Source of the DNA: Candidatus Omnitrophota bacterium | Lineage (GTDB): Bacteria > Ratteibacteria > UBA8468 > B48-G9 > DTJG01 | Direction of reading: 5' to 3' | DNA length: 64,000 nt | Assembly (NCBI GenBank): GCA_023818965.1 | Contig: JAMWCD010000008.1 | Coordinates: 47,086-111,085, forward strand | In this document: positions 1-64,000 of the stretch, one piece after another | Position numbering within the stretch: the first letter of the stretch is position 1 | Layout: each line of letters begins with the position of its first letter | The notes under the pieces: model-generated | Databases searched by the model: none | The model's input: the letters and a program-made list of their open reading frames with translations, nothing else | What the model was told of the DNA's origin: nothing | Program-made: the position numbers and the translations under genes

Positions 1-1143
1 GATATTTACGCAAGAAAAATTGATCTTACAATATCACCAATCAAATTAACAAACAGTTCAAGTGTAGAAAAATCAGACCTCTGTTTTTCTCCTGATGGTT
101 CATCCATTGTTTATACTGGTACTACATCAAATGGAAGGCAAATTTTTTCTCTTCCAGTAAAAATTACTGCAAACAATATCGCTGTGACAGGTTTGCCAGT
201 GAATCTTACACAAACACCAGGAAGTGAAAATTTTCAACCATCTTTTTCTCTTGATGGCAAAAAAATTATTTTCATCTCAACAAGGTCAGGTAGTCCCACC
301 ATTTTTGTAATGAATTCTGATGGTTCAGGTCAATATCAACTTCTTTCAAATTTTGCCTCGTATCCACAATTTTCTCCATGGGACAGTGATAATAGAATTA
401 CTTTTAATTCACAAAGTGTAAAGATTGCAAATCTTGACACTGCCACAGTAGTAGATGTTAATCCATCTATTACACCATCACAAAAATTTTCCTGGGCTAA
501 AAGCATACCTGAAAAAGTAAAGGTAACAAGACAGTTTGTTTATAACAGGGTGGACAAAGACCTTGCATACTATTATTGTTTGAATATCAGTGTGAATAGA
601 TTAAATCCACCACAATCATTCATTCTTACTGAAGAATTGCCCGAGATAGCAAAGGGAGCAAGTGCAGACTGGAAGATTACAGATGCCTGGTTCAATGATA
701 CTCAATTGTTCCCCCTGACAAGTAGTGGCAATACTACAGGTGTAGTAAAATGGATTGTTTCAAACAATATTGGTTCAATATTTCCTCTGACTGATGGTAC
801 ATTAAAACTTAAAATTGAATTTCAGGGTACACCTGTTGAAGGAACCTGGAATTTCATCAATGGAAATATTACAGATGGAACAATACGAACAACTATTTCT
901 GGTGATTCATACATTGTTTATGGTGAACCCGATTTTCCTGCTGATACTGATGGAAATGGAAAAATTTCAGATGCTGAACTCCTTTACACAATTGAAAGGT
1001 GGGCTTCAAATTTAACAATTCATGGATTTCCTATGGATTTGTCTCAGTGGGATTTCTGGTTGCTAAAGACAATTGATTTCTGGGCTAAGGGTGGTTATAT
1101 TTTTGCACCTATTAGTGGAGAATATAACTGGAATAGCATATGA
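1..1143 (+). CDS. secreted TolB-like PD40 beta-propeller protein (5' partial), C-terminal DUF11-like domain plus dockerin-like 'DTDGNGKISDAELLYTIERWA' tail
   Basis: Frame 1 is open from base 1, so the ORF enters from upstream of the window. It shows PD40-like repeats ('FSPDGSSIVY', 'FSLDGKKIIFISTRSG', 'VMNSDGSG'), a DUF11-like block ('EELPEIAKG...KWIVSN') and a D-x-D-x-N-G-x-I-x-x-x-E-L-L-Y motif. Confidence 0.6.
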   Translation, partial: DIYARKIDLTISPIKLTNSSSVEKSDLCFSPDGSSIVYTGTTSNGRQIFSLPVKITANNIAVTGLPVNLTQTPGSENFQPSFSLDGKKIIFISTRSGSPTIFVMNSDGSGQYQLLSNFASYPQFSPWDSDNRITFNSQSVKIANLDTATVVDVNPSITPSQKFSWAKSIPEKVKVTRQFVYNRVDKDLAYYYCLNISVNRLNPPQSFILTEELPEIAKGASADWKITDAWFNDTQLFPLTSSGNTTGVVKWIVSNNIGSIFPLTDGTLKLKIEFQGTPVEGTWNFINGNITDGTIRTTISGDSYIVYGEPDFPADTDGNGKISDAELLYTIERWASNLTIHGFPMDLSQWDFWLLKTIDFWAKGGYIFAPISGEYNWNSI

Positions 1144-1175
1144 ACTTTTATTACTACTACAATGGAGGTTTTTAA

Positions 1176-2993
1176 ATGTTGAACACAGGATGGAAAAGAT
1201 TGATGTTTGCATTATTCATCTTATTTTTTCTTTCAAGTGCCTATGCTCAAATTACAGTAAATGCAGTAAGGACTTTTTCTCAATCAACATATTTGCCAGG
1301 ACAGAGTATTGATGTGACGCTGGCAATTGAAATCACAGGAATGCCAACAGCAGTAATTATTAATGAAACAATACCTGAGACATGGCAGATAACATCATCA
1401 AACCTGCCAATAAATAGTTTTATTGCTCCATCAACTTATAAATGGCTTCAATTTAATGCCACAGGAGTCTCATCAGTTGAAATAAAATATTCTGTAAGTA
1501 TTCCTGAAGATGCTACCGGTGATCAAAGTTTTACAGGACTCGTTGAATATCTTGAAAATGAAACGATGATAACTACTACCATTGGTGGGCAAACAACAAT
1601 TACACTACCACCATCAGGTTTTGGGATTTCCCCTCAATCACTTCATTTTGGAACAACTGATACATCAGCAACTGTTACACTGAGTAATCTTGGTGGTTCA
1701 TCTATTAACTGGACATCATCAATTGCTACTGATGATGGTATTACGGGCTGGTTGAAAGTTTCTCCAAATTCTGGAACGATTGCTGCTGGTTCTAATGCAA
1801 CTGCTACTGTTCAAATTACAAGGTCTCTTTTAACAACAGGTTCTCATACAGGTTCAATTACTTTTACCGCAAATACAAGTCCTGAAACTTCTATAGTTTT
1901 AAGAGTTTCCGCGATTGTTGGAAGTCCTTCTCCTGTTAGTAATTTCACTGCAAGTGCCCTTTTCAATTCAATACTTTTGTCCTGGCAGAATCCTTCAAGT
2001 TTCACTGGAACAATAATTTTCAGGAAAAATGTTCCACTTTCGTGGGATGATAAACCAGTTAATGGAACAAGTTATACGATTGGAAGTCGGCTTCCTGGCG
2101 GTGCAATATGCGTATTCAAAGATACTGTTAATCAGGACACATCATTTATTGATGATACAGCAGTAGAAACATCATATTACAGGATTTTCAGTTTTGATGA
2201 TGGAAGTGCCCCATCTTATTATCCTTTGTATTCTGAAAAATATTCTGATAGCCCCAGTACTGGAATAATACCTTTGCCGATTGAAGTGATATGGGAAGGA
2301 GATAATTTATTCACTGAAACTCAGGTTTACAATGACCCATATGGTTATAATCTTCTTGCTAAATTCAATACATCAGGAGTTAGTGAAGCAGACCCAAAAG
2401 TTTATGTTGGTTATGTGCCTCCAGATTATATCCCTCCAAAACTTACCTCTGTTACAGGGTTCAAAAACACTTATTTATTGAGTTCAAACTTTACTCTAAA
2501 TCCTGATGATACTGTTGACATAAGAATACCTGTGCGACTTGATGAACTGGCAACAGAAGAAACAAGCGTGACTCTGCATAAGACCCATGTTTATCACTGG
2601 CCTGGTGCAAATAATAAATGGGAAGACATTACATCTCAGGTGATAGAAAGAAATCTTAGCCAGATGTATATTACTGTTCGATTAAATGGAAATCAATTAA
2701 AGGGAAATGACTATTTCTCACTCGGCATACCACAGCCCTCTGTAGGTTCAGGTGGCGGTTGTTTTATTGCAACTGCTGCTTATGGAACACCATTTGCGAA
2801 GGAAATTAATGTTTTAAGGAAATTCAGAGACCAGAAACTTTTAAAAACAAAAATGGGAAGTGCCTTTGTAAGATTTTACTATAGACACAGTCCACCAATT
2901 GCAAGTTTTATCAAGGATAAGCCAGTGTTAAGAGCATTTGTGAGAGGAATTTTAAAGCCCATTGTATGGCTTTGCGGGAAATTTGTGGTTTAG
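1176..2993 (+). CDS. secreted surface protein: DUF11-like domain, FN3-like module, CFIATAA-type C-terminal anchor domain
   Basis: Signal peptide 'MLNTGWKRLMFALFILFFLSSAYAQ'. 'ETIPETWQIT...YKWLQF...IKYSVSIPEDATGDQSFTG' matches the recurrent DUF11-like family. An FN3-like 'LLSWQNPSS' follows. The C-terminus 'GSGGGCFIATAAYGTPFAKEINVLRKFRD...YYRHSPPIASFI' is shared with the next gene. Confidence 0.7.
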   Translation: MLNTGWKRLMFALFILFFLSSAYAQITVNAVRTFSQSTYLPGQSIDVTLAIEITGMPTAVIINETIPETWQITSSNLPINSFIAPSTYKWLQFNATGVSSVEIKYSVSIPEDATGDQSFTGLVEYLENETMITTTIGGQTTITLPPSGFGISPQSLHFGTTDTSATVTLSNLGGSSINWTSSIATDDGITGWLKVSPNSGTIAAGSNATATVQITRSLLTTGSHTGSITFTANTSPETSIVLRVSAIVGSPSPVSNFTASALFNSILLSWQNPSSFTGTIIFRKNVPLSWDDKPVNGTSYTIGSRLPGGAICVFKDTVNQDTSFIDDTAVETSYYRIFSFDDGSAPSYYPLYSEKYSDSPSTGIIPLPIEVIWEGDNLFTETQVYNDPYGYNLLAKFNTSGVSEADPKVYVGYVPPDYIPPKLTSVTGFKNTYLLSSNFTLNPDDTVDIRIPVRLDELATEETSVTLHKTHVYHWPGANNKWEDITSQVIERNLSQMYITVRLNGNQLKGNDYFSLGIPQPSVGSGGGCFIATAAYGTPFAKEINVLRKFRDQKLLKTKMGSAFVRFYYRHSPPIASFIKDKPVLRAFVRGILKPIVWLCGKFVV

Positions 2994-3125
2994 TTTCTTT
3001 GAAAATTTCTTAGTCTTTTCCTCCTCCATTCTCCCCCTTTTTACAAAGGGGATCTAAGGGGGATTTAAGGTAGTTTCTCCCTTTTCCAAAGGGAGATGCA
3101 AGAGGGATTTTGAATGTAGAAGGTT
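2994..3125. repeat. G-rich palindromic repeat array (families F1, F2)
   Basis: Units 'tctccccctttttacaaaggggatctaagggggattt' and 'gtagtttctcccttttccaaagggagatgcaagagggatttt'. Confidence 0.8.
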
Positions 3126-3161
3126 AACAGAAATTTTTGATTGTTAAAGGAGAAGCATAAT

Positions 3162-6100
3162 ATGAAAATCAGGAATTTAATTTTATCACTTGTTTTGACA
3201 GGCATTCTATTTACTCAGTACGCAAACTCAAAGGTAACGACTAATTCTGTAAGGTCATATGTTGTTGCCAATCAGGGAATTCTTCCGAATACAAATAGCG
3301 TTCCGCATTCGCCATACAGTCAGGTAATCGGTAGAAATGCAATTGGTGAGGGATACATTATAATTTTTGGTATGAACCTTGCCTCAGATTCTGGTGCGAC
3401 GAGTCCGCAACGTCTTGTCAGTGTAACATTAACAATGGCGCCAACACCTGGATTTGATGTTGACTCGTCTGTTATTATCGATCGTTCTGGAACAATTCTC
3501 GGTGTTACAGGTGGAGTTGGAACAATAACGATACCTGCCGGACGCAGGCCAATATTACCACCTGATGATACTGGTGGATATGCTGGAGATGATTTTTTTG
3601 TTGCGATAAGAACATCTGATAATTGTCTTGATGGCAGCAGTGCAACTTTTTCTATTCCTGCACTTGGTGTTTCTGTTACTCCTGTTCTTGAAGGTGATGT
3701 AACCTGTCCAGGTGGAACCACTGTGGCAATAACGTGTGAAATGCTTATTGGCGACTTATTGCCTGAAGAATATGATAATGCTCATTCAATAGGAATACCT
3801 CAGTATCCTTCTTATTTTCAGTGGCAGCCAGGAGAAATGATAAGACCAAGATATGACCATATTCCATTTGATTATCAATATGCAATCAGTCCATTGACAT
3901 TGCCTACTGTTCCACTGATTCACAATGTTCCACAGGTTGTTCCCTGGGAGACACCAACAGCAGTTCTCGGAATTGCATGCGCTCAAAGAAATGTTACTCC
4001 GAGTGGGGATCCTGTTCCTGCGATTCAGGACCCAGGTGAAGGATTGAATTCAATTACCTTGACTATTACAGATGTTGGAGATAGTGATTTTGATCCGAAT
4101 AATTTTTTCAGAAATAGAGATATTACTTTTGTTAACCCTGAAAATCCATATTCTATCCCGGGTATCACGCTGTGGAAGGATACCAATAATAATGGAATTT
4201 GGGACCCAGGAGATACATTATTAGATTATCAAATGAGTCCTTTTACTCCAACAGGCAATGTTAGGGAATGGACAGTTTCTCTTTCTCCAGTATTAGGAGA
4301 ACCTGATACTATTGATGACCTCTGGGATGGAACTGGGGGAAAGGGGAAATACGATTATTTTATTGTAATCACAATTGCAAGTTCAAATGATTCAGGTACA
4401 CCCAATGTTTCAATTGGTGGTGACTTCAAAATATGGATACCACGAGGTGGTGTTTTGTTTGGTCCTCTTTCTTTTCCCCAGCGATATGCGGGAATATCTC
4501 AAGGACAGGTAAAAACAACTTATCACAATCTTTATGTTGAAAATATCTGCCAGTCATTTGTTGATCCAACAGATACAGGTGATGCACCTGATTTAACATC
4601 AAATGTGATTCCTGTCTTTGGTTTGAATATTGCTTCAGGACCAGCAAATCTTTTTCCGAATGAATACATACAGAGAGTCAGAATTGACCTTATTGCTTAT
4701 GAAAACATAGACCCTGATGATATCGCTCCATTGCAGGAAAACCAGTACTCTGGAATTACATTATGGCGAGATAACAAAAATCCGCCTGCACAGGTTTCAT
4801 CTGTCATAGCACTTGGCAATTTTGATAGTACCGATACATTTATTCCCTGTAGATTTAGCAGTAATCCATTTGGTCCTTATGATTTCCACTGGGCATCAGA
4901 TGGTTATGACCCATCAGTTGGTGCTTACAGATACCATACATATATGACAACATCAGGTTCTTTAACTGACACGGGCTATGTTTATTTTGATGACATTGAT
5001 CCTGATACTTCTACAGTTCACAGGGGAGATGATTTTTTCATTTGCTTAAGAACAAATAATACCCTTGCTTATGGTTCAAAATTCAGGATTCAGATACCGT
5101 GGAATGAAATCATACTTGAGGGAAGCAAACAAGCCAGGTCAAGTCACGAGTTTTTCTCAACACTTGTCACTGGAAATGTTTTTGCAAAAATCACGGGTCT
5201 TGTCAGTCAGGGAGCAACCATTGGCCCACAGAGTAGTCCAACGCCAGTAATGAAACTACAAATAAATGATAACAATTCAGGAAAAAATCCTTCTTTAACA
5301 GGGCTTACAGTTGAATTTTATAATCGTGGTGGATTTACTCTTGATGACCTTGCTCCATTTACCACGCTTTCTCCGTGGTATGAAGCAGGTACGAACTGGT
5401 ATAATATTACCAACTTCAGTCCTGATGCATTAAAACAATGTGGTGTTGTGATTTACAGGGGAACAGATGCTGGACCTGATTTGAATGACCCTGTGATAAT
5501 CAAAAGATATAAATTTTTAACTTCATCATGGTTTGATACACCCACGGGTTATGTTTTTGAATTTCAAAATCCTGTTTCAATTCCCTGTACTCTTTATGTT
5601 GTCATACGAACCTCATCTTCAATGAGTGCAGGCGATGCATTCAGTGTTGGTATTGTCGGATGGGGAGCAACTCAGATTGATTGGGATACCTGGGCATCAA
5701 GGGCAATTCCTGTTGTTGATAAAAATGGTGTTAAGAGCAATGCCTTTGTCAGAAAGGTCACAGAGCCGTTTAATTCAACGTTAGGTGGCACTCTTGATCT
5801 TTATGCTACACCAGGATTTGATGGAATTACGATCAACTGGGTAAACAGGACAAATGTCACACAAAATGAATTCATCAGTTATGAAATCTGGAGAACAGAT
5901 AGTATCGGTGGTGAAACAGATATAACAAGAATTTCAGTTCCAGCAGGTTGGTCTGCAACTTCATATTTTGAAGCAGTTTCAAGGCAGGGTACAGGTGGAC
6001 TTCTTGAAGGAGTAACTTATAATTATAGATTGGTTATGACTTATTCAAGGGCCGGGACAACTCAGACAGTTGTATCAAACAGGGTTAGTGCGAAAGTGTA

Positions 6101-6791
6101 TGGTTTCCCGTACAATATGAGACCATCAAAACCAACAGCAGTTGCTTCAACAAATGGAATTGCAATCTGGTTCAGGGATAATACTTATGATCCATACAAA
6201 GCAAATAGCTGGAGAATTCAAAGAACAATTTATGGTAGAAATGAGTTCACAGACATTACCACAGTTGATACAATCCCAACATTTTATAATCCATATCTTG
6301 ATAATACTGTTGCTTTTAATGTGATGTACCAGTACAGAGTGATTGCTCAGAGAGATGCCAATTCACCTGGGTCTGGAACTGTTGAATCTTATCCATCAGA
6401 CCCTTCAGACAGAACTGCAATCTATGGTACTGATCCTGGAACAGGTCCTGTAAATACACCAAGCGGTGGAGGTGGTGGATGCTTCATTGCGACTGCTGCC
6501 TTTGGAAGTCCTCTTGCGAAAGAAATTGAAATCTTACGACAGTTCAGGGATAGGATACTACTTGAATTTTCAGCAGGAAGAAAATTTGTTGCATGGTATT
6601 ATAGTCATAGTCCGGTTGTTGCTGATTACATCAAAAAACACTCTGCGTTAAAAATCATTGTAAGAATAACATTGTATCCATTGATTGCATTTGCATGGAT
6701 TGTGCTTCATAAAATTTTCCTTTATTTCACTGTAATTTTGTTGAGTTTGATTTTGTTGTTATTGATGAGAAGAAATTTCCTTCATCTTTGA
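3162..6791 (+). CDS. giant cell-surface protein (about 1209 aa) with FN3-like modules and CFIATAA-type C-terminal domain plus TM helix
   Basis: Long ORF. ATG 3162 is preferred over 3141 because AGGAG lies 8 nt upstream. N-terminal signal peptide. FN3-like 'ITINWVNRTNVTQNEFISYEIWRTD'. C-terminus 'GGGGGCFIATAAFGSPLAKEIEILRQFRDRILL...WYYSHSPVVADYI' followed by a hydrophobic helix. Confidence 0.7.
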   Translation: MKIRNLILSLVLTGILFTQYANSKVTTNSVRSYVVANQGILPNTNSVPHSPYSQVIGRNAIGEGYIIIFGMNLASDSGATSPQRLVSVTLTMAPTPGFDVDSSVIIDRSGTILGVTGGVGTITIPAGRRPILPPDDTGGYAGDDFFVAIRTSDNCLDGSSATFSIPALGVSVTPVLEGDVTCPGGTTVAITCEMLIGDLLPEEYDNAHSIGIPQYPSYFQWQPGEMIRPRYDHIPFDYQYAISPLTLPTVPLIHNVPQVVPWETPTAVLGIACAQRNVTPSGDPVPAIQDPGEGLNSITLTITDVGDSDFDPNNFFRNRDITFVNPENPYSIPGITLWKDTNNNGIWDPGDTLLDYQMSPFTPTGNVREWTVSLSPVLGEPDTIDDLWDGTGGKGKYDYFIVITIASSNDSGTPNVSIGGDFKIWIPRGGVLFGPLSFPQRYAGISQGQVKTTYHNLYVENICQSFVDPTDTGDAPDLTSNVIPVFGLNIASGPANLFPNEYIQRVRIDLIAYENIDPDDIAPLQENQYSGITLWRDNKNPPAQVSSVIALGNFDSTDTFIPCRFSSNPFGPYDFHWASDGYDPSVGAYRYHTYMTTSGSLTDTGYVYFDDIDPDTSTVHRGDDFFICLRTNNTLAYGSKFRIQIPWNEIILEGSKQARSSHEFFSTLVTGNVFAKITGLVSQGATIGPQSSPTPVMKLQINDNNSGKNPSLTGLTVEFYNRGGFTLDDLAPFTTLSPWYEAGTNWYNITNFSPDALKQCGVVIYRGTDAGPDLNDPVIIKRYKFLTSSWFDTPTGYVFEFQNPVSIPCTLYVVIRTSSSMSAGDAFSVGIVGWGATQIDWDTWASRAIPVVDKNGVKSNAFVRKVTEPFNSTLGGTLDLYATPGFDGITINWVNRTNVTQNEFISYEIWRTDSIGGETDITRISVPAGWSATSYFEAVSRQGTGGLLEGVTYNYRLVMTYSRAGTTQTVVSNRVSAKVYGFPYNMRPSKPTAVASTNGIAIWFRDNTYDPYKANSWRIQRTIYGRNEFTDITTVDTIPTFYNPYLDNTVAFNVMYQYRVIAQRDANSPGSGTVESYPSDPSDRTAIYGTDPGTGPVNTPSGGGGGCFIATAAFGSPLAKEIEILRQFRDRILLEFSAGRKFVAWYYSHSPVVADYIKKHSALKIIVRITLYPLIAFAWIVLHKIFLYFTVILLSLILLLLMRRNFLHL

Positions 6792-7198
6792 AAATTTTAT
6801 TTCAATTCCCCTTTTAATTTTCAGGGGGACTACGGGGGATTTAAGTAGTTTCTCCCTTTTTTAAATTCTTCTTTCATCCTCCCCCTTTGTAAAGGGGGAC
6901 CACAGGGGGATTTTAAAAGTAGTTTCTCCCTTTTTAAAGGGAGATGCAAGAGGGATTTTAGCCCATCCTTTTGGTTATTCTTTGCCTCGTTTCCTCTCCC
7001 TTGAGGGGAGAGGACAAAAGGTGAGGGTGGCTGTGTAGGAGAATAACCTCCCCTTGCATCCCCTCCTTTCAGGAGGGGAAAGAGGGGAGGTGGCAAAGGG
7101 GGACTACGGGGGATTCAAAAGGAGGGAGAGCAGGAGGGAAAGAGGGGAGGTGATAAAGAGGGATGCAGGCGGATTGAAATAGCGCGATGCAATATTTC
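6792..7198. repeat. palindromic repeat array (F1, F2, F4) including a 140-bp composite unit duplicated at 26718-26860
   Basis: 'agcccatccttttgg[tc]tattctttgcctcgtttcctctcccttgaggggagaggacaaaaggtgagggtggctgtgtaggagaataacctccccttgcatcccctcctttcaggaggggaaagaggggaggtgg' is near-identical at both loci. Confidence 0.85.
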
Positions 7199-7347
7199 AT
7201 ACTAATTTGCCGTCAAAATTATAGGAATACCGAATTGAGTTCGCCAGAGAGCAAGGCGGCAAGGAGAAGGCAACGAGGCATACTGATGTATGTTGAGGAA
7301 GCCGACGACGCAGCCAACGATGCTATATGGATGGAATCAATTCGGTA
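7199..7347 (+). repeat. 149-bp two-copy element (copy 1) with an 11-12 bp long-range inverted repeat 'ataccgaattga...tcaattcggta'; candidate structured sRNA or MITE-like element
   Basis: About 98% identical (3 mismatches in 149) to 17993-18141. It ends 16 nt before the ATG of the 7364 gene. Confidence 0.6.
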
Positions 7348-7363
7348 TCAACAATTTTAAAAA

Positions 7364-8140
7364 ATGAAACAGAATAGTTTTAAATTCAATTTGGCTCGGA
7401 TAGAATTAGTCCCGGCTATTCTTTTGTTGATTTCTTGCTTTCCTTTATTTTCTGCTGATATAAAAAAGCCGTCTCCGAATTTGACTGCAATTTTACAGAA
7501 AAATTTATTTTTTTCTCCCCTTGAAACAAAAAAGGATACCGAGCAATTACCTGTTTTCATCACCAGCATCAAAGAACCTGAACCCCTTGATAAAACTTAC
7601 TCTCTTTCAGGTACATTTGTTTTTACTGATGAGCCCGAAAAAAATACTGCTGTTTTGATTGAAAATAGTTCTAAAAAGATAATCTTTTTGAAAAATGGCG
7701 ACATCATCAATGGTAACAGGGTTATTTCAATTGAAGACAATGGAGTTTTATTTCAATCAGGTTTTGGAGAAAAATTTTTATTGACACAATCAGGAATAAA
7801 GGCATTAGTTCCACAACCAAAAAGATTTTATTTCAGGGTAAATCTTAAATCTGCAATTCAATATTTAACAATGAAACCCGATGTTGTTTATTCAATCAAA
7901 TTCTCTCATGTTGACAGCCCCAGTGGTTTCAAGGTACAAGAAATAGAGCCACAGAGCATTTTTGAATCAGCAGGACTTGGTTTGAACGATGTTATTACAC
8001 AAATAAATGATAAGGTCTTGCAAAGCCCAGATGATGCAATGAGTGCATATATTGATATTCTCAAATCAGGGAAAAAAATTGCACTTGTTAAAGCAATTAG
8101 AGATAAAAAATTGGTTGAACTTGTCTATTTTCTTGAATAA
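7364..8140 (+). CDS. GspC-like secretion protein (N-terminal TM/signal, HR-like segment, C-terminal PDZ domain)
   Basis: N-terminal hydrophobic segment and a C-terminal PDZ-like 'GFKVQEIEPQSIFESAGLGLNDVITQINDKVLQSPDDAMSAYIDILKSGKKIALVKAIRDKKLV'. Domain order is like 28776..29627. Confidence 0.5.
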   Translation: MKQNSFKFNLARIELVPAILLLISCFPLFSADIKKPSPNLTAILQKNLFFSPLETKKDTEQLPVFITSIKEPEPLDKTYSLSGTFVFTDEPEKNTAVLIENSSKKIIFLKNGDIINGNRVISIEDNGVLFQSGFGEKFLLTQSGIKALVPQPKRFYFRVNLKSAIQYLTMKPDVVYSIKFSHVDSPSGFKVQEIEPQSIFESAGLGLNDVITQINDKVLQSPDDAMSAYIDILKSGKKIALVKAIRDKKLVELVYFLE

Positions 8141-8143
8141 AAA

Positions 8144-9046
8144 ATGAAAAAAATATTTGTTTTCGGATTGTGTGTTTTCATTATCGCAGGTTGTGGCAAA
8201 AAACAATCTCCAGTCCAGCAGATGCAGAAGCCACCTGTTTCTTCAGAAACACAGATTATTCAGACAACAAAAACTCAACCAAATATTACTTCCTCAAAGC
8301 CATTGTATCCATCAAGAAAAGAAGAACAAAAAGTAACACCTGAATGGATTAAAAAACTTGTTAGTATTCACAATCAACAATACCAGCAGTGGCAGGAAAA
8401 ATCATCAACTGAAACATCATCTGTTTTGATTGCTTCTTTAATTTCATCAAGTGTAGTTCCATCCTCTCCATCACCCACCAGTTCACCTTCAATTCCAGCG
8501 TCAGGTGGCTCTGTTTCACAGCCATATTCGCCAATTATCAGGCAACCTCAAGCAATGCCATCGGTTTCAACTGCTTCAGGAAGACCTTCTTCAGGGATAA
8601 TCTCTGCTGCGGTATCAGGTAGTTCCTCTGGCACAGCACCACAACCTGGTTCTGGAGGAACAAATCCACCGCAGGATCAGCAACCTCCATCACCAGAAAC
8701 ACCACCAGAACAGCCACAGCAATCATCAGGTGTATCTGTGACAAGGTCAATTCAATCATCATCAGGTAGTGCCTATGTAAGGTTGGATGTTAAAGTCACT
8801 GATAACAGGGTCAATGGAATTATTGTGAGTGAAAACATTCCTGATGGATACCAGTTAATGACTTCGTCTCCAGCAATTTCAAAGAGAGTTGGAAACACAG
8901 TTAAATGGCTTTTTTATGGAACAAGTTTAACTGACCAACTTATCACGTATGAAATTAAAGGGACAGGAAAAGCAACCATTTCAGGAAGTTTCAGTTCAAG
9001 CACTGGAAGCGGAACAATAACAGGTGATTCTCAAATAGGTCAGTAG
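8144..9046 (+). CDS. lipoprotein with Pro/Ser/Gln-rich linker and C-terminal DUF11-like domain
   Basis: Lipobox 'FIIAGC'. Low-complexity PS-rich middle. 'ENIPDGYQLMTSSP...VKWLFYG...ITYEIKGTGKATISGSF'. Confidence 0.7.
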   Translation: MKKIFVFGLCVFIIAGCGKKQSPVQQMQKPPVSSETQIIQTTKTQPNITSSKPLYPSRKEEQKVTPEWIKKLVSIHNQQYQQWQEKSSTETSSVLIASLISSSVVPSSPSPTSSPSIPASGGSVSQPYSPIIRQPQAMPSVSTASGRPSSGIISAAVSGSSSGTAPQPGSGGTNPPQDQQPPSPETPPEQPQQSSGVSVTRSIQSSSGSAYVRLDVKVTDNRVNGIIVSENIPDGYQLMTSSPAISKRVGNTVKWLFYGTSLTDQLITYEIKGTGKATISGSFSSSTGSGTITGDSQIGQ

Positions 9047-9176
9047 AACTTCTCCCATTTTTCAAATCCCCCTTCAAATTCTTCCATCTTCCCCCTTTTT
9101 CCATCCATTTCTTGCCTTATTTCCTCTCCCTTTTTCAAAGGGAGATGCAAGAGGGATTTGAGAGGAAATTGACCTC
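9047..9176. repeat. palindromic repeat array (F1 variant, F2)
   Basis: 'tttctcttccctttttcaaagggagatgcaagagggattt'. Confidence 0.7.
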
Positions 9177-9212
9177 TTGACACCGTCCAATATTTTGATT
9201 ATTATATTGTCA

Positions 9213-9665
9213 ATGGACGAGAATAAAATTGAATTCTATCGCGGAATTCGTTTGGCTGTCGTTATACTTTGTCTTTTCTTTTTTACTCACTCAACAGCAA
9301 TTCAGGGATTTTTGAAACTTCCTGATAATCCTGCCATAAGAAAATTACCTGAAAAATACAGGGGCGGAGAAATTATTGTTGTTACAATCAATGTCAATCC
9401 ATTTCTTCCAGCAGGCACCAAAATCATAGAAAAAGTTCCTGATGGCTGGGACCTTGTTGCAGCAAATCCTCCTCTTGCAGAGCAACCATTTAGAAATATG
9501 TATGTCTGGAAAATTCCCAGAAAGGGAGAAGTGTTGACATCAATAAAATATGCAGTTTCCATTCCACAGGGAAATATTTCAAGGAAGGAATTTACTGGTT
9601 ACATTGATATTGGAAAAAGTATCCGATTAACAATATCAGGAGACAGACACATATGGAGCGAATAA
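9213..9665 (+). CDS. small secreted DUF11-like domain protein
   Basis: The ORF track starts at TTG 9177, but that TTG is the -35 hexamer of a TTGACA-17-TATTAT promoter. ATG 9213 gives 'MDENKIEFYRGIRLAVVILCLFFFTHS'. 'EKVPDGWDLVAANP...YVWKIP...IKYAVSIPQGN...FTG'. Confidence 0.6.
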   Translation: MDENKIEFYRGIRLAVVILCLFFFTHSTAIQGFLKLPDNPAIRKLPEKYRGGEIIVVTINVNPFLPAGTKIIEKVPDGWDLVAANPPLAEQPFRNMYVWKIPRKGEVLTSIKYAVSIPQGNISRKEFTGYIDIGKSIRLTISGDRHIWSE

Positions 9666-10138
9666 AAATTTCAATGTTTGTGATGATGATATTTATTTTT
9701 CTTTCAGGTTGTGTCTCAACTCAGGAGAAAAAAGTTGGTCCAGTTGTGCAGCCAGAAAAAAGCCAATCAAAAAACTTGGAAGTTAAAACAATGATTACCA
9801 CAGCCACAAGATTTTTACCTGAGTTCTGTCAACCAGGTGAAACAATTAAAGTGAAAATTGATATTGTGCCATTAAAACAAACCAATGGTGTTATTGTAAC
9901 TGAAAAAATCCCTGAGGGCTGGAAAATTGTAAAGGCAGAACCTGTAATTTCAAAAGTGATGCCTGATGGTTCATACAAATGGCTTCAATGGGGACAGGAA
10001 GTTACTCCATTTACAATTATCTATGAAGTAAAAGTCCCTGAAACAGCAAAAGGAAAGTATAATTTTGAAGGCACAATCACGACATATCGCGAAGGAGATA
10101 TTGAAATTATTGGTGCAAACTGTATCACAGTGAAATGA
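9653..10138 (+). CDS. lipoprotein with DUF11-like domain
   Basis: Lipobox 'FLSGC'. 'EKIPEGWKIVKAEP...YKWLQWG...IIYEVKVPETAKGKYNFEGTI'. Confidence 0.75.
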   Translation: MERIKISMFVMMIFIFLSGCVSTQEKKVGPVVQPEKSQSKNLEVKTMITTATRFLPEFCQPGETIKVKIDIVPLKQTNGVIVTEKIPEGWKIVKAEPVISKVMPDGSYKWLQWGQEVTPFTIIYEVKVPETAKGKYNFEGTITTYREGDIEIIGANCITVK

Positions 10139-10239
10139 AAAAATGTTGGCAGAAATTTCAAACAATGGCTAAACGTTTTGATAAGGAAGGCGTCAAATAT
10201 TATATGAGGGCGAATTTTTTAATAATTCGTTCTTTGAAA

Positions 10240-10530
10240 ATTCTCCCCCTTTTTAACCTCCCCTTGCATCCCCTCCTTTCAGGAGGGGAAAGAAGGGAAG
10301 TGCCAAAGGGGGACTGAGGGGGATTTAAATCCACCCCAACCCTCCTTTAGAAAAGGAGGGAGAAAATTTCCCCCTTTTTCAAATCCCTCCTCCAATTTCC
10401 CCCTTTTTTAACCTCCCATTGCATCCCCCCTCCTTGCAGGAGGGGAAACAGGGGAAGTGGCGAAGGGGGACTAAAGGGGATTGAAAAGTAGGGAGAGCAG
10501 GCGAAGGAAGAGGTACAATAAGATGATACA
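10240..10530. repeat. palindromic repeat array (F4, F1, F3)
   Basis: 'cctccccttgcatcccctcctttcaggaggggaaaga' occurs twice here. 'atccaccccaaccctcctttagaaaaggagggag' is also present. Confidence 0.8.
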
Positions 10531-10556
10531 AAAAAAATACAAAACAGGAGGAACAA

Positions 10557-13500
10557 ATGAATAAGAAGTTTTTATTTCTACTGTCATTTCTTTCAGGAAT
10601 TTTCCTGACATCCGCTGCATTTGGTGCTAAGCCGAGTCAACCTGGTGTTCTTGGGCACGCAGGAAATACCACAAGTTCTATCACCTGGATTTGGACTGAT
10701 AATTCTAATAATGAACAGGGTTTCAGGTGTTATGAATGGTACTGGGATTCAAATTTGAAAAGATACGTCAGGAGTAATAACCCTGTCTGGTCGGTTAATG
10801 CCAATATTACTTCTTACACAGAAACAGGTCTTGCACCAAATACCCAGTACAGACGAGTGATTGTTGCCTGGAATACTGATGGAGAAAGCCCACAGGCATT
10901 ATATGATTCTACCAGGAATCAATATTATTTCCGTTCTGACCCACCTGATTATCCAAAACCCGACTTTCTTGTCGCTTGTTATACCAGCATTGAGCCACCA
11001 GCAGGTCTTGAATTTGGTCCAAAAGGAGTTAATGAACTGACAGTGAGATTAAAAGACCCTGTTCCATCTAATTTGATGAGTAGTGGTTCTGTTTACGGCT
11101 ATTTCAATCCAAACGATTCAGGCTTCTGGATTGAAGATATAACAATTGGCACACATAAATCCGGTTGGTGGAAGGATAACAATGACTATGACCCATTAGG
11201 ACCGATGACAGGTTTTCCCCTTGGTGCAATAAATTGGGACAAATACCTTAAAAATGGTCCTGCCAGTTATAACTCTTCAACAGGACAATATTCTTCAAAC
11301 CACGTTTGGAAATACTGGTGTGTTGAAAACCTTGACCCTAATACTCCTTATAGTTTCAGGGCAAAGGCAAGAAATGGTGATATGGATGAAACTGCATGGT
11401 GTCCGCCGAGTCAGGAAGTATGGACTTTACCAAAGAGACCCCTTATTTCTTGCGACCAGGAAATTAATAAGTGTTATGACCCTGGTACAAAATTTACTTT
11501 TACAAGTTTAATCCCATTTGGAATTGGTTCTGTTGACCACTATCATATTAAATGGACAACAGACCAAACAGCAAACCCTTCTGAAGAAGACACAAAGTGG
11601 GGGACAGGTCTCTGGATTATTACTGAAAACCGGCTTTCTGATTTTTATCTTGTTATAAAATCTCATAATTATCAGCACGAAGAAACAATAACCTATGACA
11701 TTGATGGTTCTACGGTTCTCGGTTTTACCTATGTTGTAAACAGGACAACAGGAGCCACGCGCACGGATTATAACTATCCGGTTCGCAATGAAAATATTGT
11801 TACTATAGGTCCATTCAAAATTGGTTATGAAGTAGAAGGAAAAGTAACAATCAGTGGTGGAACTGGTTCATATACTGATGTTGTTGTTCATTGTGGTGGT
11901 TACACAACAAAATGCGATTCCGAAGGCAAATATAAATTTAAGAACTTACCACCTGGTACCTATGACCTGTATCCTGAACTACCTGGTTATAGAATTGCCT
12001 GGCCTGTTGATAATGCAGGGCACTATTCAGTAAAGGTTGGACCTGCCGCCACAGGTAAGGACTTTACTCTTGCTTACAAAAACACCTATACCATTGCAGG
12101 AAAAGTAACTCTTGTTGGTGGCTCTGGTGATGTAAAAGGTGTTACAATCACCTGCGGAAGTTATACCCCTGTTCATCCTGATGCAAATGGTAATTTCTAC
12201 ATTCCTGGTGTTTTTGCAGGAACATATAAATTAAAGGCAACATTTTCAGATGCGGATTATACTTTAACTTTCCCTGCCAATGGAGAATACACTGTTTCTG
12301 TTGGTCCTGATGCCACAGGTAAGGATTTTGTTTTCACATATACTGCAGGTGTTGATGTTGCGAAAATTTCAGGAACAGTAAAACTTATTGGTGGCTCAGG
12401 AGACCCAACAAAAGCAACTGTTTACTGTAAAAATTTAACAACAAACATTACTGGTACGACTGCTCCTAAGAACACAGGTTCTTATTCCTTCAAAGACCTT
12501 CTAAAAACCAATTCTTATGAACTCTGGGTTAAAATGGATGGCTACAAAACAACATTACCTGTTTCAGGTAAATACAGGATAGATAACCTTCAAACAGATA
12601 CACAACTGGATTTTGAAATGACCCCTATTTCCTATTACAGCATTAGCGGAAAGGTTCAAGTTTCTGAAGGGGTCATCACACCACCTGATACAAAGGTTCA
12701 CTGCGATTGTCTCACAGATACAAGCATTGCCTTTGCTCTTAATCCTGACAATGATGGTACATACAATTTTAGCAGTGTCCCTGAAGGTAGTTACAGGGTC
12801 TGGCTTGAAATTCCATCCGGCTATAAAATCACAAATCCTGCTTCAATCAAATATGAGCCAATTGTTGTTGGTCCTGATGCAAGCGGCAAAGATTTTCTTG
12901 TTGAACCAATAGCGAAATATTCTCTTTCAGGAAAAGTTACCCTTTTCGGTGGTACCTGCACTCCACGTGAGGCACTTGTTGTCTGCAGTTATTACAACAG
13001 CATAAAAAAGGAATACATTACTTTTACCACTGTTCCTGATGCTAATGGCAATTACAAATTTATCAATCTTGTACCAGCCAGTTACACTGTTTCAGTAAGT
13101 TTAACAGGTTATAATCCTGTATCTCCAGCAAAAGGTTATTATACAGTCACAATTGTCAACATGGATATTACAGGAAAGGACTTTTATCTTGCGAGTTATG
13201 CCATTAAAGGAACAGTGACAATTGCAACCCCGGGTCCTGAAAAAATAACAGATGTCACAATTATTTGTTCAGCCACAAGTAATAATCCTGATATTCCGAA
13301 TGTTTATGTTGTTACACATCCTGATTCTAATGGAAACTATGCTTTCTATAATCTTGTTCCCTCAGCAAAACTTGCAAATCCTGCTGGTGGAAATCCAGTA
13401 CCTTACAGGGTTGAAGTAAAACTTGCTGGCTATGGCTGTATTTCTCCGGCAAGCGGTTATTATGATGTAACAATCACGAACAAAGATGAGATAAGAAATT

Positions 13501-16277
13501 TCATCCTTGCAACATACTCAATTTCAGGAAAAATTTCCCTTTATTCAGGTTCAGCTGATTTAACAAAGGCAACTGTTACTGCTGCAAAACTTGATAAACA
13601 GGGTGGAAATGAGATTGACTGGATTGTTGTTAATCCTGATGCCAATGGAAATTACAAGTTTGATAGAATTGTTCCAGGGAGTTATTACAGAGTCAGGGTA
13701 AAACTGGATGGATTTTATTCTATAAGACCAAATGAACAGGGTTCAAACTGGGGTTATGAACGTTACATCCCTCCATCACAAACAAATCTTGATTTTATTA
13801 TGATGCCAACAACGGCAACTGCGCCGACCTACACAATTTCAGGAAGGGTTACTGTCAATGGAGGAACAATAACACCTGACAAAGTAATGGTTCATTGCGG
13901 GGACTTAAAGACATACCCGAATTCCCTTGGTGACTATTATTTCAAAAATCTGAATTTAGGAACATATGATGTTTGGGTTGAACGACTTGGTTATAAAACA
14001 ATCAATCCAGCAACAAATGGTGGTCATTACTATGTCACAGTTGATGGTTCTGTTCCTGAAATAACAGGGAAGGATTTTACTATTATTCCTGAACCAGTTC
14101 CCACTTATAAAATCAGTGGGACTGTGACACTTGTTGGTGGAAGTGGCAAAATTACAGATGTTACTGTTCATTGCAACACTCTCACTGCAACACCTGATAA
14201 TCAGGGGAAATACGAGTTTAAAAATCTTCCAGCAGGCAGTTATGAACTCTGGGTAGAACTTGAAAAATACGAGACATCAAATCCAGGTGGTTCTGGAAGA
14301 CAAACAGTAAAACTTTATGACAGGGATATTGCAGGTGTTGATTTTACATTGAAGGCAATCCCAACATATTCAATTTCAGGCACAGTCACAATCACTGATG
14401 GCGATGTTACACAGGTCAGCATCATTTGTAGTTCAGGTGCCACAGTTCATCCTGATATTTACGGAAGATACAGAATAGATGAACTTCTTGCAGGTAATTA
14501 CACTGTGCATGCTGAAATGCCAGGATTTATTGTGATAAAACCCACAAACAATCTTTACAGTGTAAAACTTGGTCCAAATGCAGACAAATGTGATTTTACT
14601 CTTGTTAAATATTACACAATTTCAGGAAGAATAACACTTAGTGGTGGAACAGGCGATGTCAGGAATGTTGTTGTTAAATGTGGAACGAGTACCTTGAAGG
14701 CAACCCCGGTTGTTTATGTGACCGCCACTGGCGACAAATACCACAGGGGCAACTGTTCCTACTTATGGGGCAGCAAAATCGAGAAGACGCTCGAAGAGGC
14801 TATCAGTGAGGGCTATACACCGTGTTCTGTCTGCAAGCCGTTAACCATTGACGAGGGTAAGTATGAATTCACCTATCTTCTTCCTGGAATTTATGATGTC
14901 TCTGCAACCCTTGATGGCTATGCTGTTGATAATCCTGCTTCTGGTTCATACAAAATTACCCTTGGTCCTGATGCAAACCTGACAAACTTCAATTTCATTG
15001 CAACAACATTACTCTCTGTCTCAGGAAAAGTAACAATTATGAATGGACCAGGGCAGATGAGTGATGTTAGTGTTTCAATTGCAGGGCTTACAACAAAACC
15101 GGATGCAAATGGAAACTATACAATTTCAGGAATTTCACCAGGAACCTATGATTTAACAGCACAACTTACTGATTACACAGTTGTTGCTCCATCAGCAGGC
15201 AAACACAGAATTACATTCACCAGAAGCAACCTGACAAATTATAACTTTTCTCTTTATGCTTATTCTGTTTCTGGTAAAGTAAAAATCATTGGTAATGCAG
15301 ATGTAGCAAATGTTGTTATTTCCTGTGGAGGTAAAACAACACATCCTGATGCCAGTGGAAACTATCAGATAATACCTCTTGCACCTGGTAATTATGAAGT
15401 TTTAGCAACATTAACAAACTATTCCACTGTCTTACCATCAGGAGACGGAAAATATAAAGTGACCCTTGGTCCTGATGCAACAAACAAAAACTTTACCTTA
15501 GCGACTTACTCAATTTCAGGAAATGTTTCATTCTATGCGGCAACTGGAAATGTTACAAATGTTGTTATTACTTTGAATGGTCCTGTGAACAGGACAACAA
15601 CTCCTGATTCAAAGGGGAATTATCAATTTACAGAAGTTCCTGGCGGTGTATATGAATTAACTGCAAATTTATCAGGATATACTGTTATCAGTCCATCAGG
15701 TGGAAAATACAATCTTACATTAAATTCCAATCTCACAGGTAAAAACTTTGTCCTGACAACATATTCTGTATCCGGGAAAATCAATCTTGCTGGAAGTCCA
15801 GTGCCAGTGACAAATGTAACAGTAACACTGACTGGTCCCACAGGAACAATTAACACTTCTCCTGATGAAAAAGGGTATTACAATTTTTCCACTTTGCCAG
15901 CAGGCGAATATACAGTGAGTGCTTCACTTTCCAACCACACTGTTGTTTCTCCTTCCAATGGCTCATTCACATTTAAGATACCACCATCAGGCACAGGAAA
16001 AGATTTTTCCATTGTTGCCTACTCAATTTCAGGTTCAGTAAGTGTTTATGATGCCAGTGGACCAGCAGGAACAATTGTTTACTGTCAGGGACCAATCGGT
16101 ACTCAACAGATTACAGTTGATGCCACAGGCAAATTTAAATTTTATCCACTTCCACGAGGCAACTATAGATTATGGGCTGAAAAACCTGGTTATAAAGTAA
16201 CATATCCATCTGACGGAGAATATAATTTCACGCTGGATAGCTGGGCAACAAGAAACTTTGTTTTGAAATTAAAATAA
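10557..16277 (+). CDS. giant secreted protein (1906 aa): N-terminal FN3-like region followed by about 19 tandem CarboxypepD_reg/Big-like beta-sandwich repeats
   Basis: Signal peptide, and SD 'caggagg' upstream. The unit 'Y[ST]ISG[KT]VT..GG.G....V.V.C.......PD.NGNY.F.NL.PG.Y.[LV]...L.GY' recurs about every 90 aa. One unit carries a Cys/His insertion (see findings). Confidence 0.85.
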   Translation: MNKKFLFLLSFLSGIFLTSAAFGAKPSQPGVLGHAGNTTSSITWIWTDNSNNEQGFRCYEWYWDSNLKRYVRSNNPVWSVNANITSYTETGLAPNTQYRRVIVAWNTDGESPQALYDSTRNQYYFRSDPPDYPKPDFLVACYTSIEPPAGLEFGPKGVNELTVRLKDPVPSNLMSSGSVYGYFNPNDSGFWIEDITIGTHKSGWWKDNNDYDPLGPMTGFPLGAINWDKYLKNGPASYNSSTGQYSSNHVWKYWCVENLDPNTPYSFRAKARNGDMDETAWCPPSQEVWTLPKRPLISCDQEINKCYDPGTKFTFTSLIPFGIGSVDHYHIKWTTDQTANPSEEDTKWGTGLWIITENRLSDFYLVIKSHNYQHEETITYDIDGSTVLGFTYVVNRTTGATRTDYNYPVRNENIVTIGPFKIGYEVEGKVTISGGTGSYTDVVVHCGGYTTKCDSEGKYKFKNLPPGTYDLYPELPGYRIAWPVDNAGHYSVKVGPAATGKDFTLAYKNTYTIAGKVTLVGGSGDVKGVTITCGSYTPVHPDANGNFYIPGVFAGTYKLKATFSDADYTLTFPANGEYTVSVGPDATGKDFVFTYTAGVDVAKISGTVKLIGGSGDPTKATVYCKNLTTNITGTTAPKNTGSYSFKDLLKTNSYELWVKMDGYKTTLPVSGKYRIDNLQTDTQLDFEMTPISYYSISGKVQVSEGVITPPDTKVHCDCLTDTSIAFALNPDNDGTYNFSSVPEGSYRVWLEIPSGYKITNPASIKYEPIVVGPDASGKDFLVEPIAKYSLSGKVTLFGGTCTPREALVVCSYYNSIKKEYITFTTVPDANGNYKFINLVPASYTVSVSLTGYNPVSPAKGYYTVTIVNMDITGKDFYLASYAIKGTVTIATPGPEKITDVTIICSATSNNPDIPNVYVVTHPDSNGNYAFYNLVPSAKLANPAGGNPVPYRVEVKLAGYGCISPASGYYDVTITNKDEIRNFILATYSISGKISLYSGSADLTKATVTAAKLDKQGGNEIDWIVVNPDANGNYKFDRIVPGSYYRVRVKLDGFYSIRPNEQGSNWGYERYIPPSQTNLDFIMMPTTATAPTYTISGRVTVNGGTITPDKVMVHCGDLKTYPNSLGDYYFKNLNLGTYDVWVERLGYKTINPATNGGHYYVTVDGSVPEITGKDFTIIPEPVPTYKISGTVTLVGGSGKITDVTVHCNTLTATPDNQGKYEFKNLPAGSYELWVELEKYETSNPGGSGRQTVKLYDRDIAGVDFTLKAIPTYSISGTVTITDGDVTQVSIICSSGATVHPDIYGRYRIDELLAGNYTVHAEMPGFIVIKPTNNLYSVKLGPNADKCDFTLVKYYTISGRITLSGGTGDVRNVVVKCGTSTLKATPVVYVTATGDKYHRGNCSYLWGSKIEKTLEEAISEGYTPCSVCKPLTIDEGKYEFTYLLPGIYDVSATLDGYAVDNPASGSYKITLGPDANLTNFNFIATTLLSVSGKVTIMNGPGQMSDVSVSIAGLTTKPDANGNYTISGISPGTYDLTAQLTDYTVVAPSAGKHRITFTRSNLTNYNFSLYAYSVSGKVKIIGNADVANVVISCGGKTTHPDASGNYQIIPLAPGNYEVLATLTNYSTVLPSGDGKYKVTLGPDATNKNFTLATYSISGNVSFYAATGNVTNVVITLNGPVNRTTTPDSKGNYQFTEVPGGVYELTANLSGYTVISPSGGKYNLTLNSNLTGKNFVLTTYSVSGKINLAGSPVPVTNVTVTLTGPTGTINTSPDEKGYYNFSTLPAGEYTVSASLSNHTVVSPSNGSFTFKIPPSGTGKDFSIVAYSISGSVSVYDASGPAGTIVYCQGPIGTQQITVDATGKFKFYPLPRGNYRLWAEKPGYKVTYPSDGEYNFTLDSWATRNFVLKLK

Positions 16278-16670
16278 ACCGGCTCTTTGACATTTATTGA
16301 TAGTTTCCCCCTTTTTCAACCTTCGCTCGTCTCCCCCTTTTGCAAAGGGGGACTAAGGGGGATTTAAGGTAGTTTCTCCCTTTTCCAAAGGGAGATGCAA
16401 GAGGGATTTTTATTTTTATGAAGAATCCACCCCCACCCTCCTTTAAAAAAGGAGTGAGAGAAAATTTCCCCCTTTAATAAATCCCTCCTCCGTCCTCCCC
16501 CTTTTTCAAAGGGGGACGAAGGGGGATTTTAAATGAGGGGGATTTAAGGTAGTTTCTCCCTTTTTTAAAGGGAGATGAAAGAGGGATTTTTATCCCCAGG
16601 GAAAATCCACCCCAACCCTCCTTTTTCAAAGGAGGGAGACCAGGAGGAAGCGAGGGGAGGTAGTACAGGA
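16278..16670. repeat. palindromic repeat array (F1, F2, F3, repeated twice over)
   Basis: Two successive F1-F2-F3 blocks. The ORF-track start of the next gene at 16575 lies inside this array. Confidence 0.8.
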
Positions 16671-16712
16671 TATGAAGTTCAGAAATTCATGATTTTACAG
16701 GAGACACCCAAT

Positions 16713-17447
16713 ATGAATTTACCAAAACCTAAAAGTGCATTCACACTTATTGAACTTCTCGTGGTCATAGCAATTATCGCGATTCTTGCTGCCATGCTAC
16801 TGCCCGCGCTATCAAAAGCAAGAGCAAGGGCTCATCAGGCAGTTTGCATGAGCAATCTCAAGCAACTCGGAAACTGCTTTTTTATGTACGCTGATGACTG
16901 GGATGGCTTTTTTCCTAAGGATGCAACAATGTCCAATGTCTGGTTTACACAGATTGCTCTTTACATCCCGCAGACAAGAACCGGCTTTGTTGCGTACAGC
17001 AGTATGTATGACCCAACAGAAGACAACTGGGTTTCAGGAATTTTGAGATGCCCTGCAGAGCCAAAGAGTTCTGCGTTCTGGAATGTTGACTGGAGCGGTA
17101 TGGAGCCAGCAGTGAACAAGGTTGCGACATGGTATGGAATGAATGGTTATCTCTGTGGAACAAGTTCAGACCCTGATTTAAGATACTGGCCCAAACTCTC
17201 AAGAATTAGAAATCCTTCAGCCACGTTTTTACTTTGCGATATGAAACCAGGACCACAACTTGATAATTCTGATTACTACGCAAGAATCAATTTCAATCAT
17301 CCTGAAATGGGCATTGCTTACAGGCACTCTGGTTCAGCCAGTTTCCTTTTTTGTGACGGACATGTAGAAGCAAGAACAAAACAGCAGGTTCCTGTGTGGT
17401 ATTCAGGAACAACTGATCCATTCTGGTTCAGTGGCCAAACGCAATAA
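16713..17447 (+). CDS. prepilin-type N-terminal cleavage/methylation domain protein with C-terminal H-X9-DG (DUF1559-like) motif
   Basis: '[31 protein letters not shown]' is a class III signal peptide and pilin helix. The C-terminus '[24 protein letters not shown]' has the spacing of the H-X9-DG family that is expanded in Planctomycetes and Verrucomicrobia. Start set at ATG 16713; the 16575 start would read through repeats. Confidence 0.75.
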
Positions 17448-17660
17448 TCTTGTCTTCCCCCTTTCCCAAATTCCTCCCCATCCTCCCCCTTTTTCAAAGG
17501 GGGACTGAGGGGGATTCAAAGTAGTTTCTCCCTTTTCCAACCTCCCTCTCGTCTTCCCCCTTTTCCAAAGGGGGACTAAAGGGGGATTTCATCTTTTAAA
17601 TCCACCCCCACCCTCCTTTTTCAAAGGAGGGAGAGCAGGAGGGGAAAAGAGGGGAGGTAG
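17448..17660. repeat. palindromic repeat array (F1 twice, F3)
   Basis: 'tcctccccctttttcaaagggggactgagggggattcaaa' and 'ccacccccaccctcctttttcaaaggagggagagcagg'. Confidence 0.8.
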
Positions 17661-17707
17661 CAATGTAGATTTTCTCAATCCCTTGATTTTCGCGGTTTCC
17701 GGGGCTC

Positions 17708-17735
17708 TTGACAAAATTAAAAATGTGGTTATAAT
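17708..17735 (+). promoter_or_regulatory. sigma70-type promoter (TTGACA-16-TATAAT), first of a tandem pair
   Basis: 'cTTGACAaaattaaaaatgtggtTATAATaa'. Confidence 0.45.
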
Positions 17736-17766
17736 AATTTGTGAAAATGAAAAATCTGGGCAGGTC

Positions 17767-17794
17767 TTGACAAAAAAAATTTAGCAGGTATAAT
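17767..17794 (+). promoter_or_regulatory. sigma70-type promoter (TTGACA-16-TATAAT), second of the tandem pair, reading toward the 149-bp element
   Basis: 'cTTGACAaaaaaaatttagcaggTATAATaa'. There is no convincing CDS downstream before 18675. Confidence 0.45.
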
Positions 17795-17992
17795 AAAGTT
17801 GAAGTAAAAATTTTGACAACACCAAAAAGGTGAAAATATAAAGTAAATGCAGGACAAGATTTACCCAAATTCCGTTCATAATCAGTCGCACCAATACCAC
17901 TCGAGGTATCAAAAAAGGTGTCTTGCTTTTTCATTTTTCAGGAAATTCCATTTTACATTTTCAACGCAGGTTCTTTGAAAATTTGGGTTGTT

Positions 17993-18141
17993 ATACTAAT
18001 TTGCCGTCAAAATTGTAGGAATACCGAATTGAGTTCGCCAGAGAGCAAGGCGGCAAGGAGAAGGCAACGAGGCATACTGAAGTATGTTGAGGAAGCCGAC
18101 GACGCAGCCAACGATGCTATATGGATGAAATCAATTCGGTA
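17993..18141 (+). repeat. 149-bp two-copy element (copy 2), candidate sRNA or MITE-like
   Basis: About 98% identical to 7199-7347, with the same terminal 11-bp inverted repeat. It lies about 200 nt downstream of the tandem promoters. Confidence 0.6.
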
Positions 18142-18189
18142 ATAATATTTTATCCTGTGTTTTTACTCCTTTGAACCTGGAATTCTCTT

Positions 18190-18480
18190 TTCCAAATTTT
18201 TCGCCTTTCATAAAATCCACCCCAACTCTCCAAATCCCCCTTCCATTCCCCCTTTTGTAAATTCCTCCTCCAATTCCCCCTTTTCCAAAGGGGGACTAAA
18301 GGGGGATTTAAGCAGTTTCTCCCTTTTCCAAAGGGAGATGAAAGAGGGATTTTTATCCCCAGGGAAAATCCACCCCAACCCTCCTTTAGAAAAGGAGGGA
18401 GAAGAATATAATTTCCCCCTTTTCCAAAGGGGGACTAAAGGGGGATTAAAAAGGAGGGGAGCAAGGGGGATTAGAAAGGA
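18190..18480. repeat. palindromic repeat array (F1, F2, F3, F1)
   Basis: 'ttcccccttttccaaagggggactaaagggggatttaagcagtttctcccttttccaaagggagatgaaagagggattttt...ccaccccaaccctcctttagaaaaggagggag'. Confidence 0.8.
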
Positions 18481-18674
18481 GAAAAAGGGAGAAGGAAGAT
18501 GGTAGTTAAAGGAGGTGATGTCGCAGGATAAAATTTCAAACTCCAAAAAAATAATGCGAAAAGGAGGTGATGACGAAAAAATACAACATTGTAATTATGA
18601 GCAGTATCAGCAGTACAAGGCAGTAGGTAGTTTGCAGGTAAAAAGTTTTTGCTTGCAAAACGCAAGGAGGTAAA

Positions 18675-21482
18675 ATGAAAGTCAAAAGTTTGCTGTTAGC
18701 AGTTGCTCTGGCTGCAACTGCAGTGCTTTTCTTAGTCCCGCAGTTTGCAAATGCAGCCATTGGAAATCAGGGTAGAATCTGTTATGTAAAAAATGTGACA
18801 AGGAATGCTGATGGAGTTATTACTCAGACAGGAAATCTTTTTGTAAAAGACCTTGCCACAGGCATTGAACAGCAGGTAACAAACTACACCCTTGGCGCTG
18901 GTAAAGTCATCCTGAACCCAATGTTCAATGCTGATGGAACAAAAATTATCTTCACATCCAATGAGACAGTTTCAGGCGACAATACATACAAGATTTACTA
19001 TGTTTCTGCTGATTCATCAAGTAACACCGGGGTTGGGATTTTGCTTCAAGGTGGGACTGGAAATGATTATAAATATGCTGCGATTTCCCCTGATGAAAAA
19101 ACAGTTGCCTTTGTATGGAGTTCAGCGAGCGGTGATTCCCTCTGGACATACAACAGGACCAATGGTATCTACACCCAGGTCTTTGATGATTCAAAAAATG
19201 GAACAACAATCAAGGATGTTGTGTTTGTCAATGCAACGACCCTTGCCTTTGTTGGGACAAAAAGCGGAATTCAGAATATTTACACTGTTGACCTGACAGG
19301 TCCAACAGCAACTATGTTGACAAACAACACAACAGCCAATGTCCAGTATCTTGGTTTGAAAAGTGCCATCAGGTCTGCAACGGCAGGAAATATGCTGATT
19401 TATAGCAAAAGGACAAAGTCAGGTACTCTGTGGTCACCATGGGACGTTTATGTGACAACATCGCTGATACCGTTTCTTGAACAGAATGTAACAAATACAA
19501 CGATCGCAGGCCAGGATGAATATGAACCCTGTTTCTATGGTGATGATAATGCAGGAAGGGATGTGCAACTTTCTGCCGGTTCAGGAAATATGTTCTATTC
19601 TGCAAAGGTGATTGGTTCTGCAAACAAAATATGGCAGGCAAACTTTTCCACATCTGGTTCAACAAATACTGGAAAGACACAGAGAACAGTTGATGATGAT
19701 GCAGCAGGTCTTCCTGACTGGGGTCCACCAATCATAGAATTAACTCCCACAGTAACTATTGATGACACTGAAATGGCTTTTACACAGGGAGCAGCATCAG
19801 ATGTACAGATATTCAAGGCAGGCTTTTCAAATGGGGCACTTGGTTATGCAACTCGCGTGCAAATTACAACATCAGGCAGTGGCTATATGCAGAATCCATC
19901 CCTTGGTGCAGCAAGGATTGTAGCTGATGTTGGTGGTCCGACAAATCCAACCCAGATTATAAGGACAAACTCAGATGGTTCAGGCAGGGTTGACTTTGTT
20001 AATCTCACTGGCTCTGTAACAAAAGTCAAATCACCGTCCATTACTCCTGATGGGAAATGGGTTGTTTATGTTGCTAAGGATGGAACTACGTGGAAGATAA
20101 AAGCAAAACTTCTGACAAAGACCGCTGCTGATCTATCTGTAGATGTGAAGGCAGCGCCAGAACAGTCAGAGGCAGAAATTGAAGACCCTGTTGTTTCTCC
20201 TGATATGGGAAGCATTGTCTGGGTAGAAAATCTCGGAGGTCAGAGAACAATCTATAAGCAGGGTGTCACATTTGACGCAACAGCAGGCACTGTTTCACTT
20301 GTTGGTTCTGCCCAGATTATGGGTGGAAATACAAGCCAGGTCTGGAATGATAGCCAGCCGAGTTTTTCACCTGATGGTTTAAAAATCATCTTTGTTTCTA
20401 ACAGAGATGGCACAACATACATCTATACAATGGATGCCAATACAGGCCTTGGTGTAACAAGATTCCCTGTACCTGCAGGAATAACAAATCCTGCATACCC
20501 TGTTTATAATCCAATCAATGATGGTTCAATTGCTTTTGTTGCTGATAGTGGTGCAGAAAGACATATTTACACAGCAACATCAGCAGGAGCTACTACTGAC
20601 CAGTTCCCTGTTGGTGTAGGTGCAACATTGAATGGAGAGAAATTCTCCTGGGCAATTAAGAGAGCACCAGGTGAAATCACTGCTACAAGAACACTTCAAT
20701 CAAGGGTTGCCGCTGGAGAAACATTAACTTACACCATCAAGATTGATGTTGATGATGGTAAGAAACCTGTTGGTTATACCCTTGAAGAAGTCGTTCCAAA
20801 ATGGACAGTGGGTACCATCAAGGTTGACGGTACAACCACTACAAATTTCTACGAGCTTCAGGATACTCCGGTTGCTGGACTTACAACACTCAGGTTTGTA
20901 TTTATGAACATTTCTGGCGTAGCAGGGGATGTTTCAGACCATATCATTACTATAAATTTGACTGCCACTGATTCTGGAACAAAGAGTTTCTCAGGCACTA
21001 TCAATTACACCATGGATGGTGCTGATCAAACAGCAAATGTCACTGGAAACGGTAGTTTGCTTGTTTCCAAACCATACTGTCCTGTTGATATTTACAACGA
21101 TAAGGGTGAAAGAGGAAAGCCGAATGGAATCATTGAGGACAGGGATTTGCTGTATGCTATCAATGCCTGGGCAAACAGTTTGCAACTTCCTGGATATGGT
21201 CCTGCCTGGCCCGCAAACCCGGACACTCACTGGGATGGAATTATTCTCGCTGTGGTTGAAATCTGGGCAAGCCGTGCAACAACACGAGGGTACTACTGGA
21301 AGTCAAGTGGCGCAGCACCAAATCCTGCCCAGGTTGCAGCATCAGAGGCATCAGAAAAAGTCGGTCGGTACCTGTACATTGGAGACAGGGATGGTGATAC
21401 CACTGTAGATACATACTCTCGTTCTGGTGCATCATCCGGTGTTCCTGAAATGTACTGGACACAGGGTAAGTGGTCTGATTGA
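18675..21482 (+). CDS. secreted TolB-like PD40 beta-propeller giant protein (935 aa) with C-terminal DUF11-like domain and dockerin-like 'DRDLLYAINAWANS' tail
   Basis: SD 'aggagg' 5 nt upstream. Signal peptide 'MKVKSLLLAVALAATAVLFLVPQFANA'. PD40-like 'FNADGTKIIFTSNE', 'ISPDEKTVAFVWSS', 'FSPDGLKIIFVSNRDG'. The C-terminus is paralogous to 22984..26313. Confidence 0.8.
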   Translation: MKVKSLLLAVALAATAVLFLVPQFANAAIGNQGRICYVKNVTRNADGVITQTGNLFVKDLATGIEQQVTNYTLGAGKVILNPMFNADGTKIIFTSNETVSGDNTYKIYYVSADSSSNTGVGILLQGGTGNDYKYAAISPDEKTVAFVWSSASGDSLWTYNRTNGIYTQVFDDSKNGTTIKDVVFVNATTLAFVGTKSGIQNIYTVDLTGPTATMLTNNTTANVQYLGLKSAIRSATAGNMLIYSKRTKSGTLWSPWDVYVTTSLIPFLEQNVTNTTIAGQDEYEPCFYGDDNAGRDVQLSAGSGNMFYSAKVIGSANKIWQANFSTSGSTNTGKTQRTVDDDAAGLPDWGPPIIELTPTVTIDDTEMAFTQGAASDVQIFKAGFSNGALGYATRVQITTSGSGYMQNPSLGAARIVADVGGPTNPTQIIRTNSDGSGRVDFVNLTGSVTKVKSPSITPDGKWVVYVAKDGTTWKIKAKLLTKTAADLSVDVKAAPEQSEAEIEDPVVSPDMGSIVWVENLGGQRTIYKQGVTFDATAGTVSLVGSAQIMGGNTSQVWNDSQPSFSPDGLKIIFVSNRDGTTYIYTMDANTGLGVTRFPVPAGITNPAYPVYNPINDGSIAFVADSGAERHIYTATSAGATTDQFPVGVGATLNGEKFSWAIKRAPGEITATRTLQSRVAAGETLTYTIKIDVDDGKKPVGYTLEEVVPKWTVGTIKVDGTTTTNFYELQDTPVAGLTTLRFVFMNISGVAGDVSDHIITINLTATDSGTKSFSGTINYTMDGADQTANVTGNGSLLVSKPYCPVDIYNDKGERGKPNGIIEDRDLLYAINAWANSLQLPGYGPAWPANPDTHWDGIILAVVEIWASRATTRGYYWKSSGAAPNPAQVAASEASEKVGRYLYIGDRDGDTTVDTYSRSGASSGVPEMYWTQGKWSD

Positions 21483-21719
21483 TGTGTAGTTAGAAGTAAA
21501 AAGGGGAGGGATTTTTTTTCCCTCCCCTTTTTTTTAACCTCCCCTTAACCCCCTCCTGAATCCCCCTATTTTTCCCTTTCATAAATTCCACCTCCATCTT
21601 CCCCCTTTTCATAAAGCGGGATTGAGGGGGATTTCATCTTTTAAATCCACCCCAACCCTCCTTTAGAAAAGGAGGGAGACCGGTGGGGACAACGGGGGAT
21701 TGAAAGGGGAATTTTCCAC
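21483..21719. repeat. palindromic repeat array
   Basis: 'aaaaggggagggattttttttccctccccttttttt' is a perfect hairpin, probably the terminator of the upstream gene. F1 and F3 units follow. Confidence 0.75.
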
Positions 21720-21747
21720 TTGACAAAAATAAAAAATGGGGTACAAT
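21720..21747 (+). promoter_or_regulatory. sigma70-type promoter TTGACA-16-TACAAT, 6 nt before ATG 21754 (near-leaderless)
   Basis: 'cTTGACAaaaataaaaaatggggTACAATttttttATG'. Confidence 0.4.
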
Positions 21748-21753
21748 TTTTTT

Positions 21754-22656
21754 ATGGCTCGTCAATACTTTGCTGTGCGGGTGAAATTTGTTGCTACTTT
21801 TTTGTTTGTTTCCTTTTTCTCGTCCTTTGTTTTTGCTGAAAACACTGCAGTTAGAGACCTTCCTGAACAATACACGCCTGGCTCAAATATTAATGTTTCA
21901 ATTTCTGTGACTATGGACCCGCAGTATCCAACAAACGGTGTTGTTATAACAGAAAACCTGCCGCAGGGCTGGGCAATTGTTCAGTCAAATCCTTCCTGGA
22001 GCAAATACATCGCAAGCACAAACACCTATAAGTGGCTTTCATTTAGCAGTGGATCCATTGGTTCTTTTAATATCACATACACTCTTAGTGTGCCTGGCAA
22101 TGCTTCAGGTAATTATGAATTCACTGGTACAATTTATGATGGCTATTCAATAAGAGATATTACTGGTGATACAGTAATTTCTCAATTGCCACAGGTTGGT
22201 TCGCCTGTTTTTTCTCCGCAGCCCGGAAATTTTTATAATTTTTTTCCTGATGTAGAAATCGCCTGTTCCACAGAAAATGCTGTAATTCATTATACAATTG
22301 ATGGAAGTGAGCCCGATGAAAATTCTTCAGTTTATTCATTACCGCTGCATATTACACAATCAACAACAATAAAGGCGCGCGGATATAAACAGGGTATGTC
22401 GCCGAGTTCAATTGCACAGGGTGTTTACAATATTGAGATTCAAAAAGGAGATATCAACAGGGATGGAATAATTGATATTTCTGATGTGATTTTGTGTTTG
22501 AGGATGGCAGTTGAACTTGATATAACAGTTGACCAGCAGTCATACAGCAAGCCATATAATGATTGGTTGATTGCAATTGCTAATATGAATGATGACTCAG
22601 TAGTTGATATTTCAGATGTGATTAAGGTTTTGAGAAAGGCGATAGAGCTTGATTGA
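21754..22656 (+). CDS. secreted protein: DUF11-like domain, chitobiase/hexosaminidase-C-like (Fn3-associated) domain, C-terminal dockerin type I module
   Basis: 'ENLPQGWAIVQSNP...YKWLSF...ITYTLSVPGNASGNYEFTGTIY'. 'ACSTENAVIHYTIDGSEPDENSSVY...TTIKARGYKQGMSPSS'. The dockerin has two 'D-x-N-x-DG-x-x-D-x-S-D' segments: 'GDINRDGIIDISDVILCLRMAV' and 'ANMNDDSVVDISDVIKVLRKAI'. Confidence 0.75.
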   Translation: MARQYFAVRVKFVATFLFVSFFSSFVFAENTAVRDLPEQYTPGSNINVSISVTMDPQYPTNGVVITENLPQGWAIVQSNPSWSKYIASTNTYKWLSFSSGSIGSFNITYTLSVPGNASGNYEFTGTIYDGYSIRDITGDTVISQLPQVGSPVFSPQPGNFYNFFPDVEIACSTENAVIHYTIDGSEPDENSSVYSLPLHITQSTTIKARGYKQGMSPSSIAQGVYNIEIQKGDINRDGIIDISDVILCLRMAVELDITVDQQSYSKPYNDWLIAIANMNDDSVVDISDVIKVLRKAIELD

Positions 22657-22980
22657 AATCTGGTAAAGGAGTAAAATTATTGTGGCTCTTTGAAATCCCC
22701 CTCTGTCCCCCTTTAATAAAGGGGGAAGATGAGCGAAGGATGAAAAAGGGGGAAGTTATATTCTTCTCCCTCCTTTGATAAAGGAGGGTCGGGGGTGGAT
22801 TTAGAGGATTAAAATCCCCCTTTGTCCCCCTTTGAAAAAGGGGGAAGAAGGAAGAGGGGTTTGGTAAAGGGGGAGGATGAGAGTAGCTTGAAAAAGGGGG
22901 AGATGAAAGAGAAATTCGAAAAAGGGGGAATGGAAGGGGATGTTGGCAATAAAAATCAAAAAATGGATTTAATATAACAG
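22657..22980. repeat. palindromic repeat array in inverted orientation relative to most other arrays
   Basis: 'aatccccctctgtccccctttaataaagggggaag' is the reverse complement of the F1 unit. Confidence 0.75.
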
Positions 22981-22983
22981 GAG

Positions 22984-25900
22984 ATGAGTGTGAAAATAAT
23001 GAAATTTTTAACAATAGGACTTCTTACAATTTTTGGACTTGTAATTATTGCGAATGCAGCCAGTGTTTCAGGTCCAGGAACAATAAGAGTCAGGGCAGGT
23101 GGAACAGGAAGTTTTTCTTCAAACACATACACTGCGACTTATGGAACTGGAGACAGTGGTGATTTTATATGGACAGAAACAGGGACTATTCCTGGAGGGT
23201 TCATTTCAATTTCACGGAATCCTCCATCGCCTTTTTCAACAGCGACCCTTAGTGTTTCTGCGTTTTCAGGGACTACGCCTGGTTCTTATGATATCCGTGT
23301 GAATGCCTATCCTGCTACTGGTACTGCTGGAACACGTGCTGTTACAATTATTGTTGTTGAAGGTCTTGGAAGTATTTCTCCAACGTCATTGCCTGATGGA
23401 AAGGAAAATACGTCGGTCAATGTTCAATTTACTGTTTCAAGTGGCACAGGTAATTACGAGTGGAGTGTTTCAGGTGCGCCATCTGGTGTGACAATGAATA
23501 GTTCAACAGGACTTTTGTCAGGTGCACCATTACAGGGTACTGCTGGCAATTATAATTTGACTATTTTTGTGACTGATAATACTGATCCTGTTCAGAGTAC
23601 ACAGATTTCAATTCCGTGGAGAATTTTACCTGCGTATATTCCACTGTCAAATCAGGGACAGATTTGTTATGTGAAGAACATTGTCAGGGATACAAATGGC
23701 ATTATTACAAGCACTGGCGACCTTTATGTGAAGAATTTACAGACAGGAGTTGAAAGAAGAATTACAAATTACTCAACAACTGGAACAGGAGCAATTTTAA
23801 ATCCAATGCTCACTCCTGATGGTTCAAAGGTTCTTTATACATATAGCCCCAATCCATCAACAACAAATTTCAGGATTTATCTTGTCAGTACACTGTCAAC
23901 TGTTTCAGGAACAAACCAGGGTTTGATTTTGAAGAAAAATAATCAGGAAGCAATACCATCTACAATGAATACAAAGTATGCTGCAATCTCTCCTGATTAC
24001 AATGGTTCTTCTGGTCTTATTGTTTTTACTTACGAAAAAAGTGATAGGTCAGAACTATGGCTTTACAATTTTTTCACTGAAAGTTTGAGTCAGTTGAGGT
24101 CAGAAGCAAATATGTACATCAGGCATCCTGTATTTTTGAATACAGGATCCATCGCATTTGTTGGCGTGAAAAATGGAGTGCAGGATATCTATGTGATTGA
24201 TACAAATGGAACAAATTACAGGAAACTTACCACAAATGTACCCATAAGTCCTGAATACGATAGAATCCAGAGCGGGTTTAGAAATCCGAATTTGACAAAT
24301 CCACTTTTGATTTATGGCAAAAGATATTATGATAGCCAGAGGTACAAATACAGCGACTGGGATGTTTATGTTTCTGAACTGGATATGACTTCAGGAACCC
24401 TTACTGAATACAGGGTAACTGAGACACCGGATATTGATGAATTCAGCGCTGCGTTTTTTGGCGATTCAACAGAAAGGGACTTTGTTACACTTGTTAGAGA
24501 CAGTGGACAGATGTTTTATGAAGCAGCAGTTATTCCAGGAATACGCAATGTCTGGCAGACAAACTATGACACAGTTACACCAGCCAATAGCAATGCTTTG
24601 AAGCAGGAAAGGACTTCAGAAAGTAGTCATACAGGGCTTGTTAACTGGTCTCCACTTCCACCATCAGAAGTGCCTGAAGCAATTGCAATTGAAAATACAC
24701 GGCTTGTTTATATCAAACAGGCAGGTTCGTATAATGAAGTTTTCAGGTCTGACTGGACTGGTTCTGGTTTTGATACAACTGGAACACAATTAACTCCTTC
24801 TGGCTCTGACGCACATAAATCAAATCCATCAATCTCAAGAAATGGTGGACTTATTTCATTTACAATGGGCTCAATACCAAAGGATGTTTACAGAATAAAT
24901 AACGATGGTTCATCTCTTACAAGATTTGCAGGTCAATATCCCTATAATACCGATTATTCAACACTTTCACCTGATGGAAACTGGATTGTTTATGTTAGAA
25001 AAGAAACACCCAACGGCTATGCCATTTATGCAAAACCATCAACGAACGATTATTCAGGACAGGAAACAGCGATAGTAACAGGAATTTCTGCCAGTGAGAT
25101 TGATGCACCATCTTTTAATCCTGATATGACAAAAATTATTTATGCAGCGCGAGACCCTGGCGGATATTTTGATATTTACTATGTACCTGTGACAGTTGAT
25201 ACCATCAATAAAAAAATCACACCACTTTCTTCGCCTATAAACCTTACAAACACAGAATTTATTAATGAAAGAATGCCTTCATTCTCAAACACAGGCACAA
25301 AAATCATCTATTGTTCTGACAAAGAACTTACACCCGAAGAATATGAAATTTACACAATGAATGTCAGTGGTTCAGGAATTGAAAAGGTTGTTTCAGGACC
25401 AGGTCATATGTGGCCCATTTACAGTCCTGTTTCTGATACTGCAGCAGGTACTGATGTAATCGGGTATATTGAAAATGGCGAAATTATCTATGCGACACTT
25501 TCACGCACAGCACCACCTGGTTCTCCTTCAGGACAGAATCCAGTTTCAAATGTCATAAACACAGGAATTTCTGTACCAGCAGGTTATGAAAGATTTGGTT
25601 GGGGTAGGAAAAGAGGGGATGGAACAATTATTGCAACAAGAACTCTTCCAGCATCACTTGCAGCAGGCCAGCAAATAGTATACCAGATTTCTGTTGATGT
25701 TGATGAGGCAAAAATACCAAATTCATTTATCATCAATGAAACATTTTCAGACCAGTTTACTGGGGTTAGTGTCCTTGTTGATGGAACAACTGCAAACACA
25801 ACAATTTATCAATATCCGTCAGCAGGGCTTCAGACATTGAAACTTACCTTTATGAATGGGATGAATGGCGGAGTAAAAGACCATGTGATACGGATAACAA

Positions 25901-26313
25901 TGACAACACCATCTGCCACTGGTACTCAGGCATTTGTTGGCAACATCAATTATTCAATTGATGGTATTCCAAGGACAGAAACAATCAGTGGGAATGGTTC
26001 AGTAAGTGTTGATAAACCATATATGCCTGTTGATATTTATGATGCAAATGGCTTGATTTCTGCTGATGGAATTATACAGGACTTTGATTTACTCTATGCC
26101 ATAGATGCTTGGGCAAGGGATGCTCAATTGACAGGTTACGGCATTGTCTGGCCACAAAATCTTGCGAACTGGGACAAAATTCTGATTGGTTTTGCTGGCA
26201 ATCCTGGAATTATTCCAATATGGGCAAATTCAACATATCAGGGTGGTTATACTTATGATGCATCAAATCCTGGCGCTGCATATGAGATGTACTGGAAATC
26301 TGGGAATTTCTAA
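22984..26313 (+). CDS. secreted giant protein (about 1109 aa): putative Ig (He_PIG-like) domains, TolB-like PD40 propeller, C-terminal DUF11-like domain and 'DFDLLYAIDAWARD' tail
   Basis: Signal peptide 'MKFLTIGLLTIFGLVIIANA'. The start may be GTG 22990, which sits 6 nt after the SD 'caggag'. 'PSGVTMNSSTGLLSGAPLQGTAGNYNLTIFVTD' is Ig-like. Blocks such as 'QGQICYVKNIVRDTNGIITSTGDLYVKNLQTG' align with the 18675 protein. Confidence 0.8.
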   Translation: MSVKIMKFLTIGLLTIFGLVIIANAASVSGPGTIRVRAGGTGSFSSNTYTATYGTGDSGDFIWTETGTIPGGFISISRNPPSPFSTATLSVSAFSGTTPGSYDIRVNAYPATGTAGTRAVTIIVVEGLGSISPTSLPDGKENTSVNVQFTVSSGTGNYEWSVSGAPSGVTMNSSTGLLSGAPLQGTAGNYNLTIFVTDNTDPVQSTQISIPWRILPAYIPLSNQGQICYVKNIVRDTNGIITSTGDLYVKNLQTGVERRITNYSTTGTGAILNPMLTPDGSKVLYTYSPNPSTTNFRIYLVSTLSTVSGTNQGLILKKNNQEAIPSTMNTKYAAISPDYNGSSGLIVFTYEKSDRSELWLYNFFTESLSQLRSEANMYIRHPVFLNTGSIAFVGVKNGVQDIYVIDTNGTNYRKLTTNVPISPEYDRIQSGFRNPNLTNPLLIYGKRYYDSQRYKYSDWDVYVSELDMTSGTLTEYRVTETPDIDEFSAAFFGDSTERDFVTLVRDSGQMFYEAAVIPGIRNVWQTNYDTVTPANSNALKQERTSESSHTGLVNWSPLPPSEVPEAIAIENTRLVYIKQAGSYNEVFRSDWTGSGFDTTGTQLTPSGSDAHKSNPSISRNGGLISFTMGSIPKDVYRINNDGSSLTRFAGQYPYNTDYSTLSPDGNWIVYVRKETPNGYAIYAKPSTNDYSGQETAIVTGISASEIDAPSFNPDMTKIIYAARDPGGYFDIYYVPVTVDTINKKITPLSSPINLTNTEFINERMPSFSNTGTKIIYCSDKELTPEEYEIYTMNVSGSGIEKVVSGPGHMWPIYSPVSDTAAGTDVIGYIENGEIIYATLSRTAPPGSPSGQNPVSNVINTGISVPAGYERFGWGRKRGDGTIIATRTLPASLAAGQQIVYQISVDVDEAKIPNSFIINETFSDQFTGVSVLVDGTTANTTIYQYPSAGLQTLKLTFMNGMNGGVKDHVIRITMTTPSATGTQAFVGNINYSIDGIPRTETISGNGSVSVDKPYMPVDIYDANGLISADGIIQDFDLLYAIDAWARDAQLTGYGIVWPQNLANWDKILIGFAGNPGIIPIWANSTYQGGYTYDASNPGAAYEMYWKSGNF

Positions 26314-26895
26314 AAGTAGATTTATCCACAACAACATTATTAAATCCCCCTTTTATAAATCCCGCTCGTTTCTTCCCCCTTTCATAAAACCTCCTCTTTT
26401 AACTTCCCCCTTTTTCAAATTCCCCTCCAATTTCCCCCTTTTTCAAAGGGGGACAAAGGGGGATTTAAATCCACCCCAGCCCTCCTTTAGAAAAGGAGGG
26501 AGAAAAATATAATTTCCCCCTTTTGTAAAGGGGGACGCAGGGGGATTAAAAAGGAGGGAGAGGAAGGAAGGTAAAGGGGACTAAAGGGGGATTGAAAAGT
26601 AGGGAGAAGAATATAATTTTCCCCTTTTTCAAATTCCTCCTCCAATTTCCCCCTTTCATAAAGGGGGATTGAGGGGGATTTAAGGTAGTTTCTCCCTTTT
26701 TCAAAGGGAGATGCAAGAGGGATTTTTAGCCCATCCTTTTGGCTATTCTTTGCCTCGTTTCCTCTCCCTTGAGGGGAGAGGACAAAAGGTGAGGGTGGCT
26801 GTGTAGGAGAATAACCTCCCCTTGCATCCCCTCCTTTCAGGAGGGGAAAGAGGGGAGGTGGTAAAGGTGGATTAGGGGGGATTTTAAGAGGCAAA
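26314..26895. repeat. large palindromic repeat array (F1, F3, F2, 140-bp composite, F4)
   Basis: Contains the second copy of the 140-bp composite unit at about 26718-26860. Confidence 0.85.
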
Positions 26896-26903
26896 ATTGA
26901 ACA

Positions 26904-27506
26904 GTGAATAAAATGATGAAAAAACTAATTTTTTTGGTTTCTTTAATTGGTTTTTCATTTTGCTTTTCAGAAACAACTGGAACAAGAACATTGCCTGCAA
27001 CCTATACTCCAGGTGGTATAATTACTGTTAGAATTAATGTCAGTGTTGACCCTGGTGTTACTGGCGTTATTGTGAAGGAATACCTGCCATCTGACTGGAT
27101 TGTTTCAGAGACAATGTCAGTGCCTGCACCAGCGAAACTTGAATTTGAAGGCGGCAACAGAATTTACAGCTGGTTGAAATTTGATTCTGGCGGTGTTTCT
27201 TCTTTTTCCATAACATACAAAATTTATGTTCCTTCTTCTGCAAGCGGCGATTATTCCTTTTATGGAAGTGTGTTAACTCTTGGTAATCCTGACGGCAGTG
27301 AAATATCAGGTGATAATATTCTTCGCGGTAATATTGGAGATATCAATAATGATGGAGTTGTTGATATTTCAGATGTGATTTTGTGTTTGAGGATGGCAAT
27401 TGGACTCAGTGAACCCGATATTGCGAAGGCAGATTTAAATAATGATGGAATCGTTGATATTTCTGATGTGATACTGATATTGAGAATTTCAATCGGGTTA
27501 TTGTGA
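26904..27506 (+). CDS. secreted DUF11-like domain protein with C-terminal dockerin type I module
   Basis: Signal peptide. 'EYLPSDWIVSETM...YSWLKFD...ITYKIYVPSSASGDYSFYGSV'. Dockerin 'GDINNDGVVDISDVILCLRMAIGLSEPDIAKADLNNDGIVDISDVILILRISIG'. Confidence 0.8.
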   Translation: MNKMMKKLIFLVSLIGFSFCFSETTGTRTLPATYTPGGIITVRINVSVDPGVTGVIVKEYLPSDWIVSETMSVPAPAKLEFEGGNRIYSWLKFDSGGVSSFSITYKIYVPSSASGDYSFYGSVLTLGNPDGSEISGDNILRGNIGDINNDGVVDISDVILCLRMAIGLSEPDIAKADLNNDGIVDISDVILILRISIGLL

Positions 27507-27745
27507 TTGCTGAAATTTCTGTTCCTCCTTTCGGCTAATAATCCACCCCCACCCTCTAAATCTCCCTTCCTTTCCCATTTTGCAACCTCCCTCTCATCTT
27601 CCCCCTTTCATAAATTCCTCCTCTGTTCTCCCCCTTTTTCAAAGGGGGACAAAGGTGGATTGAAAAGAAGGGGAAAGAGAGGAGGTGGTAAAGGGGGACT
27701 AAGGGAGATTGAAAAGGAGGGAGACCAATAGGAACACAGGGGAGA
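27507..27745. repeat. palindromic repeat array
   Basis: 'ccacccccaccctctaaatctcccttcc', 'tctccccctttttcaaagggggacaaaggtggatt'. Confidence 0.7.
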
Positions 27746-27763
27746 TTACGGGAAAAGCGGATA

Positions 27764-28771
27764 TTATTTCTTCCACACTCCAGCGATTTCAAGACCACAT
27801 TTTTTGCAGCGGCCGCGCACAATATTATTTTGTGAAATAATGTAGCCCTCTCTTTCAATCAGCAAGAATCCGCACTTCGGACATATTGTATTTTCACCCG
27901 GGTCTCCAGGGATATTTCCTGTGTAGACATAATGGAATCCGCGCTCAAATGCCATTGTTCTGAATTGTCTCACTTTTTCAACAGGCGTTGGATAATGCTC
28001 ACTCATTTTATATGTCGGATAGAACCTCGAGAAATGCCATGGAATATCAAAAGATATTTTTGAAAGGGAACTGGCAAGAAAATTAAATGTTTCATCGCTG
28101 TCATTATATTCAGGAATTACAAGAGTTGTGACCTCAACCCAGATGCCATAATTTTTCATTGCCTCAATATTATTCAATACTGGGCCAACATGTGCTCCAC
28201 ACAGTTCCCTGTAGAATTTTTCATCACCCTTCAAATCAACATTCGCTGCATCAAGATATGGCGCAATTTTTTTTAATGCTTCAGGACTCATATATCCATT
28301 TGTTACAAAATTATTTTTTAATCCTGCCTGTTTTGCAAGTACAGCACACTCAAATGCATATTCAAAATAAACTGTTGGTTCAGTGTAAGTGTAGGAAATA
28401 CTTTCGCATCTGTATTTTTTCGCAAGTGAAACGATCTCCGCTGGACTTAAAGTGTTACCGTATCCTGAATAATTACTGCTTGCCTGCGAAATTTCAAAAT
28501 TCTGACAGAATGGACATTTGAAATTGCAACCCATGGTTGCAATTGAAAATGAAGTGCTACCTGGTAAAAAGTGGTAAAATGGTTTTTTCTCAATCGGGTC
28601 AATATTTGTTGCTATCGGGAAGCCATAAACAAGAGAAAAAAGTTCTCCGTTGCGATTTATTCTAACATTGCATTTTCCACGATTACCATCTTCGATGATG
28701 CAAAAATGGTTGCATAGTCGGCATCTAACCTTTTTACCTTCAAGTTTTTCCTGAAACAAAGCAAGATGCAT
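27764..28771 (-). CDS. amrS: AmmeMemoRadiSam-system radical SAM enzyme (AmrS-like, PFL-activase-like)
   Basis: N-terminus 'CRLCNHFCIIEDGNRGKCNVR' followed by the CxxxCxxC cluster 'CNFKCPFCQN', then 'KCGFLLIE...CKKCG' at the C-terminus. No AMMECR1 or Memo partner genes are nearby. Confidence 0.75.
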   Translation of the reverse strand: MHLALFQEKLEGKKVRCRLCNHFCIIEDGNRGKCNVRINRNGELFSLVYGFPIATNIDPIEKKPFYHFLPGSTSFSIATMGCNFKCPFCQNFEISQASSNYSGYGNTLSPAEIVSLAKKYRCESISYTYTEPTVYFEYAFECAVLAKQAGLKNNFVTNGYMSPEALKKIAPYLDAANVDLKGDEKFYRELCGAHVGPVLNNIEAMKNYGIWVEVTTLVIPEYNDSDETFNFLASSLSKISFDIPWHFSRFYPTYKMSEHYPTPVEKVRQFRTMAFERGFHYVYTGNIPGDPGENTICPKCGFLLIEREGYIISQNNIVRGRCKKCGLEIAGVWKK

Positions 28772-28775
28772 AGCA

Positions 28776-29627
28776 TTATTCCAATTTATAGTTTAACAGT
28801 ATTGGCTGACCGTTTCTTAAAATTTCAACCGTAACGAGTTTTGATGAACTATTGATCACATTATTATAAACAGCATATGCCTTTGAAAGGCTGTCTATGA
28901 CTGTGCCATTAACCCTTTTAATAACATCTCCTGGCTGTATTCCAACCTGCGAAAAAATACCTGACTCAGGAATTCTGTTTACAGTAAAACCTTCTACCCT
29001 TCCATCCTGAATATAAGGTGTTACGCTTACAGATGCAAGCAATGATGGGTCTGAGCGAATTTTTTCTGTGATTTCATTAAGATTAAGAACCTTTGGTTGT
29101 TGCGGAGCAGGAATTTCAATGTTTGGATTTCCTGCAAGTGTAGAAGAAATTTGTACTCCTGATACAGTTTGAAATGATTGAGATGGAGGAATAACTTTAA
29201 CCGAAGTATCTTTTATTGTAATACCTGCTTTATCGGTCTGGGGCTTGGGAAGGGTTAATGTAACTTCTTTTTCGTCATAAAGAAATACAACAGAAGTTTG
29301 ATCTATTTTTAGCAGTTTCGCATTTTCAACAATATCTCCCTGGTTCAAGAGTAGTTCAGTTTTCGTGGCAATTTTTTCAACAATTGCCCATGAATCACCA
29401 TCAGGATTGTAAATGATTCCCTTCAACGATAAAATAGAGTCAAGTGAAGGGACAGGAGCAGGTCTTAAAATAGAACGGACAGGTTTTTGTTGAACTGGCA
29501 CCGGGTCAGCAAAAATTTTGCTATTGATAATTTTTGAATAATCACTCTTACCCTCGCAGAGTCCTGCGGCAAAGATACTGATTGCCAGGCAGATTAAGAT
29601 GTTTATAATCTTTCTCAATTTCATCAC
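28776..29627 (-). CDS. GspC-like protein (N-terminal TM, HR-like segment, C-terminal PDZ)
   Basis: TM 'IINILICLAISIFAAGL'. 'GIIYNPDGDSWAIVEK...GDIVENAKLLKIDQTSVVFLYDEKEVTL' is HR-like. PDZ 'GFTVNRIPESGIFSQVGIQPGDVIKRVNGTVIDSLSKAYAVY'. Confidence 0.55.
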   Translation of the reverse strand: MMKLRKIINILICLAISIFAAGLCEGKSDYSKIINSKIFADPVPVQQKPVRSILRPAPVPSLDSILSLKGIIYNPDGDSWAIVEKIATKTELLLNQGDIVENAKLLKIDQTSVVFLYDEKEVTLTLPKPQTDKAGITIKDTSVKVIPPSQSFQTVSGVQISSTLAGNPNIEIPAPQQPKVLNLNEITEKIRSDPSLLASVSVTPYIQDGRVEGFTVNRIPESGIFSQVGIQPGDVIKRVNGTVIDSLSKAYAVYNNVINSSSKLVTVEILRNGQPILLNYKLE

Positions 29628-30140
29628 TTATTATTATATCACAAAAATTAGATGAAGTAATTTTTCTCAACCTCCCATTGCATCCCCTCTTGAATCCCCC
29701 TATTTTCCCCCTTTTCCAACCTCCCTCTCATCTTCCCCCTTTTCCAACCTCCCTCTCATCTTCCCCCTTTTTTTAAATCTCTCCTCCAATTTCCCCCTTT
29801 TTCAAAGGGGGACTAAAGGGGGATTTTATCTTCAAAATCCACCCCAGCCCTCCAAAATCCCCCTTCCTTTCCCATTTTGCAACCTCCCTCTCATCTTCCC
29901 CCTTTTTCAACCTCCCTCTCATCTTCCCTCTTTTTCAAAGGGGGACAAAGGGGGATTTTATCTTCAAAATCCACCCCAGCCCTCCTTTAGAAAAGGAGGG
30001 AGACCGGTGGGGACAAAGGGGGATTTTATCTTCAAAATCCACCCCAGCCCTCCTTTAGAAAAGGAGGGAGACCGGTGGGGACAAAGGGGGATTAAAAAGG
30101 AGGGAGATTAAGGGTGACACAGGGGATTGAAAAAGAAGGA
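29628..30140. repeat. palindromic repeat array including a tandem (about 2.3x) duplication of a roughly 63-bp F1+F3 unit
   Basis: 'ggggacaaagggggattttatcttcaaaatccaccccagccctcctttagaaaaggagggagaccggtg' is repeated head-to-tail from about 29938. Confidence 0.85.
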
Positions 30141-30163
30141 GAGCAGGTGGAGCCACGAAAAAA

Positions 30164-30191
30164 TTGACACATTGAAAAAAATTCATACAAT
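30164..30191 (+). promoter_or_regulatory. sigma70-type promoter TTGACA-16-TACAAT
   Basis: 'aTTGACAcattgaaaaaaattcaTACAATtt', 28 nt upstream of the SD 'gggagg' and ATG 30219. Confidence 0.4.
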
Positions 30192-30218
30192 TTATTTCAA
30201 TAACCACAGGGAGGCATA

Positions 30219-32102
30219 ATGAAAAGCACAATCACAGTTGTAAAGAAAGTAAAAAATCCGGTTGTTGATTTTGCTGCGAATGAACTTGTTCGATATTTGA
30301 ATTTGTCAGGACTAAAGCAGAAACTTGAAATTGTCCTTGATCTCTGTGAAATGAGAGACGTCAATGACTGTATACAGATTAAACCCTGTAAACATGGTTA
30401 TTTAATTTGTGGTTCAAATCCATTCAGTGTATTATTTGGCGTCTACAGATTTTTGCAGGAACTTGGTTTCAAATGGATAAGACCTGGTAAACGTGGTGAG
30501 ATAATTCCGCAACTTAAAAATGTTAAAAAAAATATTACACTGAGCGAAAAAGCGTCATATAAATACAGAACAATTTGTATTGAAGGTGCTGCATCATCTC
30601 AACATGTTATTGATATCATTGACTGGGCAGCGAAAAATGGTATGAACGGTTATTTTATTCAGTTTGATTATGGAACGCACTTTTTCAGACGATGGTATGA
30701 GCATGATGATAATCCGTATATGGAAAAGGAAAAACTTGATGAAGAAAAAGTAAAAAACATTGTCACAAAAATTATAAAAGAAATTAAAAAACGGGGTATG
30801 CGTTTTGAAAGGATGGGACATGGATGGACCTGCAGGGCACTTGGAATAAAGGGTGAAGGATGGGATCCTGCAGTTGGTGCTATGGAAAGTGTACCTGAAG
30901 ATAGAAGAAACTGGATTGCTATGATTGATGGAAAAAGGCAGTTTTATCGTAATGTGCCTTTGAACACCAATTTGTGCTATTCAAATCCTGATGTTCGAAA
31001 TGCAATTTGTGATGCAATTGTTGACTATATCCAGCAGCATCCAGAAGTTGATGCAGTTCATTTCTGGCTTGCTGATGGTTCAAACAATAACTGTGAGTGT
31101 GAACAGTGTCAGAAGAAAAGAGTTTCTGATTATTATGTGATGATCCTTAACCAGATTGATGAAAAACTGACAGAAAAAAATATTTCAACGAAAATTGTGT
31201 TTCTTATTTATGTTGACCTTCTATGGCCACCTGAGTCAGAAAAAATAAAAAACCAGGACAGATTTATCATTATGTTTGCACCCATTACCAGAAGTTATCT
31301 TCAGTCATTTGCTGACGCAAAGGTTGAACAGGGAATTAAGCCGTACATCAAAAATAAACTTGAGTTTCCGAAAAGTGCAGGTGATAATGTCTTGTATCTA
31401 AAGAAATGGCAGGAAATGTTTAAGGGTGATGGCGTTGACTTTGATTATCATCTTATATGGGCATGCTATTATGATTTAAACCATTTCACGCTTGCAAGAG
31501 TTCTTTACAGGGATATTGTATATTTGAAAAATATGAATTTGTGTGGATTTATTTCATGCCAGAATCAGAGAGCGTCGTTTCCAACAAATTTTTTAATGGA
31601 TGTTATGGCAAAAACACTCTGGAATAGAAAAATTTCATTCAAAAAAATTGTTGATGATAGTTTTTCAAATGCATTCGGGAAAAAGGACGCCGAAAAGGTG
31701 GTTTCATTTTTAAGAAAAATGTCAGATTTATCTAAGCCCTTCTATGAGCCAGTGTTTATTCCAGTACCCGATGAAAAAAGAATAAAGCAGGGACTTGAAA
31801 ACATTGAAAAAATGAAAAAAATCTGTGAGCAGTTTAGACCCATTGTAAGCAAAAAGGCAAAGAATACAGAAGGACCAATCACATGGTCATGGAAATATTT
31901 TAATTACTATATTAAAATGCTCGATGTGATGCTTCCTGCAATGCAATCATATCTTAAGCGGGAATCTGATTGCAGGGAGAAGTTTGAAAAGGTTTTTGAA
32001 TTTGTGAGAAAAAATGAAAAAATTCTTCATCCTGCTTTTGATGTTTCAACATTTATCAAGGTGATGCACTGGAGAATCAATGAGGCAGAGGGAAAATCAT
32101 GA
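30219..32102 (+). CDS. hypothetical protein (627 aa), possibly glycoside-hydrolase/DUF4838-like; CxCxxC motif
   Basis: Good SD. No recognisable catalytic motif seen by eye. 'NNCECEQCQKK'. Confidence 0.6.
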   Translation: MKSTITVVKKVKNPVVDFAANELVRYLNLSGLKQKLEIVLDLCEMRDVNDCIQIKPCKHGYLICGSNPFSVLFGVYRFLQELGFKWIRPGKRGEIIPQLKNVKKNITLSEKASYKYRTICIEGAASSQHVIDIIDWAAKNGMNGYFIQFDYGTHFFRRWYEHDDNPYMEKEKLDEEKVKNIVTKIIKEIKKRGMRFERMGHGWTCRALGIKGEGWDPAVGAMESVPEDRRNWIAMIDGKRQFYRNVPLNTNLCYSNPDVRNAICDAIVDYIQQHPEVDAVHFWLADGSNNNCECEQCQKKRVSDYYVMILNQIDEKLTEKNISTKIVFLIYVDLLWPPESEKIKNQDRFIIMFAPITRSYLQSFADAKVEQGIKPYIKNKLEFPKSAGDNVLYLKKWQEMFKGDGVDFDYHLIWACYYDLNHFTLARVLYRDIVYLKNMNLCGFISCQNQRASFPTNFLMDVMAKTLWNRKISFKKIVDDSFSNAFGKKDAEKVVSFLRKMSDLSKPFYEPVFIPVPDEKRIKQGLENIEKMKKICEQFRPIVSKKAKNTEGPITWSWKYFNYYIKMLDVMLPAMQSYLKRESDCREKFEKVFEFVRKNEKILHPAFDVSTFIKVMHWRINEAEGKS

Positions 32103-33091
32103 CACACAGACAGAGGGTTATTGCTACAATCACAGGTGAACAACCTGACAGGGTCCCTGCTGATTATTACGGAACACCAGAGGCAACAAAAAAATATCTT
32201 CAGCAGTTACAACTGAAGGATGAGTTTGAATTAATTCAATATCTTGATACAGATGTTATCAGGGCTGTTTCAGGACCAGGAAAAATAAAATTTTCAAGAG
32301 AAAAAGAATTTATGAAAAATGTTTCAAGCGTTTCTGAAGTAAGAAGACTTTCAAAAGAGATTCCTTCAGTTGATGACCTTATGGATAATAGTCCCATTGT
32401 GGCTGCAAGGGAGAAACATTCGGATTATGCAATAATGACATATGGTCCAGGTTCAATCTTTCTCGGTGCAAACAGTGCATTTGGATATGAGACATGTTTG
32501 ATGCATCATGTGTTGAGACCTGATTTAATCAGGGAATTGATAAAATGCAGTATTGACTGGGCAATTGAAGTAATTGATAAACTTCACAGGGATACTGGCG
32601 ATGCTGTTGATATTATTTCACTTGAAGATGATTTTGGCACTCAAACATCACTTTATATCAGTTATGAGATGTTTCTTGAATTCTATAAGCCTGCCTTTTC
32701 AGAGATTATCAGGCACATCAAAAATTACGGGTATTTTGTTCAGTTTCATTCTTGTGGCGCAGTATCTCAATTGATACCTGATTTTATTGAGATGGGTGTT
32801 GATATTCTTGATCCTGTTCAGGTTTCAGCAAAGGGCATGGATATAGAAACACTGGCTAAAAGATTTAAGGGAAAAATTTGCTTCCATGGTGGAATTGATA
32901 CGCAAAAACTCCTTCCATACGGTACACCTGATCAGGTCAGGAGAGAAGTTGAAAAAATTATAAAAATATTTGAAGGCAGAAAAATTTTCATTGCTCCATC
33001 ACAGAATTTTTTGCCTGACATACCAGTGGAGAATTTGATTGCAATGTTTACTGCACCAAGGACAATTTCCTGTGATGAAAAACCAGATTAA
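32099..33091 (+). CDS. uroporphyrinogen decarboxylase (URO-D/MtaA) family protein
   Basis: 'GVDILDPVQ...ICFHGGIDTQKLLPYGTPDQVRREVEKIIKIF...IFIAPSQN' matches the URO-D family C-terminal region. ATGA overlap with the upstream gene. Confidence 0.6.
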   Translation: MTHRQRVIATITGEQPDRVPADYYGTPEATKKYLQQLQLKDEFELIQYLDTDVIRAVSGPGKIKFSREKEFMKNVSSVSEVRRLSKEIPSVDDLMDNSPIVAAREKHSDYAIMTYGPGSIFLGANSAFGYETCLMHHVLRPDLIRELIKCSIDWAIEVIDKLHRDTGDAVDIISLEDDFGTQTSLYISYEMFLEFYKPAFSEIIRHIKNYGYFVQFHSCGAVSQLIPDFIEMGVDILDPVQVSAKGMDIETLAKRFKGKICFHGGIDTQKLLPYGTPDQVRREVEKIIKIFEGRKIFIAPSQNFLPDIPVENLIAMFTAPRTISCDEKPD

Positions 33092-33707
33092 ACAAATCAT
33101 TTCATTGTACAATCGTATAAAACCTGAGATTGAGAAAAAACTTAAAATTTTTTCAAAAAAGGGTGAATTACTGGATAAAAAAGAAATACTTGATGAACTG
33201 TGTTTTTGCATTTTAACACCGCAATCAAAAGCAGAAATATGCTGGGGATGCATTGAAAAAATTAGAAAAAACAAACTCATTGAGCACGGTAAATACCATG
33301 ATATTTTAAATTGTTTGAAATCAGTGAGATTTTACAGGACAAAGGCAGGAAGAATTATTGAGGCAAAAAAATATATTGATGAACTGATTGATGTTCTAAA
33401 ATCTGAAAAAGACCCTTGTGAAATAAGGCAGTGGATTGTTGAAAATATCAAAGGACTTGGAATGAAGGAAGCAACACATTTTTTAAGAAATATTGGAAAA
33501 TCAGGAAACCTTGCAATTCTTGATAGACATATTTTGAGGAAACTTCAAAAACTCAAAATTATAAAAGAAGTCCCTGCCAGTATAAATAAGAGGAAATACA
33601 TTGAAATCGAAAAGAAAATGCAGAATTTTGCAAAGAAAATCAAAATTCCTGTATCTCATCTTGATTTTGTTTTCTGGTATCAGGAAACAGGAAGAATCTT
33701 TAAATAA
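33075..33707 (+). CDS. ogg: N-glycosylase/DNA lyase, archaeal/thermophile-type 8-oxoguanine glycosylase (Ogg2 family)
   Basis: 'LCFCILTPQSKAE', 'IKGLGMKEATHFLRNIG', 'AILDRHILR', 'RKYIEIEKKM...LDFVFWYQETGRIFK' align closely with Methanocaldococcus-type Ogg. The start at ATG 33075 is chosen over 33039. Confidence 0.75.
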   Translation: MKNQIKQIISLYNRIKPEIEKKLKIFSKKGELLDKKEILDELCFCILTPQSKAEICWGCIEKIRKNKLIEHGKYHDILNCLKSVRFYRTKAGRIIEAKKYIDELIDVLKSEKDPCEIRQWIVENIKGLGMKEATHFLRNIGKSGNLAILDRHILRKLQKLKIIKEVPASINKRKYIEIEKKMQNFAKKIKIPVSHLDFVFWYQETGRIFK

Positions 33708-33830
33708 TCGCTCTTTCAGCAACCTCCCCTTTTCAAAATCCCTCTGGGGGATTAAAATCTCCCCCAGCCCCCTCTTTGGGAAAGAAAGGAGGTGGCAAAG
33801 GGGGACAAAGGGGGTTGAAAATGAGCACAG
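33708..33830. repeat. palindromic repeat array
   Basis: 'ggattaaaatctcccccagccccctctttgggaaagaaagg'. Confidence 0.6.
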
Positions 33831-33891
33831 CAGCCGGAGAAAGAGAAGATGGGTTTGACTGATGCAATCAATTTTCGTATAATTAGTTTCT

Positions 33892-34539
33892 ATGATGATA
33901 GCACCATCTCTTCTTTCTGCTGATTTTGCAAATCTTGGGAAGGAAGTTAGTGCCATAACAGAAGCTGGCGCTGACCTGATTCATTTTGATGTCATGGATG
34001 GTCATTTTGTGCCGAATATTACCTTTGGTCCGATGATTCTTGCTGCAATCAGAAAATATACAGCATTGCCTTTTGAGGCACATTTGATGATCAGTCATCC
34101 ACAAAAGTACTGGAAGCAATTTTCTGATTCAGGTGCCGACATTATTGGTTTTCATATTGAAGCAGATGTCAAACATACTGAACTTGTTGATAAAATTCAT
34201 AAGGCAGGGAGAAAGGTTTGTATTGTTGTTAATCCACCCACTGACATTAAAACGATAGAGAAATTACTTCCAGATGTTGATATTGTACTTGTGATGACTG
34301 TAAATCCTGGTTTTGGTGGACAGAAGTTTATTTCATCAAATCTTAAAAAAATTGAGTGGCTTGACCAGCAGAGGAAGACGAAAAATTTTAAATTTTTGAT
34401 TGAGGTGGATGGTGGGATTAATTATGAGACAGCACCCCTTGTAAAAAGGGCAGGAGCAGATATTATTGTTGCAGGTTCTTTTATTTTTGGAAGCAAAAAC
34501 TACGCTGAAACAATAAAAAATCTAAGATGCTGCAAATAA
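33892..34539 (+). CDS. rpe: ribulose-phosphate 3-epimerase
   Basis: 'IAPSLLSADFANLG...DLIHFDVMDGHFVPNITFGP...VNPGFGGQKFI'. Promoter TTGACT-17-TATAAT at 33855-33883. Confidence 0.9.
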   Translation: MMIAPSLLSADFANLGKEVSAITEAGADLIHFDVMDGHFVPNITFGPMILAAIRKYTALPFEAHLMISHPQKYWKQFSDSGADIIGFHIEADVKHTELVDKIHKAGRKVCIVVNPPTDIKTIEKLLPDVDIVLVMTVNPGFGGQKFISSNLKKIEWLDQQRKTKNFKFLIEVDGGINYETAPLVKRAGADIIVAGSFIFGSKNYAETIKNLRCCK

Positions 34540-35756
34540 AAACACAGGATATTCATAAGATTCTGGCGGAAAGGTCAAAGAAATCAGAGTCAGTGGAAAA
34601 AAAGGTTTCTAAAATTATTTCTGATGTTGAAAGAAACCGTGATGTTGCACTTCGCTACTGGACGAAGAAACTTGATGGTGTTGATATTGAACAGTTTTCA
34701 GTAAGTGAACAGGAAATAAAATCTGCCATTAAGAAAATTACTCCGTCTGATAGAAAAGTGATCAAACATGCAATTGAAAGGATAACCAGGTATCACAAAA
34801 AACAATTTGTCAAGCAATTTACTGTAAAAGAACGTGGTATTGAAATTTCTTTTAAAACAAAACCGATTGAAAAAGCAGGAATTTACATCCCTGGTGGGAC
34901 ATTTCCCCTTGTATCTACGGTGCTGATGACTGCAATACCTGCAAAAGTTGCAGGTGTAAAAGAAATTATTGCCTGTAGTCCGCCATCTTATAATGGTAGC
35001 ATTCATCCTTATATTATTGGTACACTTGCGATGCTTGAAATAAGAAAAATTTTTAAAGTTGGCGGAAGTCAGGCGATTGCTGCTATGGCTTATGGCACAG
35101 AAAGCATTCCAAAGGTTAATTTTATTGCTGGTCCTGGCAATATTTACGTCAATTGTGCAAAGAAAATTCTTACAGGAAAAGTGGGAATTGATTTACTGGC
35201 TGGACCAAGTGAACTTGTTGCACTTGTTGACGAGTCAGCGAATGCTGATTTTATTGTAACAGACCTGAATGCTCAGGCAGAACACAGCAACAGTATTGTT
35301 TTTCTTCTTTCCTTTGATAAAAATACTGGCGAACAGATATCTTGCAGGGTAAACCAGGGTTACTGGATGAAAATAGATTCAGTTGAGGAAGCAATAGAAA
35401 TTATAAACACCATTGCTCCTGAACATCTCCAGATCGTTTGCAAAAATCCCGAAAAAATTTCTGAATCTGTCGTTGCAGGAGCAATATTTATAGGCAACTA
35501 CAGCCCATGTGCAATTGGTGACTATATTGCCGGACCAAGTCATACCCTTCCAACTGGTTCCAGTGCATCTTTTAACTCAGGGCTCAATGTCTTTGATTTC
35601 ATCAGAAGTTATGCTGTAATCAAGGCGAACTGGCAATTTTTTAAAAAAAATGGTATCATTGCTGAAAGAATTGCAGAGATTGAAAATTTGTTTGGTCATC
35701 AGGCATCAATAAAAATAAGAAGAGAAAACATAGATCCAGAAAGGAGAGCCAAATGA
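34527..35756 (+). CDS. hisD: histidinol dehydrogenase
   Basis: 'LLAGPSELVALVDESANADFIVTDLNAQAEHSNS', 'IAPEHLQIV', 'YIAGPSHTLPTGSSA'. Confidence 0.85.
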   Translation: MLQIKTQDIHKILAERSKKSESVEKKVSKIISDVERNRDVALRYWTKKLDGVDIEQFSVSEQEIKSAIKKITPSDRKVIKHAIERITRYHKKQFVKQFTVKERGIEISFKTKPIEKAGIYIPGGTFPLVSTVLMTAIPAKVAGVKEIIACSPPSYNGSIHPYIIGTLAMLEIRKIFKVGGSQAIAAMAYGTESIPKVNFIAGPGNIYVNCAKKILTGKVGIDLLAGPSELVALVDESANADFIVTDLNAQAEHSNSIVFLLSFDKNTGEQISCRVNQGYWMKIDSVEEAIEIINTIAPEHLQIVCKNPEKISESVVAGAIFIGNYSPCAIGDYIAGPSHTLPTGSSASFNSGLNVFDFIRSYAVIKANWQFFKKNGIIAERIAEIENLFGHQASIKIRRENIDPERRAK

Positions 35757-36328
35757 GTATGGAAATGATTCCAAGATTGCTCATATTTGTAAATGCAGGG
35801 CTGGCTATTTTATGCCTTCTGGTTGGATTGGTTGTTTATCAGATTAATAAAACCAAAGGACTGGTAAGCATTCTTCTTGCACTTGTATTTTCAGCTGTTG
35901 TTGGGTATTACTGTTATCTTTCATTTTTTGAGACATCAAAGCTTTCAACAGGAATGACAGCAGGTCTGAAAACAGGACCTGTTACTGTAAGTCCGGGGCA
36001 GAGTCCGATAATGGTAAAGATTGAAACAGAAGACGGTAGTCAATTAAATGTTGAGGATGGTGACTATCTTGATGTAAAAAATAATGTTGCAATCAAGATT
36101 ACAGGAGTATTTCAGAATGGAAATCAAGTTGAAAATGTAAGGGTAAATGTGATTGGATTTGCTCCTGCTGATAATCCAGGTACAAAAAATGATACTGGAT
36201 ATCTTTTTTCATATAAGGATATGATACGAAAATTTGCGATTGATGATGAAAAGACAACTTACAAAGTTGAAATAAAGAAAAATGACGGATCGTCTCTGGG
36301 AGAAGTATACTTAAGATTTATCAAATGA
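35753..36328 (+). CDS. hypothetical membrane protein
   Basis: Two N-terminal TM helices. ATGA overlaps on both sides. Confidence 0.55.
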   Translation: MSMEMIPRLLIFVNAGLAILCLLVGLVVYQINKTKGLVSILLALVFSAVVGYYCYLSFFETSKLSTGMTAGLKTGPVTVSPGQSPIMVKIETEDGSQLNVEDGDYLDVKNNVAIKITGVFQNGNQVENVRVNVIGFAPADNPGTKNDTGYLFSYKDMIRKFAIDDEKTTYKVEIKKNDGSSLGEVYLRFIK

Positions 36329-36951
36329 AAAAAGCCATCATTGTTAGCTTTGAGGGCATAGATGGTTGTGGCAAATCTACGCAAGCAAAAAAATTTGTAA
36401 ATTACCTGAGAAAAAATAATTTTGATACGCTTTTTTTCAGGGAGCCAGGGACAACGAAAATCGGGAAAAAACTGAGGAAAATTTTACTCAGTAAAAATGA
36501 TGATATTTCCTTCTTCACTGAACTTCTTTTATATCTTGCCGCAAGAAACGAACTTGTGGAGAAAAAAATTCTTCCAGAAATTTTTAAGAAAAAAATTATT
36601 GTGCTGGATAGATTTATTGATTCCACGCTTGCCTATCAGGGATATGGAAGAAAATTGCCTCTTGAATTTATCGAAAAGGCACATCAAATTATTCTCAGAG
36701 GTATAAAGCCGGATTTAACATTTGTTATTGATAGCCCTGCACATGAGTTGAAAACTGCTATTGGTAAGAATCCTGACCGCCTTGAAAAGTCACTGAAATT
36801 TCAGGAAAGGGTAAGGAAAGGTTATAAAACAATCGCCACTGAAGAACCCGAAAGGGTAAAAATTGTAAAAAGAAAGAGTATTGAACAAACATTTAAACAA
36901 ATTCTGGACATCTGGAACGAGTTTTTAGATGAACATCAAGGAAATTACTGA
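36325..36951 (+). CDS. tmk: thymidylate kinase
   Basis: 'IVSFEGIDGCGKSTQAKKF...FREPGTTKIGKKLRKIL' (P-loop plus lid). Confidence 0.9.
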   Translation: MKKAIIVSFEGIDGCGKSTQAKKFVNYLRKNNFDTLFFREPGTTKIGKKLRKILLSKNDDISFFTELLLYLAARNELVEKKILPEIFKKKIIVLDRFIDSTLAYQGYGRKLPLEFIEKAHQIILRGIKPDLTFVIDSPAHELKTAIGKNPDRLEKSLKFQERVRKGYKTIATEEPERVKIVKRKSIEQTFKQILDIWNEFLDEHQGNY

Positions 36952-37777
36952 ATTTTTCAAAAAATCTGTTGAGAAAAACAGGGTCTGTCATGCAATCATT
37001 ATCTATGGTGGTTCATATGAAACAAGAAGCCATGCATCCCTGATTGCTGCAAAAATTCTTGAATGTCAGAACTCACCTGAAATTTGCGGAAAATGTTATT
37101 CATGTAGAACTATTGAATCAAAAAATTATCCTGACCTTCACATCATAAAACCAGAGAAAAGAAATCTATCCATTGATGAGGTCCGCTCGATTAAAGAACA
37201 GATGTATATAAAGCCATATCTTGGTAGATACAGAATTTTTGTCATTGAATCTGACTGGATGCAGGCACCTGCTGCAAACAGTTTATTGAAAATTCTTGAA
37301 GAACCACCTGCCTATGGAATTATAATAATTCTCACCCGGAATAATAAAAATTTTGTTCCTACAATCGTTTCCCGTGCAATAAATTTGAGATTGAACATTG
37401 AAATTGAAAATCTTGAGAAAGATAATTTTGATAGGATTCAAAACCTTATTAACTCAACAAATCAAAAGAAACTTGCACAGATGATTGAGATAGCAGGCGA
37501 AATCGCAAAAGATTCAACAAGGGAAGAGATTGAAGAAATCTTTGATACAATGATTTTATCAGCAAGGCACAACCTCCTTGAAAATATTGCAATTGGCGAA
37601 TCACCGTTGCACCAGAGTCAATCATCGGGTATAATTAAACTGGATGACTATAGGATACTAAGCAAAATTCTTGATAAAAGAGTTTATCTGAAGTTCAATG
37701 TAAACATCAGAATGTTTCTGGAAGTTCTGGCATTGTATATTTCTGTGCCGAAGTGGCGGAACTGGCAGACGCGCTAG
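36929..37777 (+). CDS. holB: DNA polymerase III delta-prime subunit
   Basis: 'HAIIIYGG', a zinc module 'CGKCYSCRTIESKNYPDLHII', and 'ILEEPP'. The 3' end overlaps tRNA-Leu by 31 nt. Confidence 0.8.
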   Translation: MNIKEITEFFKKSVEKNRVCHAIIIYGGSYETRSHASLIAAKILECQNSPEICGKCYSCRTIESKNYPDLHIIKPEKRNLSIDEVRSIKEQMYIKPYLGRYRIFVIESDWMQAPAANSLLKILEEPPAYGIIIILTRNNKNFVPTIVSRAINLRLNIEIENLEKDNFDRIQNLINSTNQKKLAQMIEIAGEIAKDSTREEIEEIFDTMILSARHNLLENIAIGESPLHQSQSSGIIKLDDYRILSKILDKRVYLKFNVNIRMFLEVLALYISVPKWRNWQTR

Positions 37778-37830
37778 GTTCAGGACCTAGTGGTGGCAAC
37801 GCCGTCGGGGTTCAAATCCCCGCTTCGGCA
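37747..37830 (+). tRNA. tRNA-Leu (anticodon CAG), class II with long variable arm
   Basis: Acceptor GCCGAAG/CTTCGGC. Anticodon arm CTAGG-TTCAGGA-CCTAG. T-arm GGGG-TTCAAAT-CCCC. Discriminator A. CCA is not encoded. Confidence 0.85.
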
Positions 37831-37974
37831 CAAATTTTTTTTCTCACGGGGATTTGAATTGGAGCGAAGTAAGGGATTGCGAGCTGGCGCAGCAATCCCA
37901 GCGGACGGCGACCCGAGCCGTAGTGGGAGGCGAGGGCGCCAAATCCCCGCTTCGGCACAATTTTTTTTCTTACG

Positions 37975-38135
37975 GGGATTCACCTCCTTTTATCCACCCT
38001 TATCTCCCTCCTTTTTTAAAGGAGGGTGGGGGTGGATTTAAATCCCCCTTTTGTCCCCCTTTGCGAAAGGGGGAAATTATATTTTACTTCCTCCTTTTTT
38101 AAAGGAGGGTTGGGGGTGGATTTTTCCAATCAAAA
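37975..38135. repeat. perfect long palindromes 'aaatccacccccaccctccttttttaaaggagggtgggggtggattt' (two copies) flanking an F1 unit
   Basis: Roughly 20-bp perfect stems with an A/T loop. Confidence 0.8.
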
Positions 38136-38273
38136 AAAGAATACATCGAATTAAGTTGTGAGTGATTTAGCACGTGATCTGTTTACTCTGTAATCGGTGT
38201 AAACATAGTATACTGATTTGACTTTTTTGTGTTTGTTTGCTGTATAATAATTCTGATTTCAACCGGAGGGAAT

Positions 38274-39782
38274 ATGAAAGATAAAACAGGTGTTTTTGTT
38301 GCTATTGATCTTGGAGCAGAAAGCGGTCGTGCAATATCGGGATGGCTTGATGATGGTATATTGAAGATCAAAGAAGTCCGTAGATTTACAACGCACAGGG
38401 TTCAGATTGGTCAGCATTTATTCTGGGATGCACCTGCAATTTTCAATGAAATAAAGCATTCATTAAGATTGCTCGCGGGCGAGAAAATCGCAGGTATAGG
38501 TGTAACAACATGGGGAGTTGACCATGCGTTTATTGATAAATCAGGACTTTTAATTTCTCTTCCATTTCATTACAGAGACAGGAGAACAGAAAACATAATG
38601 GAAGATGTTTTCAAAATTGTGAGCCGTGAGGAGATTTTTAATAAAACAGGAATACAGTTCATGCCATTAAACTCCCTTTTTCAGTTGTATGCCACGGCAA
38701 AACAATATCCCTGGATTCTTTCGTGTGCAAACAAAATGCTTTTTATGCCTGATCTTTTTAATTTCTGGTTGTCCGGTACAGTTGCCAGTGAATTTACAAT
38801 TGCGTCAACTTCGCAGATGTTGAATCCTCTGAAGACAAAATATAAACCACGCGGCGACTGGGCAAAGGATATTTTGCGAAAATTGCGAATTCCCACGCAC
38901 TTTCTTGCTGATATTGTGCCACCAGGTAAAAAGTTGGGGGTACTGGCAAAGTACATTCAGGAAGAAACAGGGTGCGGGAAAATTCCTGTTTACTCTGTTT
39001 GCTGTCACGATACTGCTTCTGCTGTATTTGCAGTCCCTGCCACAGGTGAAAACTATGCATATATTTCATCAGGTACATGGTCTTTGCTCGGAAAGGAAGT
39101 TGATCAGCCAATTATCAACAGTCAATCCCTTCAATACAATTTTACAAATGAAGGTGGGTATGGTGGAAAGATAAGATTTTTGAAAAATATTATGGGTTTA
39201 TGGATATGGCAGGAATGCAGGAGGGAATGGGAAACAAAATATGGTAGACAATATTCTTATGTTGAACTTGGCAGCCTTGCGGAAAAAGAAAAACCATTTA
39301 CTTCGTTGATTGATGTCAATAGTTCCATGTTTTTATTTCCAGGCAATATGGTTGAGAAAATCCAGAAGTTTTGCAGGACAACCAATCAGAAAGTTCCTTC
39401 AAGCATTGGAGAAATATCCCGGACAATTCTTGAAAGCCTTGCTCTTGAATATAAACTTCATATTGAACGGCTTGAATCCATTGCAGGTAAACTTGATGTC
39501 ATTCACATTGTTGGTGGTGGCTCTCAAAATAAGGTTCTTTCTAACTTTGCAGCGTCAGCAACAGGGAAAAAGGTTCTTTGCGGTCCTGTGGAAGCAACAT
39601 CAATTGGAAATATTGGTGTTCAGATGATTGCGGCAAAAGTTATAAAAAATCAAAGTGAATTCAGAAAACTCGTTGCTCAATCATTTCCTGTCACCATGTA
39701 TGAAGGTGAAAATCTCGATGCATGGGACGGGCCCTACAGAAAATATCTTGAATTGAAAAAAATATCAGACCAGCAAATTTAA
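38274..39782 (+). CDS. rhaB: rhamnulokinase (FGGY carbohydrate kinase)
   Basis: Block-by-block similarity to E. coli RhaB: 'TWGVDHAF', 'YRDRRT', 'GIQFMPLNSLFQL', 'FMPDLFNFWLSG', 'CHDTASAV', 'YISSGTWSLLG', 'FTNEGGYGGKIRFLKNIMGLWIWQ', 'HIVGGGSQN...GPVEATSIGNIGVQMI'. The SD 'ggaggg' supports ATG 38274. Confidence 0.8.
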   Translation: MKDKTGVFVAIDLGAESGRAISGWLDDGILKIKEVRRFTTHRVQIGQHLFWDAPAIFNEIKHSLRLLAGEKIAGIGVTTWGVDHAFIDKSGLLISLPFHYRDRRTENIMEDVFKIVSREEIFNKTGIQFMPLNSLFQLYATAKQYPWILSCANKMLFMPDLFNFWLSGTVASEFTIASTSQMLNPLKTKYKPRGDWAKDILRKLRIPTHFLADIVPPGKKLGVLAKYIQEETGCGKIPVYSVCCHDTASAVFAVPATGENYAYISSGTWSLLGKEVDQPIINSQSLQYNFTNEGGYGGKIRFLKNIMGLWIWQECRREWETKYGRQYSYVELGSLAEKEKPFTSLIDVNSSMFLFPGNMVEKIQKFCRTTNQKVPSSIGEISRTILESLALEYKLHIERLESIAGKLDVIHIVGGGSQNKVLSNFAASATGKKVLCGPVEATSIGNIGVQMIAAKVIKNQSEFRKLVAQSFPVTMYEGENLDAWDGPYRKYLELKKISDQQI

Positions 39783-40333
39783 CATTTTCTGATAATCTGG
39801 CTCTGAGTTACAATGATATCAACTGGAACATCATGCTCAGATGTTGGGACATTTTCAATAATTTGAATATCAAATGCAAGTCCCACTTTTATGGCATTTT
39901 TACACTGTGAAAGAAATCTATCATAAAATCCCTTTCCCCTGCCAAGCCGATTACAATTTCTATCAAATGCAATACCTGGTACTATAATCAGTTCAATTTC
40001 TTCTATTTTAATAACTGTATCGCTCAGTGGTTGCGGAATTTTTTGGGAAAAATCAATGTCATCCTCATTAAAAATTTGAACAGGCACCATTGATAAGTTT
40101 TTCCATTCAATTTTTGGAATACAAACTGATTTTGCTTTACTGAGAGCATCTTTGATAATGGATATTGTTTCAGGTTCCCTGTCAAATGATACATAACTCA
40201 TCAGTGTCCAGCAATTTTTATATTCTGACAGTGCCAGAAAATTTTCAAAAATTTTCTTGTTCATTTCGATAAATTCTGATTCAGTGATTGATTCAATTTT
40301 TTTCAGGATGTTTTTTCTTATTTCATTTTTCAT
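39779..40333 (-). CDS. 5-formyltetrahydrofolate cyclo-ligase
   Basis: 'IIVPGIAFDRNCNRLGRGKGFYDRFL'. Confidence 0.8.
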   Translation of the reverse strand: MKNEIRKNILKKIESITESEFIEMNKKIFENFLALSEYKNCWTLMSYVSFDREPETISIIKDALSKAKSVCIPKIEWKNLSMVPVQIFNEDDIDFSQKIPQPLSDTVIKIEEIELIIVPGIAFDRNCNRLGRGKGFYDRFLSQCKNAIKVGLAFDIQIIENVPTSEHDVPVDIIVTQSQIIRKC

Positions 40334-41654
40334 TGGTACTTCCTCGATTTTTTTTCAGTGTTTCTATTCTCTGGAGAAAAATTTTGATTCTTCTTTCATA
40401 TCCAGAATCAGTTGGTTTATAAAATGAAATTTTCTTTTCCATGTATTTTTGTGGAACAAATTTTTCAGGAAAATCATGGGGATAAAGATAACCTTTTCCA
40501 TGGCTAAGTTTTTCTGCACCTGAATATCCAGTACTTTTGAGATGTTCAGGGACTTCCTGTGTTGGATGTTTTTCTATTTCCTGCATGGCTGACTCAATTG
40601 CAAGATAGCATGCATTACTTTTTGGCGCAGTGGCGAGATAAATTGTTGCCTGTGCAAGACAGATTTTTGCTTCTGGCATACCAATGTGTTCCACTGCATC
40701 AAGTGCTGATGTAGCAACAACAATTGCCATTGGGTCTGCATTTCCAATATCTTCTGATGCCGCAATCACCAATCTTCTTGCTATGAATGCTGGGTCTTCA
40801 CCCGAGGCAAGCATTTTGGCAAGCCAGTATACCGAGGCATCAGGGTCTGAGCCCCTGATACTTTTGATAAAGGCAGAAATCGTATCATAATGCTGGTCTT
40901 CTCTGTCATATGCAATATACTTTTTTGTTATGATCTGGTTGATACAATCATTGTCAATTTCCACCCTGTTTTCCTTTTTACCAATGATACTAGCAAGTTC
41001 AAGAATATTAAGTGCTTTTCTTGCATCTCCATCTGAAAATCTCGCAATAGTTTCCAGTGCTTCATCTGTAATTGAAATGTTTAAATTTCCAAGTCCTTTT
41101 TCTTTATCAACAATGGCTCTTTGCAGAATTTTTTTTATATCCTGGGTCTTCAATGGTTTGAACTCAAAAACATTTGAGCGTGAAACAAGAGCCCTGTTTA
41201 TAGAGAAAAAAGGATTATGGGTTGTTGCTCCAATCAGGATGATTGTTCCATTTTCAACTTCGGGCATCAGAGCATCCTGCTGGAGTTTGTTGAAGTGCGA
41301 GATTTCATCAATAAAAAGAATTGTTTTTTTCCCTGTTTGTTTTTTTCTCCAGCGGGCATCTTCAATGATTTTTCTGACATCAGCAACTGTGGCTGTTATT
41401 GCATTCAAACTGACAAAGTGTTTTTTTGTCATTCCAGCAATTAGAAAGGCAAGTGCTGTTTTTCCGCAACCAGGTGGACCATAAAAAATTGCACTTGTAA
41501 TGCCATCACTTTCAATAAGTTTTCTCAGTGCTTTATCTTTTGACAGAATATGTTCCTGCCCAACAAAATCATCAAACCTTACAGGTCTCATTCTGAAAGA
41601 CAGTGGTTCTGAAGTGTCCTGATTTTCTCGTTCTTCGAAGAGTTTTTCGTCCAT
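40323..41654 (-). CDS. rarA: replication-associated recombination protein A (AAA+ ATPase)
   Basis: 'FYGPPGCGKTALA', 'ILFIDEISHFNKLQQDALMPEVENGTIILIGATTHNPFFSINRALVSRSNVF', 'IRGSDPDASVYWLAKML'. Confidence 0.9.
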   Translation of the reverse strand: MDEKLFEERENQDTSEPLSFRMRPVRFDDFVGQEHILSKDKALRKLIESDGITSAIFYGPPGCGKTALAFLIAGMTKKHFVSLNAITATVADVRKIIEDARWRKKQTGKKTILFIDEISHFNKLQQDALMPEVENGTIILIGATTHNPFFSINRALVSRSNVFEFKPLKTQDIKKILQRAIVDKEKGLGNLNISITDEALETIARFSDGDARKALNILELASIIGKKENRVEIDNDCINQIITKKYIAYDREDQHYDTISAFIKSIRGSDPDASVYWLAKMLASGEDPAFIARRLVIAASEDIGNADPMAIVVATSALDAVEHIGMPEAKICLAQATIYLATAPKSNACYLAIESAMQEIEKHPTQEVPEHLKSTGYSGAEKLSHGKGYLYPHDFPEKFVPQKYMEKKISFYKPTDSGYERRIKIFLQRIETLKKNRGSTNEK

Positions 41655-41751
41655 AGTAAAATTATATGCTATGCACTGATTATTTCAAAATCATTGCATC
41701 TTAAAATTTTTAAAAATTGACGCAATCGCTATGATGTGGTTAATTATTCCT

Positions 41752-42210
41752 ATGAAACAACAAATCAAAATTGAAAATAAAAAGGCATTTCACGATTATC
41801 ACATCCTTGAGACGATTGAGGCAGGTATTGAATTGAAAGGATCTGAAGTAAAATCAATCAGGCAGGGTAGTGTAAGTTTAAGGGATGCTTATGCAGCATT
41901 TGATGGTAACCAGTTGTACCTTTATAAGATGCATATTGCACAGTATCCGGGTTCATTTGAGAAAATTGACCCCATGAGGAAAAGAAGGCTTCTTCTTCAT
42001 AAACATCAACTTCTTAGATGGCAGAAAAGAGTTGAAGAAAAAGGATTGACAATAGTACCCCTTTCACTGTATACTAATAATAAGGGAATTATCAAGGTAA
42101 ACATAGCACTTGTTAAGGGTAAAAAGCTCTTTGATAAACGTCGAGACATAAAGGAAAAGGAGACCAGAAGACAAATTGAGAGACAAAAAAGAAATATGGG
42201 GGCGAAATAG
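41752..42210 (+). CDS. smpB: SsrA-binding protein
   Basis: 'IENKKAFHDYHILETIEAGIELKGSEVKSIR...LRDAYAAFDGNQLYL...IAQY...DPMRKRRLLLHKHQL'. The ATG at 41752 is preferred. Confidence 0.9.
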   Translation: MKQQIKIENKKAFHDYHILETIEAGIELKGSEVKSIRQGSVSLRDAYAAFDGNQLYLYKMHIAQYPGSFEKIDPMRKRRLLLHKHQLLRWQKRVEEKGLTIVPLSLYTNNKGIIKVNIALVKGKKLFDKRRDIKEKETRRQIERQKRNMGAK

Positions 42211-42545
42211 GTCTCGACAGGGGGCAGGAGTGAGAAAAGCTGCCGACCGAGTCGCCGGAGGCTCGTTAAAAACCGGCAAAAAGACAGCTGCCACAACAGC
42301 TAATTGTCTGGCTGCATAAATTTGCAGCCACCTGACAGAATGCCTGCCCTCGGCATTCTGACCCAGGTCGGATGAGGGCTCGTTTCAGTTTCCGTCGCCT
42401 CAGGAAACTGAAATTAAAAACAATGGGGCAGGTGCTCCAGTATCCTGTCTCGGGGAGACTGGAGACACTTGATAAAACCGGGACTATGTCGGTAGATGCT
42501 TTTCTACTTCCCCTCTGGACGCGGGGGCAGTACCCGCCGCCTCCA
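42198..42545 (+). ncRNA. ssrA: tmRNA (ssrA), one-piece; tag reading frame ends ...A-N-C-L-A-A-stop
   Basis: 5' 'GGGGGCGAAATAGGTCTCGACAGGGGG' is comparable to E. coli 'GGGGCUGAUUCUGGAUUCGACGGG'. 3' 'GGACGCGGG-GGCAGTA-CCCGC-CGCCTCC-A' is comparable to E. coli 'GGACGCGGG-UUCAACU-CCCGC-CAGCUCC-A'. The acceptor helix has a G3:U wobble. The internal ORF 'GCT AAT TGT CTG GCT GCA TAA' follows 'gttaaaaaccggcaaaaag'. It lies immediately downstream of smpB. Confidence 0.8.
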
Positions 42546-42699
42546 CTGTTGTAAGATATTGTTCTTTGGAAAATTTGATTTACTGGTGTACGTAGCGTCC
42601 AGAGAAGGGTTCGGGAAACTCGTTTCCCGATTAATGCATTTGGGGGATGACTTTGAGAAGGGGGAATCGCCCCCTTCTCAAGGAGCGATAGCGACGGAC

Positions 42700-42845
42700 G
42701 GGGGGGCACTTGTCGCCTCCACTGCCACCTCCTTTTTCTCCCCTCCTGAAAGGAGGGGATGCAAGGGGAGGTTGAAATCCCCCTCAGTCCCTCTTTGTGA
42801 AAGGAGGAAGGATAGAGGGAGAATATAAAAGTGGGAATGGAAAGA
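42700..42845. repeat. palindromic repeat array (F4 and F1 in reverse orientation)
   Basis: 'ctcccctcctgaaaggaggggatgcaaggggaggttgaaatccccctcagtccctctttgtgaaaggagg'. Confidence 0.7.
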
Positions 42846-42883
42846 ATTGAAAAAAGAAATTTATTTAGTCAACAGGAGATTCT

Positions 42884-44008
42884 GTGCGGTTTTTAAAACT
42901 ACTGTTTTTTTCTCTGTTGTTTCTGTCTTTTCTTAATGCCTCAGATTTTACCGACCGAATAAAAAATTATCCTAGCTACTGGATTGGGAAGCAGAAATAT
43001 GTGAGCTTGCAGACAGTTATTAAAGTTCTTGGAATTAGTAGCTGGGGAAGGATTGAGGACAGAATTTTTATTGAATATGAAGGAAAGATTTTGAAAGGCA
43101 GTATTGGCTCATCTGACTTTTTTGTAGATGAAAAAAAAGTTTCTCTGGAATACCCGATTAAGGAAATTGAAAAAGAAGTTTTTGTTCCTGTTGAGCCATT
43201 TGATAAGATTCTTTCAATGATTCCGCCTTCTCCTGTTAGTGCCCAAACTCAGAAGCCACCAGTTTCTTCTGATGCGAAAATTGATAACAAGAAAGTTTCA
43301 ATTGAGTCATCAAATCTTGATAGGGATTTTGTAATTCTTATTGATCCTGGACATGGTGGTAAAGACCATGGTGCTATTGGTAATTATGGACTTAAGGAAA
43401 AGGATGTAAATCTTGATATTTCACTGCGACTGAAAAACTATCTTGTAAATCAGTTAAAAAAAATTCCCAGAATTGTCATAAAGATGACAAGAGAAGATGA
43501 CAGGTTTTTATCTCTTGATGAAAGGGTTGAACTGGCAAAAAAGGAAAAGGCAGACCTTTTCTTCTGTGTCCATACAAACTCTTCAAGATTTAACAGGTGG
43601 AATGCAGATGGTTTTGAAACATATTATCCATCAAGGAAAAGTGAGCTTTCTTTCAATGCAAAACCAGAAACCGAGGATGTTGTTGAAACAGAAACAAGCA
43701 CAGAAGTAGTGTTTCAGATTGTATCAGAATTAAACACAACTTCAGTCATTGAAGAGAGTAAAATACTTGCTGAAATGGTTCAGGAGAAGCTTGCAGAAAG
43801 ATTAATATGTCCTGATAGGGGTGCAAAGCCAGCAAGTTTTTATGTTTTGAAATATACACCAATGATATCTGTACTTGTAGAGGTTGGTTTTATTTGTAAT
43901 CCTAATATTGAGGCAAATCTTCGTGATCCTGAAGTAAGGCAGGCAATCAGTGAAACACTTGGAAAAGCAATCATTCAGTATCTTAAAGCAAAGCAAATCA
44001 TTGGATAA
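42884..44008 (+). CDS. N-acetylmuramoyl-L-alanine amidase (Amidase_3 family)
   Basis: Signal peptide. 'ILIDPGHGGKDHGAIG...EKDVNLDISLRLKNYL...TREDDRFLSLDERVELAKKEKADLFFCVHTNSS'. Confidence 0.85.
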   Translation: MRFLKLLFFSLLFLSFLNASDFTDRIKNYPSYWIGKQKYVSLQTVIKVLGISSWGRIEDRIFIEYEGKILKGSIGSSDFFVDEKKVSLEYPIKEIEKEVFVPVEPFDKILSMIPPSPVSAQTQKPPVSSDAKIDNKKVSIESSNLDRDFVILIDPGHGGKDHGAIGNYGLKEKDVNLDISLRLKNYLVNQLKKIPRIVIKMTREDDRFLSLDERVELAKKEKADLFFCVHTNSSRFNRWNADGFETYYPSRKSELSFNAKPETEDVVETETSTEVVFQIVSELNTTSVIEESKILAEMVQEKLAERLICPDRGAKPASFYVLKYTPMISVLVEVGFICNPNIEANLRDPEVRQAISETLGKAIIQYLKAKQIIG

Positions 44009-44819
44009 AAAATCCCCGATAGGAATTTTTGATTCTGGAATAGGTGGATTGACTGTTGCGAAAAAATTGCATATGCTTCTACCAGGGGAAAAAATTATCT
44101 ATTTTGGGGATACTGCAAGGGTTCCATACGGTACAAAATCAAAGGAAACAATTGGTTTGTATGCAATTCAGATTACAGGTTTCCTTGCCAGGTTCAATCC
44201 AAAACTTATTATCATTGCCTGCCATTCTGTTTCATCGCTTGGAACTCATTTCCTTGAAAAAAAATTTAAAAATTTACATTTCATTGATGTGATTAATCCG
44301 TCAATTGAGGTTGCAGTAAGAACAACGAAAAATAAAAAAGTGGGTATTATTGGTACGCCTGCCACAATTTCAAGCAATAGATACCCGCAACTGATAAGAA
44401 AGATTGACCGGTCAATAAAAGTTTATCAACAGCCATGTCCGCTTCTTGTTCCTCTTGTTGAAGAGGGTTGGACTGATAACGATGTTACAAAAAAAATTAT
44501 TGAACATTATATTGAGCCATTGATAAGGGCAGGAATAGATACACTTATTCTTGGATGCACTCATTATCCACTGCTGAAAAGAGCAATAAGAAAAGTTACA
44601 GGTAATTCGGTTCAACTTATTGATGCGTCTGATGTAACAGGAATGAAAGTAAAAAACTTTCTTGCCCAATTTGCTTTACTTAATAATGGCGGTTTAAAAA
44701 AGCCGGTTTTATACTTTAGCGACCTTCCTGAAAACAGGAAGGATGTTATGAGACGATTCTGGAAAAGCAAAAATCTAATATTCAAGAAAGTAAATATTGA
44801 CCTGCTGTCGGTGTTCTGA
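44001..44819 (+). CDS. murI: glutamate racemase
   Basis: 'IGIFDSGIGGLTVAKKL...IYFGDTARVPYGTKS...IIACHSVSS...LILGCTHYPLL'. Start ambiguous: TTG 44001 gives an 8-nt overlap with the amidase, ATG 43950 a 59-nt overlap. Confidence 0.8.
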   Translation: MDKKSPIGIFDSGIGGLTVAKKLHMLLPGEKIIYFGDTARVPYGTKSKETIGLYAIQITGFLARFNPKLIIIACHSVSSLGTHFLEKKFKNLHFIDVINPSIEVAVRTTKNKKVGIIGTPATISSNRYPQLIRKIDRSIKVYQQPCPLLVPLVEEGWTDNDVTKKIIEHYIEPLIRAGIDTLILGCTHYPLLKRAIRKVTGNSVQLIDASDVTGMKVKNFLAQFALLNNGGLKKPVLYFSDLPENRKDVMRRFWKSKNLIFKKVNIDLLSVF

Positions 44820-44879
44820 TTTCTATATTATACACGTGGATGGGACATGTTCCACAAGGGTGTGGTACCTTATTCTGGT

Positions 44880-45240
44880 GAAACTATTTTATCCACATCT
44901 CCTTTCCCTAATTCCCATCAATTCCCCCCCAATCCCCCTTAGTCCCCCTTTGCCACTTCCCCTCTTTCCCCTCCTGAAAGGAGGGGATGCAAGGGGAGGT
45001 TAAACCTAAAGGAGGGTGGGGGTGGATTTAAATCCCCCTTAGTCCCCCTTTGGAAAAGGGGGAAGGTGGAAAGAGGATTTGAAAAAGGGGGACGAGAAGG
45101 GGGATTTTGGAAAAGGGGGAGAATGAAAAAGGGATTTATAAAAAGGGGGAATGGAAGGGGGATTTAGGAGGGCGGGGTGGATTTTTCCTGCCCAAGTTCC
45201 CCCTCTTTTCCAAAGACGGGGCCTGGGGGATTAATGGTGA
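44880..45240. repeat. palindromic repeat array (F4 reverse, F3 perfect palindrome, several F1 reverse)
   Basis: 'aaacctaaaggagggtgggggtggatttaaatcccccttagtccccctttggaaaagggggaagg'. Confidence 0.8.
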
Positions 45241-45317
45241 GGTTGAAATTATAGAAATTTTATGAAAAAATAACCAAAAGGAAAATTTTGGAAACCGATA
45301 TTAAGAGGAGAGAAAAA

Positions 45318-45683
45318 ATGTTTGAGCTAACAGTTATATCGCAATTTTCAGGTGCTCATAGATTGAGAAATTATAAAGGTAAGTGTGAGAAACTGCACGG
45401 ACATAACTGGAAGGTGGAAGTTGTTGTATCTGGAGAACCTGACAATTCAGGGATGGTTGTTGACTTTGGAATTTTGAAAAAGGCACTGGAAAATGTTCTT
45501 TCAAAACTTGACCACTCATACCTTAATGATATTGGTTATTTTAAGAAATTTAATCCAAGTTGCGAAAATACTGCTGTCTATATTTTTTCAAAAATGAAAA
45601 AGGAACTTGCCGAGTATAATGTGAAATTGAAAAAGGTTACTGTGTGGGAAAATGAGAGGCAGTCTGCATCGTATTTTGAATGA
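45318..45683 (+). CDS. queD: 6-carboxy-5,6,7,8-tetrahydropterin synthase (PTPS family)
   Basis: 'SGAHRLRNYKGKCEKLHGHNWKVEVVVSGEPDNSGMVVDFG...LDHSYLND'. SD 'agaggag' 8 nt upstream of ATG 45318. Confidence 0.85.
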   Translation: MFELTVISQFSGAHRLRNYKGKCEKLHGHNWKVEVVVSGEPDNSGMVVDFGILKKALENVLSKLDHSYLNDIGYFKKFNPSCENTAVYIFSKMKKELAEYNVKLKKVTVWENERQSASYFE

Positions 45684-45807
45684 ATGTTTTCATCTCGTTT
45701 TCTTCTTTAGTTGCGTGATGTATGGTAAAATATCTATAAGTGCATCCAGTCAAACTTCATCCGTGGCATAAAGATTTCATTAATTATTTCAAATAATGGA
45801 GGAAAAA

Positions 45808-46314
45808 ATGGAAAACAAATCAATAAGGGAGTTTGCAATTGAATTTGAGACAAAGGGCACAAATCTCTATCTTTCTCTCGCATCAAAAACAACCAGTATC
45901 CTTGGCAAGGAATTGTTTTACAATCTTGCACAGCAGGAAGTCCAGCACGCATGGTTGTTTGACAGGATGTACAGTTTAACAACACATGAGAATCTCCCTC
46001 TAAAAGACATTGGTGACATTGAATCAAATTTGAAAGAGTTCTGGGAAAACGCAGAAAAAACTGAATTAAAAAAGGAACCAGGTGATCTTTCAGGATATAT
46101 TCTCGCAATGGACATGGAAAAACAATCTATCTCTGCCTATCAGAATTTTTTAAATCAATCAAAGGAAGACAGAGAAAAGGACTTTTTAAAATGGATTATT
46201 GAAGAAGAAAAAAAGCATCTTGAGGCATTAAATAATGTCTATCATTTTCTCTCGGATACTGGTGACTGGTATCAGGCAGAGGAAAGTAAAAAATGGAACT
46301 GGATGAACCAGTGA
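45808..46314 (+). CDS. ferritin-like / rubrerythrin-family protein
   Basis: Short helical protein with repeated E-x-x-H-like ligand spacing ('QQEVQHAWLF', 'EEEKKHLEAL'). The first ATG 45796 is itself the SD, so 45808 is used. Confidence 0.5.
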   Translation: MENKSIREFAIEFETKGTNLYLSLASKTTSILGKELFYNLAQQEVQHAWLFDRMYSLTTHENLPLKDIGDIESNLKEFWENAEKTELKKEPGDLSGYILAMDMEKQSISAYQNFLNQSKEDREKDFLKWIIEEEKKHLEALNNVYHFLSDTGDWYQAEESKKWNWMNQ

Positions 46315-46322
46315 GGTAATAT

Positions 46323-47201
46323 ATGAAACCAGTATTTGATGTAGTATTGCCTGTTCAAAAAATTTATTCAGGGAAGGTCAGGGAATTGTTTGAAATTGAT
46401 TCTGAAAGAATTTTGATCGTGACCACTGACAGGATTTCTGCTTTTGACTTTGTTTTCCCGACACCGATTCCTGAAAAGGGTATCATTTTAAATAAACTTT
46501 CTCTTTTCTGGTTTGAAAAACTTAAAAATGTGTGCGAAAATCATCTTGATACAGTTGATTTTGAATCCTTCCCGAGAAATCTTCATCCATTTCGCAATGT
46601 CCTTGAAGGCAGAAGCGTAATCGCGAGAAAAACCAGAAAGATACCCATTGAATGTGTTGTGCGGGGATACCTTGCTGGAAGTGGATGGAAAGAATATATT
46701 TCTACTGGCTATATCTGTGGTGTGAAATTACCTTCTGGTTTAAAGGAGAGCGAAAAACTGCCACAGCCGATTTTTACTCCTGCAACAAAGGAAGAAAAGG
46801 GTATACACGACAGGAATATCAGTTTTGATGAAATGGTTGAAATTGTCGGGAAAAATATTGCTGAATATCTAAGGGATGCTTCAATTATGCTTTACAATCA
46901 GGCAAGCGAATTTGCAGAAAAAAAGGGAATTATCATTGCTGATACAAAATTTGAGTTTGGAATAATTGGTGGGAAAATCATTTTGATTGATGAAATTTTA
47001 ACACCTGACTCTTCAAGATTCTGGGAAAAAGAAAATTATCAGATAGGGCAACCACAGAACAGTCTTGATAAGCAATATGTAAGAGATTATCTTGAAAGGA
47101 TTGGATGGAACAAGCAACCACCTGTTCCAGAATTGCCTGATGATGTTGTTGAGAATACCAGGCAAAAATACTGGAAGATTTACGAAATTTTAACTGGATA
47201 G
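46323..47201 (+). CDS. purC: phosphoribosylaminoimidazole-succinocarboxamide synthase
   Basis: 'YSGKVRELFEIDSERILIVTTDRISAFD', 'IIADTKFEFG', 'DEILTPDSSRFW'. Confidence 0.9.
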   Translation: MKPVFDVVLPVQKIYSGKVRELFEIDSERILIVTTDRISAFDFVFPTPIPEKGIILNKLSLFWFEKLKNVCENHLDTVDFESFPRNLHPFRNVLEGRSVIARKTRKIPIECVVRGYLAGSGWKEYISTGYICGVKLPSGLKESEKLPQPIFTPATKEEKGIHDRNISFDEMVEIVGKNIAEYLRDASIMLYNQASEFAEKKGIIIADTKFEFGIIGGKIILIDEILTPDSSRFWEKENYQIGQPQNSLDKQYVRDYLERIGWNKQPPVPELPDDVVENTRQKYWKIYEILTG

Positions 47202-47250
47202 CTGGTTCTGATTATAGAAATACCTGAAATCCTTGTAAAATGCTATAAAA

Positions 47251-47733
47251 ATGGAAAACTTAGAAAAATCTTATATTATTGAAATCGGGCTGAAAGAAAA
47301 TTTGTTTGATGCTTTCGGAAACGAGATTTTAAACTCAATCAAAGAACTCGGGTTTGATAATTTTGAAAAGGTTTTTGTATACGATGTTTACAATGTATAC
47401 GGAGACGTATCCTTACAGCTTGTCAGACAAATTACAAAAAATATTCTCCTTGACCATGTTGCCCACAATGCGAAAATTTATAAATATAATAATAAGAAAG
47501 ATGAAAAAATGCCATGCGTTGAAGTGTGGTATAAAAAACAGGTTACTGACCCTGTTGCAATGACTGCTATTAAAGCAATAAAAGACCTTGGTATTAAAAA
47601 TGATGTGAAGATTAGATGCGGTAAAAAATATGTTTTTTCCGGCAATAATATCAAAAAGGATATGATCAGGCAAATCAGCGAGAAAATTCTCGCAAATACA
47701 TTAATACACGATTATATCATTAAGGGGATTTAA
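47251..47733 (+). CDS. purS: tandem-duplicated PurS-like protein (FGAM synthase PurS component, two fused domains)
   Basis: 160 aa is about twice the PurS length. Positioned between purC and purL. Both halves show the PurS-like pattern hydrophobic-x-[IV]-x-[VI]-x-[LV]-K. Confidence 0.55.
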   Translation: MENLEKSYIIEIGLKENLFDAFGNEILNSIKELGFDNFEKVFVYDVYNVYGDVSLQLVRQITKNILLDHVAHNAKIYKYNNKKDEKMPCVEVWYKKQVTDPVAMTAIKAIKDLGIKNDVKIRCGKKYVFSGNNIKKDMIRQISEKILANTLIHDYIIKGI

Positions 47734-47734
47734 T

Positions 47735-50113
47735 ATGGCACGAGCGGAAATTATTGAAATCTGTACAGGTGACGATGAAAAATTGCTTGAAATCAGTAAA
47801 AAGGGACTACTGTCTCTTACCCTTGATGAGATGAAAAGAATCCAGAAGTATTTTTTGAAAATTGGAAGGAATCCAACAGATCTTGAACTTGAAATGATTG
47901 CTCAGACATGGTCTGAACACTGCTTTCATAAACTGTTCAAAAGTAAAATTGAATTCACAGAAGTAAACGGTCAAACCGCAAAACCAGTGACTCACATAAT
48001 TCCTTCAATGTTTTCAATGATTCGACAGGTAACAGAAAACTTAAAGAAAAACTGGTGCGTTTCTGTTTTCAAGGACAATGCTGGAATTATCAATTTTGAT
48101 GATACTAATTGCGTGTGTTTCAAAGTAGAAACACATAATCATCCATCAGCCCTTGAGCCATACGGTGGAGCAGGAACAGGGATTGGTGGAGTGATTAGAG
48201 ATATTCTTGGTGCAGGACTTGGTGCAAAACCAATTCTTAATACTGATGTGTTTTGTTTTGGTCCACTTGATTTTCCGCATGAAAATCTTGATCCAGGTAT
48301 TTTTCATCCGAAACGATTGTTCAAGGGAGTTGTTTCTGGCGTAAGGGACTATGGAAACAGAATGGGAATACCCACTGCAAACGGAGCCATTCTTTTTGAC
48401 CCCGGGTACTTATACAATATCCTTGTTTATTGCGGCACTGTTGGAATTATGCCCCAATGGGCAGTTGAAAAAAAGGTTGAACCAGGACATCTTATTGTTG
48501 TCATTGGAGGAAAAACCGGAAGGGATGGAATTCATGGGGCAACATTTTCTTCTGCAAGTTTGGAAAAGGATATTCCTACCAGTGTTGTACAGATTGGAAA
48601 TCCAATCATAGAAAAGAAGGTCCTTGATGCACTGATGATTGCCAGAGACAGAAAACTGTATTCAGCAATTACTGATTGTGGAGCAGGTGGTCTTTCATCT
48701 GCTGTGGGAGAACTTGCTCAACACTGTGGAGCAGAAGTACATCTTGAAAATGTTCCATTAAAGTATCAGGATTTAAAACCATGGGAAATATGGGTTTCTG
48801 AATCACAGGAAAGAATGGTTCTTGCAGTACCATCTGAAAAATTTGATCAGCTAAAAAAAGTTCTTGAAGATGAAGATGTTGAGTATGCCTGCATTGGAAA
48901 ATTTACTTCAACAAAGAAAATAAAAATTTACCATCAAAATGATATTGTTGGTGAACTTGATTTAAGGTGGCTTTTTCAGAAAACAGAATTACCTGTTCAA
49001 AAAGCATATTATGAAGAAAGGAAAATGGCAGATATTATTCCTGAAAATATAAATGTTGAGGAAGTATTGTTACAATTACTAGCAGACCCTGTAATTGCCT
49101 CAAAGGAAATTGTTGTCAGACAGTATGACCACGAGGTTCAATCGCATACAATTGTTAAACCATTTTCAGGTATTGATGGTAAAGGACCATCTGATGCAGT
49201 TGTTATTGCTCCTGTGTATGGAAGTTATCGTGGTATTGTTGTTGCGTGTGGTATTAATCCATGGTATGGAAAGGTGGATCCGTATCTGATGGCAGGTTGT
49301 TGTATTGATGAAGCAATGAGAAATATTGTTGCATGTGGAGGAGACCCTGAAAAAACAGCAGTCCTTGATAATTTTTGCTGGGGCAAATGTGATGATCCTG
49401 TAGAGCTTGGAAAACTTGTTAAATGTGTTCAGGGATGTAGGGACTTTGCACTCGCCTATAAAGTACCGTTTATTTCTGGCAAGGATAGTTTGAACAATTT
49501 CTATACAAAAGAAGATGGTTCAATTGTATCAATTCCTGGAACTCTCCTTATATCAGCAATCAGTGTGATTGATGATGTAAGGGAAACCACAAGTTCCGAC
49601 TTAAAAGAGTCAGGCAATCACATTTATATCCTTGGAGAAACACGAAGGCATCTGGGTGGTTCACGGTTGCTTAATTTACTGAATTTTGAAGCAGGACAAT
49701 GTCCTGTACCTGAACCCGAACTGACTCTTAAAATAATGAAAAATTTACATCGTGCGATAAAGCAAGGGCTTGTGAAGTCATGTCATGATTGTTCTGAGGG
49801 TGGAATGGCTGTTGCAATTTCAGAAATGATGATAGGGAGTGGTTACGGAACTGAAATATATCTTGAAAATGTTGCTGAAAGAACAGATGAGCCAGTTGTT
49901 CTGTTATTCAGCGAAAGTCAGGGAAGATTTATTGTTGAGGTTGACCAGGCGCACATAGATAAATTTGAGAAAATTTTTAAAAACTTACCGTGCAGAAGAA
50001 TTGGTAGGGTGACACCTGATTTTCGGTTGAAAATTTTCTATAAAGGAAAAAATTTACTGGAAATTGACGGTGAATTAATGAAAAAGACATGGTGCGGAGT
50101 ACTCTCATGGTAA
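47735..50113 (+). CDS. purL: phosphoribosylformylglycinamidine synthase subunit PurL
   Basis: 'HNHPSALEPYGGAGTGIGGVIRDI', duplicated AIRS-like halves. Confidence 0.9.
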   Translation: MARAEIIEICTGDDEKLLEISKKGLLSLTLDEMKRIQKYFLKIGRNPTDLELEMIAQTWSEHCFHKLFKSKIEFTEVNGQTAKPVTHIIPSMFSMIRQVTENLKKNWCVSVFKDNAGIINFDDTNCVCFKVETHNHPSALEPYGGAGTGIGGVIRDILGAGLGAKPILNTDVFCFGPLDFPHENLDPGIFHPKRLFKGVVSGVRDYGNRMGIPTANGAILFDPGYLYNILVYCGTVGIMPQWAVEKKVEPGHLIVVIGGKTGRDGIHGATFSSASLEKDIPTSVVQIGNPIIEKKVLDALMIARDRKLYSAITDCGAGGLSSAVGELAQHCGAEVHLENVPLKYQDLKPWEIWVSESQERMVLAVPSEKFDQLKKVLEDEDVEYACIGKFTSTKKIKIYHQNDIVGELDLRWLFQKTELPVQKAYYEERKMADIIPENINVEEVLLQLLADPVIASKEIVVRQYDHEVQSHTIVKPFSGIDGKGPSDAVVIAPVYGSYRGIVVACGINPWYGKVDPYLMAGCCIDEAMRNIVACGGDPEKTAVLDNFCWGKCDDPVELGKLVKCVQGCRDFALAYKVPFISGKDSLNNFYTKEDGSIVSIPGTLLISAISVIDDVRETTSSDLKESGNHIYILGETRRHLGGSRLLNLLNFEAGQCPVPEPELTLKIMKNLHRAIKQGLVKSCHDCSEGGMAVAISEMMIGSGYGTEIYLENVAERTDEPVVLLFSESQGRFIVEVDQAHIDKFEKIFKNLPCRRIGRVTPDFRLKIFYKGKNLLEIDGELMKKTWCGVLSW

Positions 50114-50871
50114 AAGTTCTTATTCTCAGAACAGGTGGAACAAACTGTGATTTAGAGACAGAATGGGCATGTAAACTTGCAGGCGCAAAGCCATCAAGAA
50201 TTCATATTTCACGGATAACAGAGGGAAAGGTAAAATTACTTGATTTTGATGTTCTCATAATTCCAGGTGGATTTTCCTATGGAGATGACCTTGGTGCAGG
50301 TAAGGTTTTAGCCAATGAATTGATATTGAAGGCAAAGGATGAAATCACTCTTTTCAGGGAAAAGAAAAGGCCAATTATTGGTATATGCAATGGTTTTCAG
50401 GTTCTTGTGAAGGCAGGACTGCTTCCATTCAAAGATCAGTATGTTGCAAGTTTAGTATGGAATGATTCGGGAAGATTTGAAGATCGATGGGTATATCTCA
50501 GGGTTGAGCAATCAATTTCTCCATTTTTCAAAAATCTTCCTGAAATCATCAGATTTCCTGTGGCTCACGCTGAAGGAAAGTTTGTGGTGAAAAATGATAG
50601 GGTACTTAAAAAAATTGAGAACAATAGCCAAATTGTTTTAAGATATGTAAATGCAGCAGGTGAAATTGCCGATTATCCTTATAATCCCAATGGTTCAATC
50701 GCAGGAATTGCTGGTATTTGTGATGAAAAGGGGCTAATTGTTGGAATGATGCCACATCCTGAGAGAGCACTATTGAAAATTCATGAACCTGACTGGCATA
50801 GAAATGAAACTGATGATGTTTTCTCTTTTGGGTATCAATTTTTCAAAAATGTGATAGAATATTGTTCTTGA
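50107..50871 (+). CDS. purQ: phosphoribosylformylglycinamidine synthase glutamine amidotransferase subunit PurQ
   Basis: 'IIPGGFSYGDDLGAG', 'GICNGFQVLVKAGLLP', 'MMPHPER'. ATG 50107 overlaps the purL stop (ATGGTAA). Confidence 0.9.
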   Translation: MVKVLILRTGGTNCDLETEWACKLAGAKPSRIHISRITEGKVKLLDFDVLIIPGGFSYGDDLGAGKVLANELILKAKDEITLFREKKRPIIGICNGFQVLVKAGLLPFKDQYVASLVWNDSGRFEDRWVYLRVEQSISPFFKNLPEIIRFPVAHAEGKFVVKNDRVLKKIENNSQIVLRYVNAAGEIADYPYNPNGSIAGIAGICDEKGLIVGMMPHPERALLKIHEPDWHRNETDDVFSFGYQFFKNVIEYCS

Positions 50872-50896
50872 AGTTTTCAAAAAAGGAGCTGATAAG

Positions 50897-51784
50897 GTGA
50901 ACAGTAATTTTTTTCAAAAGGCAGAAGTTCTTGTTGAGGCGCTTCCATACATTCAGCAATATAAGGGCAGGGTGTTTGTTGTGAAAATTGGCGGAGCCAT
51001 ACTCAGGTTACCAGAATCAAAGAAAAATATTCTTCACGATATTGCGTTTCTCAATGCAGTAGGAATAAAAACCATTGTTGTATGCGGTGCTGGTCCAACG
51101 ATTACAGAGGAAATAGAAAAAAGAGGGAAAAAGGTAAAGTTTATTGAAGGTTTAAGGGTTACTGACGCTGACGTTTTAGAAATTGTTGTGGAACTTCTTG
51201 GAGCAAACAGGGATGAGATTGTTAAAACATTGAGAGATGAGTTTAATACTGAAGCACTTGCCATAAAAGAGGACCAGGGACATTTGATTGCAAGAAAAAT
51301 TCACTGGCAGAAAGGGGATGAAATTATTGACCTTGGATTTGTCGGGCAGGTAGAAAAAGTTAATACAGATGTGATAAATTCATTTCTTGAAAAAGGTGTT
51401 GTTGTTTTTTCTCCCATAGGAATATCTGAAGATGGACAAAAATATAATATTAACGGTGATTCAGTTTCTTCTGCTGTTGCCCGCGCAATGGGAGCAGAAA
51501 AACTTATTTTCATTACAAGTGTCAGGGGAGTTATGAGGAACATTGATAATCCTGATACCCTGTTATCAATTATTACTGCATCTCAGGCAGAAAACCTTAT
51601 TAAGGAAGGGGTTATTCAGGGTGGTATGATTCCAAAGGTTCGTGGAGCAATTGCAAGTTTGAAGGGTGGAGTAAAAAAGGTTCATATTATCAGTGGAAAC
51701 ATTCCGCATTCCCTTATTCTTGAAGTTTTCACTGAACAGGGTGCTGGAACAGAAATCATTTTGAGCGAGGAAAAAAATGGATGA
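50897..51784 (+). CDS. argB: acetylglutamate kinase
   Basis: 'EALPYIQQYKGRVFVVKIGGA', 'NINGD', 'GGMIPKV'. Confidence 0.9.
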   Translation: MNSNFFQKAEVLVEALPYIQQYKGRVFVVKIGGAILRLPESKKNILHDIAFLNAVGIKTIVVCGAGPTITEEIEKRGKKVKFIEGLRVTDADVLEIVVELLGANRDEIVKTLRDEFNTEALAIKEDQGHLIARKIHWQKGDEIIDLGFVGQVEKVNTDVINSFLEKGVVVFSPIGISEDGQKYNINGDSVSSAVARAMGAEKLIFITSVRGVMRNIDNPDTLLSIITASQAENLIKEGVIQGGMIPKVRGAIASLKGGVKKVHIISGNIPHSLILEVFTEQGAGTEIILSEEKNG

Positions 51785-52967
51785 AGCAACAATCAAACAG
51801 TATTACCGTGATTATGTAATTGGTTGCTATAGTAAAGAAGATTTTGTTTTTGTTAGAGGTAGAGGACCATGGTTGTGGGATATTAATGGGAAAAAATATC
51901 TTGATTTTTTTCCTGGGTGGGCAGTAAGCGGGCTCGGGCATTGTCCGGATGATGTTGTAAAAGCCATTATCAGGCAGGTAAAGACATTGATGCATGTCGC
52001 AAATAATTATTACATTGATGTTCAGGCAGTATGTGCGAAAAAATTGATAGAGATCTCATTTGATGGAAAAGTTTTTTTCTGCAATAGTGGTGCTGAAGCA
52101 AATGAAGCAGCGATTAAACTGTGTCGATTATATGGTTCAAAAACAGGTAGATATAAAATTATTTCAATGAAAAATTCATTTCATGGCAGGACATTAGCAA
52201 CAGTGACAATGACAGGGCAGGAAAAATATTCAGCACCATTTGTTCCACTGCCTGATGGGTTTGCTTATGCAGAATTTAACAGTATTGATTCCCTGAAATC
52301 ATGTGTAGATGAAAAGACGGTTGCAGTAATAATTGAGCCGGTTCAGGGTGAAGGCGGGATTAATGTCGCAGATAGAGAATATCTTGTTGCTCTGAGGAAG
52401 TTTTGCGATGAAAATGATTTGTTGCTTGTGTTTGACGAGGTTCAGACAGGAATGGGCAGAACAGGACACTGGTTTGCATTTCAACACTATGGTGTTACAC
52501 CTGACATTATGACGCTTGCGAAAACACTTGGTGGAGGATTCCCCATAGGTGCAATGGTGGCGAAAAGGAGCATTGCGGATTTGATGGTTCCTGGTACGCA
52601 CGCATCAACCTTTGGTGGTAATCCTCTTGCATGCAGTGCAGCACTTGCTGTGATGAATACAATAGAGAAACAGAATCTTCTTGAAAATGTAAATACTCTT
52701 TCTCAGTGGTTTATTCCTGAATTAAGAAAATTGCAAAAAAAATTTTCTGTGATCAAAGAAATCAGGGGTATTGGATTTATGTTAGGGATGGAATTGAATG
52801 TCAGCGGCAAGAGTTTTGTTGAAAGATGCAGAAAAAATGGACTCCTTCTTAATTGTACCCATGATACAGTTGTCAGGATCATGCCTCCGCTTGGCATAAA
52901 GAAATCATTATTGAAGAAAGGGCTTAAAATTATTTCCACTTCATTAAAAGAGGAATTTGCATCATAA
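51777..52967 (+). CDS. argD: acetylornithine aminotransferase (class III PLP aminotransferase)
   Basis: 'GWAVSGLGHCP', 'LLVFDEVQTGMGRTG', 'MTLAKTLGGGFPIGA'. Confidence 0.9.
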   Translation: MDEATIKQYYRDYVIGCYSKEDFVFVRGRGPWLWDINGKKYLDFFPGWAVSGLGHCPDDVVKAIIRQVKTLMHVANNYYIDVQAVCAKKLIEISFDGKVFFCNSGAEANEAAIKLCRLYGSKTGRYKIISMKNSFHGRTLATVTMTGQEKYSAPFVPLPDGFAYAEFNSIDSLKSCVDEKTVAVIIEPVQGEGGINVADREYLVALRKFCDENDLLLVFDEVQTGMGRTGHWFAFQHYGVTPDIMTLAKTLGGGFPIGAMVAKRSIADLMVPGTHASTFGGNPLACSAALAVMNTIEKQNLLENVNTLSQWFIPELRKLQKKFSVIKEIRGIGFMLGMELNVSGKSFVERCRKNGLLLNCTHDTVVRIMPPLGIKKSLLKKGLKIISTSLKEEFAS

Positions 52968-53884
52968 TGAAACAAAAACGAGACCTTCTTGATATCAGGG
53001 ATTTAAATGAAACAGAAATTTACAGGATTTTTGAAAAGGCAAAATTATTTAAGTATGAGAGAAAAAAAGGAATTATCCATCAGGATGTATTAAACAAAAA
53101 ATGCATAGGACTTTTATTCAGAAAGCCGTCAAGTAGAACAAGGGTTTCTTTTGAGGTTGCCATTATTGAACTTGGTGGGAGTCCGGTTTTTCTTGATGCT
53201 TCAAAATTGCAAATTTCAAGAGGAGAAACAATCCAGGATACAGCAAAAACACTTAATCTTTATCTGGGTGGGCTTGTGATACGAACCTATGAACAATCAG
53301 AAGTTGAGACATTTGCTCAGTATATTGATTCTCCTGTTATTAATGCTCTCACTGATTTTTCTCATCCCTGCCAGATTCTTGCTGATTTTTTTACAATATG
53401 GGAAAAGAAAAAAAATCTTAAAGATGTTGTGATTACTTACATTGGAGATGCAAATAATGTTTGTAATACCTTAATTTTTGGTGCAGACATTCTTGGTGTA
53501 AGAATAAATGTTTCCTGCCCTGCGAAGTACACTGTGAGTAAAAAAATTATTGAATCAATGAAAAACCCATCACTACTGAAAATCAGTGAAGACCCATATG
53601 CCTTTATCTCTGAATCAGATGTGATTTACACAGATACCTGGGTGAGTATGGGAGATGAATCAGAAAAGCAGGTAAGAGAAGAAATTTTTAGACCATATCA
53701 GGTTAATGAGAAACTGGTGAAAAATGCTCCGCCTGATTTCTTATTTATGCATTGTCTTCCAGCACACAGGGGTCAGGAAGTAACAGATGAGATTATTGAT
53801 GGCAAAAATTCAGTCGTCTGGCAGCAGGCAGAAAATCGTCTCCACGTGCAAAAAGCAATTTTGTATCTTCTTTACAATAGTTGA
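52967..53884 (+). CDS. argF: ornithine carbamoyltransferase
   Basis: 'PSSRTRVSFEVA', 'HPCQILAD', 'HCLPAHRGQEV'. Confidence 0.9.
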   Translation: MKQKRDLLDIRDLNETEIYRIFEKAKLFKYERKKGIIHQDVLNKKCIGLLFRKPSSRTRVSFEVAIIELGGSPVFLDASKLQISRGETIQDTAKTLNLYLGGLVIRTYEQSEVETFAQYIDSPVINALTDFSHPCQILADFFTIWEKKKNLKDVVITYIGDANNVCNTLIFGADILGVRINVSCPAKYTVSKKIIESMKNPSLLKISEDPYAFISESDVIYTDTWVSMGDESEKQVREEIFRPYQVNEKLVKNAPPDFLFMHCLPAHRGQEVTDEIIDGKNSVVWQQAENRLHVQKAILYLLYNS

Positions 53885-54400
53885 GAAACTTCATCATAAA
53901 AATTTCATTTCTTTCAATTTTTCCCCTTTTCCAAATCCTCTTTCCACCTCACCCCTTTTTCAAATCCTCTTTTGACCTTCCCCCTTTTCCCAAATCCTCT
54001 TTTCATTCTCCCCCTTTTCCAAAGGGGGACTAAGGGGGATTTAAATCCACCCCCACCCTCCTTTAAAAAAGGAGGGAGACGAACGTAATTTCCCCCTTTT
54101 CCAAAGGGGGACACAGGGGGATTTTAAAGTACTTTCTCCCTTTCTCAAAGGGAGATGCAAGGGGGATTGAAATCTCCCCCAGCCCCCTCTTTGGAAAAGA
54201 GGGGGAACTTGGGCAGGAAAAATCCACCCCCGCCCTCCAAATCCCCCTTCCATTCCCCCTTTTGTAAAGGGGGACCAAAGGGGGATTGAAAAGGAGGGAG
54301 ACCATGTGGGACAGAGGGGATTGTGGGATTGAGGGGTATTTTAAGTAAGTTTCTCCCTTTTATAAATGGAGATGCAAGGGGAGGTTATAATATTTCTCCC
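53885..54400. repeat. palindromic repeat array (F1 x4, F3 x2, F2 x2)
   Basis: 'ctcccccttttccaaagggggactaagggggatttaaatccacccccaccctcctttaaaaaaggagggag...'. Confidence 0.85.
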
Positions 54401-54455
54401 CCATAATCGGTGAACTCGGATGTGAAAAAAAATTTTAAGTTATAATATAATCAAG

Positions 54456-55520
54456 ATGAAACGTAAAAAAGTGGATTACAGTAACCATATCACGGGAACA
54501 GCAATGATTGAAAAAATACGGCAAGAAATTGAAAAGAAGAAAATTGACATTGTGGTTGTTTCTAAATCTTCAGATATTTTTTATCTTACGGGTTTATACA
54601 ATTGCGAAGGTTATCTATGTGTAGGCAGAAATCAGGTTAAACTGTTTACAGGTGGAATTTATTATCAGTATGCAGTTGACAAACTAAATTTGTCCGAAGT
54701 TTCAGTAGAAAAAATTGATGGACAAAATTTTTATAAATTCCTGCATGATTTCAAAAGACCTGCATTGTTTTCTTCTGAGTTTTCAATTGATAGATGGGAA
54801 AATCTATGTAAAAAGTCAGGAAAAAAGATAAAACGTATTGAAAATTTCATAAGCCATTTCAGATCCACAAAAACAAATGATGAAATTTTGAAAATAAAGA
54901 AGGCAGAAAAAATCGCAAAATCAATACTTGAGAAGACAAAAAATTTAATAAAGCCGGGTATTTCAGAAATAGACATTGCTGGTGAAATCTGTTATCAATT
55001 GAGAAGAAATGGTTGTATGGAAGCATTTCCAACAATTGTGGCTTCTGGAATAAATTCTGTTTATCCTCATCATTTGCCCGCGAAAAGAAAATTTAAACAT
55101 AATGATGTTATCGTTATTGATATGGGTGCGCGTTTTGATGGTTATTGCAGTGATATCACGCAGACAATTTTTATTGGTAAACCCGATGATGAGATGAAAA
55201 AAATTTTTGGAATTCTCTGTGATATTCATAAGTGTGTTAACGATCTAATCCTTAATGGCGAAAAATTATGTGAGAGAATTCATTGTACTGCAGTAAATAT
55301 TTTGAAGAAATTTAAACTTGAGCAATTTTTCACGCATGGTCTTGGTCACGGTGTTGGAATTGATGTACACGAACTTCCACGACTGGGACCAGAAAGCAAA
55401 GACAGATTGGAAAACAATATGGTTTTTACAATAGAGCCAGGCATTTATATTCCAGGAAAATTTGGAATGCGCCTTGAAAATATGTATTATTATAGTGCTA
55501 CCATGGGACTTGACAGATAA
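54456..55520 (+). CDS. pepP: M24 family Xaa-Pro aminopeptidase
   Basis: 'VIVIDMGARFDGYCSDITQT', 'FTHGLGHGVGIDVHE', 'MVFTIEPGIYIPGKFGMRLE'. Confidence 0.85.
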   Translation: MKRKKVDYSNHITGTAMIEKIRQEIEKKKIDIVVVSKSSDIFYLTGLYNCEGYLCVGRNQVKLFTGGIYYQYAVDKLNLSEVSVEKIDGQNFYKFLHDFKRPALFSSEFSIDRWENLCKKSGKKIKRIENFISHFRSTKTNDEILKIKKAEKIAKSILEKTKNLIKPGISEIDIAGEICYQLRRNGCMEAFPTIVASGINSVYPHHLPAKRKFKHNDVIVIDMGARFDGYCSDITQTIFIGKPDDEMKKIFGILCDIHKCVNDLILNGEKLCERIHCTAVNILKKFKLEQFFTHGLGHGVGIDVHELPRLGPESKDRLENNMVFTIEPGIYIPGKFGMRLENMYYYSATMGLDR

Positions 55521-55546
55521 AAAATAACGTTCAAAATATTTTGGAC

Positions 55547-55632
55547 TTGACAAAAAAAAATTAGTAGTTAAAATATAGTCGTCTTTGAGTTAAATGACGC
55601 TAACTTGACAAAATAAAAATGGTGTGTAAGAT
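55547..55632 (+). promoter_or_regulatory. tandem sigma70-type promoters (TTGACAAAA...TAAAAT and TTGACAAAA...TAAGAT) upstream of skp
   Basis: 'cTTGACAaaaaaaaattagtagtTAAAATa' and 'cTTGACAaaataaaaatggtgtgTAAGATa'. These share the TTGACAAAA context with the 17708/17767 pair. Confidence 0.4.
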
Positions 55633-55662
55633 AAATCTTGTCAAACCTAACGAAAGGAGAAT

Positions 55663-56187
55663 ATGCAGGTAAAAAAAGCATGTCTGATAGCCCTCTCAGC
55701 AGTAGCAATCCTCACAATAGCAACAACCCAAAAGGCATTCGCTCAAAAATCCCTCAAAGTGGGTGTTGTTGATGTAGAAAAAATTTATAGTTCATATGAG
55801 AAGGTGAAACAAAGTTCAAGTGATCTACAGGCAGAGAAAAAACCAAAACAAGAGCAGTACGACAAAATGGTCGCTGAAATAAAAAAGATGGAAGATGAAT
55901 ACAAGGAAAAAGCATCAAAGATGACTGCAAGTGAAAGAAAGGCATTTGAAGGCAAAATCAAGGCAAAAAAATTAGAGGCACAATCATTCCTTGAACAGAC
56001 AAATACAGAACTTCTTGAAAAAAACAGGGCAATTACACAACAACGGCTGAAAGAAATCAGTGATGCAATACAGGCATATGCAAAGGAAAATAATTTTGAC
56101 ATTATTTTAGATAAAAAGAATTTACCCTATTTTACAAGCACCATTGACATCACTGATGCGATCATTGCTAAATTAAATAAAAAATAG
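55663..56187 (+). CDS. skp: periplasmic chaperone Skp/OmpH
   Basis: Signal peptide. Highly charged coiled coil ('KVGVVDVEKIY...KKMEDEYKEKASKMTASERKAFEGKIKAKKLEAQSF'). Located upstream of an Omp85-superfamily gene. Confidence 0.8.
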   Translation: MQVKKACLIALSAVAILTIATTQKAFAQKSLKVGVVDVEKIYSSYEKVKQSSSDLQAEKKPKQEQYDKMVAEIKKMEDEYKEKASKMTASERKAFEGKIKAKKLEAQSFLEQTNTELLEKNRAITQQRLKEISDAIQAYAKENNFDIILDKKNLPYFTSTIDITDAIIAKLNKK

Positions 56188-56217
56188 TTCCCATTTAAAA
56201 ACAAAATAGGAGGAACC

Positions 56218-57906
56218 ATGGGAAACGACGGGGCTAAAACGATTGCGTGCCTGTCAATTTTTTTATTCCTTACACTTGTATGTCTCGCCCAGCCAAATGT
56301 TCCAGACAAAGCAAAAGCAGGAGCAGTAGAATCATCGGTTGAGAAAACAACACCGAAAACAATAGTAAAACCTCCAATACCTGAGATTGAAGTTCCTCCA
56401 CGACCTGAGATGGAAGTGAAAGATACCTCCCTTAAAATTAAGGTCAGCAAATTCAAAATCACAGGAAACACAAAAATATCCACATATCAGCTGAGTAAGA
56501 TTGTCAGACCCTATGAAGGCAGAGAAATGACGCTTGTTGATATAAAAAAGGTTGCTGACCTCATAACAAATGAATACAGGAACAAAGGTTATTTTCTTGC
56601 AAGGGCATATATCCCTGCTCAGCAGGTTCAAAATGGTGTTGTAGAAATTGCAATTCTTGAAGGCAAAGTTGATAAAATCATTATCAGTGGCAACAAGTAT
56701 TATACAAAGAAATTTATCAGGTCCCAGATGCAGCCAGTGATATCAGAACAGGTTATAAATAATAATGACCTTCAGAAATCACTGTTGAATCTCAATGAAA
56801 ATCCAAAATTACAGGTAAATGCTGTTTTGTCGCCTGGCTCAAAACTCGGGACTGCTGATATAAATCTGAATGTTAAAGATAGTGCACCATATAATTTAGT
56901 TGTTTATTATAATAATTTCGGCAGTGAATTTACTGGCAGGGGAAGATTGGGAGTAACGCTTGACATTGGAAATCTTACAAGGCATGGTGATATTCTTACC
57001 CTTGGTCTTGTAATGCCTCATCCTGACTGGGATGCAAAGTTTTATAGAAAAATTGGATATTCAATACCGATCACTGGCTATGGCACTAAACTTGCTTTAA
57101 ATTTCGGTGATATGGAATATGAAGTCGGGAAAGACCTTGCTGCAGCAGGTATTACTGGAAAAAGCAGAGTTTTTGACCTTTCTGTGACACATCCACTGAT
57201 AAAAACAGTTGACAGAAAATTGAATATTGGAACATCTCTTTCAATCAAAAACTACGAGAATTACATTCTTGGACAGTTATCAGCAAAGGATAGTTTGAGC
57301 ATGCTTGGGTTCGGTGTTTCAGGGGAAAGAATAAGGACTAATTGTCATGATATAGTTGCAGCCAATGCCTATTTTGGTCTTGGTTCTATGTTCGGTGGTA
57401 TGGGTGAGCATCCAAAAATGCCAAGTAAGCCAGGAGCCGACAATACATTTTTGAAATTAACGATCGATGCAGCCCACACAATGAGAATTAAAAATTGTTC
57501 ACTGATTTTGAGGGGGTCAGGACAGTGGGCAAATCAAACACTGGCTGTTGGAGAGAAATTTGCAATTGGTGGACCTGACTCAGTAAGAGGTTATCCTCAG
57601 AGTGAATATCTTGGTGATAAAGGTTATGCAATAAGCGCGGAATTGCGCACGCCATTCTGGCCTGGTGAAAATATATTGAATAAATACGCACAATGGGCAT
57701 TTTTCTTTGATTATGCAGGCGTTGAACTTGAAAATCCGCTTGTTGGGGAAAAGTCATCAACAACCCTTTCTGGTTATGGAGCAGGCATTAGAGTATTTTA
57801 TAAAAATTTTGATTTGAGATTTGACGCGGGCTTTCCTATAAAGGGTAAACAACCGTCAGATGGTGGAGATGTTCATTATTACATTCAGGGAACTTTAAGG
57901 TTTTAA
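56218..57906 (+). CDS. tpsB: two-partner secretion outer-membrane transporter TpsB (ShlB/FhaC/HecB family, POTRA plus 16-strand barrel)
   Basis: POTRA_2-like 'IKVSKFKITGNTKISTYQLSKIVRPYEGREMTLVDIKKVADLITNEYRNKGYFLARAYIPAQQVQNGVVEIAILEGKVDKIIISGN'. C-terminal barrel ending '...YIQGTLRF' with an aromatic terminus. Confidence 0.85.
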   Translation: MGNDGAKTIACLSIFLFLTLVCLAQPNVPDKAKAGAVESSVEKTTPKTIVKPPIPEIEVPPRPEMEVKDTSLKIKVSKFKITGNTKISTYQLSKIVRPYEGREMTLVDIKKVADLITNEYRNKGYFLARAYIPAQQVQNGVVEIAILEGKVDKIIISGNKYYTKKFIRSQMQPVISEQVINNNDLQKSLLNLNENPKLQVNAVLSPGSKLGTADINLNVKDSAPYNLVVYYNNFGSEFTGRGRLGVTLDIGNLTRHGDILTLGLVMPHPDWDAKFYRKIGYSIPITGYGTKLALNFGDMEYEVGKDLAAAGITGKSRVFDLSVTHPLIKTVDRKLNIGTSLSIKNYENYILGQLSAKDSLSMLGFGVSGERIRTNCHDIVAANAYFGLGSMFGGMGEHPKMPSKPGADNTFLKLTIDAAHTMRIKNCSLILRGSGQWANQTLAVGEKFAIGGPDSVRGYPQSEYLGDKGYAISAELRTPFWPGENILNKYAQWAFFFDYAGVELENPLVGEKSSTTLSGYGAGIRVFYKNFDLRFDAGFPIKGKQPSDGGDVHYYIQGTLRF

Positions 57907-57980
57907 TAAACAATGTATACAATGTTTACAATGAAAACAAAAAATTTTGAACCAGTTAACAAAAAAACAGGAGGAAGGAC

Positions 57981-60900
57981 ATGAACGGAGTCCGAAAGAA
58001 TGTTTTTATGCAGTTGGCTGCATTAATCTCTTGCGCCGTGTTAATGTGGCCCATTCAGGCATTGCCAATGCCTACTGGAGGTAATGTTGTTGCCGGGCAG
58101 GCGACGATAAGTCAGCCTGCTGCAACGACGATGCAAATTGACCAGGCATCGCAGAAGGCGATTATCAACTGGCAGGGTTTTTCCATTGATGCCAATGAAT
58201 TGGTCAGATTTGTTCAACCTGGAAGGACTGCTGTTGTCCTTAACCGTGTTGTGGGAGCAGACCCATCATTGATTTATGGGCAACTCCAGGCGAATGGCCA
58301 GGTATTTGTTGTTAATAATGCGGGAATACTTGTTGGCGCAGGAGCAAAGATTGATGTTGGGTCATTCTTTGCTTCAACATTGAATATTTCGGACTCTGAC
58401 TTCCTTGCAGGCAGATATAATTTTGTTCAGGACTCTGGAAAAAATCCTTCCTATATCGTAAATAAAGGCACGATTACTGTCTCAGACGATGGTTATGTCA
58501 TTTTGGCTGCTCCTCTGGTCTCTAATGAGGGGCTGATCATAGCAAATTTAGGAAAAGTCAATCTAATTGGCGGTGAGAAGGTCACTGTCAATTTTGATGG
58601 AACAGGGCTTATCAATTTTGCTGTTGACAAACTTCCAGGTCAACCTGGTTCTGTTCTGATGACCAAGGAAGCAGCAAGTGATATTATTAAAAATGTAGTT
58701 AATACAAAAGGACTGGTTGAGGCAGGTAGTGTTATTGAGAAAGATGGAGTTATTGAACTTGTGGGAGCAAGTGGAATTGTTATCAATTCAGGAACAATAA
58801 AGGCGCAGGGTGGCTCAGCAATCATGAAAGCGACTCAGTCAGCAGTATTGCCGGCAGGAGGAAATGTTGACGCGAAGGGTGGTAATTTTGAATTGAGTGG
58901 AAAAACGTTTTTACTTTCAGGTTCATATTCAGCGTCAAACTTTTTACTTGACCCTGCGAATGTTTTAATTGCCGAAGGTTCAGGTAGTGACCCTAATACT
59001 TATTACGAGGATAATATAGAATCTTCACTCAATAGCGGGACAAATGTGACAATCCAGGCATGGAACAGCATCACCATGCTTAATTTTACTACACCTGGAG
59101 ACCAGGGAATTGATGCTACTGGCTCCGGAAATCTTACCTTGCAGATAACAGATGAGGATGGTGACCATTCAGGCACAATTACCTTCAGCGACCAGAATGA
59201 CCATATTTCAATTGCAGGAAATATTACTCTTGATGCTCAAACATTTGCCACGACCAATGGTACTCTGCAGAATATTGGAAAACTGACAACAACAGCAGGA
59301 AATATCAATCTTCTTGCCAGCGGAAACATTGAACTACTTAATGATGCTCAAGTTGGCGGGTCAGGAGTTATCACGATAAACTCAACCAATGGGACATTAA
59401 CACAGGGAGCCAATTCTCATATTAGTTCAAATGCTACACCCATTGGCATTACTGCCTCCAACTATACAATGGTATCTGGTGCTACCATTGACTCAAATGG
59501 TGGAGCTGTAAATGTTAATGCTGGAAATGTGACCATTAACGGTACAATCACCAGCGATAATGGTAATATAAACTTTACTGGTTTAGCTACCGGCTTTACC
59601 ATTCCAACTGGTTCTGTTAATTCCGGCACAGGTAATGTTTCTATTATCCCTGTTGCTGGTACTACTGTTGATCTTGGCCATGTTGGTACAGGTACTTTAC
59701 AAATTACTGATGCAACCCTTGATAACATTACTACATCAGGCACCTTAACCATCGGTGATAGTAATACTGGCAATATTGCCATAGGCGCTGTTTCTCAACC
59801 TGCGGCTACTGTCCAGATAGTCAGTGGCGGCGATATAACTGATGATGGAGTACTCGGGACCACTATCAGTGCCAGTAACCTGACACTTATTGCAGATTCA
59901 GTGGGTACATCTGCTGCGCCACTTGGGGTTGATACAGCAGGTGGTCCTATTACTGTGAACACAACCTCGGGTGGAGCCACAGGAAATATCTATCTCGTGC
60001 AGCCCACAGGGAATCTATTAATGAGCCAGCTGACCCTTACCACTGACGCTGGTTCAGTTCAAACCATTGGATTGACCGCTGCTGGTGGAGCAATAAATGT
60101 TGATGCCAGCAAGACAATCACCGATAACCTGATTTTAATTGCGGATTCAATGGATATTGCCAATACAATTACTGGCGGTGGTTCAAACTACGTAATATTA
60201 AAACCTTATAGCACTAATACTGGGATAAACCTTGGAACAGAATCTGGCGGTCAGTTGTCTTTGACAGACGCAGAAATTGACAAGATTACCAGTGTCGCTT
60301 CAATCCAGGTTGGCGATACCAATAGCGGCACATTAACTGTTTCTGCTGCAATTACACCTGCAGGTACAAATACCCTAATTCTTGTCGCAGGTGATGCCGC
60401 AGGAGAGGACATTACTGGCGCTGGTACCATAACTGTCCAAAATCTTGGATTAAGCGCTGCTGGTGCAATCACACTGAACAACATTGATGCTGATAATCTT
60501 GCTGCGATAAGCAGGGTCAGCGGTAATATAACAATAACTGATAGCGACGATTTAACAGTAGGTCAGGTTACAGGTGCAGTAGTTGGTGGTACTCCAGCAA
60601 CAATTACTGGTGTTTCAACAACTGCTTCTGATATTGACATTCGCTCTGCTGGTACCCTGACAATCAGCAATGATGTTGTTGCTGGAAATAACGGCAACAT
60701 TATTCTTTACGGTGGAACAGGTGGCACTGGTGATGTTGCATTGGGTGCCAATGTTACCTCTGTCACCAGCGGCGATATTCATATTAAGGCAGCGAATGCT
60801 ATTACAAGTACAGCGGGAATTGTTAGTGGTGATCAGGTATTTCTTGATGCGGTTGACAATGTAGGGACAGGGTCTGCTCCGATTTATACAAATGCTGCAA

Positions 60901-63900
60901 CTCTTGGTGGACAGGTGACGGCTGCAAGTGGTGGATTTTATGTATACGAAGCGAATAATGTAACCATTGGTCAGGTTCAGGATTTGATTGGTTTAAGCAC
61001 CTTTGATGGAATTTCCACCAATGGTGGAAATGTAGTCGTTGAGGTTGGAGGGGTTTTAACAATTGTGGATAATTTAGCGCCTAACGACACTATCCGCACC
61101 AGCAATGGTACTGCTAACTTAATTGCAGATGATATAACGATAAACACCGCTGGAGCGCAACTGGCGGTGAACGCAGGAACTGGAAGCATTTTTATATCTC
61201 CAAAGACAGCAGGAAGAAGTATAGATTTAGGGACAGAGACAGTAGGTTTCCTGAGTCTTACCGATGCGGAAATAGATAAACTTTCAGCAGCCGGAGTTTT
61301 GACTATAGGAGATAGTATCAGGACAGGCGAGATCGCAATTACCAGCGATATTACGCCGGCTGGTGTCACCGCAATATTGTTGAGGAATGAAGGGCAGTCA
61401 GGCGCAGACATAGTCAGTAATGGGGGAAGGTTAATTGAGGATAATATAATTCTACAGGCAGCCGATAATATAGGGGAAGGAATTGCAGACAGATTATTGT
61501 TAGGTGCTACCACGAGTCTGGTAGCAACTGCAGGAACAGGCAGTATCTGGATTGACAATGATCAAAGTGTGGGAGCCGCGACTTTGACCGCTAACAGCGG
61601 TGTTATTGATATAGATGTTAGTGGTGCCGGAAATACACTAACTACAGGTGGTGCCTGGTCAGCCAATGCAATTACAGTATTAGCAGATGGGAACATTACT
61701 CTTGGACACGACCTTACTGCGGATGTGGGTAGCATTTCAATAACCTCAACAAGCGGGATTATTAACCAGACAGCCGGTGATGTGGAAGCCAGCGCTGCCA
61801 ATCAGTCAATCACTTATACAGCCAATGATATTTCCTTAGCAGGGACTACAACCGCTGATGCTACTACCGGCGTGGTTAATTTCATTCCAAACGCAGGCGT
61901 AGCAATTAACATTGGCGCGGGCGGCGCAAATTTTGGTGTAAGCGACGCGGAACTTGATTCTGTCCAATCAGCGTTGAGAATTGAAGTTGGTAATGCATCA
62001 TCTGGCGCGGTCACGATTGATGGCGCAGGAATTACTTTTGGTCCGGACAATGTCAGCACTCTTGTTATTAATACGGGTGCGGATATAAACGACAACGGTT
62101 CATCCAACATTATTGATGTGGTAACATTGGCATTGAATGCGGCAACAGGAATTGGTAATACAAATACAGTCAAGGTGGATACTGGCTCTTCAACTCTTGC
62201 CGCGAGGGTAACAGGTGTAGGTAACATCGTAATTAATGAGCAGACAGATGTTGTGGTCGGAGATGTTGTAGCAAATGCTGGTACAATCAGTGGATTAAGC
62301 ACATTCCAGGGTTCAATCACCCTGACAACAACCAATGGTTCAATTACTGTTAATAGCCCGATTACAGCAGGTGATAATGCAGGCACAAACAGTTTTGATG
62401 TTACTCTTACAGCGACCAATGCTGGAAATGCTGCGGATATTGTCATCGGGGCAGATATTACTGCCGATGATGATGCACTCATTACCGCAGGCGACACGAT
62501 CTCCCGACCCAGCGCCGGAACAGTTACAGCGACCGACCTGGTGGAATTAGACGCAGCAGCCGGGATTGGAGCATCCACCAATCCTATCTACACTGAGGCG
62601 GCGGTTCTGACTGCAAGAACTACCACAAGCGGCGGAATTTATATTTATGAAGCGTCGGCAGTTGATATTGGAACTGGTTCCGCGTTCAATGGAATAAATG
62701 CGGCAGCCAATGGTGATATAGTTGTAGCGAATGCCTCTGGTGATATGACTGTCTCACAAAATGTAACAACATCAGGAACAGGCACAATCACACTTACTGT
62801 GGAAGGAGACGACGATACCTTTATTCATAGTGGCGGCGCAATAGATACAGCAGACCAGGCAATCACCATAACTGCTGATAGAATGAATCTTTCTGGCGGA
62901 ACGATTGGTTCCTCCAATGAAGAAGTCACACTGAAGCCATACGATACCAATGATACCATCACCCTTGGCGTAGCAACAGATACTGATTTCAGTTTATCTG
63001 ATGCAGAACTTGATACGATAAATGTGCACGGTGGAAGCGGAATTTTAAACATTGGCCAGAGTGGTGGCGGCGTTATCACAATTGGCGGAAATATAGATGT
63101 AAGCGGTGACGCTGATATCCTGCACCTCTGGAGCGGTGGCTCTATAACCGGCGCTAACACCATTACTGGTAATGATTTAGCAGTATCCTCCACAGATGCT
63201 GGAAATATTGATATTAATACCATTGTAACAACTGTTGCTGCAGTGACAAACAATGGAGATATCACCATAGAACAGCAGGGTTCCAATAATTTGATTGTCG
63301 GGACTGTAGATGGCGTTAATGGTGTCAATGCTGGCGGGAGCAATGTGGTTATATCAACCGTAGATGGCAATATAACAATAAACGGTGATGTTTCAGCTGC
63401 TGGCACAGGGACAATAACAATTACTTCTGGAGATTCTAATTATAGTGATGGTACAGCCGCGTCAATACTTACTAATAATGCTGACATAACAACCAATAAT
63501 GGAGCGATTACTTTAGTTGCTGACCAGATGACGCTGGATGGTGCAGGAGCATCTATTGTTGCAGGTGGGACAAATACAGTAACATTGAAGCAGTATGTAA
63601 ATACTGGTAGCGGAGCAGGGACAATTTTAATTGATTTAGGTGGGTCTGATGCATTCATACCAGGACCTCCAGATTCTGTGACTCTTGGATTGACTGATGC
63701 AGAACTTGATACCATTACAGCCAGTCAAATTACGATTGGCGCAAGTAATGGAGCGAACATAGATAATACAGCGGCAGTTGGTCCGAATAATGTTTCTACG
63801 ATGCTACTGGTTACAGGTGGAACAATTGACAACCCAGGAGCAGGTGCTGGTAGTATAGAGGTAGCCAATCTTGCGCTTGATGCTGTAAATGGTATAGGTA

Positions 63901-64000
63901 CGACAAATTCTATTCACACGATAGTTACAAATGTAGCGGCATACAATAGTACCAGTGGCAATATCAGGATAACCGAGGCAGCCACAGGTGGAGATATAAA
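57981..64000 (+). CDS. tpsA: TpsA-type giant exoprotein (filamentous-hemagglutinin-like), 3' partial (more than 2006 aa within the window)
   Basis: SD 'caggagg'. Signal peptide, then the TPS (haemagglutination activity) domain 'NVVAGQATISQPAATTMQIDQASQKAIINWQGFSIDANELVRFVQPGRTAVVLNRVVGADPSLIYGQLQANGQVFVVNNAGILVGAGAKIDVGSFFASTL'. Downstream are G/T/N/A-rich beta-helix repeats. The frame stays open to the window end. Confidence 0.85.
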   Translation, partial: MNGVRKNVFMQLAALISCAVLMWPIQALPMPTGGNVVAGQATISQPAATTMQIDQASQKAIINWQGFSIDANELVRFVQPGRTAVVLNRVVGADPSLIYGQLQANGQVFVVNNAGILVGAGAKIDVGSFFASTLNISDSDFLAGRYNFVQDSGKNPSYIVNKGTITVSDDGYVILAAPLVSNEGLIIANLGKVNLIGGEKVTVNFDGTGLINFAVDKLPGQPGSVLMTKEAASDIIKNVVNTKGLVEAGSVIEKDGVIELVGASGIVINSGTIKAQGGSAIMKATQSAVLPAGGNVDAKGGNFELSGKTFLLSGSYSASNFLLDPANVLIAEGSGSDPNTYYEDNIESSLNSGTNVTIQAWNSITMLNFTTPGDQGIDATGSGNLTLQITDEDGDHSGTITFSDQNDHISIAGNITLDAQTFATTNGTLQNIGKLTTTAGNINLLASGNIELLNDAQVGGSGVITINSTNGTLTQGANSHISSNATPIGITASNYTMVSGATIDSNGGAVNVNAGNVTINGTITSDNGNINFTGLATGFTIPTGSVNSGTGNVSIIPVAGTTVDLGHVGTGTLQITDATLDNITTSGTLTIGDSNTGNIAIGAVSQPAATVQIVSGGDITDDGVLGTTISASNLTLIADSVGTSAAPLGVDTAGGPITVNTTSGGATGNIYLVQPTGNLLMSQLTLTTDAGSVQTIGLTAAGGAINVDASKTITDNLILIADSMDIANTITGGGSNYVILKPYSTNTGINLGTESGGQLSLTDAEIDKITSVASIQVGDTNSGTLTVSAAITPAGTNTLILVAGDAAGEDITGAGTITVQNLGLSAAGAITLNNIDADNLAAISRVSGNITITDSDDLTVGQVTGAVVGGTPATITGVSTTASDIDIRSAGTLTISNDVVAGNNGNIILYGGTGGTGDVALGANVTSVTSGDIHIKAANAITSTAGIVSGDQVFLDAVDNVGTGSAPIYTNAATLGGQVTAASGGFYVYEANNVTIGQVQDLIGLSTFDGISTNGGNVVVEVGGVLTIVDNLAPNDTIRTSNGTANLIADDITINTAGAQLAVNAGTGSIFISPKTAGRSIDLGTETVGFLSLTDAEIDKLSAAGVLTIGDSIRTGEIAITSDITPAGVTAILLRNEGQSGADIVSNGGRLIEDNIILQAADNIGEGIADRLLLGATTSLVATAGTGSIWIDNDQSVGAATLTANSGVIDIDVSGAGNTLTTGGAWSANAITVLADGNITLGHDLTADVGSISITSTSGIINQTAGDVEASAANQSITYTANDISLAGTTTADATTGVVNFIPNAGVAINIGAGGANFGVSDAELDSVQSALRIEVGNASSGAVTIDGAGITFGPDNVSTLVINTGADINDNGSSNIIDVVTLALNAATGIGNTNTVKVDTGSSTLAARVTGVGNIVINEQTDVVVGDVVANAGTISGLSTFQGSITLTTTNGSITVNSPITAGDNAGTNSFDVTLTATNAGNAADIVIGADITADDDALITAGDTISRPSAGTVTATDLVELDAAAGIGASTNPIYTEAAVLTARTTTSGGIYIYEASAVDIGTGSAFNGINAAANGDIVVANASGDMTVSQNVTTSGTGTITLTVEGDDDTFIHSGGAIDTADQAITITADRMNLSGGTIGSSNEEVTLKPYDTNDTITLGVATDTDFSLSDAELDTINVHGGSGILNIGQSGGGVITIGGNIDVSGDADILHLWSGGSITGANTITGNDLAVSSTDAGNIDINTIVTTVAAVTNNGDITIEQQGSNNLIVGTVDGVNGVNAGGSNVVISTVDGNITINGDVSAAGTGTITITSGDSNYSDGTAASILTNNADITTNNGAITLVADQMTLDGAGASIVAGGTNTVTLKQYVNTGSGAGTILIDLGGSDAFIPGPPDSVTLGLTDAELDTITASQITIGASNGANIDNTAAVGPNNVSTMLLVTGGTIDNPGAGAGSIEVANLALDAVNGIGTTNSIHTIVTNVAAYNSTSGNIRITEAATGGDI

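Follow-up and report, generated by a model that had tools for sequence, protein, structure and literature searches.

A dispersed 148-bp hairpin element with TNA target-site duplications, probably a MITE, in an Omnitrophica/Ratteibacteria-like candidate lineage

Bacterial MITEs are 100–200 bp long and give rise to long stem-loop transcripts containing A-G mispairs, and many of them carry an open frame (PMC2229807). The ERIC/IRU, Correia/NEMIS, RUP and YPAL families resemble the element described here in being 100–200 bp long, non-coding and intergenic in housekeeping operons (PMC2229807), in having short target-site duplications, in forming a single long stem-loop by pairing of the 5' and 3' ends with purine-purine mispairs, and in having on one strand an open frame that can lengthen neighbouring ORFs. 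Some such MITEs, for example ERIC, are conserved across related taxa, as is our element. It differs from these families in its 3-bp TNA rather than TA duplication, in having no sequence similarity to them, in its uncultured Omnitrophica/Ratteibacteria-like host, in the sub-terminal position of the left perfect inverted repeat in its main subfamily, and in a purine-rich core that is conserved across lineages with diverged ends. An earlier note on this DNA had listed a leader or riboswitch-like RNA, a small RNA gene and a MITE as candidates. The last of these is supported and the first two are not. Many dispersed copies, sharp ends and co-varying TNA duplications speak for a MITE, and we put the probability of this reading, in which each copy is a non-coding DNA transposon of 148 bp, at roughly 85%.

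The window (the whole 64-kb stretch of DNA that was analysed) holds two copies, which had been delimited as 149-bp units at 7199–7347 and 17993–18141. These align without gaps and, as claimed, differ at three of 149 positions (7221 A/G, 7287 T/A and 7334 G/A). A 40-mer of the element has only two sites in the window, with 0 expected by chance, and CM R1 scores copy 1 at 150 bits across 7227–7348. The actual element is one nucleotide shorter than first drawn, and a 3-nt target-site duplication lies on either side of it (Table 1).

Table 1. Features of the two copies and of the copy-2 locus, in window coordinates.
Feature	Position	Strand	Remarks
Probable MITE, copy 1, 148 nt, TAC...GTA	7200..7347	+	Borders set by 15 loci whose flanks are unrelated
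5' target-site duplication of copy 1, TCA	7197..7199	.	Same as 7348–7350
3' target-site duplication of copy 1, TCA	7348..7350	.	
Probable MITE, copy 2, 148 nt	17994..18141	+	Alignment to copy 1, CM, borders
5' target-site duplication of copy 2, TTA	17991..17993	.	
3' target-site duplication of copy 2, ATA	18142..18144	.	One base decayed from TTA; mismatch shared by L004
5' arm of outer helix, copy 1	7227..7238	+	Sub-terminal, after 27-nt extension 7200–7226
3' arm of outer helix, copy 1	7337..7348	+	Right end of element
Conserved 5' core GGCGGCAAGGAGAAGGCAACGAGGC	7255..7279	+	Identical in window type, L001, L028 and L029
Apical hairpin	7278..7294	+	Sequence and length differ by lineage, pairing retained
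Conserved 3' core GAGGAAGCCGACGACGCAGCCAAC	7295..7318	+	Kept across lineages; outside search seed
Two tandem sigma-70 promoters, perfect	17708..17794	+	Property of the locus, not of the element
Terminator-like hairpin, outside element	17902..17925	+	Lies between promoters and copy 2

The element is not confined to the two window copies, a point that the earlier note had singled out for checking. When metagenome contigs were searched with a 19-nt seed from the core, 10 of 36 matches were attributable to chance and left out (L005, L007, L013, L017, L018, L025, L033–L035), leaving 26 true matches; a single metagenome supplied 12 of these, on 10 contigs. Elements of the window type occupy at least 18 independent loci, where their ends are sharp and the flanking sequences unrelated, and the 19 full-length copies (16 distinct sequences) are at least 97% identical. 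A 3-nt TNA direct repeat flanks the element in all 15 independent loci that show both ends. Its middle base is the same on the left and the right in every one of them (TAA, TCA and TTA about five times each), an agreement expected by chance with a probability of roughly (1/3)^15. These repeats are target-site duplications. The same arrangement recurs in the L028/L031 and L026 subfamily (TAA/TTCCA...TGGAA/TAA), while the older members L029, L067a, L067b and L031b are without an intact duplication.

Empty orthologous sites were seen in syntenic operons of relatives at 52–62%. The GspC-like operon at copy 1 is syntenic in relatives at 59–62%, where the 1215-aa gene overlaps or almost abuts the GspC-like gene, and CM searches did not find the element there; at the copy-2 locus of a 57% relative the flanking GGTTCTTTGAAAAT..GGGT motif is kept and the element is absent. 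Look-ups with exact proteins found no near-isogenic empty sites and returned only short contigs ending at repeats. Logan contigs break within the element, and we attribute these assembly breaks to its being a repeat. Beyond the metagenome contigs, blastn against plasmid and phage collections gave no match except for 38 nt of a tape-measure gene, attributable to chance, and two pattern scans of viral contigs gave only chance matches in phage coding genes. The latter fall in DnaB (L002) and in two structural genes (L041–L059).

Housekeeping genes with no relation to one another, rpsL, tsaD and era among them, neighbour the copies. Among 102 neighbouring proteins, which include EF-Tu, TsaD, DNA polymerase III alpha and Met-tRNA synthetase, no Pfam family is common to more than three, transposases are not enriched, and no Y1 gene adjoins any copy. 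Orientation and placement relative to genes are variable, and some copies follow a gene on its 3' side or run antisense to it. Examples are L022, L037 and L020, where the genes on either side converge on the copy or both run antisense to it, and the divergent members L029, L031 and L038 are antisense to both flanking genes.

These neighbourhoods bear on the idea of a cis-regulatory leader or riboswitch that controls the gene downstream, which for copy 1 would be the GspC-like gene. The end of copy 1 does lie 16 nt short of the ATG at 7364, as had been reported, the hairpin is stable, and at several loci the element terminates just 5' of the ribosome-binding site of the next gene. However, the genes directly downstream (rpsL, tsaD and an FmdB-like gene in three loci) have no functional relation, copies also occur in the convergent and antisense placements just described, the orthologous operons of relatives have no such element, and the target-site duplications show that it arrived by insertion. 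Nor is there an Rfam match: Rfam 15 at gathering scores found only tmRNA and one tRNA in the whole window, and at E<=10 gave only noise around copy 2. The leader reading is largely refuted, and we leave it next to no probability. SRP, 6S and CsrB-like RNAs, considered because of GGA motifs and a resemblance to GGAAGC.GCC, were likewise rejected on the lack of an Rfam match, the variable apex and the mobility of the element.

Copy 2 invites a different reading, a multi-copy gene for a trans-acting small RNA. The two TTGACA-16-TATAAT promoters noticed earlier, at 17708–17735 and 17767–17794, are indeed perfect (12/12) and are the sole two in 64 kb, against 0.04 expected; they lie about 200 nt 5' of copy 2, and their hexamers are unchanged in strain L004. 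The promoter of such a gene would be this tandem pair or would lie within the 27-nt 5' extension, and members from other lineages, antisense between genes, look stand-alone. Against this, no comparable promoters were found upstream of any other copy, no promoter-like site was found within the element and no terminator after it, the 5' extension is missing in L028-type members, and the terminator-like hairpin, which differs from L004 at three stem positions with pairing kept in all, separates the promoters from copy 2. We regard a small RNA gene as very unlikely. The next long ORF begins at 18675, at the distance from copy 2 that had been given. The tandem promoters would serve either the long leader of the downstream PD40/Tricorn-like gene or a separate short transcript, the element having simply inserted there.

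Predicted folding favours the + strand over the - strand, and the + strand forms a single long hairpin (-49 kcal/mol, z = -4.8). The long-range helix that had been proposed, ATACCGAATTGA with TCAATTCGGTAT, is present as 12 bp. The long hairpin is kept in divergent members of other lineages, where 17 of 32 pairs have changed on both sides; 96% of cells are paired, compared with 27–43% when the partner is slid, and none of 500 shuffles matched the observed values. The apical hairpin has undergone compensatory A-U>G-C and C-G>U-A changes as well as insertions (L026, L038 and L067b). Over roughly 8 lineages there are about 26 G-U pairs against 5 A-C, an excess which suggests that the top strand folds, as in ERIC or Correia elements.

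Several of these properties raise the question of whether the element is a MITE whose conserved core has been put to use as a functional RNA module. It might, for example, stabilise mRNAs, be processed by an RNase or form a hairpin that binds a protein, and host-level selection on the transcript would keep its structure and purine-rich loops; such exaptation would refine the MITE reading rather than replace it. The top-strand G-U bias points this way, as do compensatory changes in inner helices that could not serve as terminal inverted repeats, and the conservation of the 3' core loops outside the search seed. Copy 2 and its orthologous strain locus L004 differ at 0 of 148 positions while their flanks differ by about 5%; this homogeneity could also be explained by gene conversion. 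Copy 1 and L016, by contrast, differ at 4 of 148 positions, about as much as their flanks. Six of the eight copies in operon-like settings follow the orientation of the genes, but a 6:2 split is not significant. Pairing is also not strictly kept among copies within the genome: mismatches in the outer helix are tolerated, and so is a GAGGAAGCC>GAAAAATCC change that recurs and disrupts a pair of the core. Exaptation is thus a possibility that we hold only tentatively.

The ends and the core of the element behave differently. Terminal inverted repeats reach 17–18 bp in the L028, L026 and L029 subfamily, whereas the window-type termini match at 7 of 10 positions and have their perfect 12-bp inverted repeat sub-terminally on the left. 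Lineages with no sequence relation between their ends have an identical core, and the purine-rich internal loops of the core, with predicted tandem G-A mismatches, are conserved. A classic MITE should show the opposite pattern, with conserved ends, since the transposase binds them. Ascertainment accounts for part of this: the 5' core block includes the search seed, and the cores of L031b and L067b, both found without the seed, are altered. One could suppose that the invariant purine-rich core, with its run of predicted tandem G-A mismatches between GGC/GCC helices, is the part through which the element functions rather than a passenger, and that a dedicated protein recognises it whatever the sequence of the stems. 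The recogniser might be the element's own transposition machinery or an exploited host RNA-binding factor, and what it binds might be the top-strand structure in RNA or in single-stranded DNA. Both the identity of the core despite unrelated ends and the pairing bias towards one strand would follow from such recognition, which we nevertheless consider improbable.

Single-stranded DNA mobility, in which an HUH/Y1 enzyme reads the folded top strand, would likewise accommodate the pairing bias and a constant core structure with variable stem sequences. Two routes come to mind, REP/REPIN mobilised by RAYT (Y1) and an IS200/IS605-derived PATE, and a Y1_Tnp gene occurs in related genomes. REPs are also palindromic intergenic repeats, and the genome is rich in REP-like arrays. 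Palindromic arrays do lie beside both copies, as the earlier note had observed, but they are not specific to the element and fill at least 17 intergenic regions of the window. REPs are 20–40 nt long, lack target-site duplications and carry GTAG/CGTC tags; they fit the G5/C5 arrays of the window better than they fit a 148-nt element to which the array palindromes have no sequence relation. Y1/HUH transposition is not known to make target-site duplications, and the TNA duplication co-varying in 15 of 15 loci argues against such chemistry, as does the want of a Y1 gene beside any copy. HUH/Y1 mobility is therefore extremely unlikely. Two other structured elements were rejected: a retron msr/msd with a1/a2 repeats (no reverse transcriptase, one single hairpin, many copies with target-site duplications) and an integron attC (no RYYYAAC/GTTRRRY pair, no cassette array).

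Coding capacity offers no better account. The 14-codon micro-ORF put forward earlier does not hold up: L001, L028 and L029 have no start codon for it, a 2-nt difference in apical-loop length between the window type and L001 shifts its frame, and variants within the family change its residues RK to KN. A coding reading of the RNY-periodic 3' half (EEADDAANDAIWM...) was rejected because neither frame nor start is conserved. On the minus strand the element has a 44-codon open frame, and its 44-aa peptide gave a single weak match in a protein database, which led to the two new divergent members in L067.

With the element taken as a MITE, the gene for its transposase would lie at another site. The enzyme would most likely be of the DDE type and cut with a 3-bp stagger, and insertion at TNA triplets would duplicate them. 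TNA (TWA) targets with a 3-bp duplication are typical of the eukaryotic PIF/Harbinger superfamily with its Tourist-like MITEs. Ends in the IS5 family are of the GG/GA type, unlike the TAC...GTA or TTCCA...TGGAA termini of our element. The IS1031 group of that family prefers TNA, and its TNA (TWA) target and 3-bp duplication are shared by the element (PMC1676026). Membership of the parent in IS5/IS1031 is a lead only. Searches of the 64-kb window and of about 256 kb of related loci turned up no autonomous partner in the form of a transposase gene between matching ends, and the related loci yielded no solo ends of a parent IS.

Surviving copies lie in short AT-rich intergenic gaps, and their siting, including ends just ahead of ribosome-binding sites and a duplicated TAA that is the stop codon of the upstream gene (L006), implies that they would be co-transcribed with adjacent genes. 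By analogy with ERIC and Correia, the hairpin in RNA could change the stability or processing of host mRNAs; the evidence here does not support a gene-specific regulatory role.

Collectively, these data point to a MITE family that had not been described before, with a clean TNA duplication, in a poorly known Omnitrophica/Ratteibacteria-like candidate lineage. The element is a commonplace genomic parasite rather than an RNA switch for particular genes, and recognising it keeps such hairpins from being annotated as leaders, small RNAs or micro-ORFs. It may also serve as a marker for recent transposase activity. What remains biologically more interesting is a core that is identical while the ends diverge, together with strand-biased pairing; structure-specific recognition, if true, would be an unusual way of defining a DNA transposon.

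The two copies of the element align without gaps between 7199-7347 and 17993-18141, as the earlier note had described, with three differences (7221 A/G, 7287 T/A and 7334 G/A) and a similarity that ends abruptly at both borders. A 40-mer from the element occurs in the window at these two places alone, with no occurrence expected by chance. The earlier note had considered a leader or riboswitch, a small RNA gene or a non-autonomous mobile element (MITE); we found that the last of these is upheld by dispersed copies, sharp borders and co-varying TNA duplications, whereas the leader and small RNA readings are not borne out.

Further copies were sought with an exact 24-mer from the core against GTDB representative genomes and with a 19-mer against metagenomes. 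The 24-mer recovered a single divergent copy, in an unclassified MAG that is a GTDB representative (locus L001; retrieved loci are given such handles), and the 19-mer recovered 36 metagenome loci, comprising 26 true and 10 chance matches. Near-identical copies of the main subfamily, here called window type, account for 21 of the 26 true matches, and a single metagenome, Ga0078972, holds 12 of this type on ten contigs. The repeat that the earlier note knew from two copies thus occupies, with the window included, 18 independent insertion loci whose flanks are wholly unrelated, and its conservation elsewhere extends to divergent members in at least six further lineages. Among 19 full-length copies there are 16 distinct sequences, at least 97% identical. 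The element matches nothing in Rfam 15, whether gathering thresholds or E<=10 are applied. The locus of copy 1 has a strain-level orthologue in L016 and that of copy 2 in L004. Logan contigs carrying the GspC-like gene start inside the element, as is typical when a repeat present in many copies interrupts an assembly. Homologues of two window proteins were found in MAGs named 'Candidatus Omnitrophica' or 'Candidatus Ratteibacteria', and a PD40 protein with 100% identity belongs to a MAG labelled Omnitrophica at NCBI, probably the source genome.

When junctions were aligned for all copies with both ends visible (15 independent loci), the common sequence was 148 nt (TACTAATTTGCC...AATTCGGTA), with a T-N-A triplet on each side. 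The middle base is A, C or T, each in about five loci, and is the same on both sides in 15/15 loci, with all three bases agreeing in 13/15; if the sides were independent, the chance of middle-base agreement at 15 loci would be about (1/3)^15. The flanking triplets represent a target-site duplication of 3 bp, made at TNA targets. The one-base decay of the copy 2 duplication is also present in strain L004. A second subfamily (L028/L031 and L026) has terminal inverted repeats of 17-18 bp and begins and ends as TTCCATTT...AATTGGAA between two TAA triplets. Relatives lack the element at the orthologous sites: where the GspC-like protein is 59-62% identical, the 1215-aa gene upstream either overlaps the GspC-like gene or is separated from it by 57 nt, and a search of those operons with a covariance model of the element returned no copy, while a 57% relative of the copy 2 locus has retained the GGTTCTTTGAAAAT..GGGT motif of the flank and lacks the element.

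Coordinates of the element, its divergent members and neighbouring features (window coordinates unless a locus is named)
Feature	Position	Strand	Remark
Element copy 1	7200-7347
Copy 1 duplication	7197-7199 and 7348-7350		TCA
Element copy 2	17994-18141
Copy 2 duplication	17991-17993; 18142-18144		TTA; ATA; one base decayed
GspC-like gene, ATG	7364
Two TTGACA-16-TATAAT sites	17708-17794		perfect
TTGACA-18-TATAAA site	17813-17842		near-perfect; found by eye
43-codon ORF	17847-17978
Terminator-like hairpin	17902-17925
PD40/Tricorn-like gene	18675		935 aa
G5/C5 arrays, examples	2992-3160, 6838-7190, 10254-10515, 16291-16640, 17443-17660, 18218-18480, 26332-26890, 29657-30126, 53908-54381
160-nt repeat	6956-7115 / 26724-26883		97% identical
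Counterpart of relatives' Y1_Tnp site	10139-10556
Y1_Tnp gene of relatives	L060 7217-7906, L061 5428-6117, L062 4171-4860
Dockerin-like repeat pairs	22447-22649, 27336-27499
tRNA-Leu(CAG) gene	37747-37831
tmRNA gene	42198-42548		149 bits
Divergent member L001	105-234		L012 identical
HTH_36 protein, L001	377-841	-
Large serine recombinase, L001	1143-2018	+	Resolvase domain
Divergent member L028			L031 identical
Divergent member L031b	5048-5173 of L031	-	weak, 32 bits with the covariance model; 120 nt from first element, same strand
Divergent members L029, L026, L038
Divergent members L067a, L067b			reached via peptide search
Hairpins with common apical insertion	L067 9623-9765; L038 5033-5230	-; -

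Copy 1 does end 16 nt ahead of a GspC-like, PDZ-domain gene, the position from which a leader or riboswitch had been proposed. Against that proposal, the downstream genes are unrelated from copy to copy, the position is variable, the element is missing from relatives' operons and Rfam offers no match. The neighbours are housekeeping genes unrelated to one another; in three loci the gene immediately downstream is rpsL, tsaD and an FmdB-like gene, respectively. No Pfam family is common to more than 3 of 102 neighbouring proteins, and the 25 families listed, of 175 matched, include no transposase. In L006, the one locus scored, the stop codon of the upstream gene is the duplicated TAA, and several copies stop a few bases ahead of a ribosome-binding site, with GGAGG following TAA in L006 and TCA in L023. 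Other copies lie between convergent genes (L022, L037) or antisense to both neighbours (L020), and orientation in operon-like settings, about 6:2 for the gene strand, is not significant.

The case for a small RNA gene drew on the two perfect promoters 200 nt upstream of copy 2, which are indeed the only two in the window (0.04 expected). Such promoters precede no other copy and no promoter-like site was found inside the element; they are part of the copy 2 locus, not of the element. The promoter hexamers are identical in strain L004. The terminator-like hairpin downstream of them has three stem differences from L004, with pairing kept in all; substitutions in the 43-codon ORF show no coding pattern. 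There is no overall fold signal across 17801-17940 (z = -0.26) and no Rfam match for 17708-17940. Transcription from these promoters could yield a short product of about 130 nt, a small RNA, or run through a long, structured leader into the gene for the secreted PD40 protein, which is, as previously described, the next CDS after copy 2 (534 nt downstream). The element and REP arrays would have inserted into this transcribed region.

The element has no coding capacity. The 14-codon micro-ORF suggested earlier is without a start codon in L001, L028 and L029; a longer RNY-like frame was rejected as coding, being broken by a 2-nt difference in apical-loop length between window type and L001.

The long-range helix of the earlier note proved to be part of a larger structure: folding of the plus strand gives one long hairpin with ATACCGAATTGA/TCAATTCGGTAT as its closing helix (-49 kcal/mol, z = -4.8), and the minus strand folds worse (-36.6 kcal/mol, z = -2.3). 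In the divergent members the outer stems are unrelated in sequence to window type and retain complementarity; the apical stem changes from A-U to G-C and from C-G to U-A, and an inner 3-bp helix from G-C to U-A. We assessed covariation over 32 pairs in a model-guided alignment of 21 distinct sequences, with 500 shuffles. Paired cells amounted to 96.3%, compared with 27-43% when partners were slid by 1-3 columns, and 17/32 pairs changed on both sides, in an alignment that was itself fitted to the model; none of the 500 shuffles matched the observed values. In the outer helices, two ends that bind a transposase and change in parallel can also mimic covariation. Among the non-Watson-Crick cells there are about 26 G-U and 5 A-C in total over some eight lineages, and therefore it is plus-strand pairing that is preserved, which points to a transcript or to single-stranded top-strand DNA rather than to a symmetric DNA palindrome.

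Within the hairpin are conserved purine-rich loops, GGC-AA-G-GA-G-AA-GGC-AA-C-GA-GGC on the 5' strand and GA-G-GAA-GCC-GA-C-GA-C-RMA-GCC on the 3' strand, which may represent single G-C pairs with tandem G-A mismatches between them. Invariance of the 5' core is subject to ascertainment, since the search seed lies within it; the 3' core is nearly invariant though outside the seed. L031b and L067b, found without the seed, have altered cores, including GGC/GCC to GGU/GCU with wobble pairs kept. L031b has a perfect inverted repeat at its outer stem (GACGGCATCGTAAAAAGGCC) and shows no recognisable TNA duplication. L067 and L038, from different metagenomes, have a common extra apical insertion (..ACGCGTGACCTT.AGGTTATACG..), so the apex tolerates insertions; L038 has an additional 58-nt hairpin inserted in its 5' strand. 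It is odd for a MITE that the core is constant while the ends diverge, with a pairing bias to one strand, and a minority possibility is that the folded core is recognised by a protein.

Between strains, copy 2 and L004 show 0/148 differences where their intergenic flanks differ by about 5%, which may reflect constraint, gene conversion or chance; copy 1 and L016 show 4/148. A multi-base change of GAGGAAGCC to GAAAAATCC (GAAAAAGCC in L006) at 7295-7303 distinguishes the window from L016, and likewise L021 and L009 from L024. It recurs at different loci, varies between strains at orthologous loci and breaks one core base pair; the pattern suggests that copies undergo gene conversion or that two subfamilies circulate together.

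Short G5/C5 palindromes (CCCCCTTTT..AAAGGGGGA and variants) form dense arrays in most intergenic gaps of the window (at least 17 regions) and look like REP/BIME-type repeats. Such arrays do lie beside both copies, as had been pointed out, but this adjacency is not specific to the element because they fill at least 17 other intergenic regions. In relatives, a gene for a 229-aa Y1_Tnp protein (PF01797, RAYT-like) stands just before a giant CarboxypepD_reg gene, and the counterpart site in the window contains REP-like arrays only; enzymes of the Y1_Tnp family could be responsible for spreading the palindromes. A separate 160-nt repeat lies in two copies within the arrays, one of them just upstream of copy 1. 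The dockerin-like repeat pairs (GDINNDGVVDISDVILCLRMA...) lie at the C-termini of two secreted proteins.

No transposase was found among the window ORFs scanned, and no solo ends of a parent element in the retrieved loci. The L001 member borders an integrated element, lying about 900 nt from an HTH_36 protein and a large serine recombinase, an association seen at no other copy. PIF/Harbinger elements generate a 3-bp TWA duplication. Within the IS5 family, the IS1031 group is reported to prefer TNA targets (PMC1676026). The duplication seen here points to an IS1031-like or similar transposase as a candidate source of mobility. A DDE-type transposase encoded elsewhere would mobilise the element in trans via 3-bp staggered cuts, and the insertions that survive would be those in the very small non-coding gaps left in a compact genome.

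Apart from a parent IS, which was not found, and the left terminal repeat of the main subfamily, which is only partly convincing, the element shows the defining properties of a MITE. Bacterial MITEs are 100-200 bp long, and pairing of the two ends closes their transcripts into long stem-loops that contain A-G mispairs; such elements are often co-transcribed, affect mRNA stability and often carry an open frame in one orientation (PMC2229807). The structure of the element and the 44-codon open frame on its minus strand agree with this description, and it works like the ERIC, Correia, RUP and YPAL-type MITEs; at the RNA level, its hairpin may affect stability or processing of the host mRNA. The element is a new family of a known kind, the bacterial MITE, in a little-studied lineage.

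Follow-up and report, generated by a model that had tools for sequence, protein, structure and literature searches.

In the window, by which I mean the whole 64-kb stretch of DNA that was analysed, lies a gene whose 1906-aa product, predicted to be secreted or surface-bound, is identical to a protein already deposited at NCBI (Table 1). The deposited sequence comes from a MAG named Candidatus Omnitrophica, and its relatives carry the name Ratteibacteria; the Ratteibacteria/Omnitrophota have been placed in the PVC supergroup (PMC preprint). The protein possesses a signal peptide, an FN3 domain and a variable N-terminal region, followed by a tandem array of transthyretin-like beta-sandwich repeats (CarboxypepD_reg/SdrD_B-like). 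By motif count there are 16 of these units, fewer than the approximately 19 proposed in an initial annotation made from the sequence, and Pfam delineates 13 CarboxypepD_reg stretches. The tandem CarboxypepD_reg match (PF13620) scores 254 bits against a gathering cut-off of 32.3 (E = 8e-77), and SdrD_B is matched with E = 4e-51. No HTH or methyltransferase domain was found in the protein with Pfam and NCBIfam, and an Rfam scan of the gene returned no match.

Foldseek matches of the eleventh repeat (unit 11) include SdrD, Cpa, pilins and the CPD transthyretin-like domain. As in the stalk repeats of Gram-positive adhesins and pilins (SdrD B, CnaB, carboxypeptidase D regulatory domain), the repeats of the host protein are arranged as a tandem rod, but they belong to a PVC-supergroup organism, there is no LPXTG anchor, and one of them contains a nested zinc ribbon. 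The repeats also show weak similarity (E = 2.6e-13) to the Kustd1514-family S-layer glycoprotein of anammox bacteria (NF052345), likewise a large repeat surface protein; at 48.3 bits against a cut-off of 1400, however, the host protein is not a member of that family. Unit 11 reads ...VVVKCGTSTLKATPVVYVTATGDKYHRGNCSYLWGSKIEKTLEEAISEGYTPCSVCKPLTIDEGKYEF..., in agreement with the initial transcription.

Table 1. Features of the host gene and of its eleventh repeat, in window coordinates.
Feature	Position	Strand	Residues or alleles	Basis
Gene, 1906-aa predicted secreted or surface protein	10557..16277	+		Identical to NCBI MCM8806107.1
Dinucleotide variant, Asn/Asp	14576..14577	+	AA in three filled, TG in two empty alleles	Allele comparison
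Repeat unit 11, beta-sandwich hosting the insert	14604..15008	+	1350-1484	Motif count, AlphaFold2
Probable imported recombination tract	14684..14861	+	Third base of Gly1376 codon and codons T1377-K1435	GC3 0.66, allele comparison
ADA_N-like zinc-ribbon mini-domain	14709..14840	+	V1385-P1428, VVYVTATGDKYHRGNCSYLWGSKIEKTLEEAISEGYTPCSVCKP	Profile, hhalign, AlphaFold2, Foldseek
First ligand pair	14742..14756	+	His1396 (14742-14744) and Cys1400 (14754-14756)	Align to Ada Cys38 and Cys42
Second ligand pair	14823..14834	+	Cys1423 and Cys1426 (PCSVC)	Align to Ada Cys69 and Cys72

A zinc-ribbon module nested in the eleventh repeat

The hairpin loop of unit 11, which normally reads ..TTKPDANGN.., contains a nested module. 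This is a single 44-residue ADA_N-like zinc ribbon, one copy of a widespread family: 5,908 representative proteins match it at E ≤ 1e-3, and its usual position is C-terminal or in tandem, in secreted nucleases and small secreted proteins. The H-x3-C ... PC-x2-C knuckle described in the initial annotation is indeed present (H1396, C1400, C1423 and C1426), and this motif occurs once only in the window. The His-x3-Cys...Cys-x2-Cys ligands are invariant in 68-378 family instances and 99-100% conserved in 465. The first ligand is a histidine in every family member, in place of Cys38 of Ada, giving a His-Cys3 site where Ada has Cys4.

The proposed kinship with Ada-type zinc modules was borne out by both profile and structure comparisons. 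The family profile matches the Ada chains of the PDB with E = 0.0011-0.002, and its hhalign comparison to Ada 1-92 (aligning Ada 28-76) gives 95.5%, with E = 1.5e-8 over 45 columns and the ligands in register. The AlphaFold2 model of the mini-domain (pLDDT 88.9, elements E-E-H-E-H) shows the small beta-sheet of the fold and, bearing the second ligand pair, its short C-terminal helix; it retrieves with Foldseek only Ada as PDB matches of weight, namely 1u8b (TM 0.67, rmsd 2.5 Å, E = 1.3) and 1wpk (TM 0.53), the third match having a probability of 0.02. Phage proteins of BFVD annotated as 'Metal binding domain of Ada' reach TM 0.84-0.90 and rmsd 0.4-0.9 Å to the mini-domain. The Pfam model PF02805 is matched by 61 of the 135 family members; the window copy scores 18.3 bits in isolation and 12.1 in the whole protein, below the gathering cut-off of 23, and its match covers the C-terminal half only (profile positions 46-64).

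NCBIfam has no model for the domain. One relative of the module weakly matches the NCBIfam entry '50S L17, sunset domain variant', a hint that this 'sunset domain' of NCBI could share the fold; a literature search returned nothing relevant for 'sunset domain', and nothing for DUF6233. A phmmer search of the segment against the PDB gave a thioesterase at E = 0.13, a chance match, while Ada was recovered with the family profile. Word-index homology searches returned nothing with the 52-aa segment, though the identical protein is in the collection, and nothing with a four-sequence profile of filled units, both of which reflect a limit of the index and are not evidence of absence.

[quoted passage not shown] ADA_N-like domains are defined by ECOD in secreted ComEC and Cwp27-type proteins (PMC12353581). 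Other members of the window module's family are found at the C-termini of secreted ComEC/MBL proteins and thermonucleases, and in C. difficile Cwp27-type proteins (PMC12353581). These relatives are terminal or in tandem, whereas the window module is nested in the loop of another domain; and whereas Ada is basic, the module is neutral, and has no HTH or methyltransferase partner.

The AlphaFold2 model of unit 11, encompassing the sandwich and the nested mini-domain, has a pLDDT of 95.5 and a pTM of 0.83. The His-Cys3 site would hold one Zn2+ and brace a compact beta-beta-alpha knob, whose first strand appears to prolong a strand of the sandwich, and whose termini would be adjacent. Since the strands are predicted to be continuous and the termini adjacent, the knob would plug into the hairpin and leave the sandwich undisturbed. 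It would then stick out sideways from the rod of repeats, at the predicted cell surface.

Codon usage and alleles of the tract

The foreign codon usage reported in the initial annotation is confirmed by several measures. Its 47 codons have a GC3 of 0.68 (z = 4.8), the maximum in a gene that averages 0.266 (sliding SD 0.086), the opposite of the gene-like GC3 that the annotation had named as evidence against itself. It had placed the insert at 14718-14856; the location is correct, but the anomalous stretch is slightly wider (14684-14861), with a GC3 of 0.66 for codons T1377-K1435 against 0.27 gene-wide. I scanned the 27 ORFs of the window that are 250 aa or longer (per-ORF GC3 0.22-0.40), and among 14,042 windows of 59 codons (mean 0.28, SD 0.073) the single maximum, 0.661, starts exactly at codon 1377. 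Synonymous resampling from the gene's own usage gives an expected GC3 of 0.237 +/- 0.053 (z = 8.0), and none of 100,000 synonymous-codon simulations reached the observed value. The minimum of codon adaptation falls on the same 59 codons. The GC content of the genome is 39%. The raised GC3 need not stem from donor composition entirely, as GC-biased gene conversion at a recombination hot spot could contribute to it.

Allele comparisons further illustrate the boundaries of the tract. P0175 and P0173, two conspecific alleles, are empty: their loop consists of 11 codons, NLTTKPDANGN, where the filled allele has the 59-codon tract, with sharp boundaries and flanks 98-100% identical between the two states. 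The tract is present in three samples, each time on its own flanking haplotype and with independent point differences, which shows that the insertion is not a chimera. An identical Logan contig matches the filled allele; in JGI 3300005573 the gene is 97.4% identical, with one synonymous change in the tract, and in ENA ERZ27247228 two adjacent bases of the tract are changed, one of them causing an E-to-K change. Taken together, the sequences strongly suggest that filled and empty alleles coexist within the species. Among the flanking sites, the Asn/Asp dinucleotide variant alone shows complete linkage to the filled state, and other parts of the gene are likewise mosaic in allele comparisons. 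Within this lineage (cluster 4) the tract shows 1-2 differences in 178 nt, against ~1.3% in the flanks, too few sites to date the import.

Origin of the filled loop

In three further lineages, too, the unit 11 loop occurs filled or empty, and it is filled in four overall. The inserts are of two types: clusters 4 and 6 have type A, clusters 3 and 5 type B. In cluster 5, outside a ~420-nt tract, the filled P0179 and the empty P0151 have 0 mismatches across kilobases; in cluster 6, P0193 and P0185 are filled while P0154 and four others are empty; in cluster 3, every allele is filled. The gene tree joins clusters 4 and 5, and clusters 3 and 9, with 100% bootstrap each, at odds with the distribution of the insert types. 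The tracts differ between lineages in length (59, 68 and 139 codons) and also in their ends, and those of clusters 5 and 6 take in 24-80 codons of the sandwich. The beta-sandwich codons inside the tracts have GC3 values of 0.67, 0.54 and 0.49, against 0.27-0.31 for the hosts. The lineages that exchange the module are 54-70% identical in this protein.

Because the tracts are of differing length and hold GC-rich homologous sandwich codons, the filled loop was probably produced by short-patch homologous recombination with a GC-richer homologue that was already filled, and that brought the zinc-ribbon knob into the loop of unit 11. The allele comparisons strongly suggest that a 33-nt loop segment (11 codons) was swapped for 177 nt (59 codons), with crossovers that would fall within the K-C-G and Y-E-F codons, which are conserved. 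The high GC3 of the sandwich codons within the tracts indicates that the donor was itself a homologue, and points strongly to a diverged, GC-richer and unsampled one with the module already in the same loop. Similar imports would have taken place independently in at least three species-level lineages, with varying tract lengths and two module types. The conflict of insert types with the gene tree, and the differing tract lengths, argue that the transfer was horizontal and not vertical. The recent horizontal acquisition proposed in the initial annotation is supported by the same-species empty alleles and their near-identical flanks, but it probably took the form of a replaced tract and not of a de novo insertion. 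No donor was found at the nucleotide level, the best mini-domain relatives being 62-67% identical in nt; for the sandwich part of the P0179 tract no sampled orthologue is closer than its own host (0.35-0.57), and a scan of viral contigs for the type-A tract came back empty.

Alternatively, a free-standing ADA_N-like gene fragment could have been inserted de novo, by illegitimate recombination, straight into the loop in this lineage. The closest relatives of the mini-domain are indeed small secreted single-domain proteins (P0148, 67% identical and with the YLWGSKIE motif in common, and P0138, 71%), and such an event is needed once somewhere for the first filled allele. For the present lineage it is nevertheless improbable: the foreign usage spans 15 extra codons homologous to the native loop (TSTLKATP.., ..LTIDEGK), the tracts of clusters 5 and 6 include sandwich codons, and independent illegitimate events would hardly have filled the same loop of the same repeat in four lineages. 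The use of one site in four lineages would also fit an ancient, vertically inherited insertion followed by repeated precise losses, the empty alleles being deletions, and the type A copies of the window gene and P0193 (63% nt identity) have diverged to about the same extent as their host genes (67%). After such divergence, however, the inserts should have acquired host codon usage, yet their GC3 is 0.53-0.66 against 0.27-0.34. The empty loops, written in native codons, look like those of orthologues and of paralogous repeats; the insert types conflict with the gene tree, and conspecific alleles are near-identical outside sharp tracts which also change flanking residues. This makes an ancient insertion very unlikely.

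A silent filled copy in the same genome might also flip the expressed loop by gene conversion, in the manner of pilE/pilS or vlsE; as expected of a switch, there is little but the tract to tell P0179 from P0151, and the divergence of tracts between lineages roughly follows that of the hosts. I consider this quite improbable, as no second copy was found in the window, type-A peptide patterns, scanned in JGI metagenome contigs and in one genome per GTDB species, located the tract nowhere but within the expressed gene and in no other Ratteibacteria/Omnitrophota genome, and a resident silent copy should not retain such a GC3 in a genome of this composition. An insert of ~45 aa that is in frame, distinct in composition and variably present recalls selfish in-frame mobile elements that propagate at the DNA level, such as Rickettsia palindromic elements or mini-inteins. 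This is extremely unlikely here: no terminal inverted or direct repeats are seen at 14684 or 14861, and no intein or nuclease motifs; the window has one copy only, the ends of the tract are not the same from lineage to lineage, and the peptide belongs to a large domain family whose metal ligands are invariant and whose fold is confidently modelled. Finally, a repeat-rich gene with an abrupt compositional step is the usual setting for an assembly chimera, in which the assembler would have spliced a GC-richer fragment of another organism into the repeat; this is effectively refuted by the three samples with differing flanking haplotypes and their own point differences, by the confident nested fold of an in-frame insert (AlphaFold2), and by analogous filled alleles from other lineages and assemblers.

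Mosaics of short recombined patches are well known in surface-protein genes, such as the porin, opa and pilE genes of Neisseria, pneumococcal PspA and the slpA cassettes of C. difficile. As in these, a sharply bounded foreign tract is found here in a near-identical allele, and the alleles coexist within the species. In contrast, the exchange here determines whether or not one loop contains an entire folded domain, and it takes place between lineages that are well diverged in this protein; a silent donor locus was not found.

Possible role and implications

Lacking the Cys38 nucleophile of Ada, the module would not act as a methyl acceptor. My best guess is that it acts as an accessory surface knob, which would add a binding site or alter the surface met by phages, prey or hosts. 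Its nuclease-associated relatives suggest binding to nucleic acids or polyanions. The nested copies, however, carry a net charge of 0 to -2, where Ada has +6 and the family a median of +3; given this neutral to acidic character, DNA binding by analogy with Ada was downgraded, and binding of this kind is possible but doubtful.

Under a tentative reading, the zinc ribbon would be an 'epitope cassette', repeatedly passed between species-level lineages of Ratteibacteria/Omnitrophota by very short homeologous patches, and maintained at intermediate frequency by frequency-dependent selection at the surface, in effect a trans-lineage balanced polymorphism of presence and absence. Phage adsorption, attachment to prey or host, and capture of extracellular DNA would be candidates for the selection involved. 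If true, this would represent domain-level surface variation without dedicated switching machinery.

Under the preferred reading, that of homologous recombination with a filled homologue, the locus offers an unusually clean natural domain insertion caught in the act, as conspecific alleles differ by a sharply bounded tract in which donor codon usage is still visible. It suggests that homologous recombination between diverged orthologues can carry an entire folded domain into a loop of a repeat protein, which would provide nested-domain architectures with a route distinct from illegitimate gene fusion. For the uncharacterised ADA_N-like family this is a new context, internal and predicted to be exposed at the surface, within an uncultivated PVC-supergroup phylum. 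The filled and empty alleles form a natural with/without pair for probing the role of the module, and the surface protein is flagged as one on which diversifying selection may act, in organisms that have no cultured representatives.

Host protein and the GC-rich tract

The gene under study (Table) encodes a 1906-aa protein, NCBI MCM8806107.1, from a MAG labelled Candidatus Omnitrophica, a label frequently given to Ratteibacteria genomes (bioRxiv preprint). From the N- to the C-terminus it comprises a signal-like sequence, an FN3 domain, a variable region and tandem transthyretin-like beta-sandwich repeats, for which Pfam reports CarboxypepD_reg (E=8e-77, 13 stretches) and SdrD_B (E=4e-51). A motif count gives 16 units, with the module in the 11th (aa 1350–1484), which reads ...VVVKCGTSTLKATPVVYVTATGDKYHRGNCSYLWGSKIEKTLEEAISEGYTPCSVCKPLTIDEGKYEF... 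where the corresponding part of the other units reads ...C..TTKPDANGNY.F. In structure comparisons, the unit-11 sandwich is similar to SdrD B, CnaB/pilin and carboxypeptidase-D transthyretin-like domains.

The initial annotation had proposed foreign codon usage for 14718–14856, and a sliding GC3 analysis across the gene bears this out: these 47 codons reach a GC3 of 0.68, the highest in the gene, whose mean is 0.266 (z=4.8). Over all 27 long ORFs in these 64 kb, 59-codon windows average 0.28 (SD 0.073), and the highest of all 14,042 (0.661) starts exactly at codon 1377. I also resampled synonymous codons from the gene's own usage, with the amino acids held the same; the expected GC3 is then 0.237 ± 0.053, and the observed 0.661 (z=8.0) was reached in 0 of 100,000 simulations. 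The location was thus correct, but the extent slightly too narrow, as the anomalous tract spans 14684–14861.

Features of the window around the module-bearing gene.
Feature	Position	Strand	Remarks
ORF pair, small, overlapping and paralogous	9177-9665, 9653-10138		162 and 161 aa; upstream of the giant gene in all examined contigs; no Pfam match
1906-aa protein gene	10557-16277	+	ORF
Prepilin-type N_methyl + DUF1559 protein	16575-17447		downstream of the giant gene in most examined contigs
tRNA gene	37747-37830		Rfam
tmRNA gene	42198-42548		Rfam, 149 bits
Very long ORF	3162-6788		1209 aa; no Pfam match
Very long ORF	22984-26310		1109 aa
Very long ORF	57981-63998		>2006 aa; reaches window end

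Giant secreted-type proteins are abundant at this locus; the knuckle motif is found in none of the three other very long ORFs, and the module motif and its DNA occur once in the 64-kb window. The two RNA genes are the sole Rfam matches in the window. Synteny around the giant gene is kept in most contigs examined; in L007, the contig of the allele P0175, a 1209-aa ORF lies downstream of it in place of the N_methyl + DUF1559 protein. Cluster-5 contigs, filled (module present in the loop) and empty alike, have a Y1 (IS200-like, PF01797) transposase gene immediately upstream (L006 2092–2763, L009 592–1263), which is not at that position in the window.

An Ada-like module nested in a repeat unit

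The resemblance to Ada-type zinc-binding modules noted from the sequence was confirmed by profile and structure comparisons. A 68-instance profile has a sole PDB match at E<=0.002, the N-terminal domain of E. coli Ada, and hhalign against Ada 1–92 gives 95.5% probability (E=1.5e-8), in a register that pairs the His with Cys38 and the three Cys with Cys42, Cys69 and Cys72. The AlphaFold2 model of the 49-aa segment has a pLDDT of 88.9, and the only PDB Foldseek matches of weight are the Ada chains 1u8b (TM 0.67) and 1wpk, with E-values that are non-significant for such a small fold; predicted structures of phage proteins with the annotation 'Metal binding domain of Ada' overlay the module at TM 0.84–0.90. 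The whole 135-aa unit 11 is modelled at pLDDT 95.5 and pTM 0.83, and in this model the first strand of the mini-domain is predicted to run on from a sandwich strand.

When 1.84 billion representative proteins were scanned exhaustively with HMMER, 5,908 matched at E<=1e-3. The best 149 of these hold 465 module copies, usually 2–13 in tandem, the last copy lying within 10 residues of the C-terminus in 115 and the N-terminus being signal- or TM-like in 107. The His and three Cys are invariant across the family, and a Val, an Ala and a Pro almost so. Partner domains, among 135 matches, are staphylococcal nuclease (31), metallo-beta-lactamase/ComEC-type (3) and PLD (1), and motif hosts in plasmid and phage records are annotated ComEC/Rec2, MBL-fold or thermonuclease. 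The same group was defined as 'ADA_N-like domains' in a 2025 ECOD paper (PMC12353581), according to which they sit mainly at the C-terminus, occur in secreted proteins of the ComEC and Cwp27 types and have no known function. The module family is therefore already known, and its nesting is the unusual feature.

The closest free-standing relative, P0138 (71% identical), has a TM segment, a coiled coil and a C-terminal knuckle; its gene (L036 3001–3657, also on L037 and L038) lies in a phage tail module, directly 5' of the tape-measure gene, on a contig of 30% GC seen in 19 contigs. Another relative, P0012, matches NCBIfam NF051448 ('50S ribosomal protein L17, sunset domain variant') weakly over residues 46–117 (E=0.006). 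Together with the ADA_N-like C-terminal domain that ECOD reports on ribosomal protein L4, this hints that the NCBI 'sunset domain' may adopt the ADA_N-like fold as well.

Filled and empty alleles, and the origin of the tract

An assembly chimera is excluded, as the tract is found in independent samples. An identical 6-kb contig is present in the independent Logan assembly SRR30574052, JGI sample 3300005573 has a filled gene 97.4% identical with one synonymous difference in the tract, and the filled allele of ENA ERZ27247228 has two adjacent base changes there, one of them E-to-K. Two members of the same 90% identity cluster (cluster 4, the lineage of the window) have no module, P0175 (1862 aa, ERZ27247713) and P0173 (JGI 3300010938), and their loop reads ...VVVKCGNLTTKPDANGNYEF.... 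Filled and empty DNA are identical until ...AAATGTGG, and again from TATGAATTC..., so that 11 native codons correspond to 59 GC-rich ones, with only ∼2 mismatches per 240 nt on each side. The loop-homologous residues in the replaced stretch (TSTLKATP.., ..DEGK) also have GC-ending codons (GC3 0.67). Within cluster 4 the tract lies on differing flanking haplotypes, with full linkage only at 14576–77.

The full-length orthologues P0151 and P0153–P0156 (50–67% identity) have an empty loop, and P0152 (62%) carries a longer, diverged module in it (type B, ..VYVAWNSYNDPTENKKNYKYHYSDQC...GGLCSFC..). Counted by 90% clusters, type A fills the loop in clusters 4 (3 filled, 2 empty) and 6 (2 filled, 5 empty), and type B in clusters 3 (3 filled, 0 empty) and 5 (1 filled, 2 empty), while clusters 7–9 are empty. 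This is at odds with the gene tree, where cluster 4 pairs with 5 and cluster 3 with 9, both at 100% bootstrap. In cluster 5, the filled P0179 and empty P0151 show no mismatch over kilobases outside a ∼420-nt tract that spans the entire repeat unit, the exceptions being seven sites towards the 5' end and three that closely follow the tract on its downstream side; in cluster 6 the tract is 68 codons long. Tract GC3 is 0.53–0.66 against 0.27–0.31 in the hosts, and is raised in the sandwich-coding parts too (0.49–0.67).

An ancient insertion followed by repeated loss is contradicted by the codon usage and sharply defined ends of the tracts, and by their disagreement with the gene tree. A selfish in-frame element is likewise contradicted, since there are no terminal repeats, the module is single-copy and the tract ends vary. 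Intragenomic switching from a silent cassette would be a less likely route and gained no support: the 64-kb window holds no second copy, and type-A tracts, sought in JGI metagenome contigs and in one genome per species, turned up solely within the expressed gene.

Together, the allele data fit short-patch homologous (homeologous) recombination, by which an already filled loop would have been copied in from a diverged homologue. This would have happened separately in at least three lineages, the crossovers falling in conserved codons, K-C-G / G-T-G-D at the left end and Y-E-F at the right. The recent horizontal acquisition first proposed thus stands, given the empty same-species alleles and near-identical flanks, but as allelic import rather than de novo insertion. 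The type-A copies of the window and P0193 share 63% nt identity, a divergence about that of the host genes, and no sampled orthologue is closer to the sandwich part of the P0179 tract than its own host; these comparisons point to donors that would be distinct, unsampled, GC-richer homologues. GC-biased gene conversion could account for part of the GC3 signal. The first filled unit must have arisen in an unsampled lineage, presumably when a gene for a small secreted ADA_N-like protein, such as P0148 or P0138, was fused in illegitimately.

Possible function of the nested module

With its invariant His-Cys3 ligands and confidently modelled fold, the module is probably a zinc-stabilised knob on the side of the repeat rod. 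It cannot work like Ada, as the Cys38 nucleophile is replaced by His and neither the HTH nor the AGT domain is present. The association of the family with secreted nucleases suggests that its members may bind nucleic acid or polyanions. The net charges of the four nested copies, however, are 0, −1, 0 and −2, whereas Ada has +6 and the median of the family is +3, which makes DNA binding by the nested module rather unlikely.

The same gene has a hypervariable mosaic block at 10870–11760 (aa ∼105–402). Between gene nt 900 and 1200, 39 nt distinguish the window allele from P0013, an allele 97.4% identical to it, and the aa changes there come in clustered runs; outside this interval the two differ at few sites. 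These N-terminal clusters suggest additional recombination patches. A 12-nt indel also separates same-species alleles at 10690–10720 (aa ∼48–52; TDNSNNEQ in the window, TDATPNSTNDEQ in P0175).

What is new here is a nested, surface-loop, recombination-borne presence/absence polymorphism. I favour a role as a generic added binding function or a variable surface knob, which would be under diversifying selection, and this agrees with the mosaic pattern in the N-terminal part of the gene.

Follow-up and report, generated by a model that had tools for sequence, protein, structure and literature searches.

A one-piece tmRNA with a GG-type T-loop and a 13-nt smpB overlap in a Ratteibacteria lineage

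A tmRNA T-loop with GG in place of UU has already been described and is known as the alphaproteobacterial and mitochondrial type (PMC1168896). An overlap between smpB and the tmRNA gene is on record for Carsonella ruddii, an extremely reduced insect endosymbiont, in which only half of the strains have it; the survey authors, who in 2014 covered 2012 complete genomes, "found it nowhere else" (Hudson, Lau & Williams 2014, PMC4131195). SmpB of Carsonella has no C-terminal tail and carries variable, "apparently random" extensions, and the idea that the overlap creates a non-stop smpB mRNA was published for this organism (PMC4131195). For Ratteibacteria, catalogue entries for tmRNAs of the class "standard" already exist.

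In this study, we examined a candidate tmRNA gene next to smpB in a window of 64,000 nt (the whole stretch of DNA analyzed) from an uncultured bacterium affiliated with Ratteibacteria/Omnitrophota. Close relatives were collected by exact-protein look-ups and one metagenome pattern scan, and the matches listed from a scan of genome contigs, mostly from distant phyla, were used as a background set. Covariation was assessed in an alignment of 32 relatives, and T-loops and D-loops were compared across 38 unique one-piece tmRNAs. With a probability of roughly 85%, the features of the locus are jointly explained by a functional ssrA gene with a GG-type tRNA-like domain and a 13-nt overlap with smpB, accompanied by a putative internal promoter and non-stop feedback.

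The tmRNA gene and its tag

An Infernal search with Rfam was strongly positive. The covariance model RF00023 matched positions 42198 to 42548 with 149 bits (E = 1.5e-58; gathering score, 47) and over its full length (model positions 1 to 374 of 374), which bears out the earlier note that had placed a tmRNA here; the tmRNAs of relatives score 140 to 186 bits with the same model. The gene starts with GGGGGCGAAATAGGTCTCGACAGGGGG and ends in GGAC-GCGGG-GGCAGTA-CCCGC-CGCCTCC-A (42517 to 42545). CTG follows directly after the discriminator A, so that CCA is not encoded. The order of the parts is standard, from the 5' end through the tag to the 3' end. All sequence features quoted in the earlier note lie where it had located them, including the G3:U pair of the 7-bp acceptor stem GGGGGCG/CGCCUCC, which, like the discriminator A, is unvarying in the 32 relatives.

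Table 1. Features of the smpB-ssrA locus (window coordinates)
Feature	Position	Strand	Description	Basis
smpB coding sequence	41752..42210	+	152 aa	TIGR00086 equivalog, 182 bits (cutoff 119); ORF list
Putative sigma-70-like promoter inside smpB	42046..42075	+	TTGACA, 18 nt, TATACT; predicted transcription start ~42082	11/12 consensus matches
ssrA, one-piece (standard) tmRNA gene	42198..42545	+	348 nt to discriminator A; CCA not encoded	RF00023; covariation in 32 relatives
smpB/ssrA overlap	42198..42210	+	13 nt, acceptor 5' strand and D-loop start, G GGG GCG AAA TAG	
D-loop analogue	42205..42218	+	AAAUAGGUCUCGAC; resembles alphaproteobacterial consensus GAAAuAGGAUCGAC	Rfam alpha_tmRNA consensus
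Predicted tag frame	42290..42319	+	GCC ACA ACA GCU AAU UGU CUG GCU GCA UAA; encodes ATTANCLAA, appended peptide A-ATTANCLAA	Comparative alignment; ARAGORN
T-arm	42521..42537	+	GCGGG-GGCAGUA-CCCGC; stem 42521-42525/42533-42537, loop 42526-42532	Sequence; identical in 38 relatives
Acceptor 3' strand and discriminator	42538..42545	+	CGCCUCC (42538-42544; U pairs with G3) and A (42545)	Sequence; RF00023; relatives
Downstream hairpin-rich unit	42546..42724	+	Ends in degenerate second tmRNA 3'-end copy (42699-42724); direct repeat D1	

Comparative analysis supported the fold. The acceptor helix and the pseudoknots, on whose formation the earlier note had let its call depend, do form: acceptor, helix 2 and pseudoknot stems pair and covary in the 32 relatives. 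Over the tmRNA helices, 87.1% of the alignment cells are paired, and compensatory (double) changes occur in 68 of 101 pairs. None of 500 shuffles reached the observed level, and slid controls gave 42 to 55%. Helix 2, which corresponds to helices 2 to 4 of the covariation analysis, comprises 27 pairs that are 88 to 98% paired, 20 of them with compensatory changes. Each pseudoknot region, i.e., PK1 upstream of the resume codon and PK2 to PK4 downstream of the tag, contains one covarying stem paired to 92 to 99% (helices 6, 9/10, 13, and 15); the crossing stems, as derived from the sequence of the window itself, are paired in 55 to 75% of cells of a sequence-only alignment, with many double changes. 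This confirms that positions 42198 to 42545 are a genuine, full-length, one-piece tmRNA, and a mostly ordinary one.

The ANCLAA ending proposed for the tag in the earlier note holds, as part of ATTANCLAA. Its view that the resume codon is ambiguous was superseded by comparison with the relatives, which fixes the predicted codon as GCC: the motif CUGCC is unvarying in 31 of 32 aligned relatives (CUGCU in the remaining one) and the triplet preceding the resume codon is GCU or ACU. ARAGORN, when given a sequence with a repaired T-loop, concurs (coding part 93 to 122, tag ATTANCLAA). Of the 37 unique GG-T-loop relatives listed, 35 retain this frame, with the pattern A[TNEAV][TP]AN-x-[LM]AA-stop, and the motif search located no resume site in the other two. 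The stop codon of the tag lies in the loop of a conserved hairpin (alignment columns 119 to 138). The cysteine singled out earlier as unusual is a local variant; this position of the tag varies among relatives (C/Y/V/F/A/T/L), and a conserved or functional role for the cysteine was therefore rejected.

In the preferred reading, the tmRNA would be charged by AlaRS through G3:U after post-transcriptional addition of CCA. Together with SmpB, it would enter the empty A site of ribosomes stalled on non-stop mRNAs, where translation would resume at GCC and A-ATTANCLAA would be added as a degradation tag.

Overlap with smpB and a putative internal promoter

The adjacent smpB gene, for which an alternative ATG start exists upstream at 41731, encodes a protein with an intact C-terminal tail including the DKR motif, and its homologues carry PF01668. 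Its 3' end reads AAT ATG GGG GCG AAA TAG, in which GAK and the stop are encoded by the 5' end of the tmRNA. In the coding sequence, the shared nucleotides complete the Met codon (third base) and provide Gly-Ala-Lys and the stop; smpB thus terminates, at 42208 to 42210, within the mature tmRNA and on the same strand. The overlap asserted in the earlier note was found as described, with one correction to its count: the 13 nt include the stop codon, whose first base comes 10 nt after the start of the RNA. As a consequence of the overlap, the invariant 5' end of the tmRNA determines the C terminus of SmpB (x-G-A-K-stop).

At the level of sequence, the overlap is conserved in most relatives recovered and is not peculiar to one genome. 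It is present in all close relatives and in about 21 distinct loci with SmpB identities down to 55%, the overlap-type relatives have the GAK end in common, and the synteny of smpB and ssrA is kept in every relative. At the loci L233 and L236 (JGI Ga0315298 and Ga0078972), SmpB is 99% identical. In L265 (77% SmpB identity), a small indel has abolished the overlap and set the two genes 7 nt apart; in sister lineages that share the tRNA-like domain, they are 15 to 127 nt apart. Among other phyla, overlaps of 11 nt (L016, Atribacterota) and 1 nt (L034) were found, as were gaps of 4 to 19 nt (L025, L058, L071, L075, and L026).

A promoter inside smpB (Table 1) probably drives ssrA. The TTGACA hexamer, which encodes Leu-Thr, is fixed in all 21 overlap-type loci at a site where neighboring synonymous positions vary, and it is always followed at a distance of 18 nt by TAxxxT. 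At the equivalent site, it occurred in none of 52 other smpB genes scanned. In relatives without the overlap, the spacer between the two genes contains a strong promoter of this kind just before the tmRNA. No terminator-like site was predicted on the plus strand between smpB and ssrA.

From these features, we infer promoter function, read-through, and formation of a non-stop smpB mRNA by RNase P. Transcription of ssrA would start mainly at its own sigma-70-type promoter, and RNase P would remove a leader of about 115 nt from the pre-tmRNA. Transcripts from the smpB promoter would read through into ssrA, and cleavage at G42198 would strip the stop codon from the smpB message. Late rounds of SmpB translation would then become substrates of trans-translation, yielding SmpB(1-148) tagged with AATTANCLAA, a self-limiting loop as proposed earlier for Carsonella. 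If ssrA mostly starts internally, the share of smpB mRNAs affected would depend on the rates of read-through and processing.

The strongest competing explanation, to which we assign somewhat less than even odds, is that of a normal tmRNA whose overlap arose neutrally as the genome was compacted and has no effect on regulation: SmpB, having lost a stop codon of its own, would now end at the first one in frame, the UAG of the invariant D-loop motif AAAUAGG, and an unchangeable tmRNA 5' end would be all that keeps the overlap in place. Since the overlap is not obligatory, as seen from its loss in L265 without obvious harm and from gaps that, with L265 included, span 7 to 127 nt in sister lineages, such an origin in compact genomes is plausible. 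The independent overlaps and near-abutments in other phyla point the same way, as do GAK residues set by the RNA rather than selected as protein, and an apparent own promoter would make co-transcription unnecessary for the supply of tmRNA. Against neutrality, the overlap has been kept in about 21 distinct lineages despite the divergence of SmpB, although a single point mutation in the tail, rich in Lys, Arg, Gln, and Glu, would create an earlier stop. Moreover, with no predicted terminator between the genes, read-through and hence RNase P-truncated smpB mRNAs would be hard to avoid.

The GG-type tRNA-like domain and the downstream unit

The T-arm has regular geometry, with a 5-bp stem and a 7-nt loop. 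The earlier note had correctly stated that its loop sequence departs from the consensus; the departure from UUCRANY concerns positions 54, 55, and 58 (U54, U55, and A58 are all missing). It is not unusual, as the loop belongs to the known GG type (PMC1168896). Judged by sequence, this is a known variant that here occurs in a standard gene of another phylum; the same loop is normal in accepted alphaproteobacterial tmRNAs, so that GGCAGUA does not speak against a tmRNA. In E. coli tmRNA, m5U54 and Psi55 derive from T-loop uridines, and a GG-type loop therefore does not have the uridines that would become these residues. Across the 38 related tmRNAs, the T-loop and the D-loop GAAAUAGG are unvarying, the D-loop analogue showed two variable positions only in the 32 relatives, and both loops agree with the Rfam alpha_tmRNA consensus.

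ARAGORN reported no tmRNA in the window and found none of this lineage in 14 related loci. In silico mutagenesis revealed that any single T-loop change back toward the canonical sequence restores detection; the program misses the gene because of its non-canonical T-loop. Three substitutions thus make a whole tmRNA lineage invisible to ARAGORN and, hence, to Prokka and other pipelines built on it; covariance models detect it easily.

Horizontal transfer or recombination from an alphaproteobacterial tmRNA, or from that of one of its phages, is an unlikely but not far-fetched source of the domain. The exact 23-mer GGGGGCAGTACCCGCCGCCTCCA, spanning the remainder of the T-stem, the T-loop, and the acceptor 3' strand, is shared with alphaproteobacterial two-piece tmRNA genes, many of which also have the preceding CTGGACGC in common with this lineage, and the 5' half GGGGGCGAAAUAGG is near-identical between the two. 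Integrative elements are known to recombine preferentially at the tmRNA 3' end (PMC11915505, PMC4131195), and the extra 3'-end copies found downstream show recombination at the tmRNA site. However, outside this domain the molecule (helix 2, four pseudoknots, and one-piece order) is standard and not alpha-like, with RF00023 matching at full length, and in a domain so extremely constrained, convergence or shared ancestry could account for an identity of about 30 nt. Moreover, canonical T-loops accompany the same 5' end in three metagenomic one-piece genes.

When viral contigs were searched with the 23-mer 3' end, at least 120 matches were obtained, and in a 15-locus sample scanned with Rfam these were alphaproteobacterial permuted tmRNA genes and not relatives. 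It was through this search that the alpha-type nature of the tRNA-like domain first surfaced.

The gene is followed by a hairpin-rich unit, which carries the degenerate second tmRNA 3' end at a distance of 176 nt. In the near-identical strain L233, an exact copy of the 3' end stands at the same place, compared with which the copy in the window is decaying. Homologous units are located 3' of 11 of 40 related tmRNAs; the intervening "element" comprises 125 to 165 nt with hairpins, has no integrase, and is sometimes tandemly repeated. The unit folds stably (z = -4.3) and belongs to no Rfam family; its first hairpin has no further copy in the window. It is probably an integration or duplication scar outside the functional tmRNA. 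Derivation from an attP site is not supported: the viral contigs searched contained neither the unit-specific junction (0 matches) nor a matching attP. Two further interpretations were rejected. As a permuted, two-piece gene, the unit reached only 21.7 bits with RF04321 (gathering score, 47), driven by the real 3' end, and as a tRNA-like mini-domain, it gave minimum free energy folds with hairpins and no acceptor-type pairing.

It is extremely improbable that the locus is a tmRNA pseudogene or island-generated fragment with the real ssrA elsewhere in the genome: the degenerate second 3' end, the negative ARAGORN result, and the lack of an encoded CCA would fit, but the gene has its full length and both ends, an undamaged tag frame, and helices that are all preserved and covary, it stays next to smpB in every relative, the T-loop fully accounts for the failure of ARAGORN, the decaying fragment is the downstream copy and not the gene, and the Rfam scan found no second tmRNA in the 64 kb of genome seen.

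Significance and comparison with known systems

With a functional GG-type ssrA and its smpB overlap as the preferred reading, the gene organization is modestly interesting and leaves the general picture of trans-translation unchanged. An overlap reported in 2014 as a Carsonella-only curiosity is here stable, conserved, and combined with a full-length SmpB, which offers a cleaner natural system for asking whether tmRNA maturation feeds back on SmpB via non-stop mRNA. Since the GG T-loop occurs in a one-piece tmRNA of an unrelated phylum, the elbow design would not be tied to gene permutation, and it raises the testable question of how D-loop, T-loop, and SmpB recognize each other without the usual modified uridines. 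A more far-reaching possibility, which we regard as tentative and rather doubtful, is that smpB-ssrA forms a conserved autoregulatory module throughout a free-living lineage of candidate-phylum level and that the GG elbow works in its one-piece tmRNA. If so, SmpB synthesis would be throttled and its product tagged by its own trans-translation activity, and the domain would function without m5U54, Psi55, or A58, independently of a two-piece architecture.

In comparison with the standard one-piece tmRNA (RF00023; E. coli SsrA model), the molecule has the G3:U acceptor, discriminator A, stem-less D-loop, helix 2, PK1, resume codon, nine-codon LAA tag with its stop in a hairpin loop, PK2 to PK4, and T-arm, and SmpB is present and encoded next door. 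It differs from the E. coli type in its GGCAGUA instead of UUCRANY T-loop, without the m5U54/Psi55 sites and A58, in the lack of an encoded CCA, in the position of its 5' end within smpB, and in its invisibility to ARAGORN. With alphaproteobacterial two-piece tmRNAs (RF01849/RF04321; Caulobacter and the mitochondrial one of Reclinomonas), it shares features of the tRNA-like domain only; this domain is nearly identical, with the acceptor GGGGGCG/CGCCUCC, the D-loop, and a T-loop of the form GGCRGUA. In contrast to these, the gene is not circularly permuted (the two-piece order, with the CCA-bearing acceptor 3' piece first, is absent, in line with the RF04321 score below the gathering score), it encodes one RNA chain with four pseudoknot regions and no CCA, and it comes from an unrelated candidate phylum.

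The extra tmRNA 3'-end copies, extending from within the T-stem to the gene end in direct, attL/attR-like orientation, resemble the scars of genomic islands (PMC4131195, PMC11915505), from which they differ by the short, integrase-free intervening element. As in the overlap type of Carsonella ruddii (PMC4131195), the smpB stop lies inside the mature tmRNA on the same strand; unlike in Carsonella, the SmpB tail is intact, the overlap is fixed at 13 nt with a fixed GAK end in many lineages, and the putative internal promoter is conserved.

Identity, fold and T-loop of the tmRNA gene

Searching the window with the Rfam tmRNA model RF00023 (gathering score, 47) gave a match over the whole model at positions 42198 to 42548 of the forward strand (149 bits, E = 1.5e-58), and all tmRNA motifs quoted in an earlier note on this DNA were found in the sequence where it had placed them. 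The acceptor stem contains the G3:U pair (GGGGGCG/CGCCUCC), and CCA is not encoded, since CTG directly follows the discriminator A. The window ssrA is a real tmRNA with the standard mechanism. ARAGORN detected no tmRNA in the window.

Coordinates of features in the window and of downstream units in related loci
Feature	Location	Positions	Strand	Basis or remark
smpB	window	41752-42210	+	TIGR00086, 182 bits
Promoter-like TTGACA-18-TATACT inside smpB	window	42046-42075	+	11/12 matches
Tag ATTANCLAA	window	42290-42319	+	comparison with relatives; ARAGORN on T-loop-reverted gene
T-arm GCGGG-GGCAGUA-CCCGC	window	42521-42537	+	window sequence
Discriminator A	window	42545	+	window sequence
Degenerate tmRNA 3'-end copy	window	42699-42724	+	direct repeat, end of unit 42546-42724
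tRNA-Leu(CAG)	window	37747-37831		canonical T-loop
TTCCCCTCCTGAAAGGAGGGGATGCAAGGGGAGG copies	window	7047-7080, 10257-10290, 26815-26848	-	
TTCCCCTCCTGAAAGGAGGGGATGCAAGGGGAGG copies	window	42738-42771, 44966-44999	+	
Hairpin-rich downstream units	L001; L083	3295-3596; 2799-2974		unit loci
Hairpin-rich downstream units	L084, L090, L091, L214, L223, L224, L231, L233, L236, L303			further loci

The nearest SmpB homologues are encoded by uncultured bacteria with the label Candidatus Ratteibacteria or Omnitrophica/Omnitrophota. Loci for comparison were obtained from a genome_contigs scan, whose listed matches came mostly from distant phyla and served as background, from the contigs of six exact-protein look-ups, and from one metagenome scan with the query GGGGGCGAAATAGGNNTCGAC. 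In all close relatives, the RF00023 match (140 to 186 bits) begins within smpB, 13 nt from its end; ARAGORN reported a tmRNA in none of them.

In a sequence-only alignment of 32 unique tmRNAs of the lineage, RNAalifold revealed compensatory changes in 43 of 73 nested pairs. Nested and crossing pseudoknot stems together comprise 101 pairs with 87.1% of cells paired and double changes in 68 pairs; these values were reached by none of 500 shuffles, and slid controls paired at 42 to 55%. One stem in each of the pseudoknots PK1 to PK4 was paired at 92 to 99%, and the crossing stems, defined on the window sequence and scored in the sequence-only alignment, at 55 to 75%. The acceptor stem, the whole T-arm and most of the D-loop are invariant. 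Pairing and covariation across the 32 relatives thus argue that the acceptor helix and pseudoknots form, and, together with the covariance-model match, uphold an assignment that the earlier note had let stand or fall on these points.

The non-canonical T-loop GGCAGUA is present as described before, but it is not new. The alpha_tmRNA consensus (...CCGGG-GGCgGUA-CCCGG-CGcCUCCACCA...GGGGgCGAAAuAGGAUCGAC) matches the window tmRNA in T-loop, acceptor stem and D-loop. Burks et al. (2005, PMC1168896) noted that the T-loop UU "seen in most sequences" is changed to GG in the Reclinomonas mitochondrial tmRNA, and that Caulobacter has G in place of the second U. The GG loop therefore represents a known type of tRNA-like domain, which the window shares with two-piece alphaproteobacterial tmRNAs, although its gene is one-piece and from an unrelated phylum. 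GGCAGUA was found in 39 of 42 one-piece genes of a metagenome sample that share the tmRNA 5' end of the window. The window tRNA-Leu(CAG) has a canonical T-loop (GGUUCAAAUCC), so the GG loop is specific to the tmRNA, with ordinary tRNAs of this organism keeping the standard loop.

In silico mutagenesis showed that each single reversion, G54U, G55U or G58A, restores detection by ARAGORN, so that pipelines based on this program may leave such genes unannotated; adding CCA did not restore it. Ratteibacteria tmRNA genes are nevertheless already catalogued: in the 2025 tmRNA database, 39 Ratteibacteria genomes contribute 31 "Standard" tmRNAs (PMC11915505, Table S2). ARAGORN also misses a one-piece tmRNA (165 bits) in the Omnitrophota MAG nzgw297 (L003, 3033 to 3437), whose T-loop is likewise non-canonical but reads UCCAAUU and whose CCA is encoded.

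The 3'-terminal 23-mer of the window tmRNA, GGGGGCAGTACCCGCCGCCTCCA, occurs exactly in at least 120 loci on viral or proviral contigs (L092 to L211, IMG/VR), followed by CCA in all and preceded by a standard 5' end in none; a sample of 15 proved to be alphaproteobacterial two-piece (permuted) tmRNA genes (Rfam RF01849 and RF04321). Such genes, e.g., in L137 (3313 to 3612) and L113 (4922 to 5222), often have tRNA genes nearby and may be phage encoded or lie in the host flank of a prophage.

Tag peptide and downstream repeats

The resume codon, previously called ambiguous, is fixed as GCC by comparison with relatives, because CUGCC is constant in 31 of the 32 aligned sequences (CUGCU in L270) while the preceding triplet alternates between GCU and ACU. 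Tags of the lineage follow the pattern A[TNEAV][TP]AN-x-[LM]AA, with C, Y, V, F, A, T or L at position x. The tag ATTANCLAA with its cysteine is thus confirmed, but since this position is variable, the cysteine is a one-base variant (UGU versus UAU) rather than a conserved oddity and, judging from these sequences, incidental. It was absent from all ARAGORN-called tags of background loci. Two long tmRNAs of ~410 nt (L032, 936 to 1346; L019, 2520 to 2937) had unusually long ARAGORN-called tags of ~30 residues ending in PL or AH (ADTKVPATVDQLLSTMQVVPGPVMPVALPL; ADKTSVLTFNGLMGAMQVVTPSRPLMAPVFAH).

Exact copies of the tmRNA 3' end were located 150 to 190 nt downstream in 11 of 40 related tmRNAs, some as two tandem units. 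These units, 150 to 190 nt long and each closing with a 3'-end copy that is exact or decaying, are homologous between genomes, with identity to the tmRNA beginning within the T-stem, and form stable hairpins (z about -4); the window unit is single-copy there. Folding gave no tRNA-like pairing, Rfam families did not match, no integrase lies within the units, and no attP counterpart was found on viral contigs. The units are most economically read as probable scars of an integration or a duplication at the tmRNA T-arm. The copy is exact in strain L233 and decayed at the same place in the window and L236 (3-nt deletion plus substitutions), and therefore looks dispensable. Separately, the otherwise AT-rich window contains five dispersed copies of the GC-rich TTCCCCTCCTGAAAGGAGGGGATGCAAGGGGAGG on both strands, which may be a REP/MITE-like element; around 44900 to 45230, a copy lies within a longer G/C-rich low-complexity stretch.

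Overlap of smpB and ssrA

The 3' end of smpB reads AAT ATG GGG GCG AAA TAG. The last 13 nt, which take in the stop codon, also form the start of the tmRNA, confirming that the two genes overlap, as the earlier note had described. Many close SmpB homologues terminate in ...GAK, the exact coding content of the tmRNA 5' end, and the preceding residue (M, R, T, S or K) always has an NNG codon, dictated by the first tmRNA nucleotide, G1. The overlap is fixed at 13 nt in ~21 unique loci, at SmpB identities as low as 55%, with the SmpB tail including the DKR motif intact. It was lost in L265, a relative with 77% SmpB identity in which an indel leaves a 7-nt gap, and in sister lineages that share the tRNA-like domain, smpB and ssrA are 15 to 127 nt apart. 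ARAGORN placed ssrA downstream of smpB on the same strand in 21 of the 78 other loci of the genome scan (L003 to L080), five of them (L025, L058, L071, L075 and L026) with gaps of 4 to 19 nt. Independent overlaps were seen in an Atribacterota MAG (L016, 2949 to 2959; 11 nt, with the smpB end TGG GGG CGA TAG, ...WGR-TAG, within the tmRNA 5' end) and in an Oscillospiraceae MAG (L034, 2935; 1 nt).

The -35-like TTGACA inside smpB encodes Leu-Thr of the SmpB motif GLT[IL]VPL. All 21 overlap-type loci have it unchanged despite variation at nearby synonymous sites, and TAxxxT follows after 18 nt in each; none of 52 other smpB genes scanned (L003 to L080) has TTGACA at this site. Where a gap separates the two genes, relatives have a strong predicted promoter shortly before the tmRNA. 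The sequence TTGACA-17-TATACT of L281 and L291 stops only 8 nt short of G1, so transcription would begin very close to the mature 5' end and leave RNase P little or nothing to trim. In L004 (~2945 to 2985), L222, L234, L281 (~2700 to 2738) and L291, the predicted promoter is near-consensus and its -35 hexamer (ggTTGACA) contains the smpB stop TGA. From these motifs we infer a dedicated ssrA promoter across the lineage, which in overlap-type genes would lie within smpB and give a leader of ~115 nt.

No terminator-like site was predicted between smpB and ssrA, and smpB transcripts should therefore read into ssrA. We further infer that RNase P would cut this transcript at 42197/42198, leaving an smpB mRNA ending in ...AAU AU-3' with no stop codon, and that later translation rounds would yield a tagged product, SmpB(1-148)-AATTANCLAA.

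Most notable at this locus is the conserved overlap, together with the conserved promoter predicted inside smpB, since an arrangement that had been published for Carsonella alone is thereby extended. There, smpB runs into ssrA, tmRNA maturation should yield a non-stop smpB mRNA, and the overlap was "found ... nowhere else" according to the authors (Hudson, Lau & Williams 2014, PMC4131195); our search of the literature after 2014 found no later report. Compared with Carsonella, the window lineage also has the overlap, here conserved and combined with a conserved predicted promoter inside smpB.
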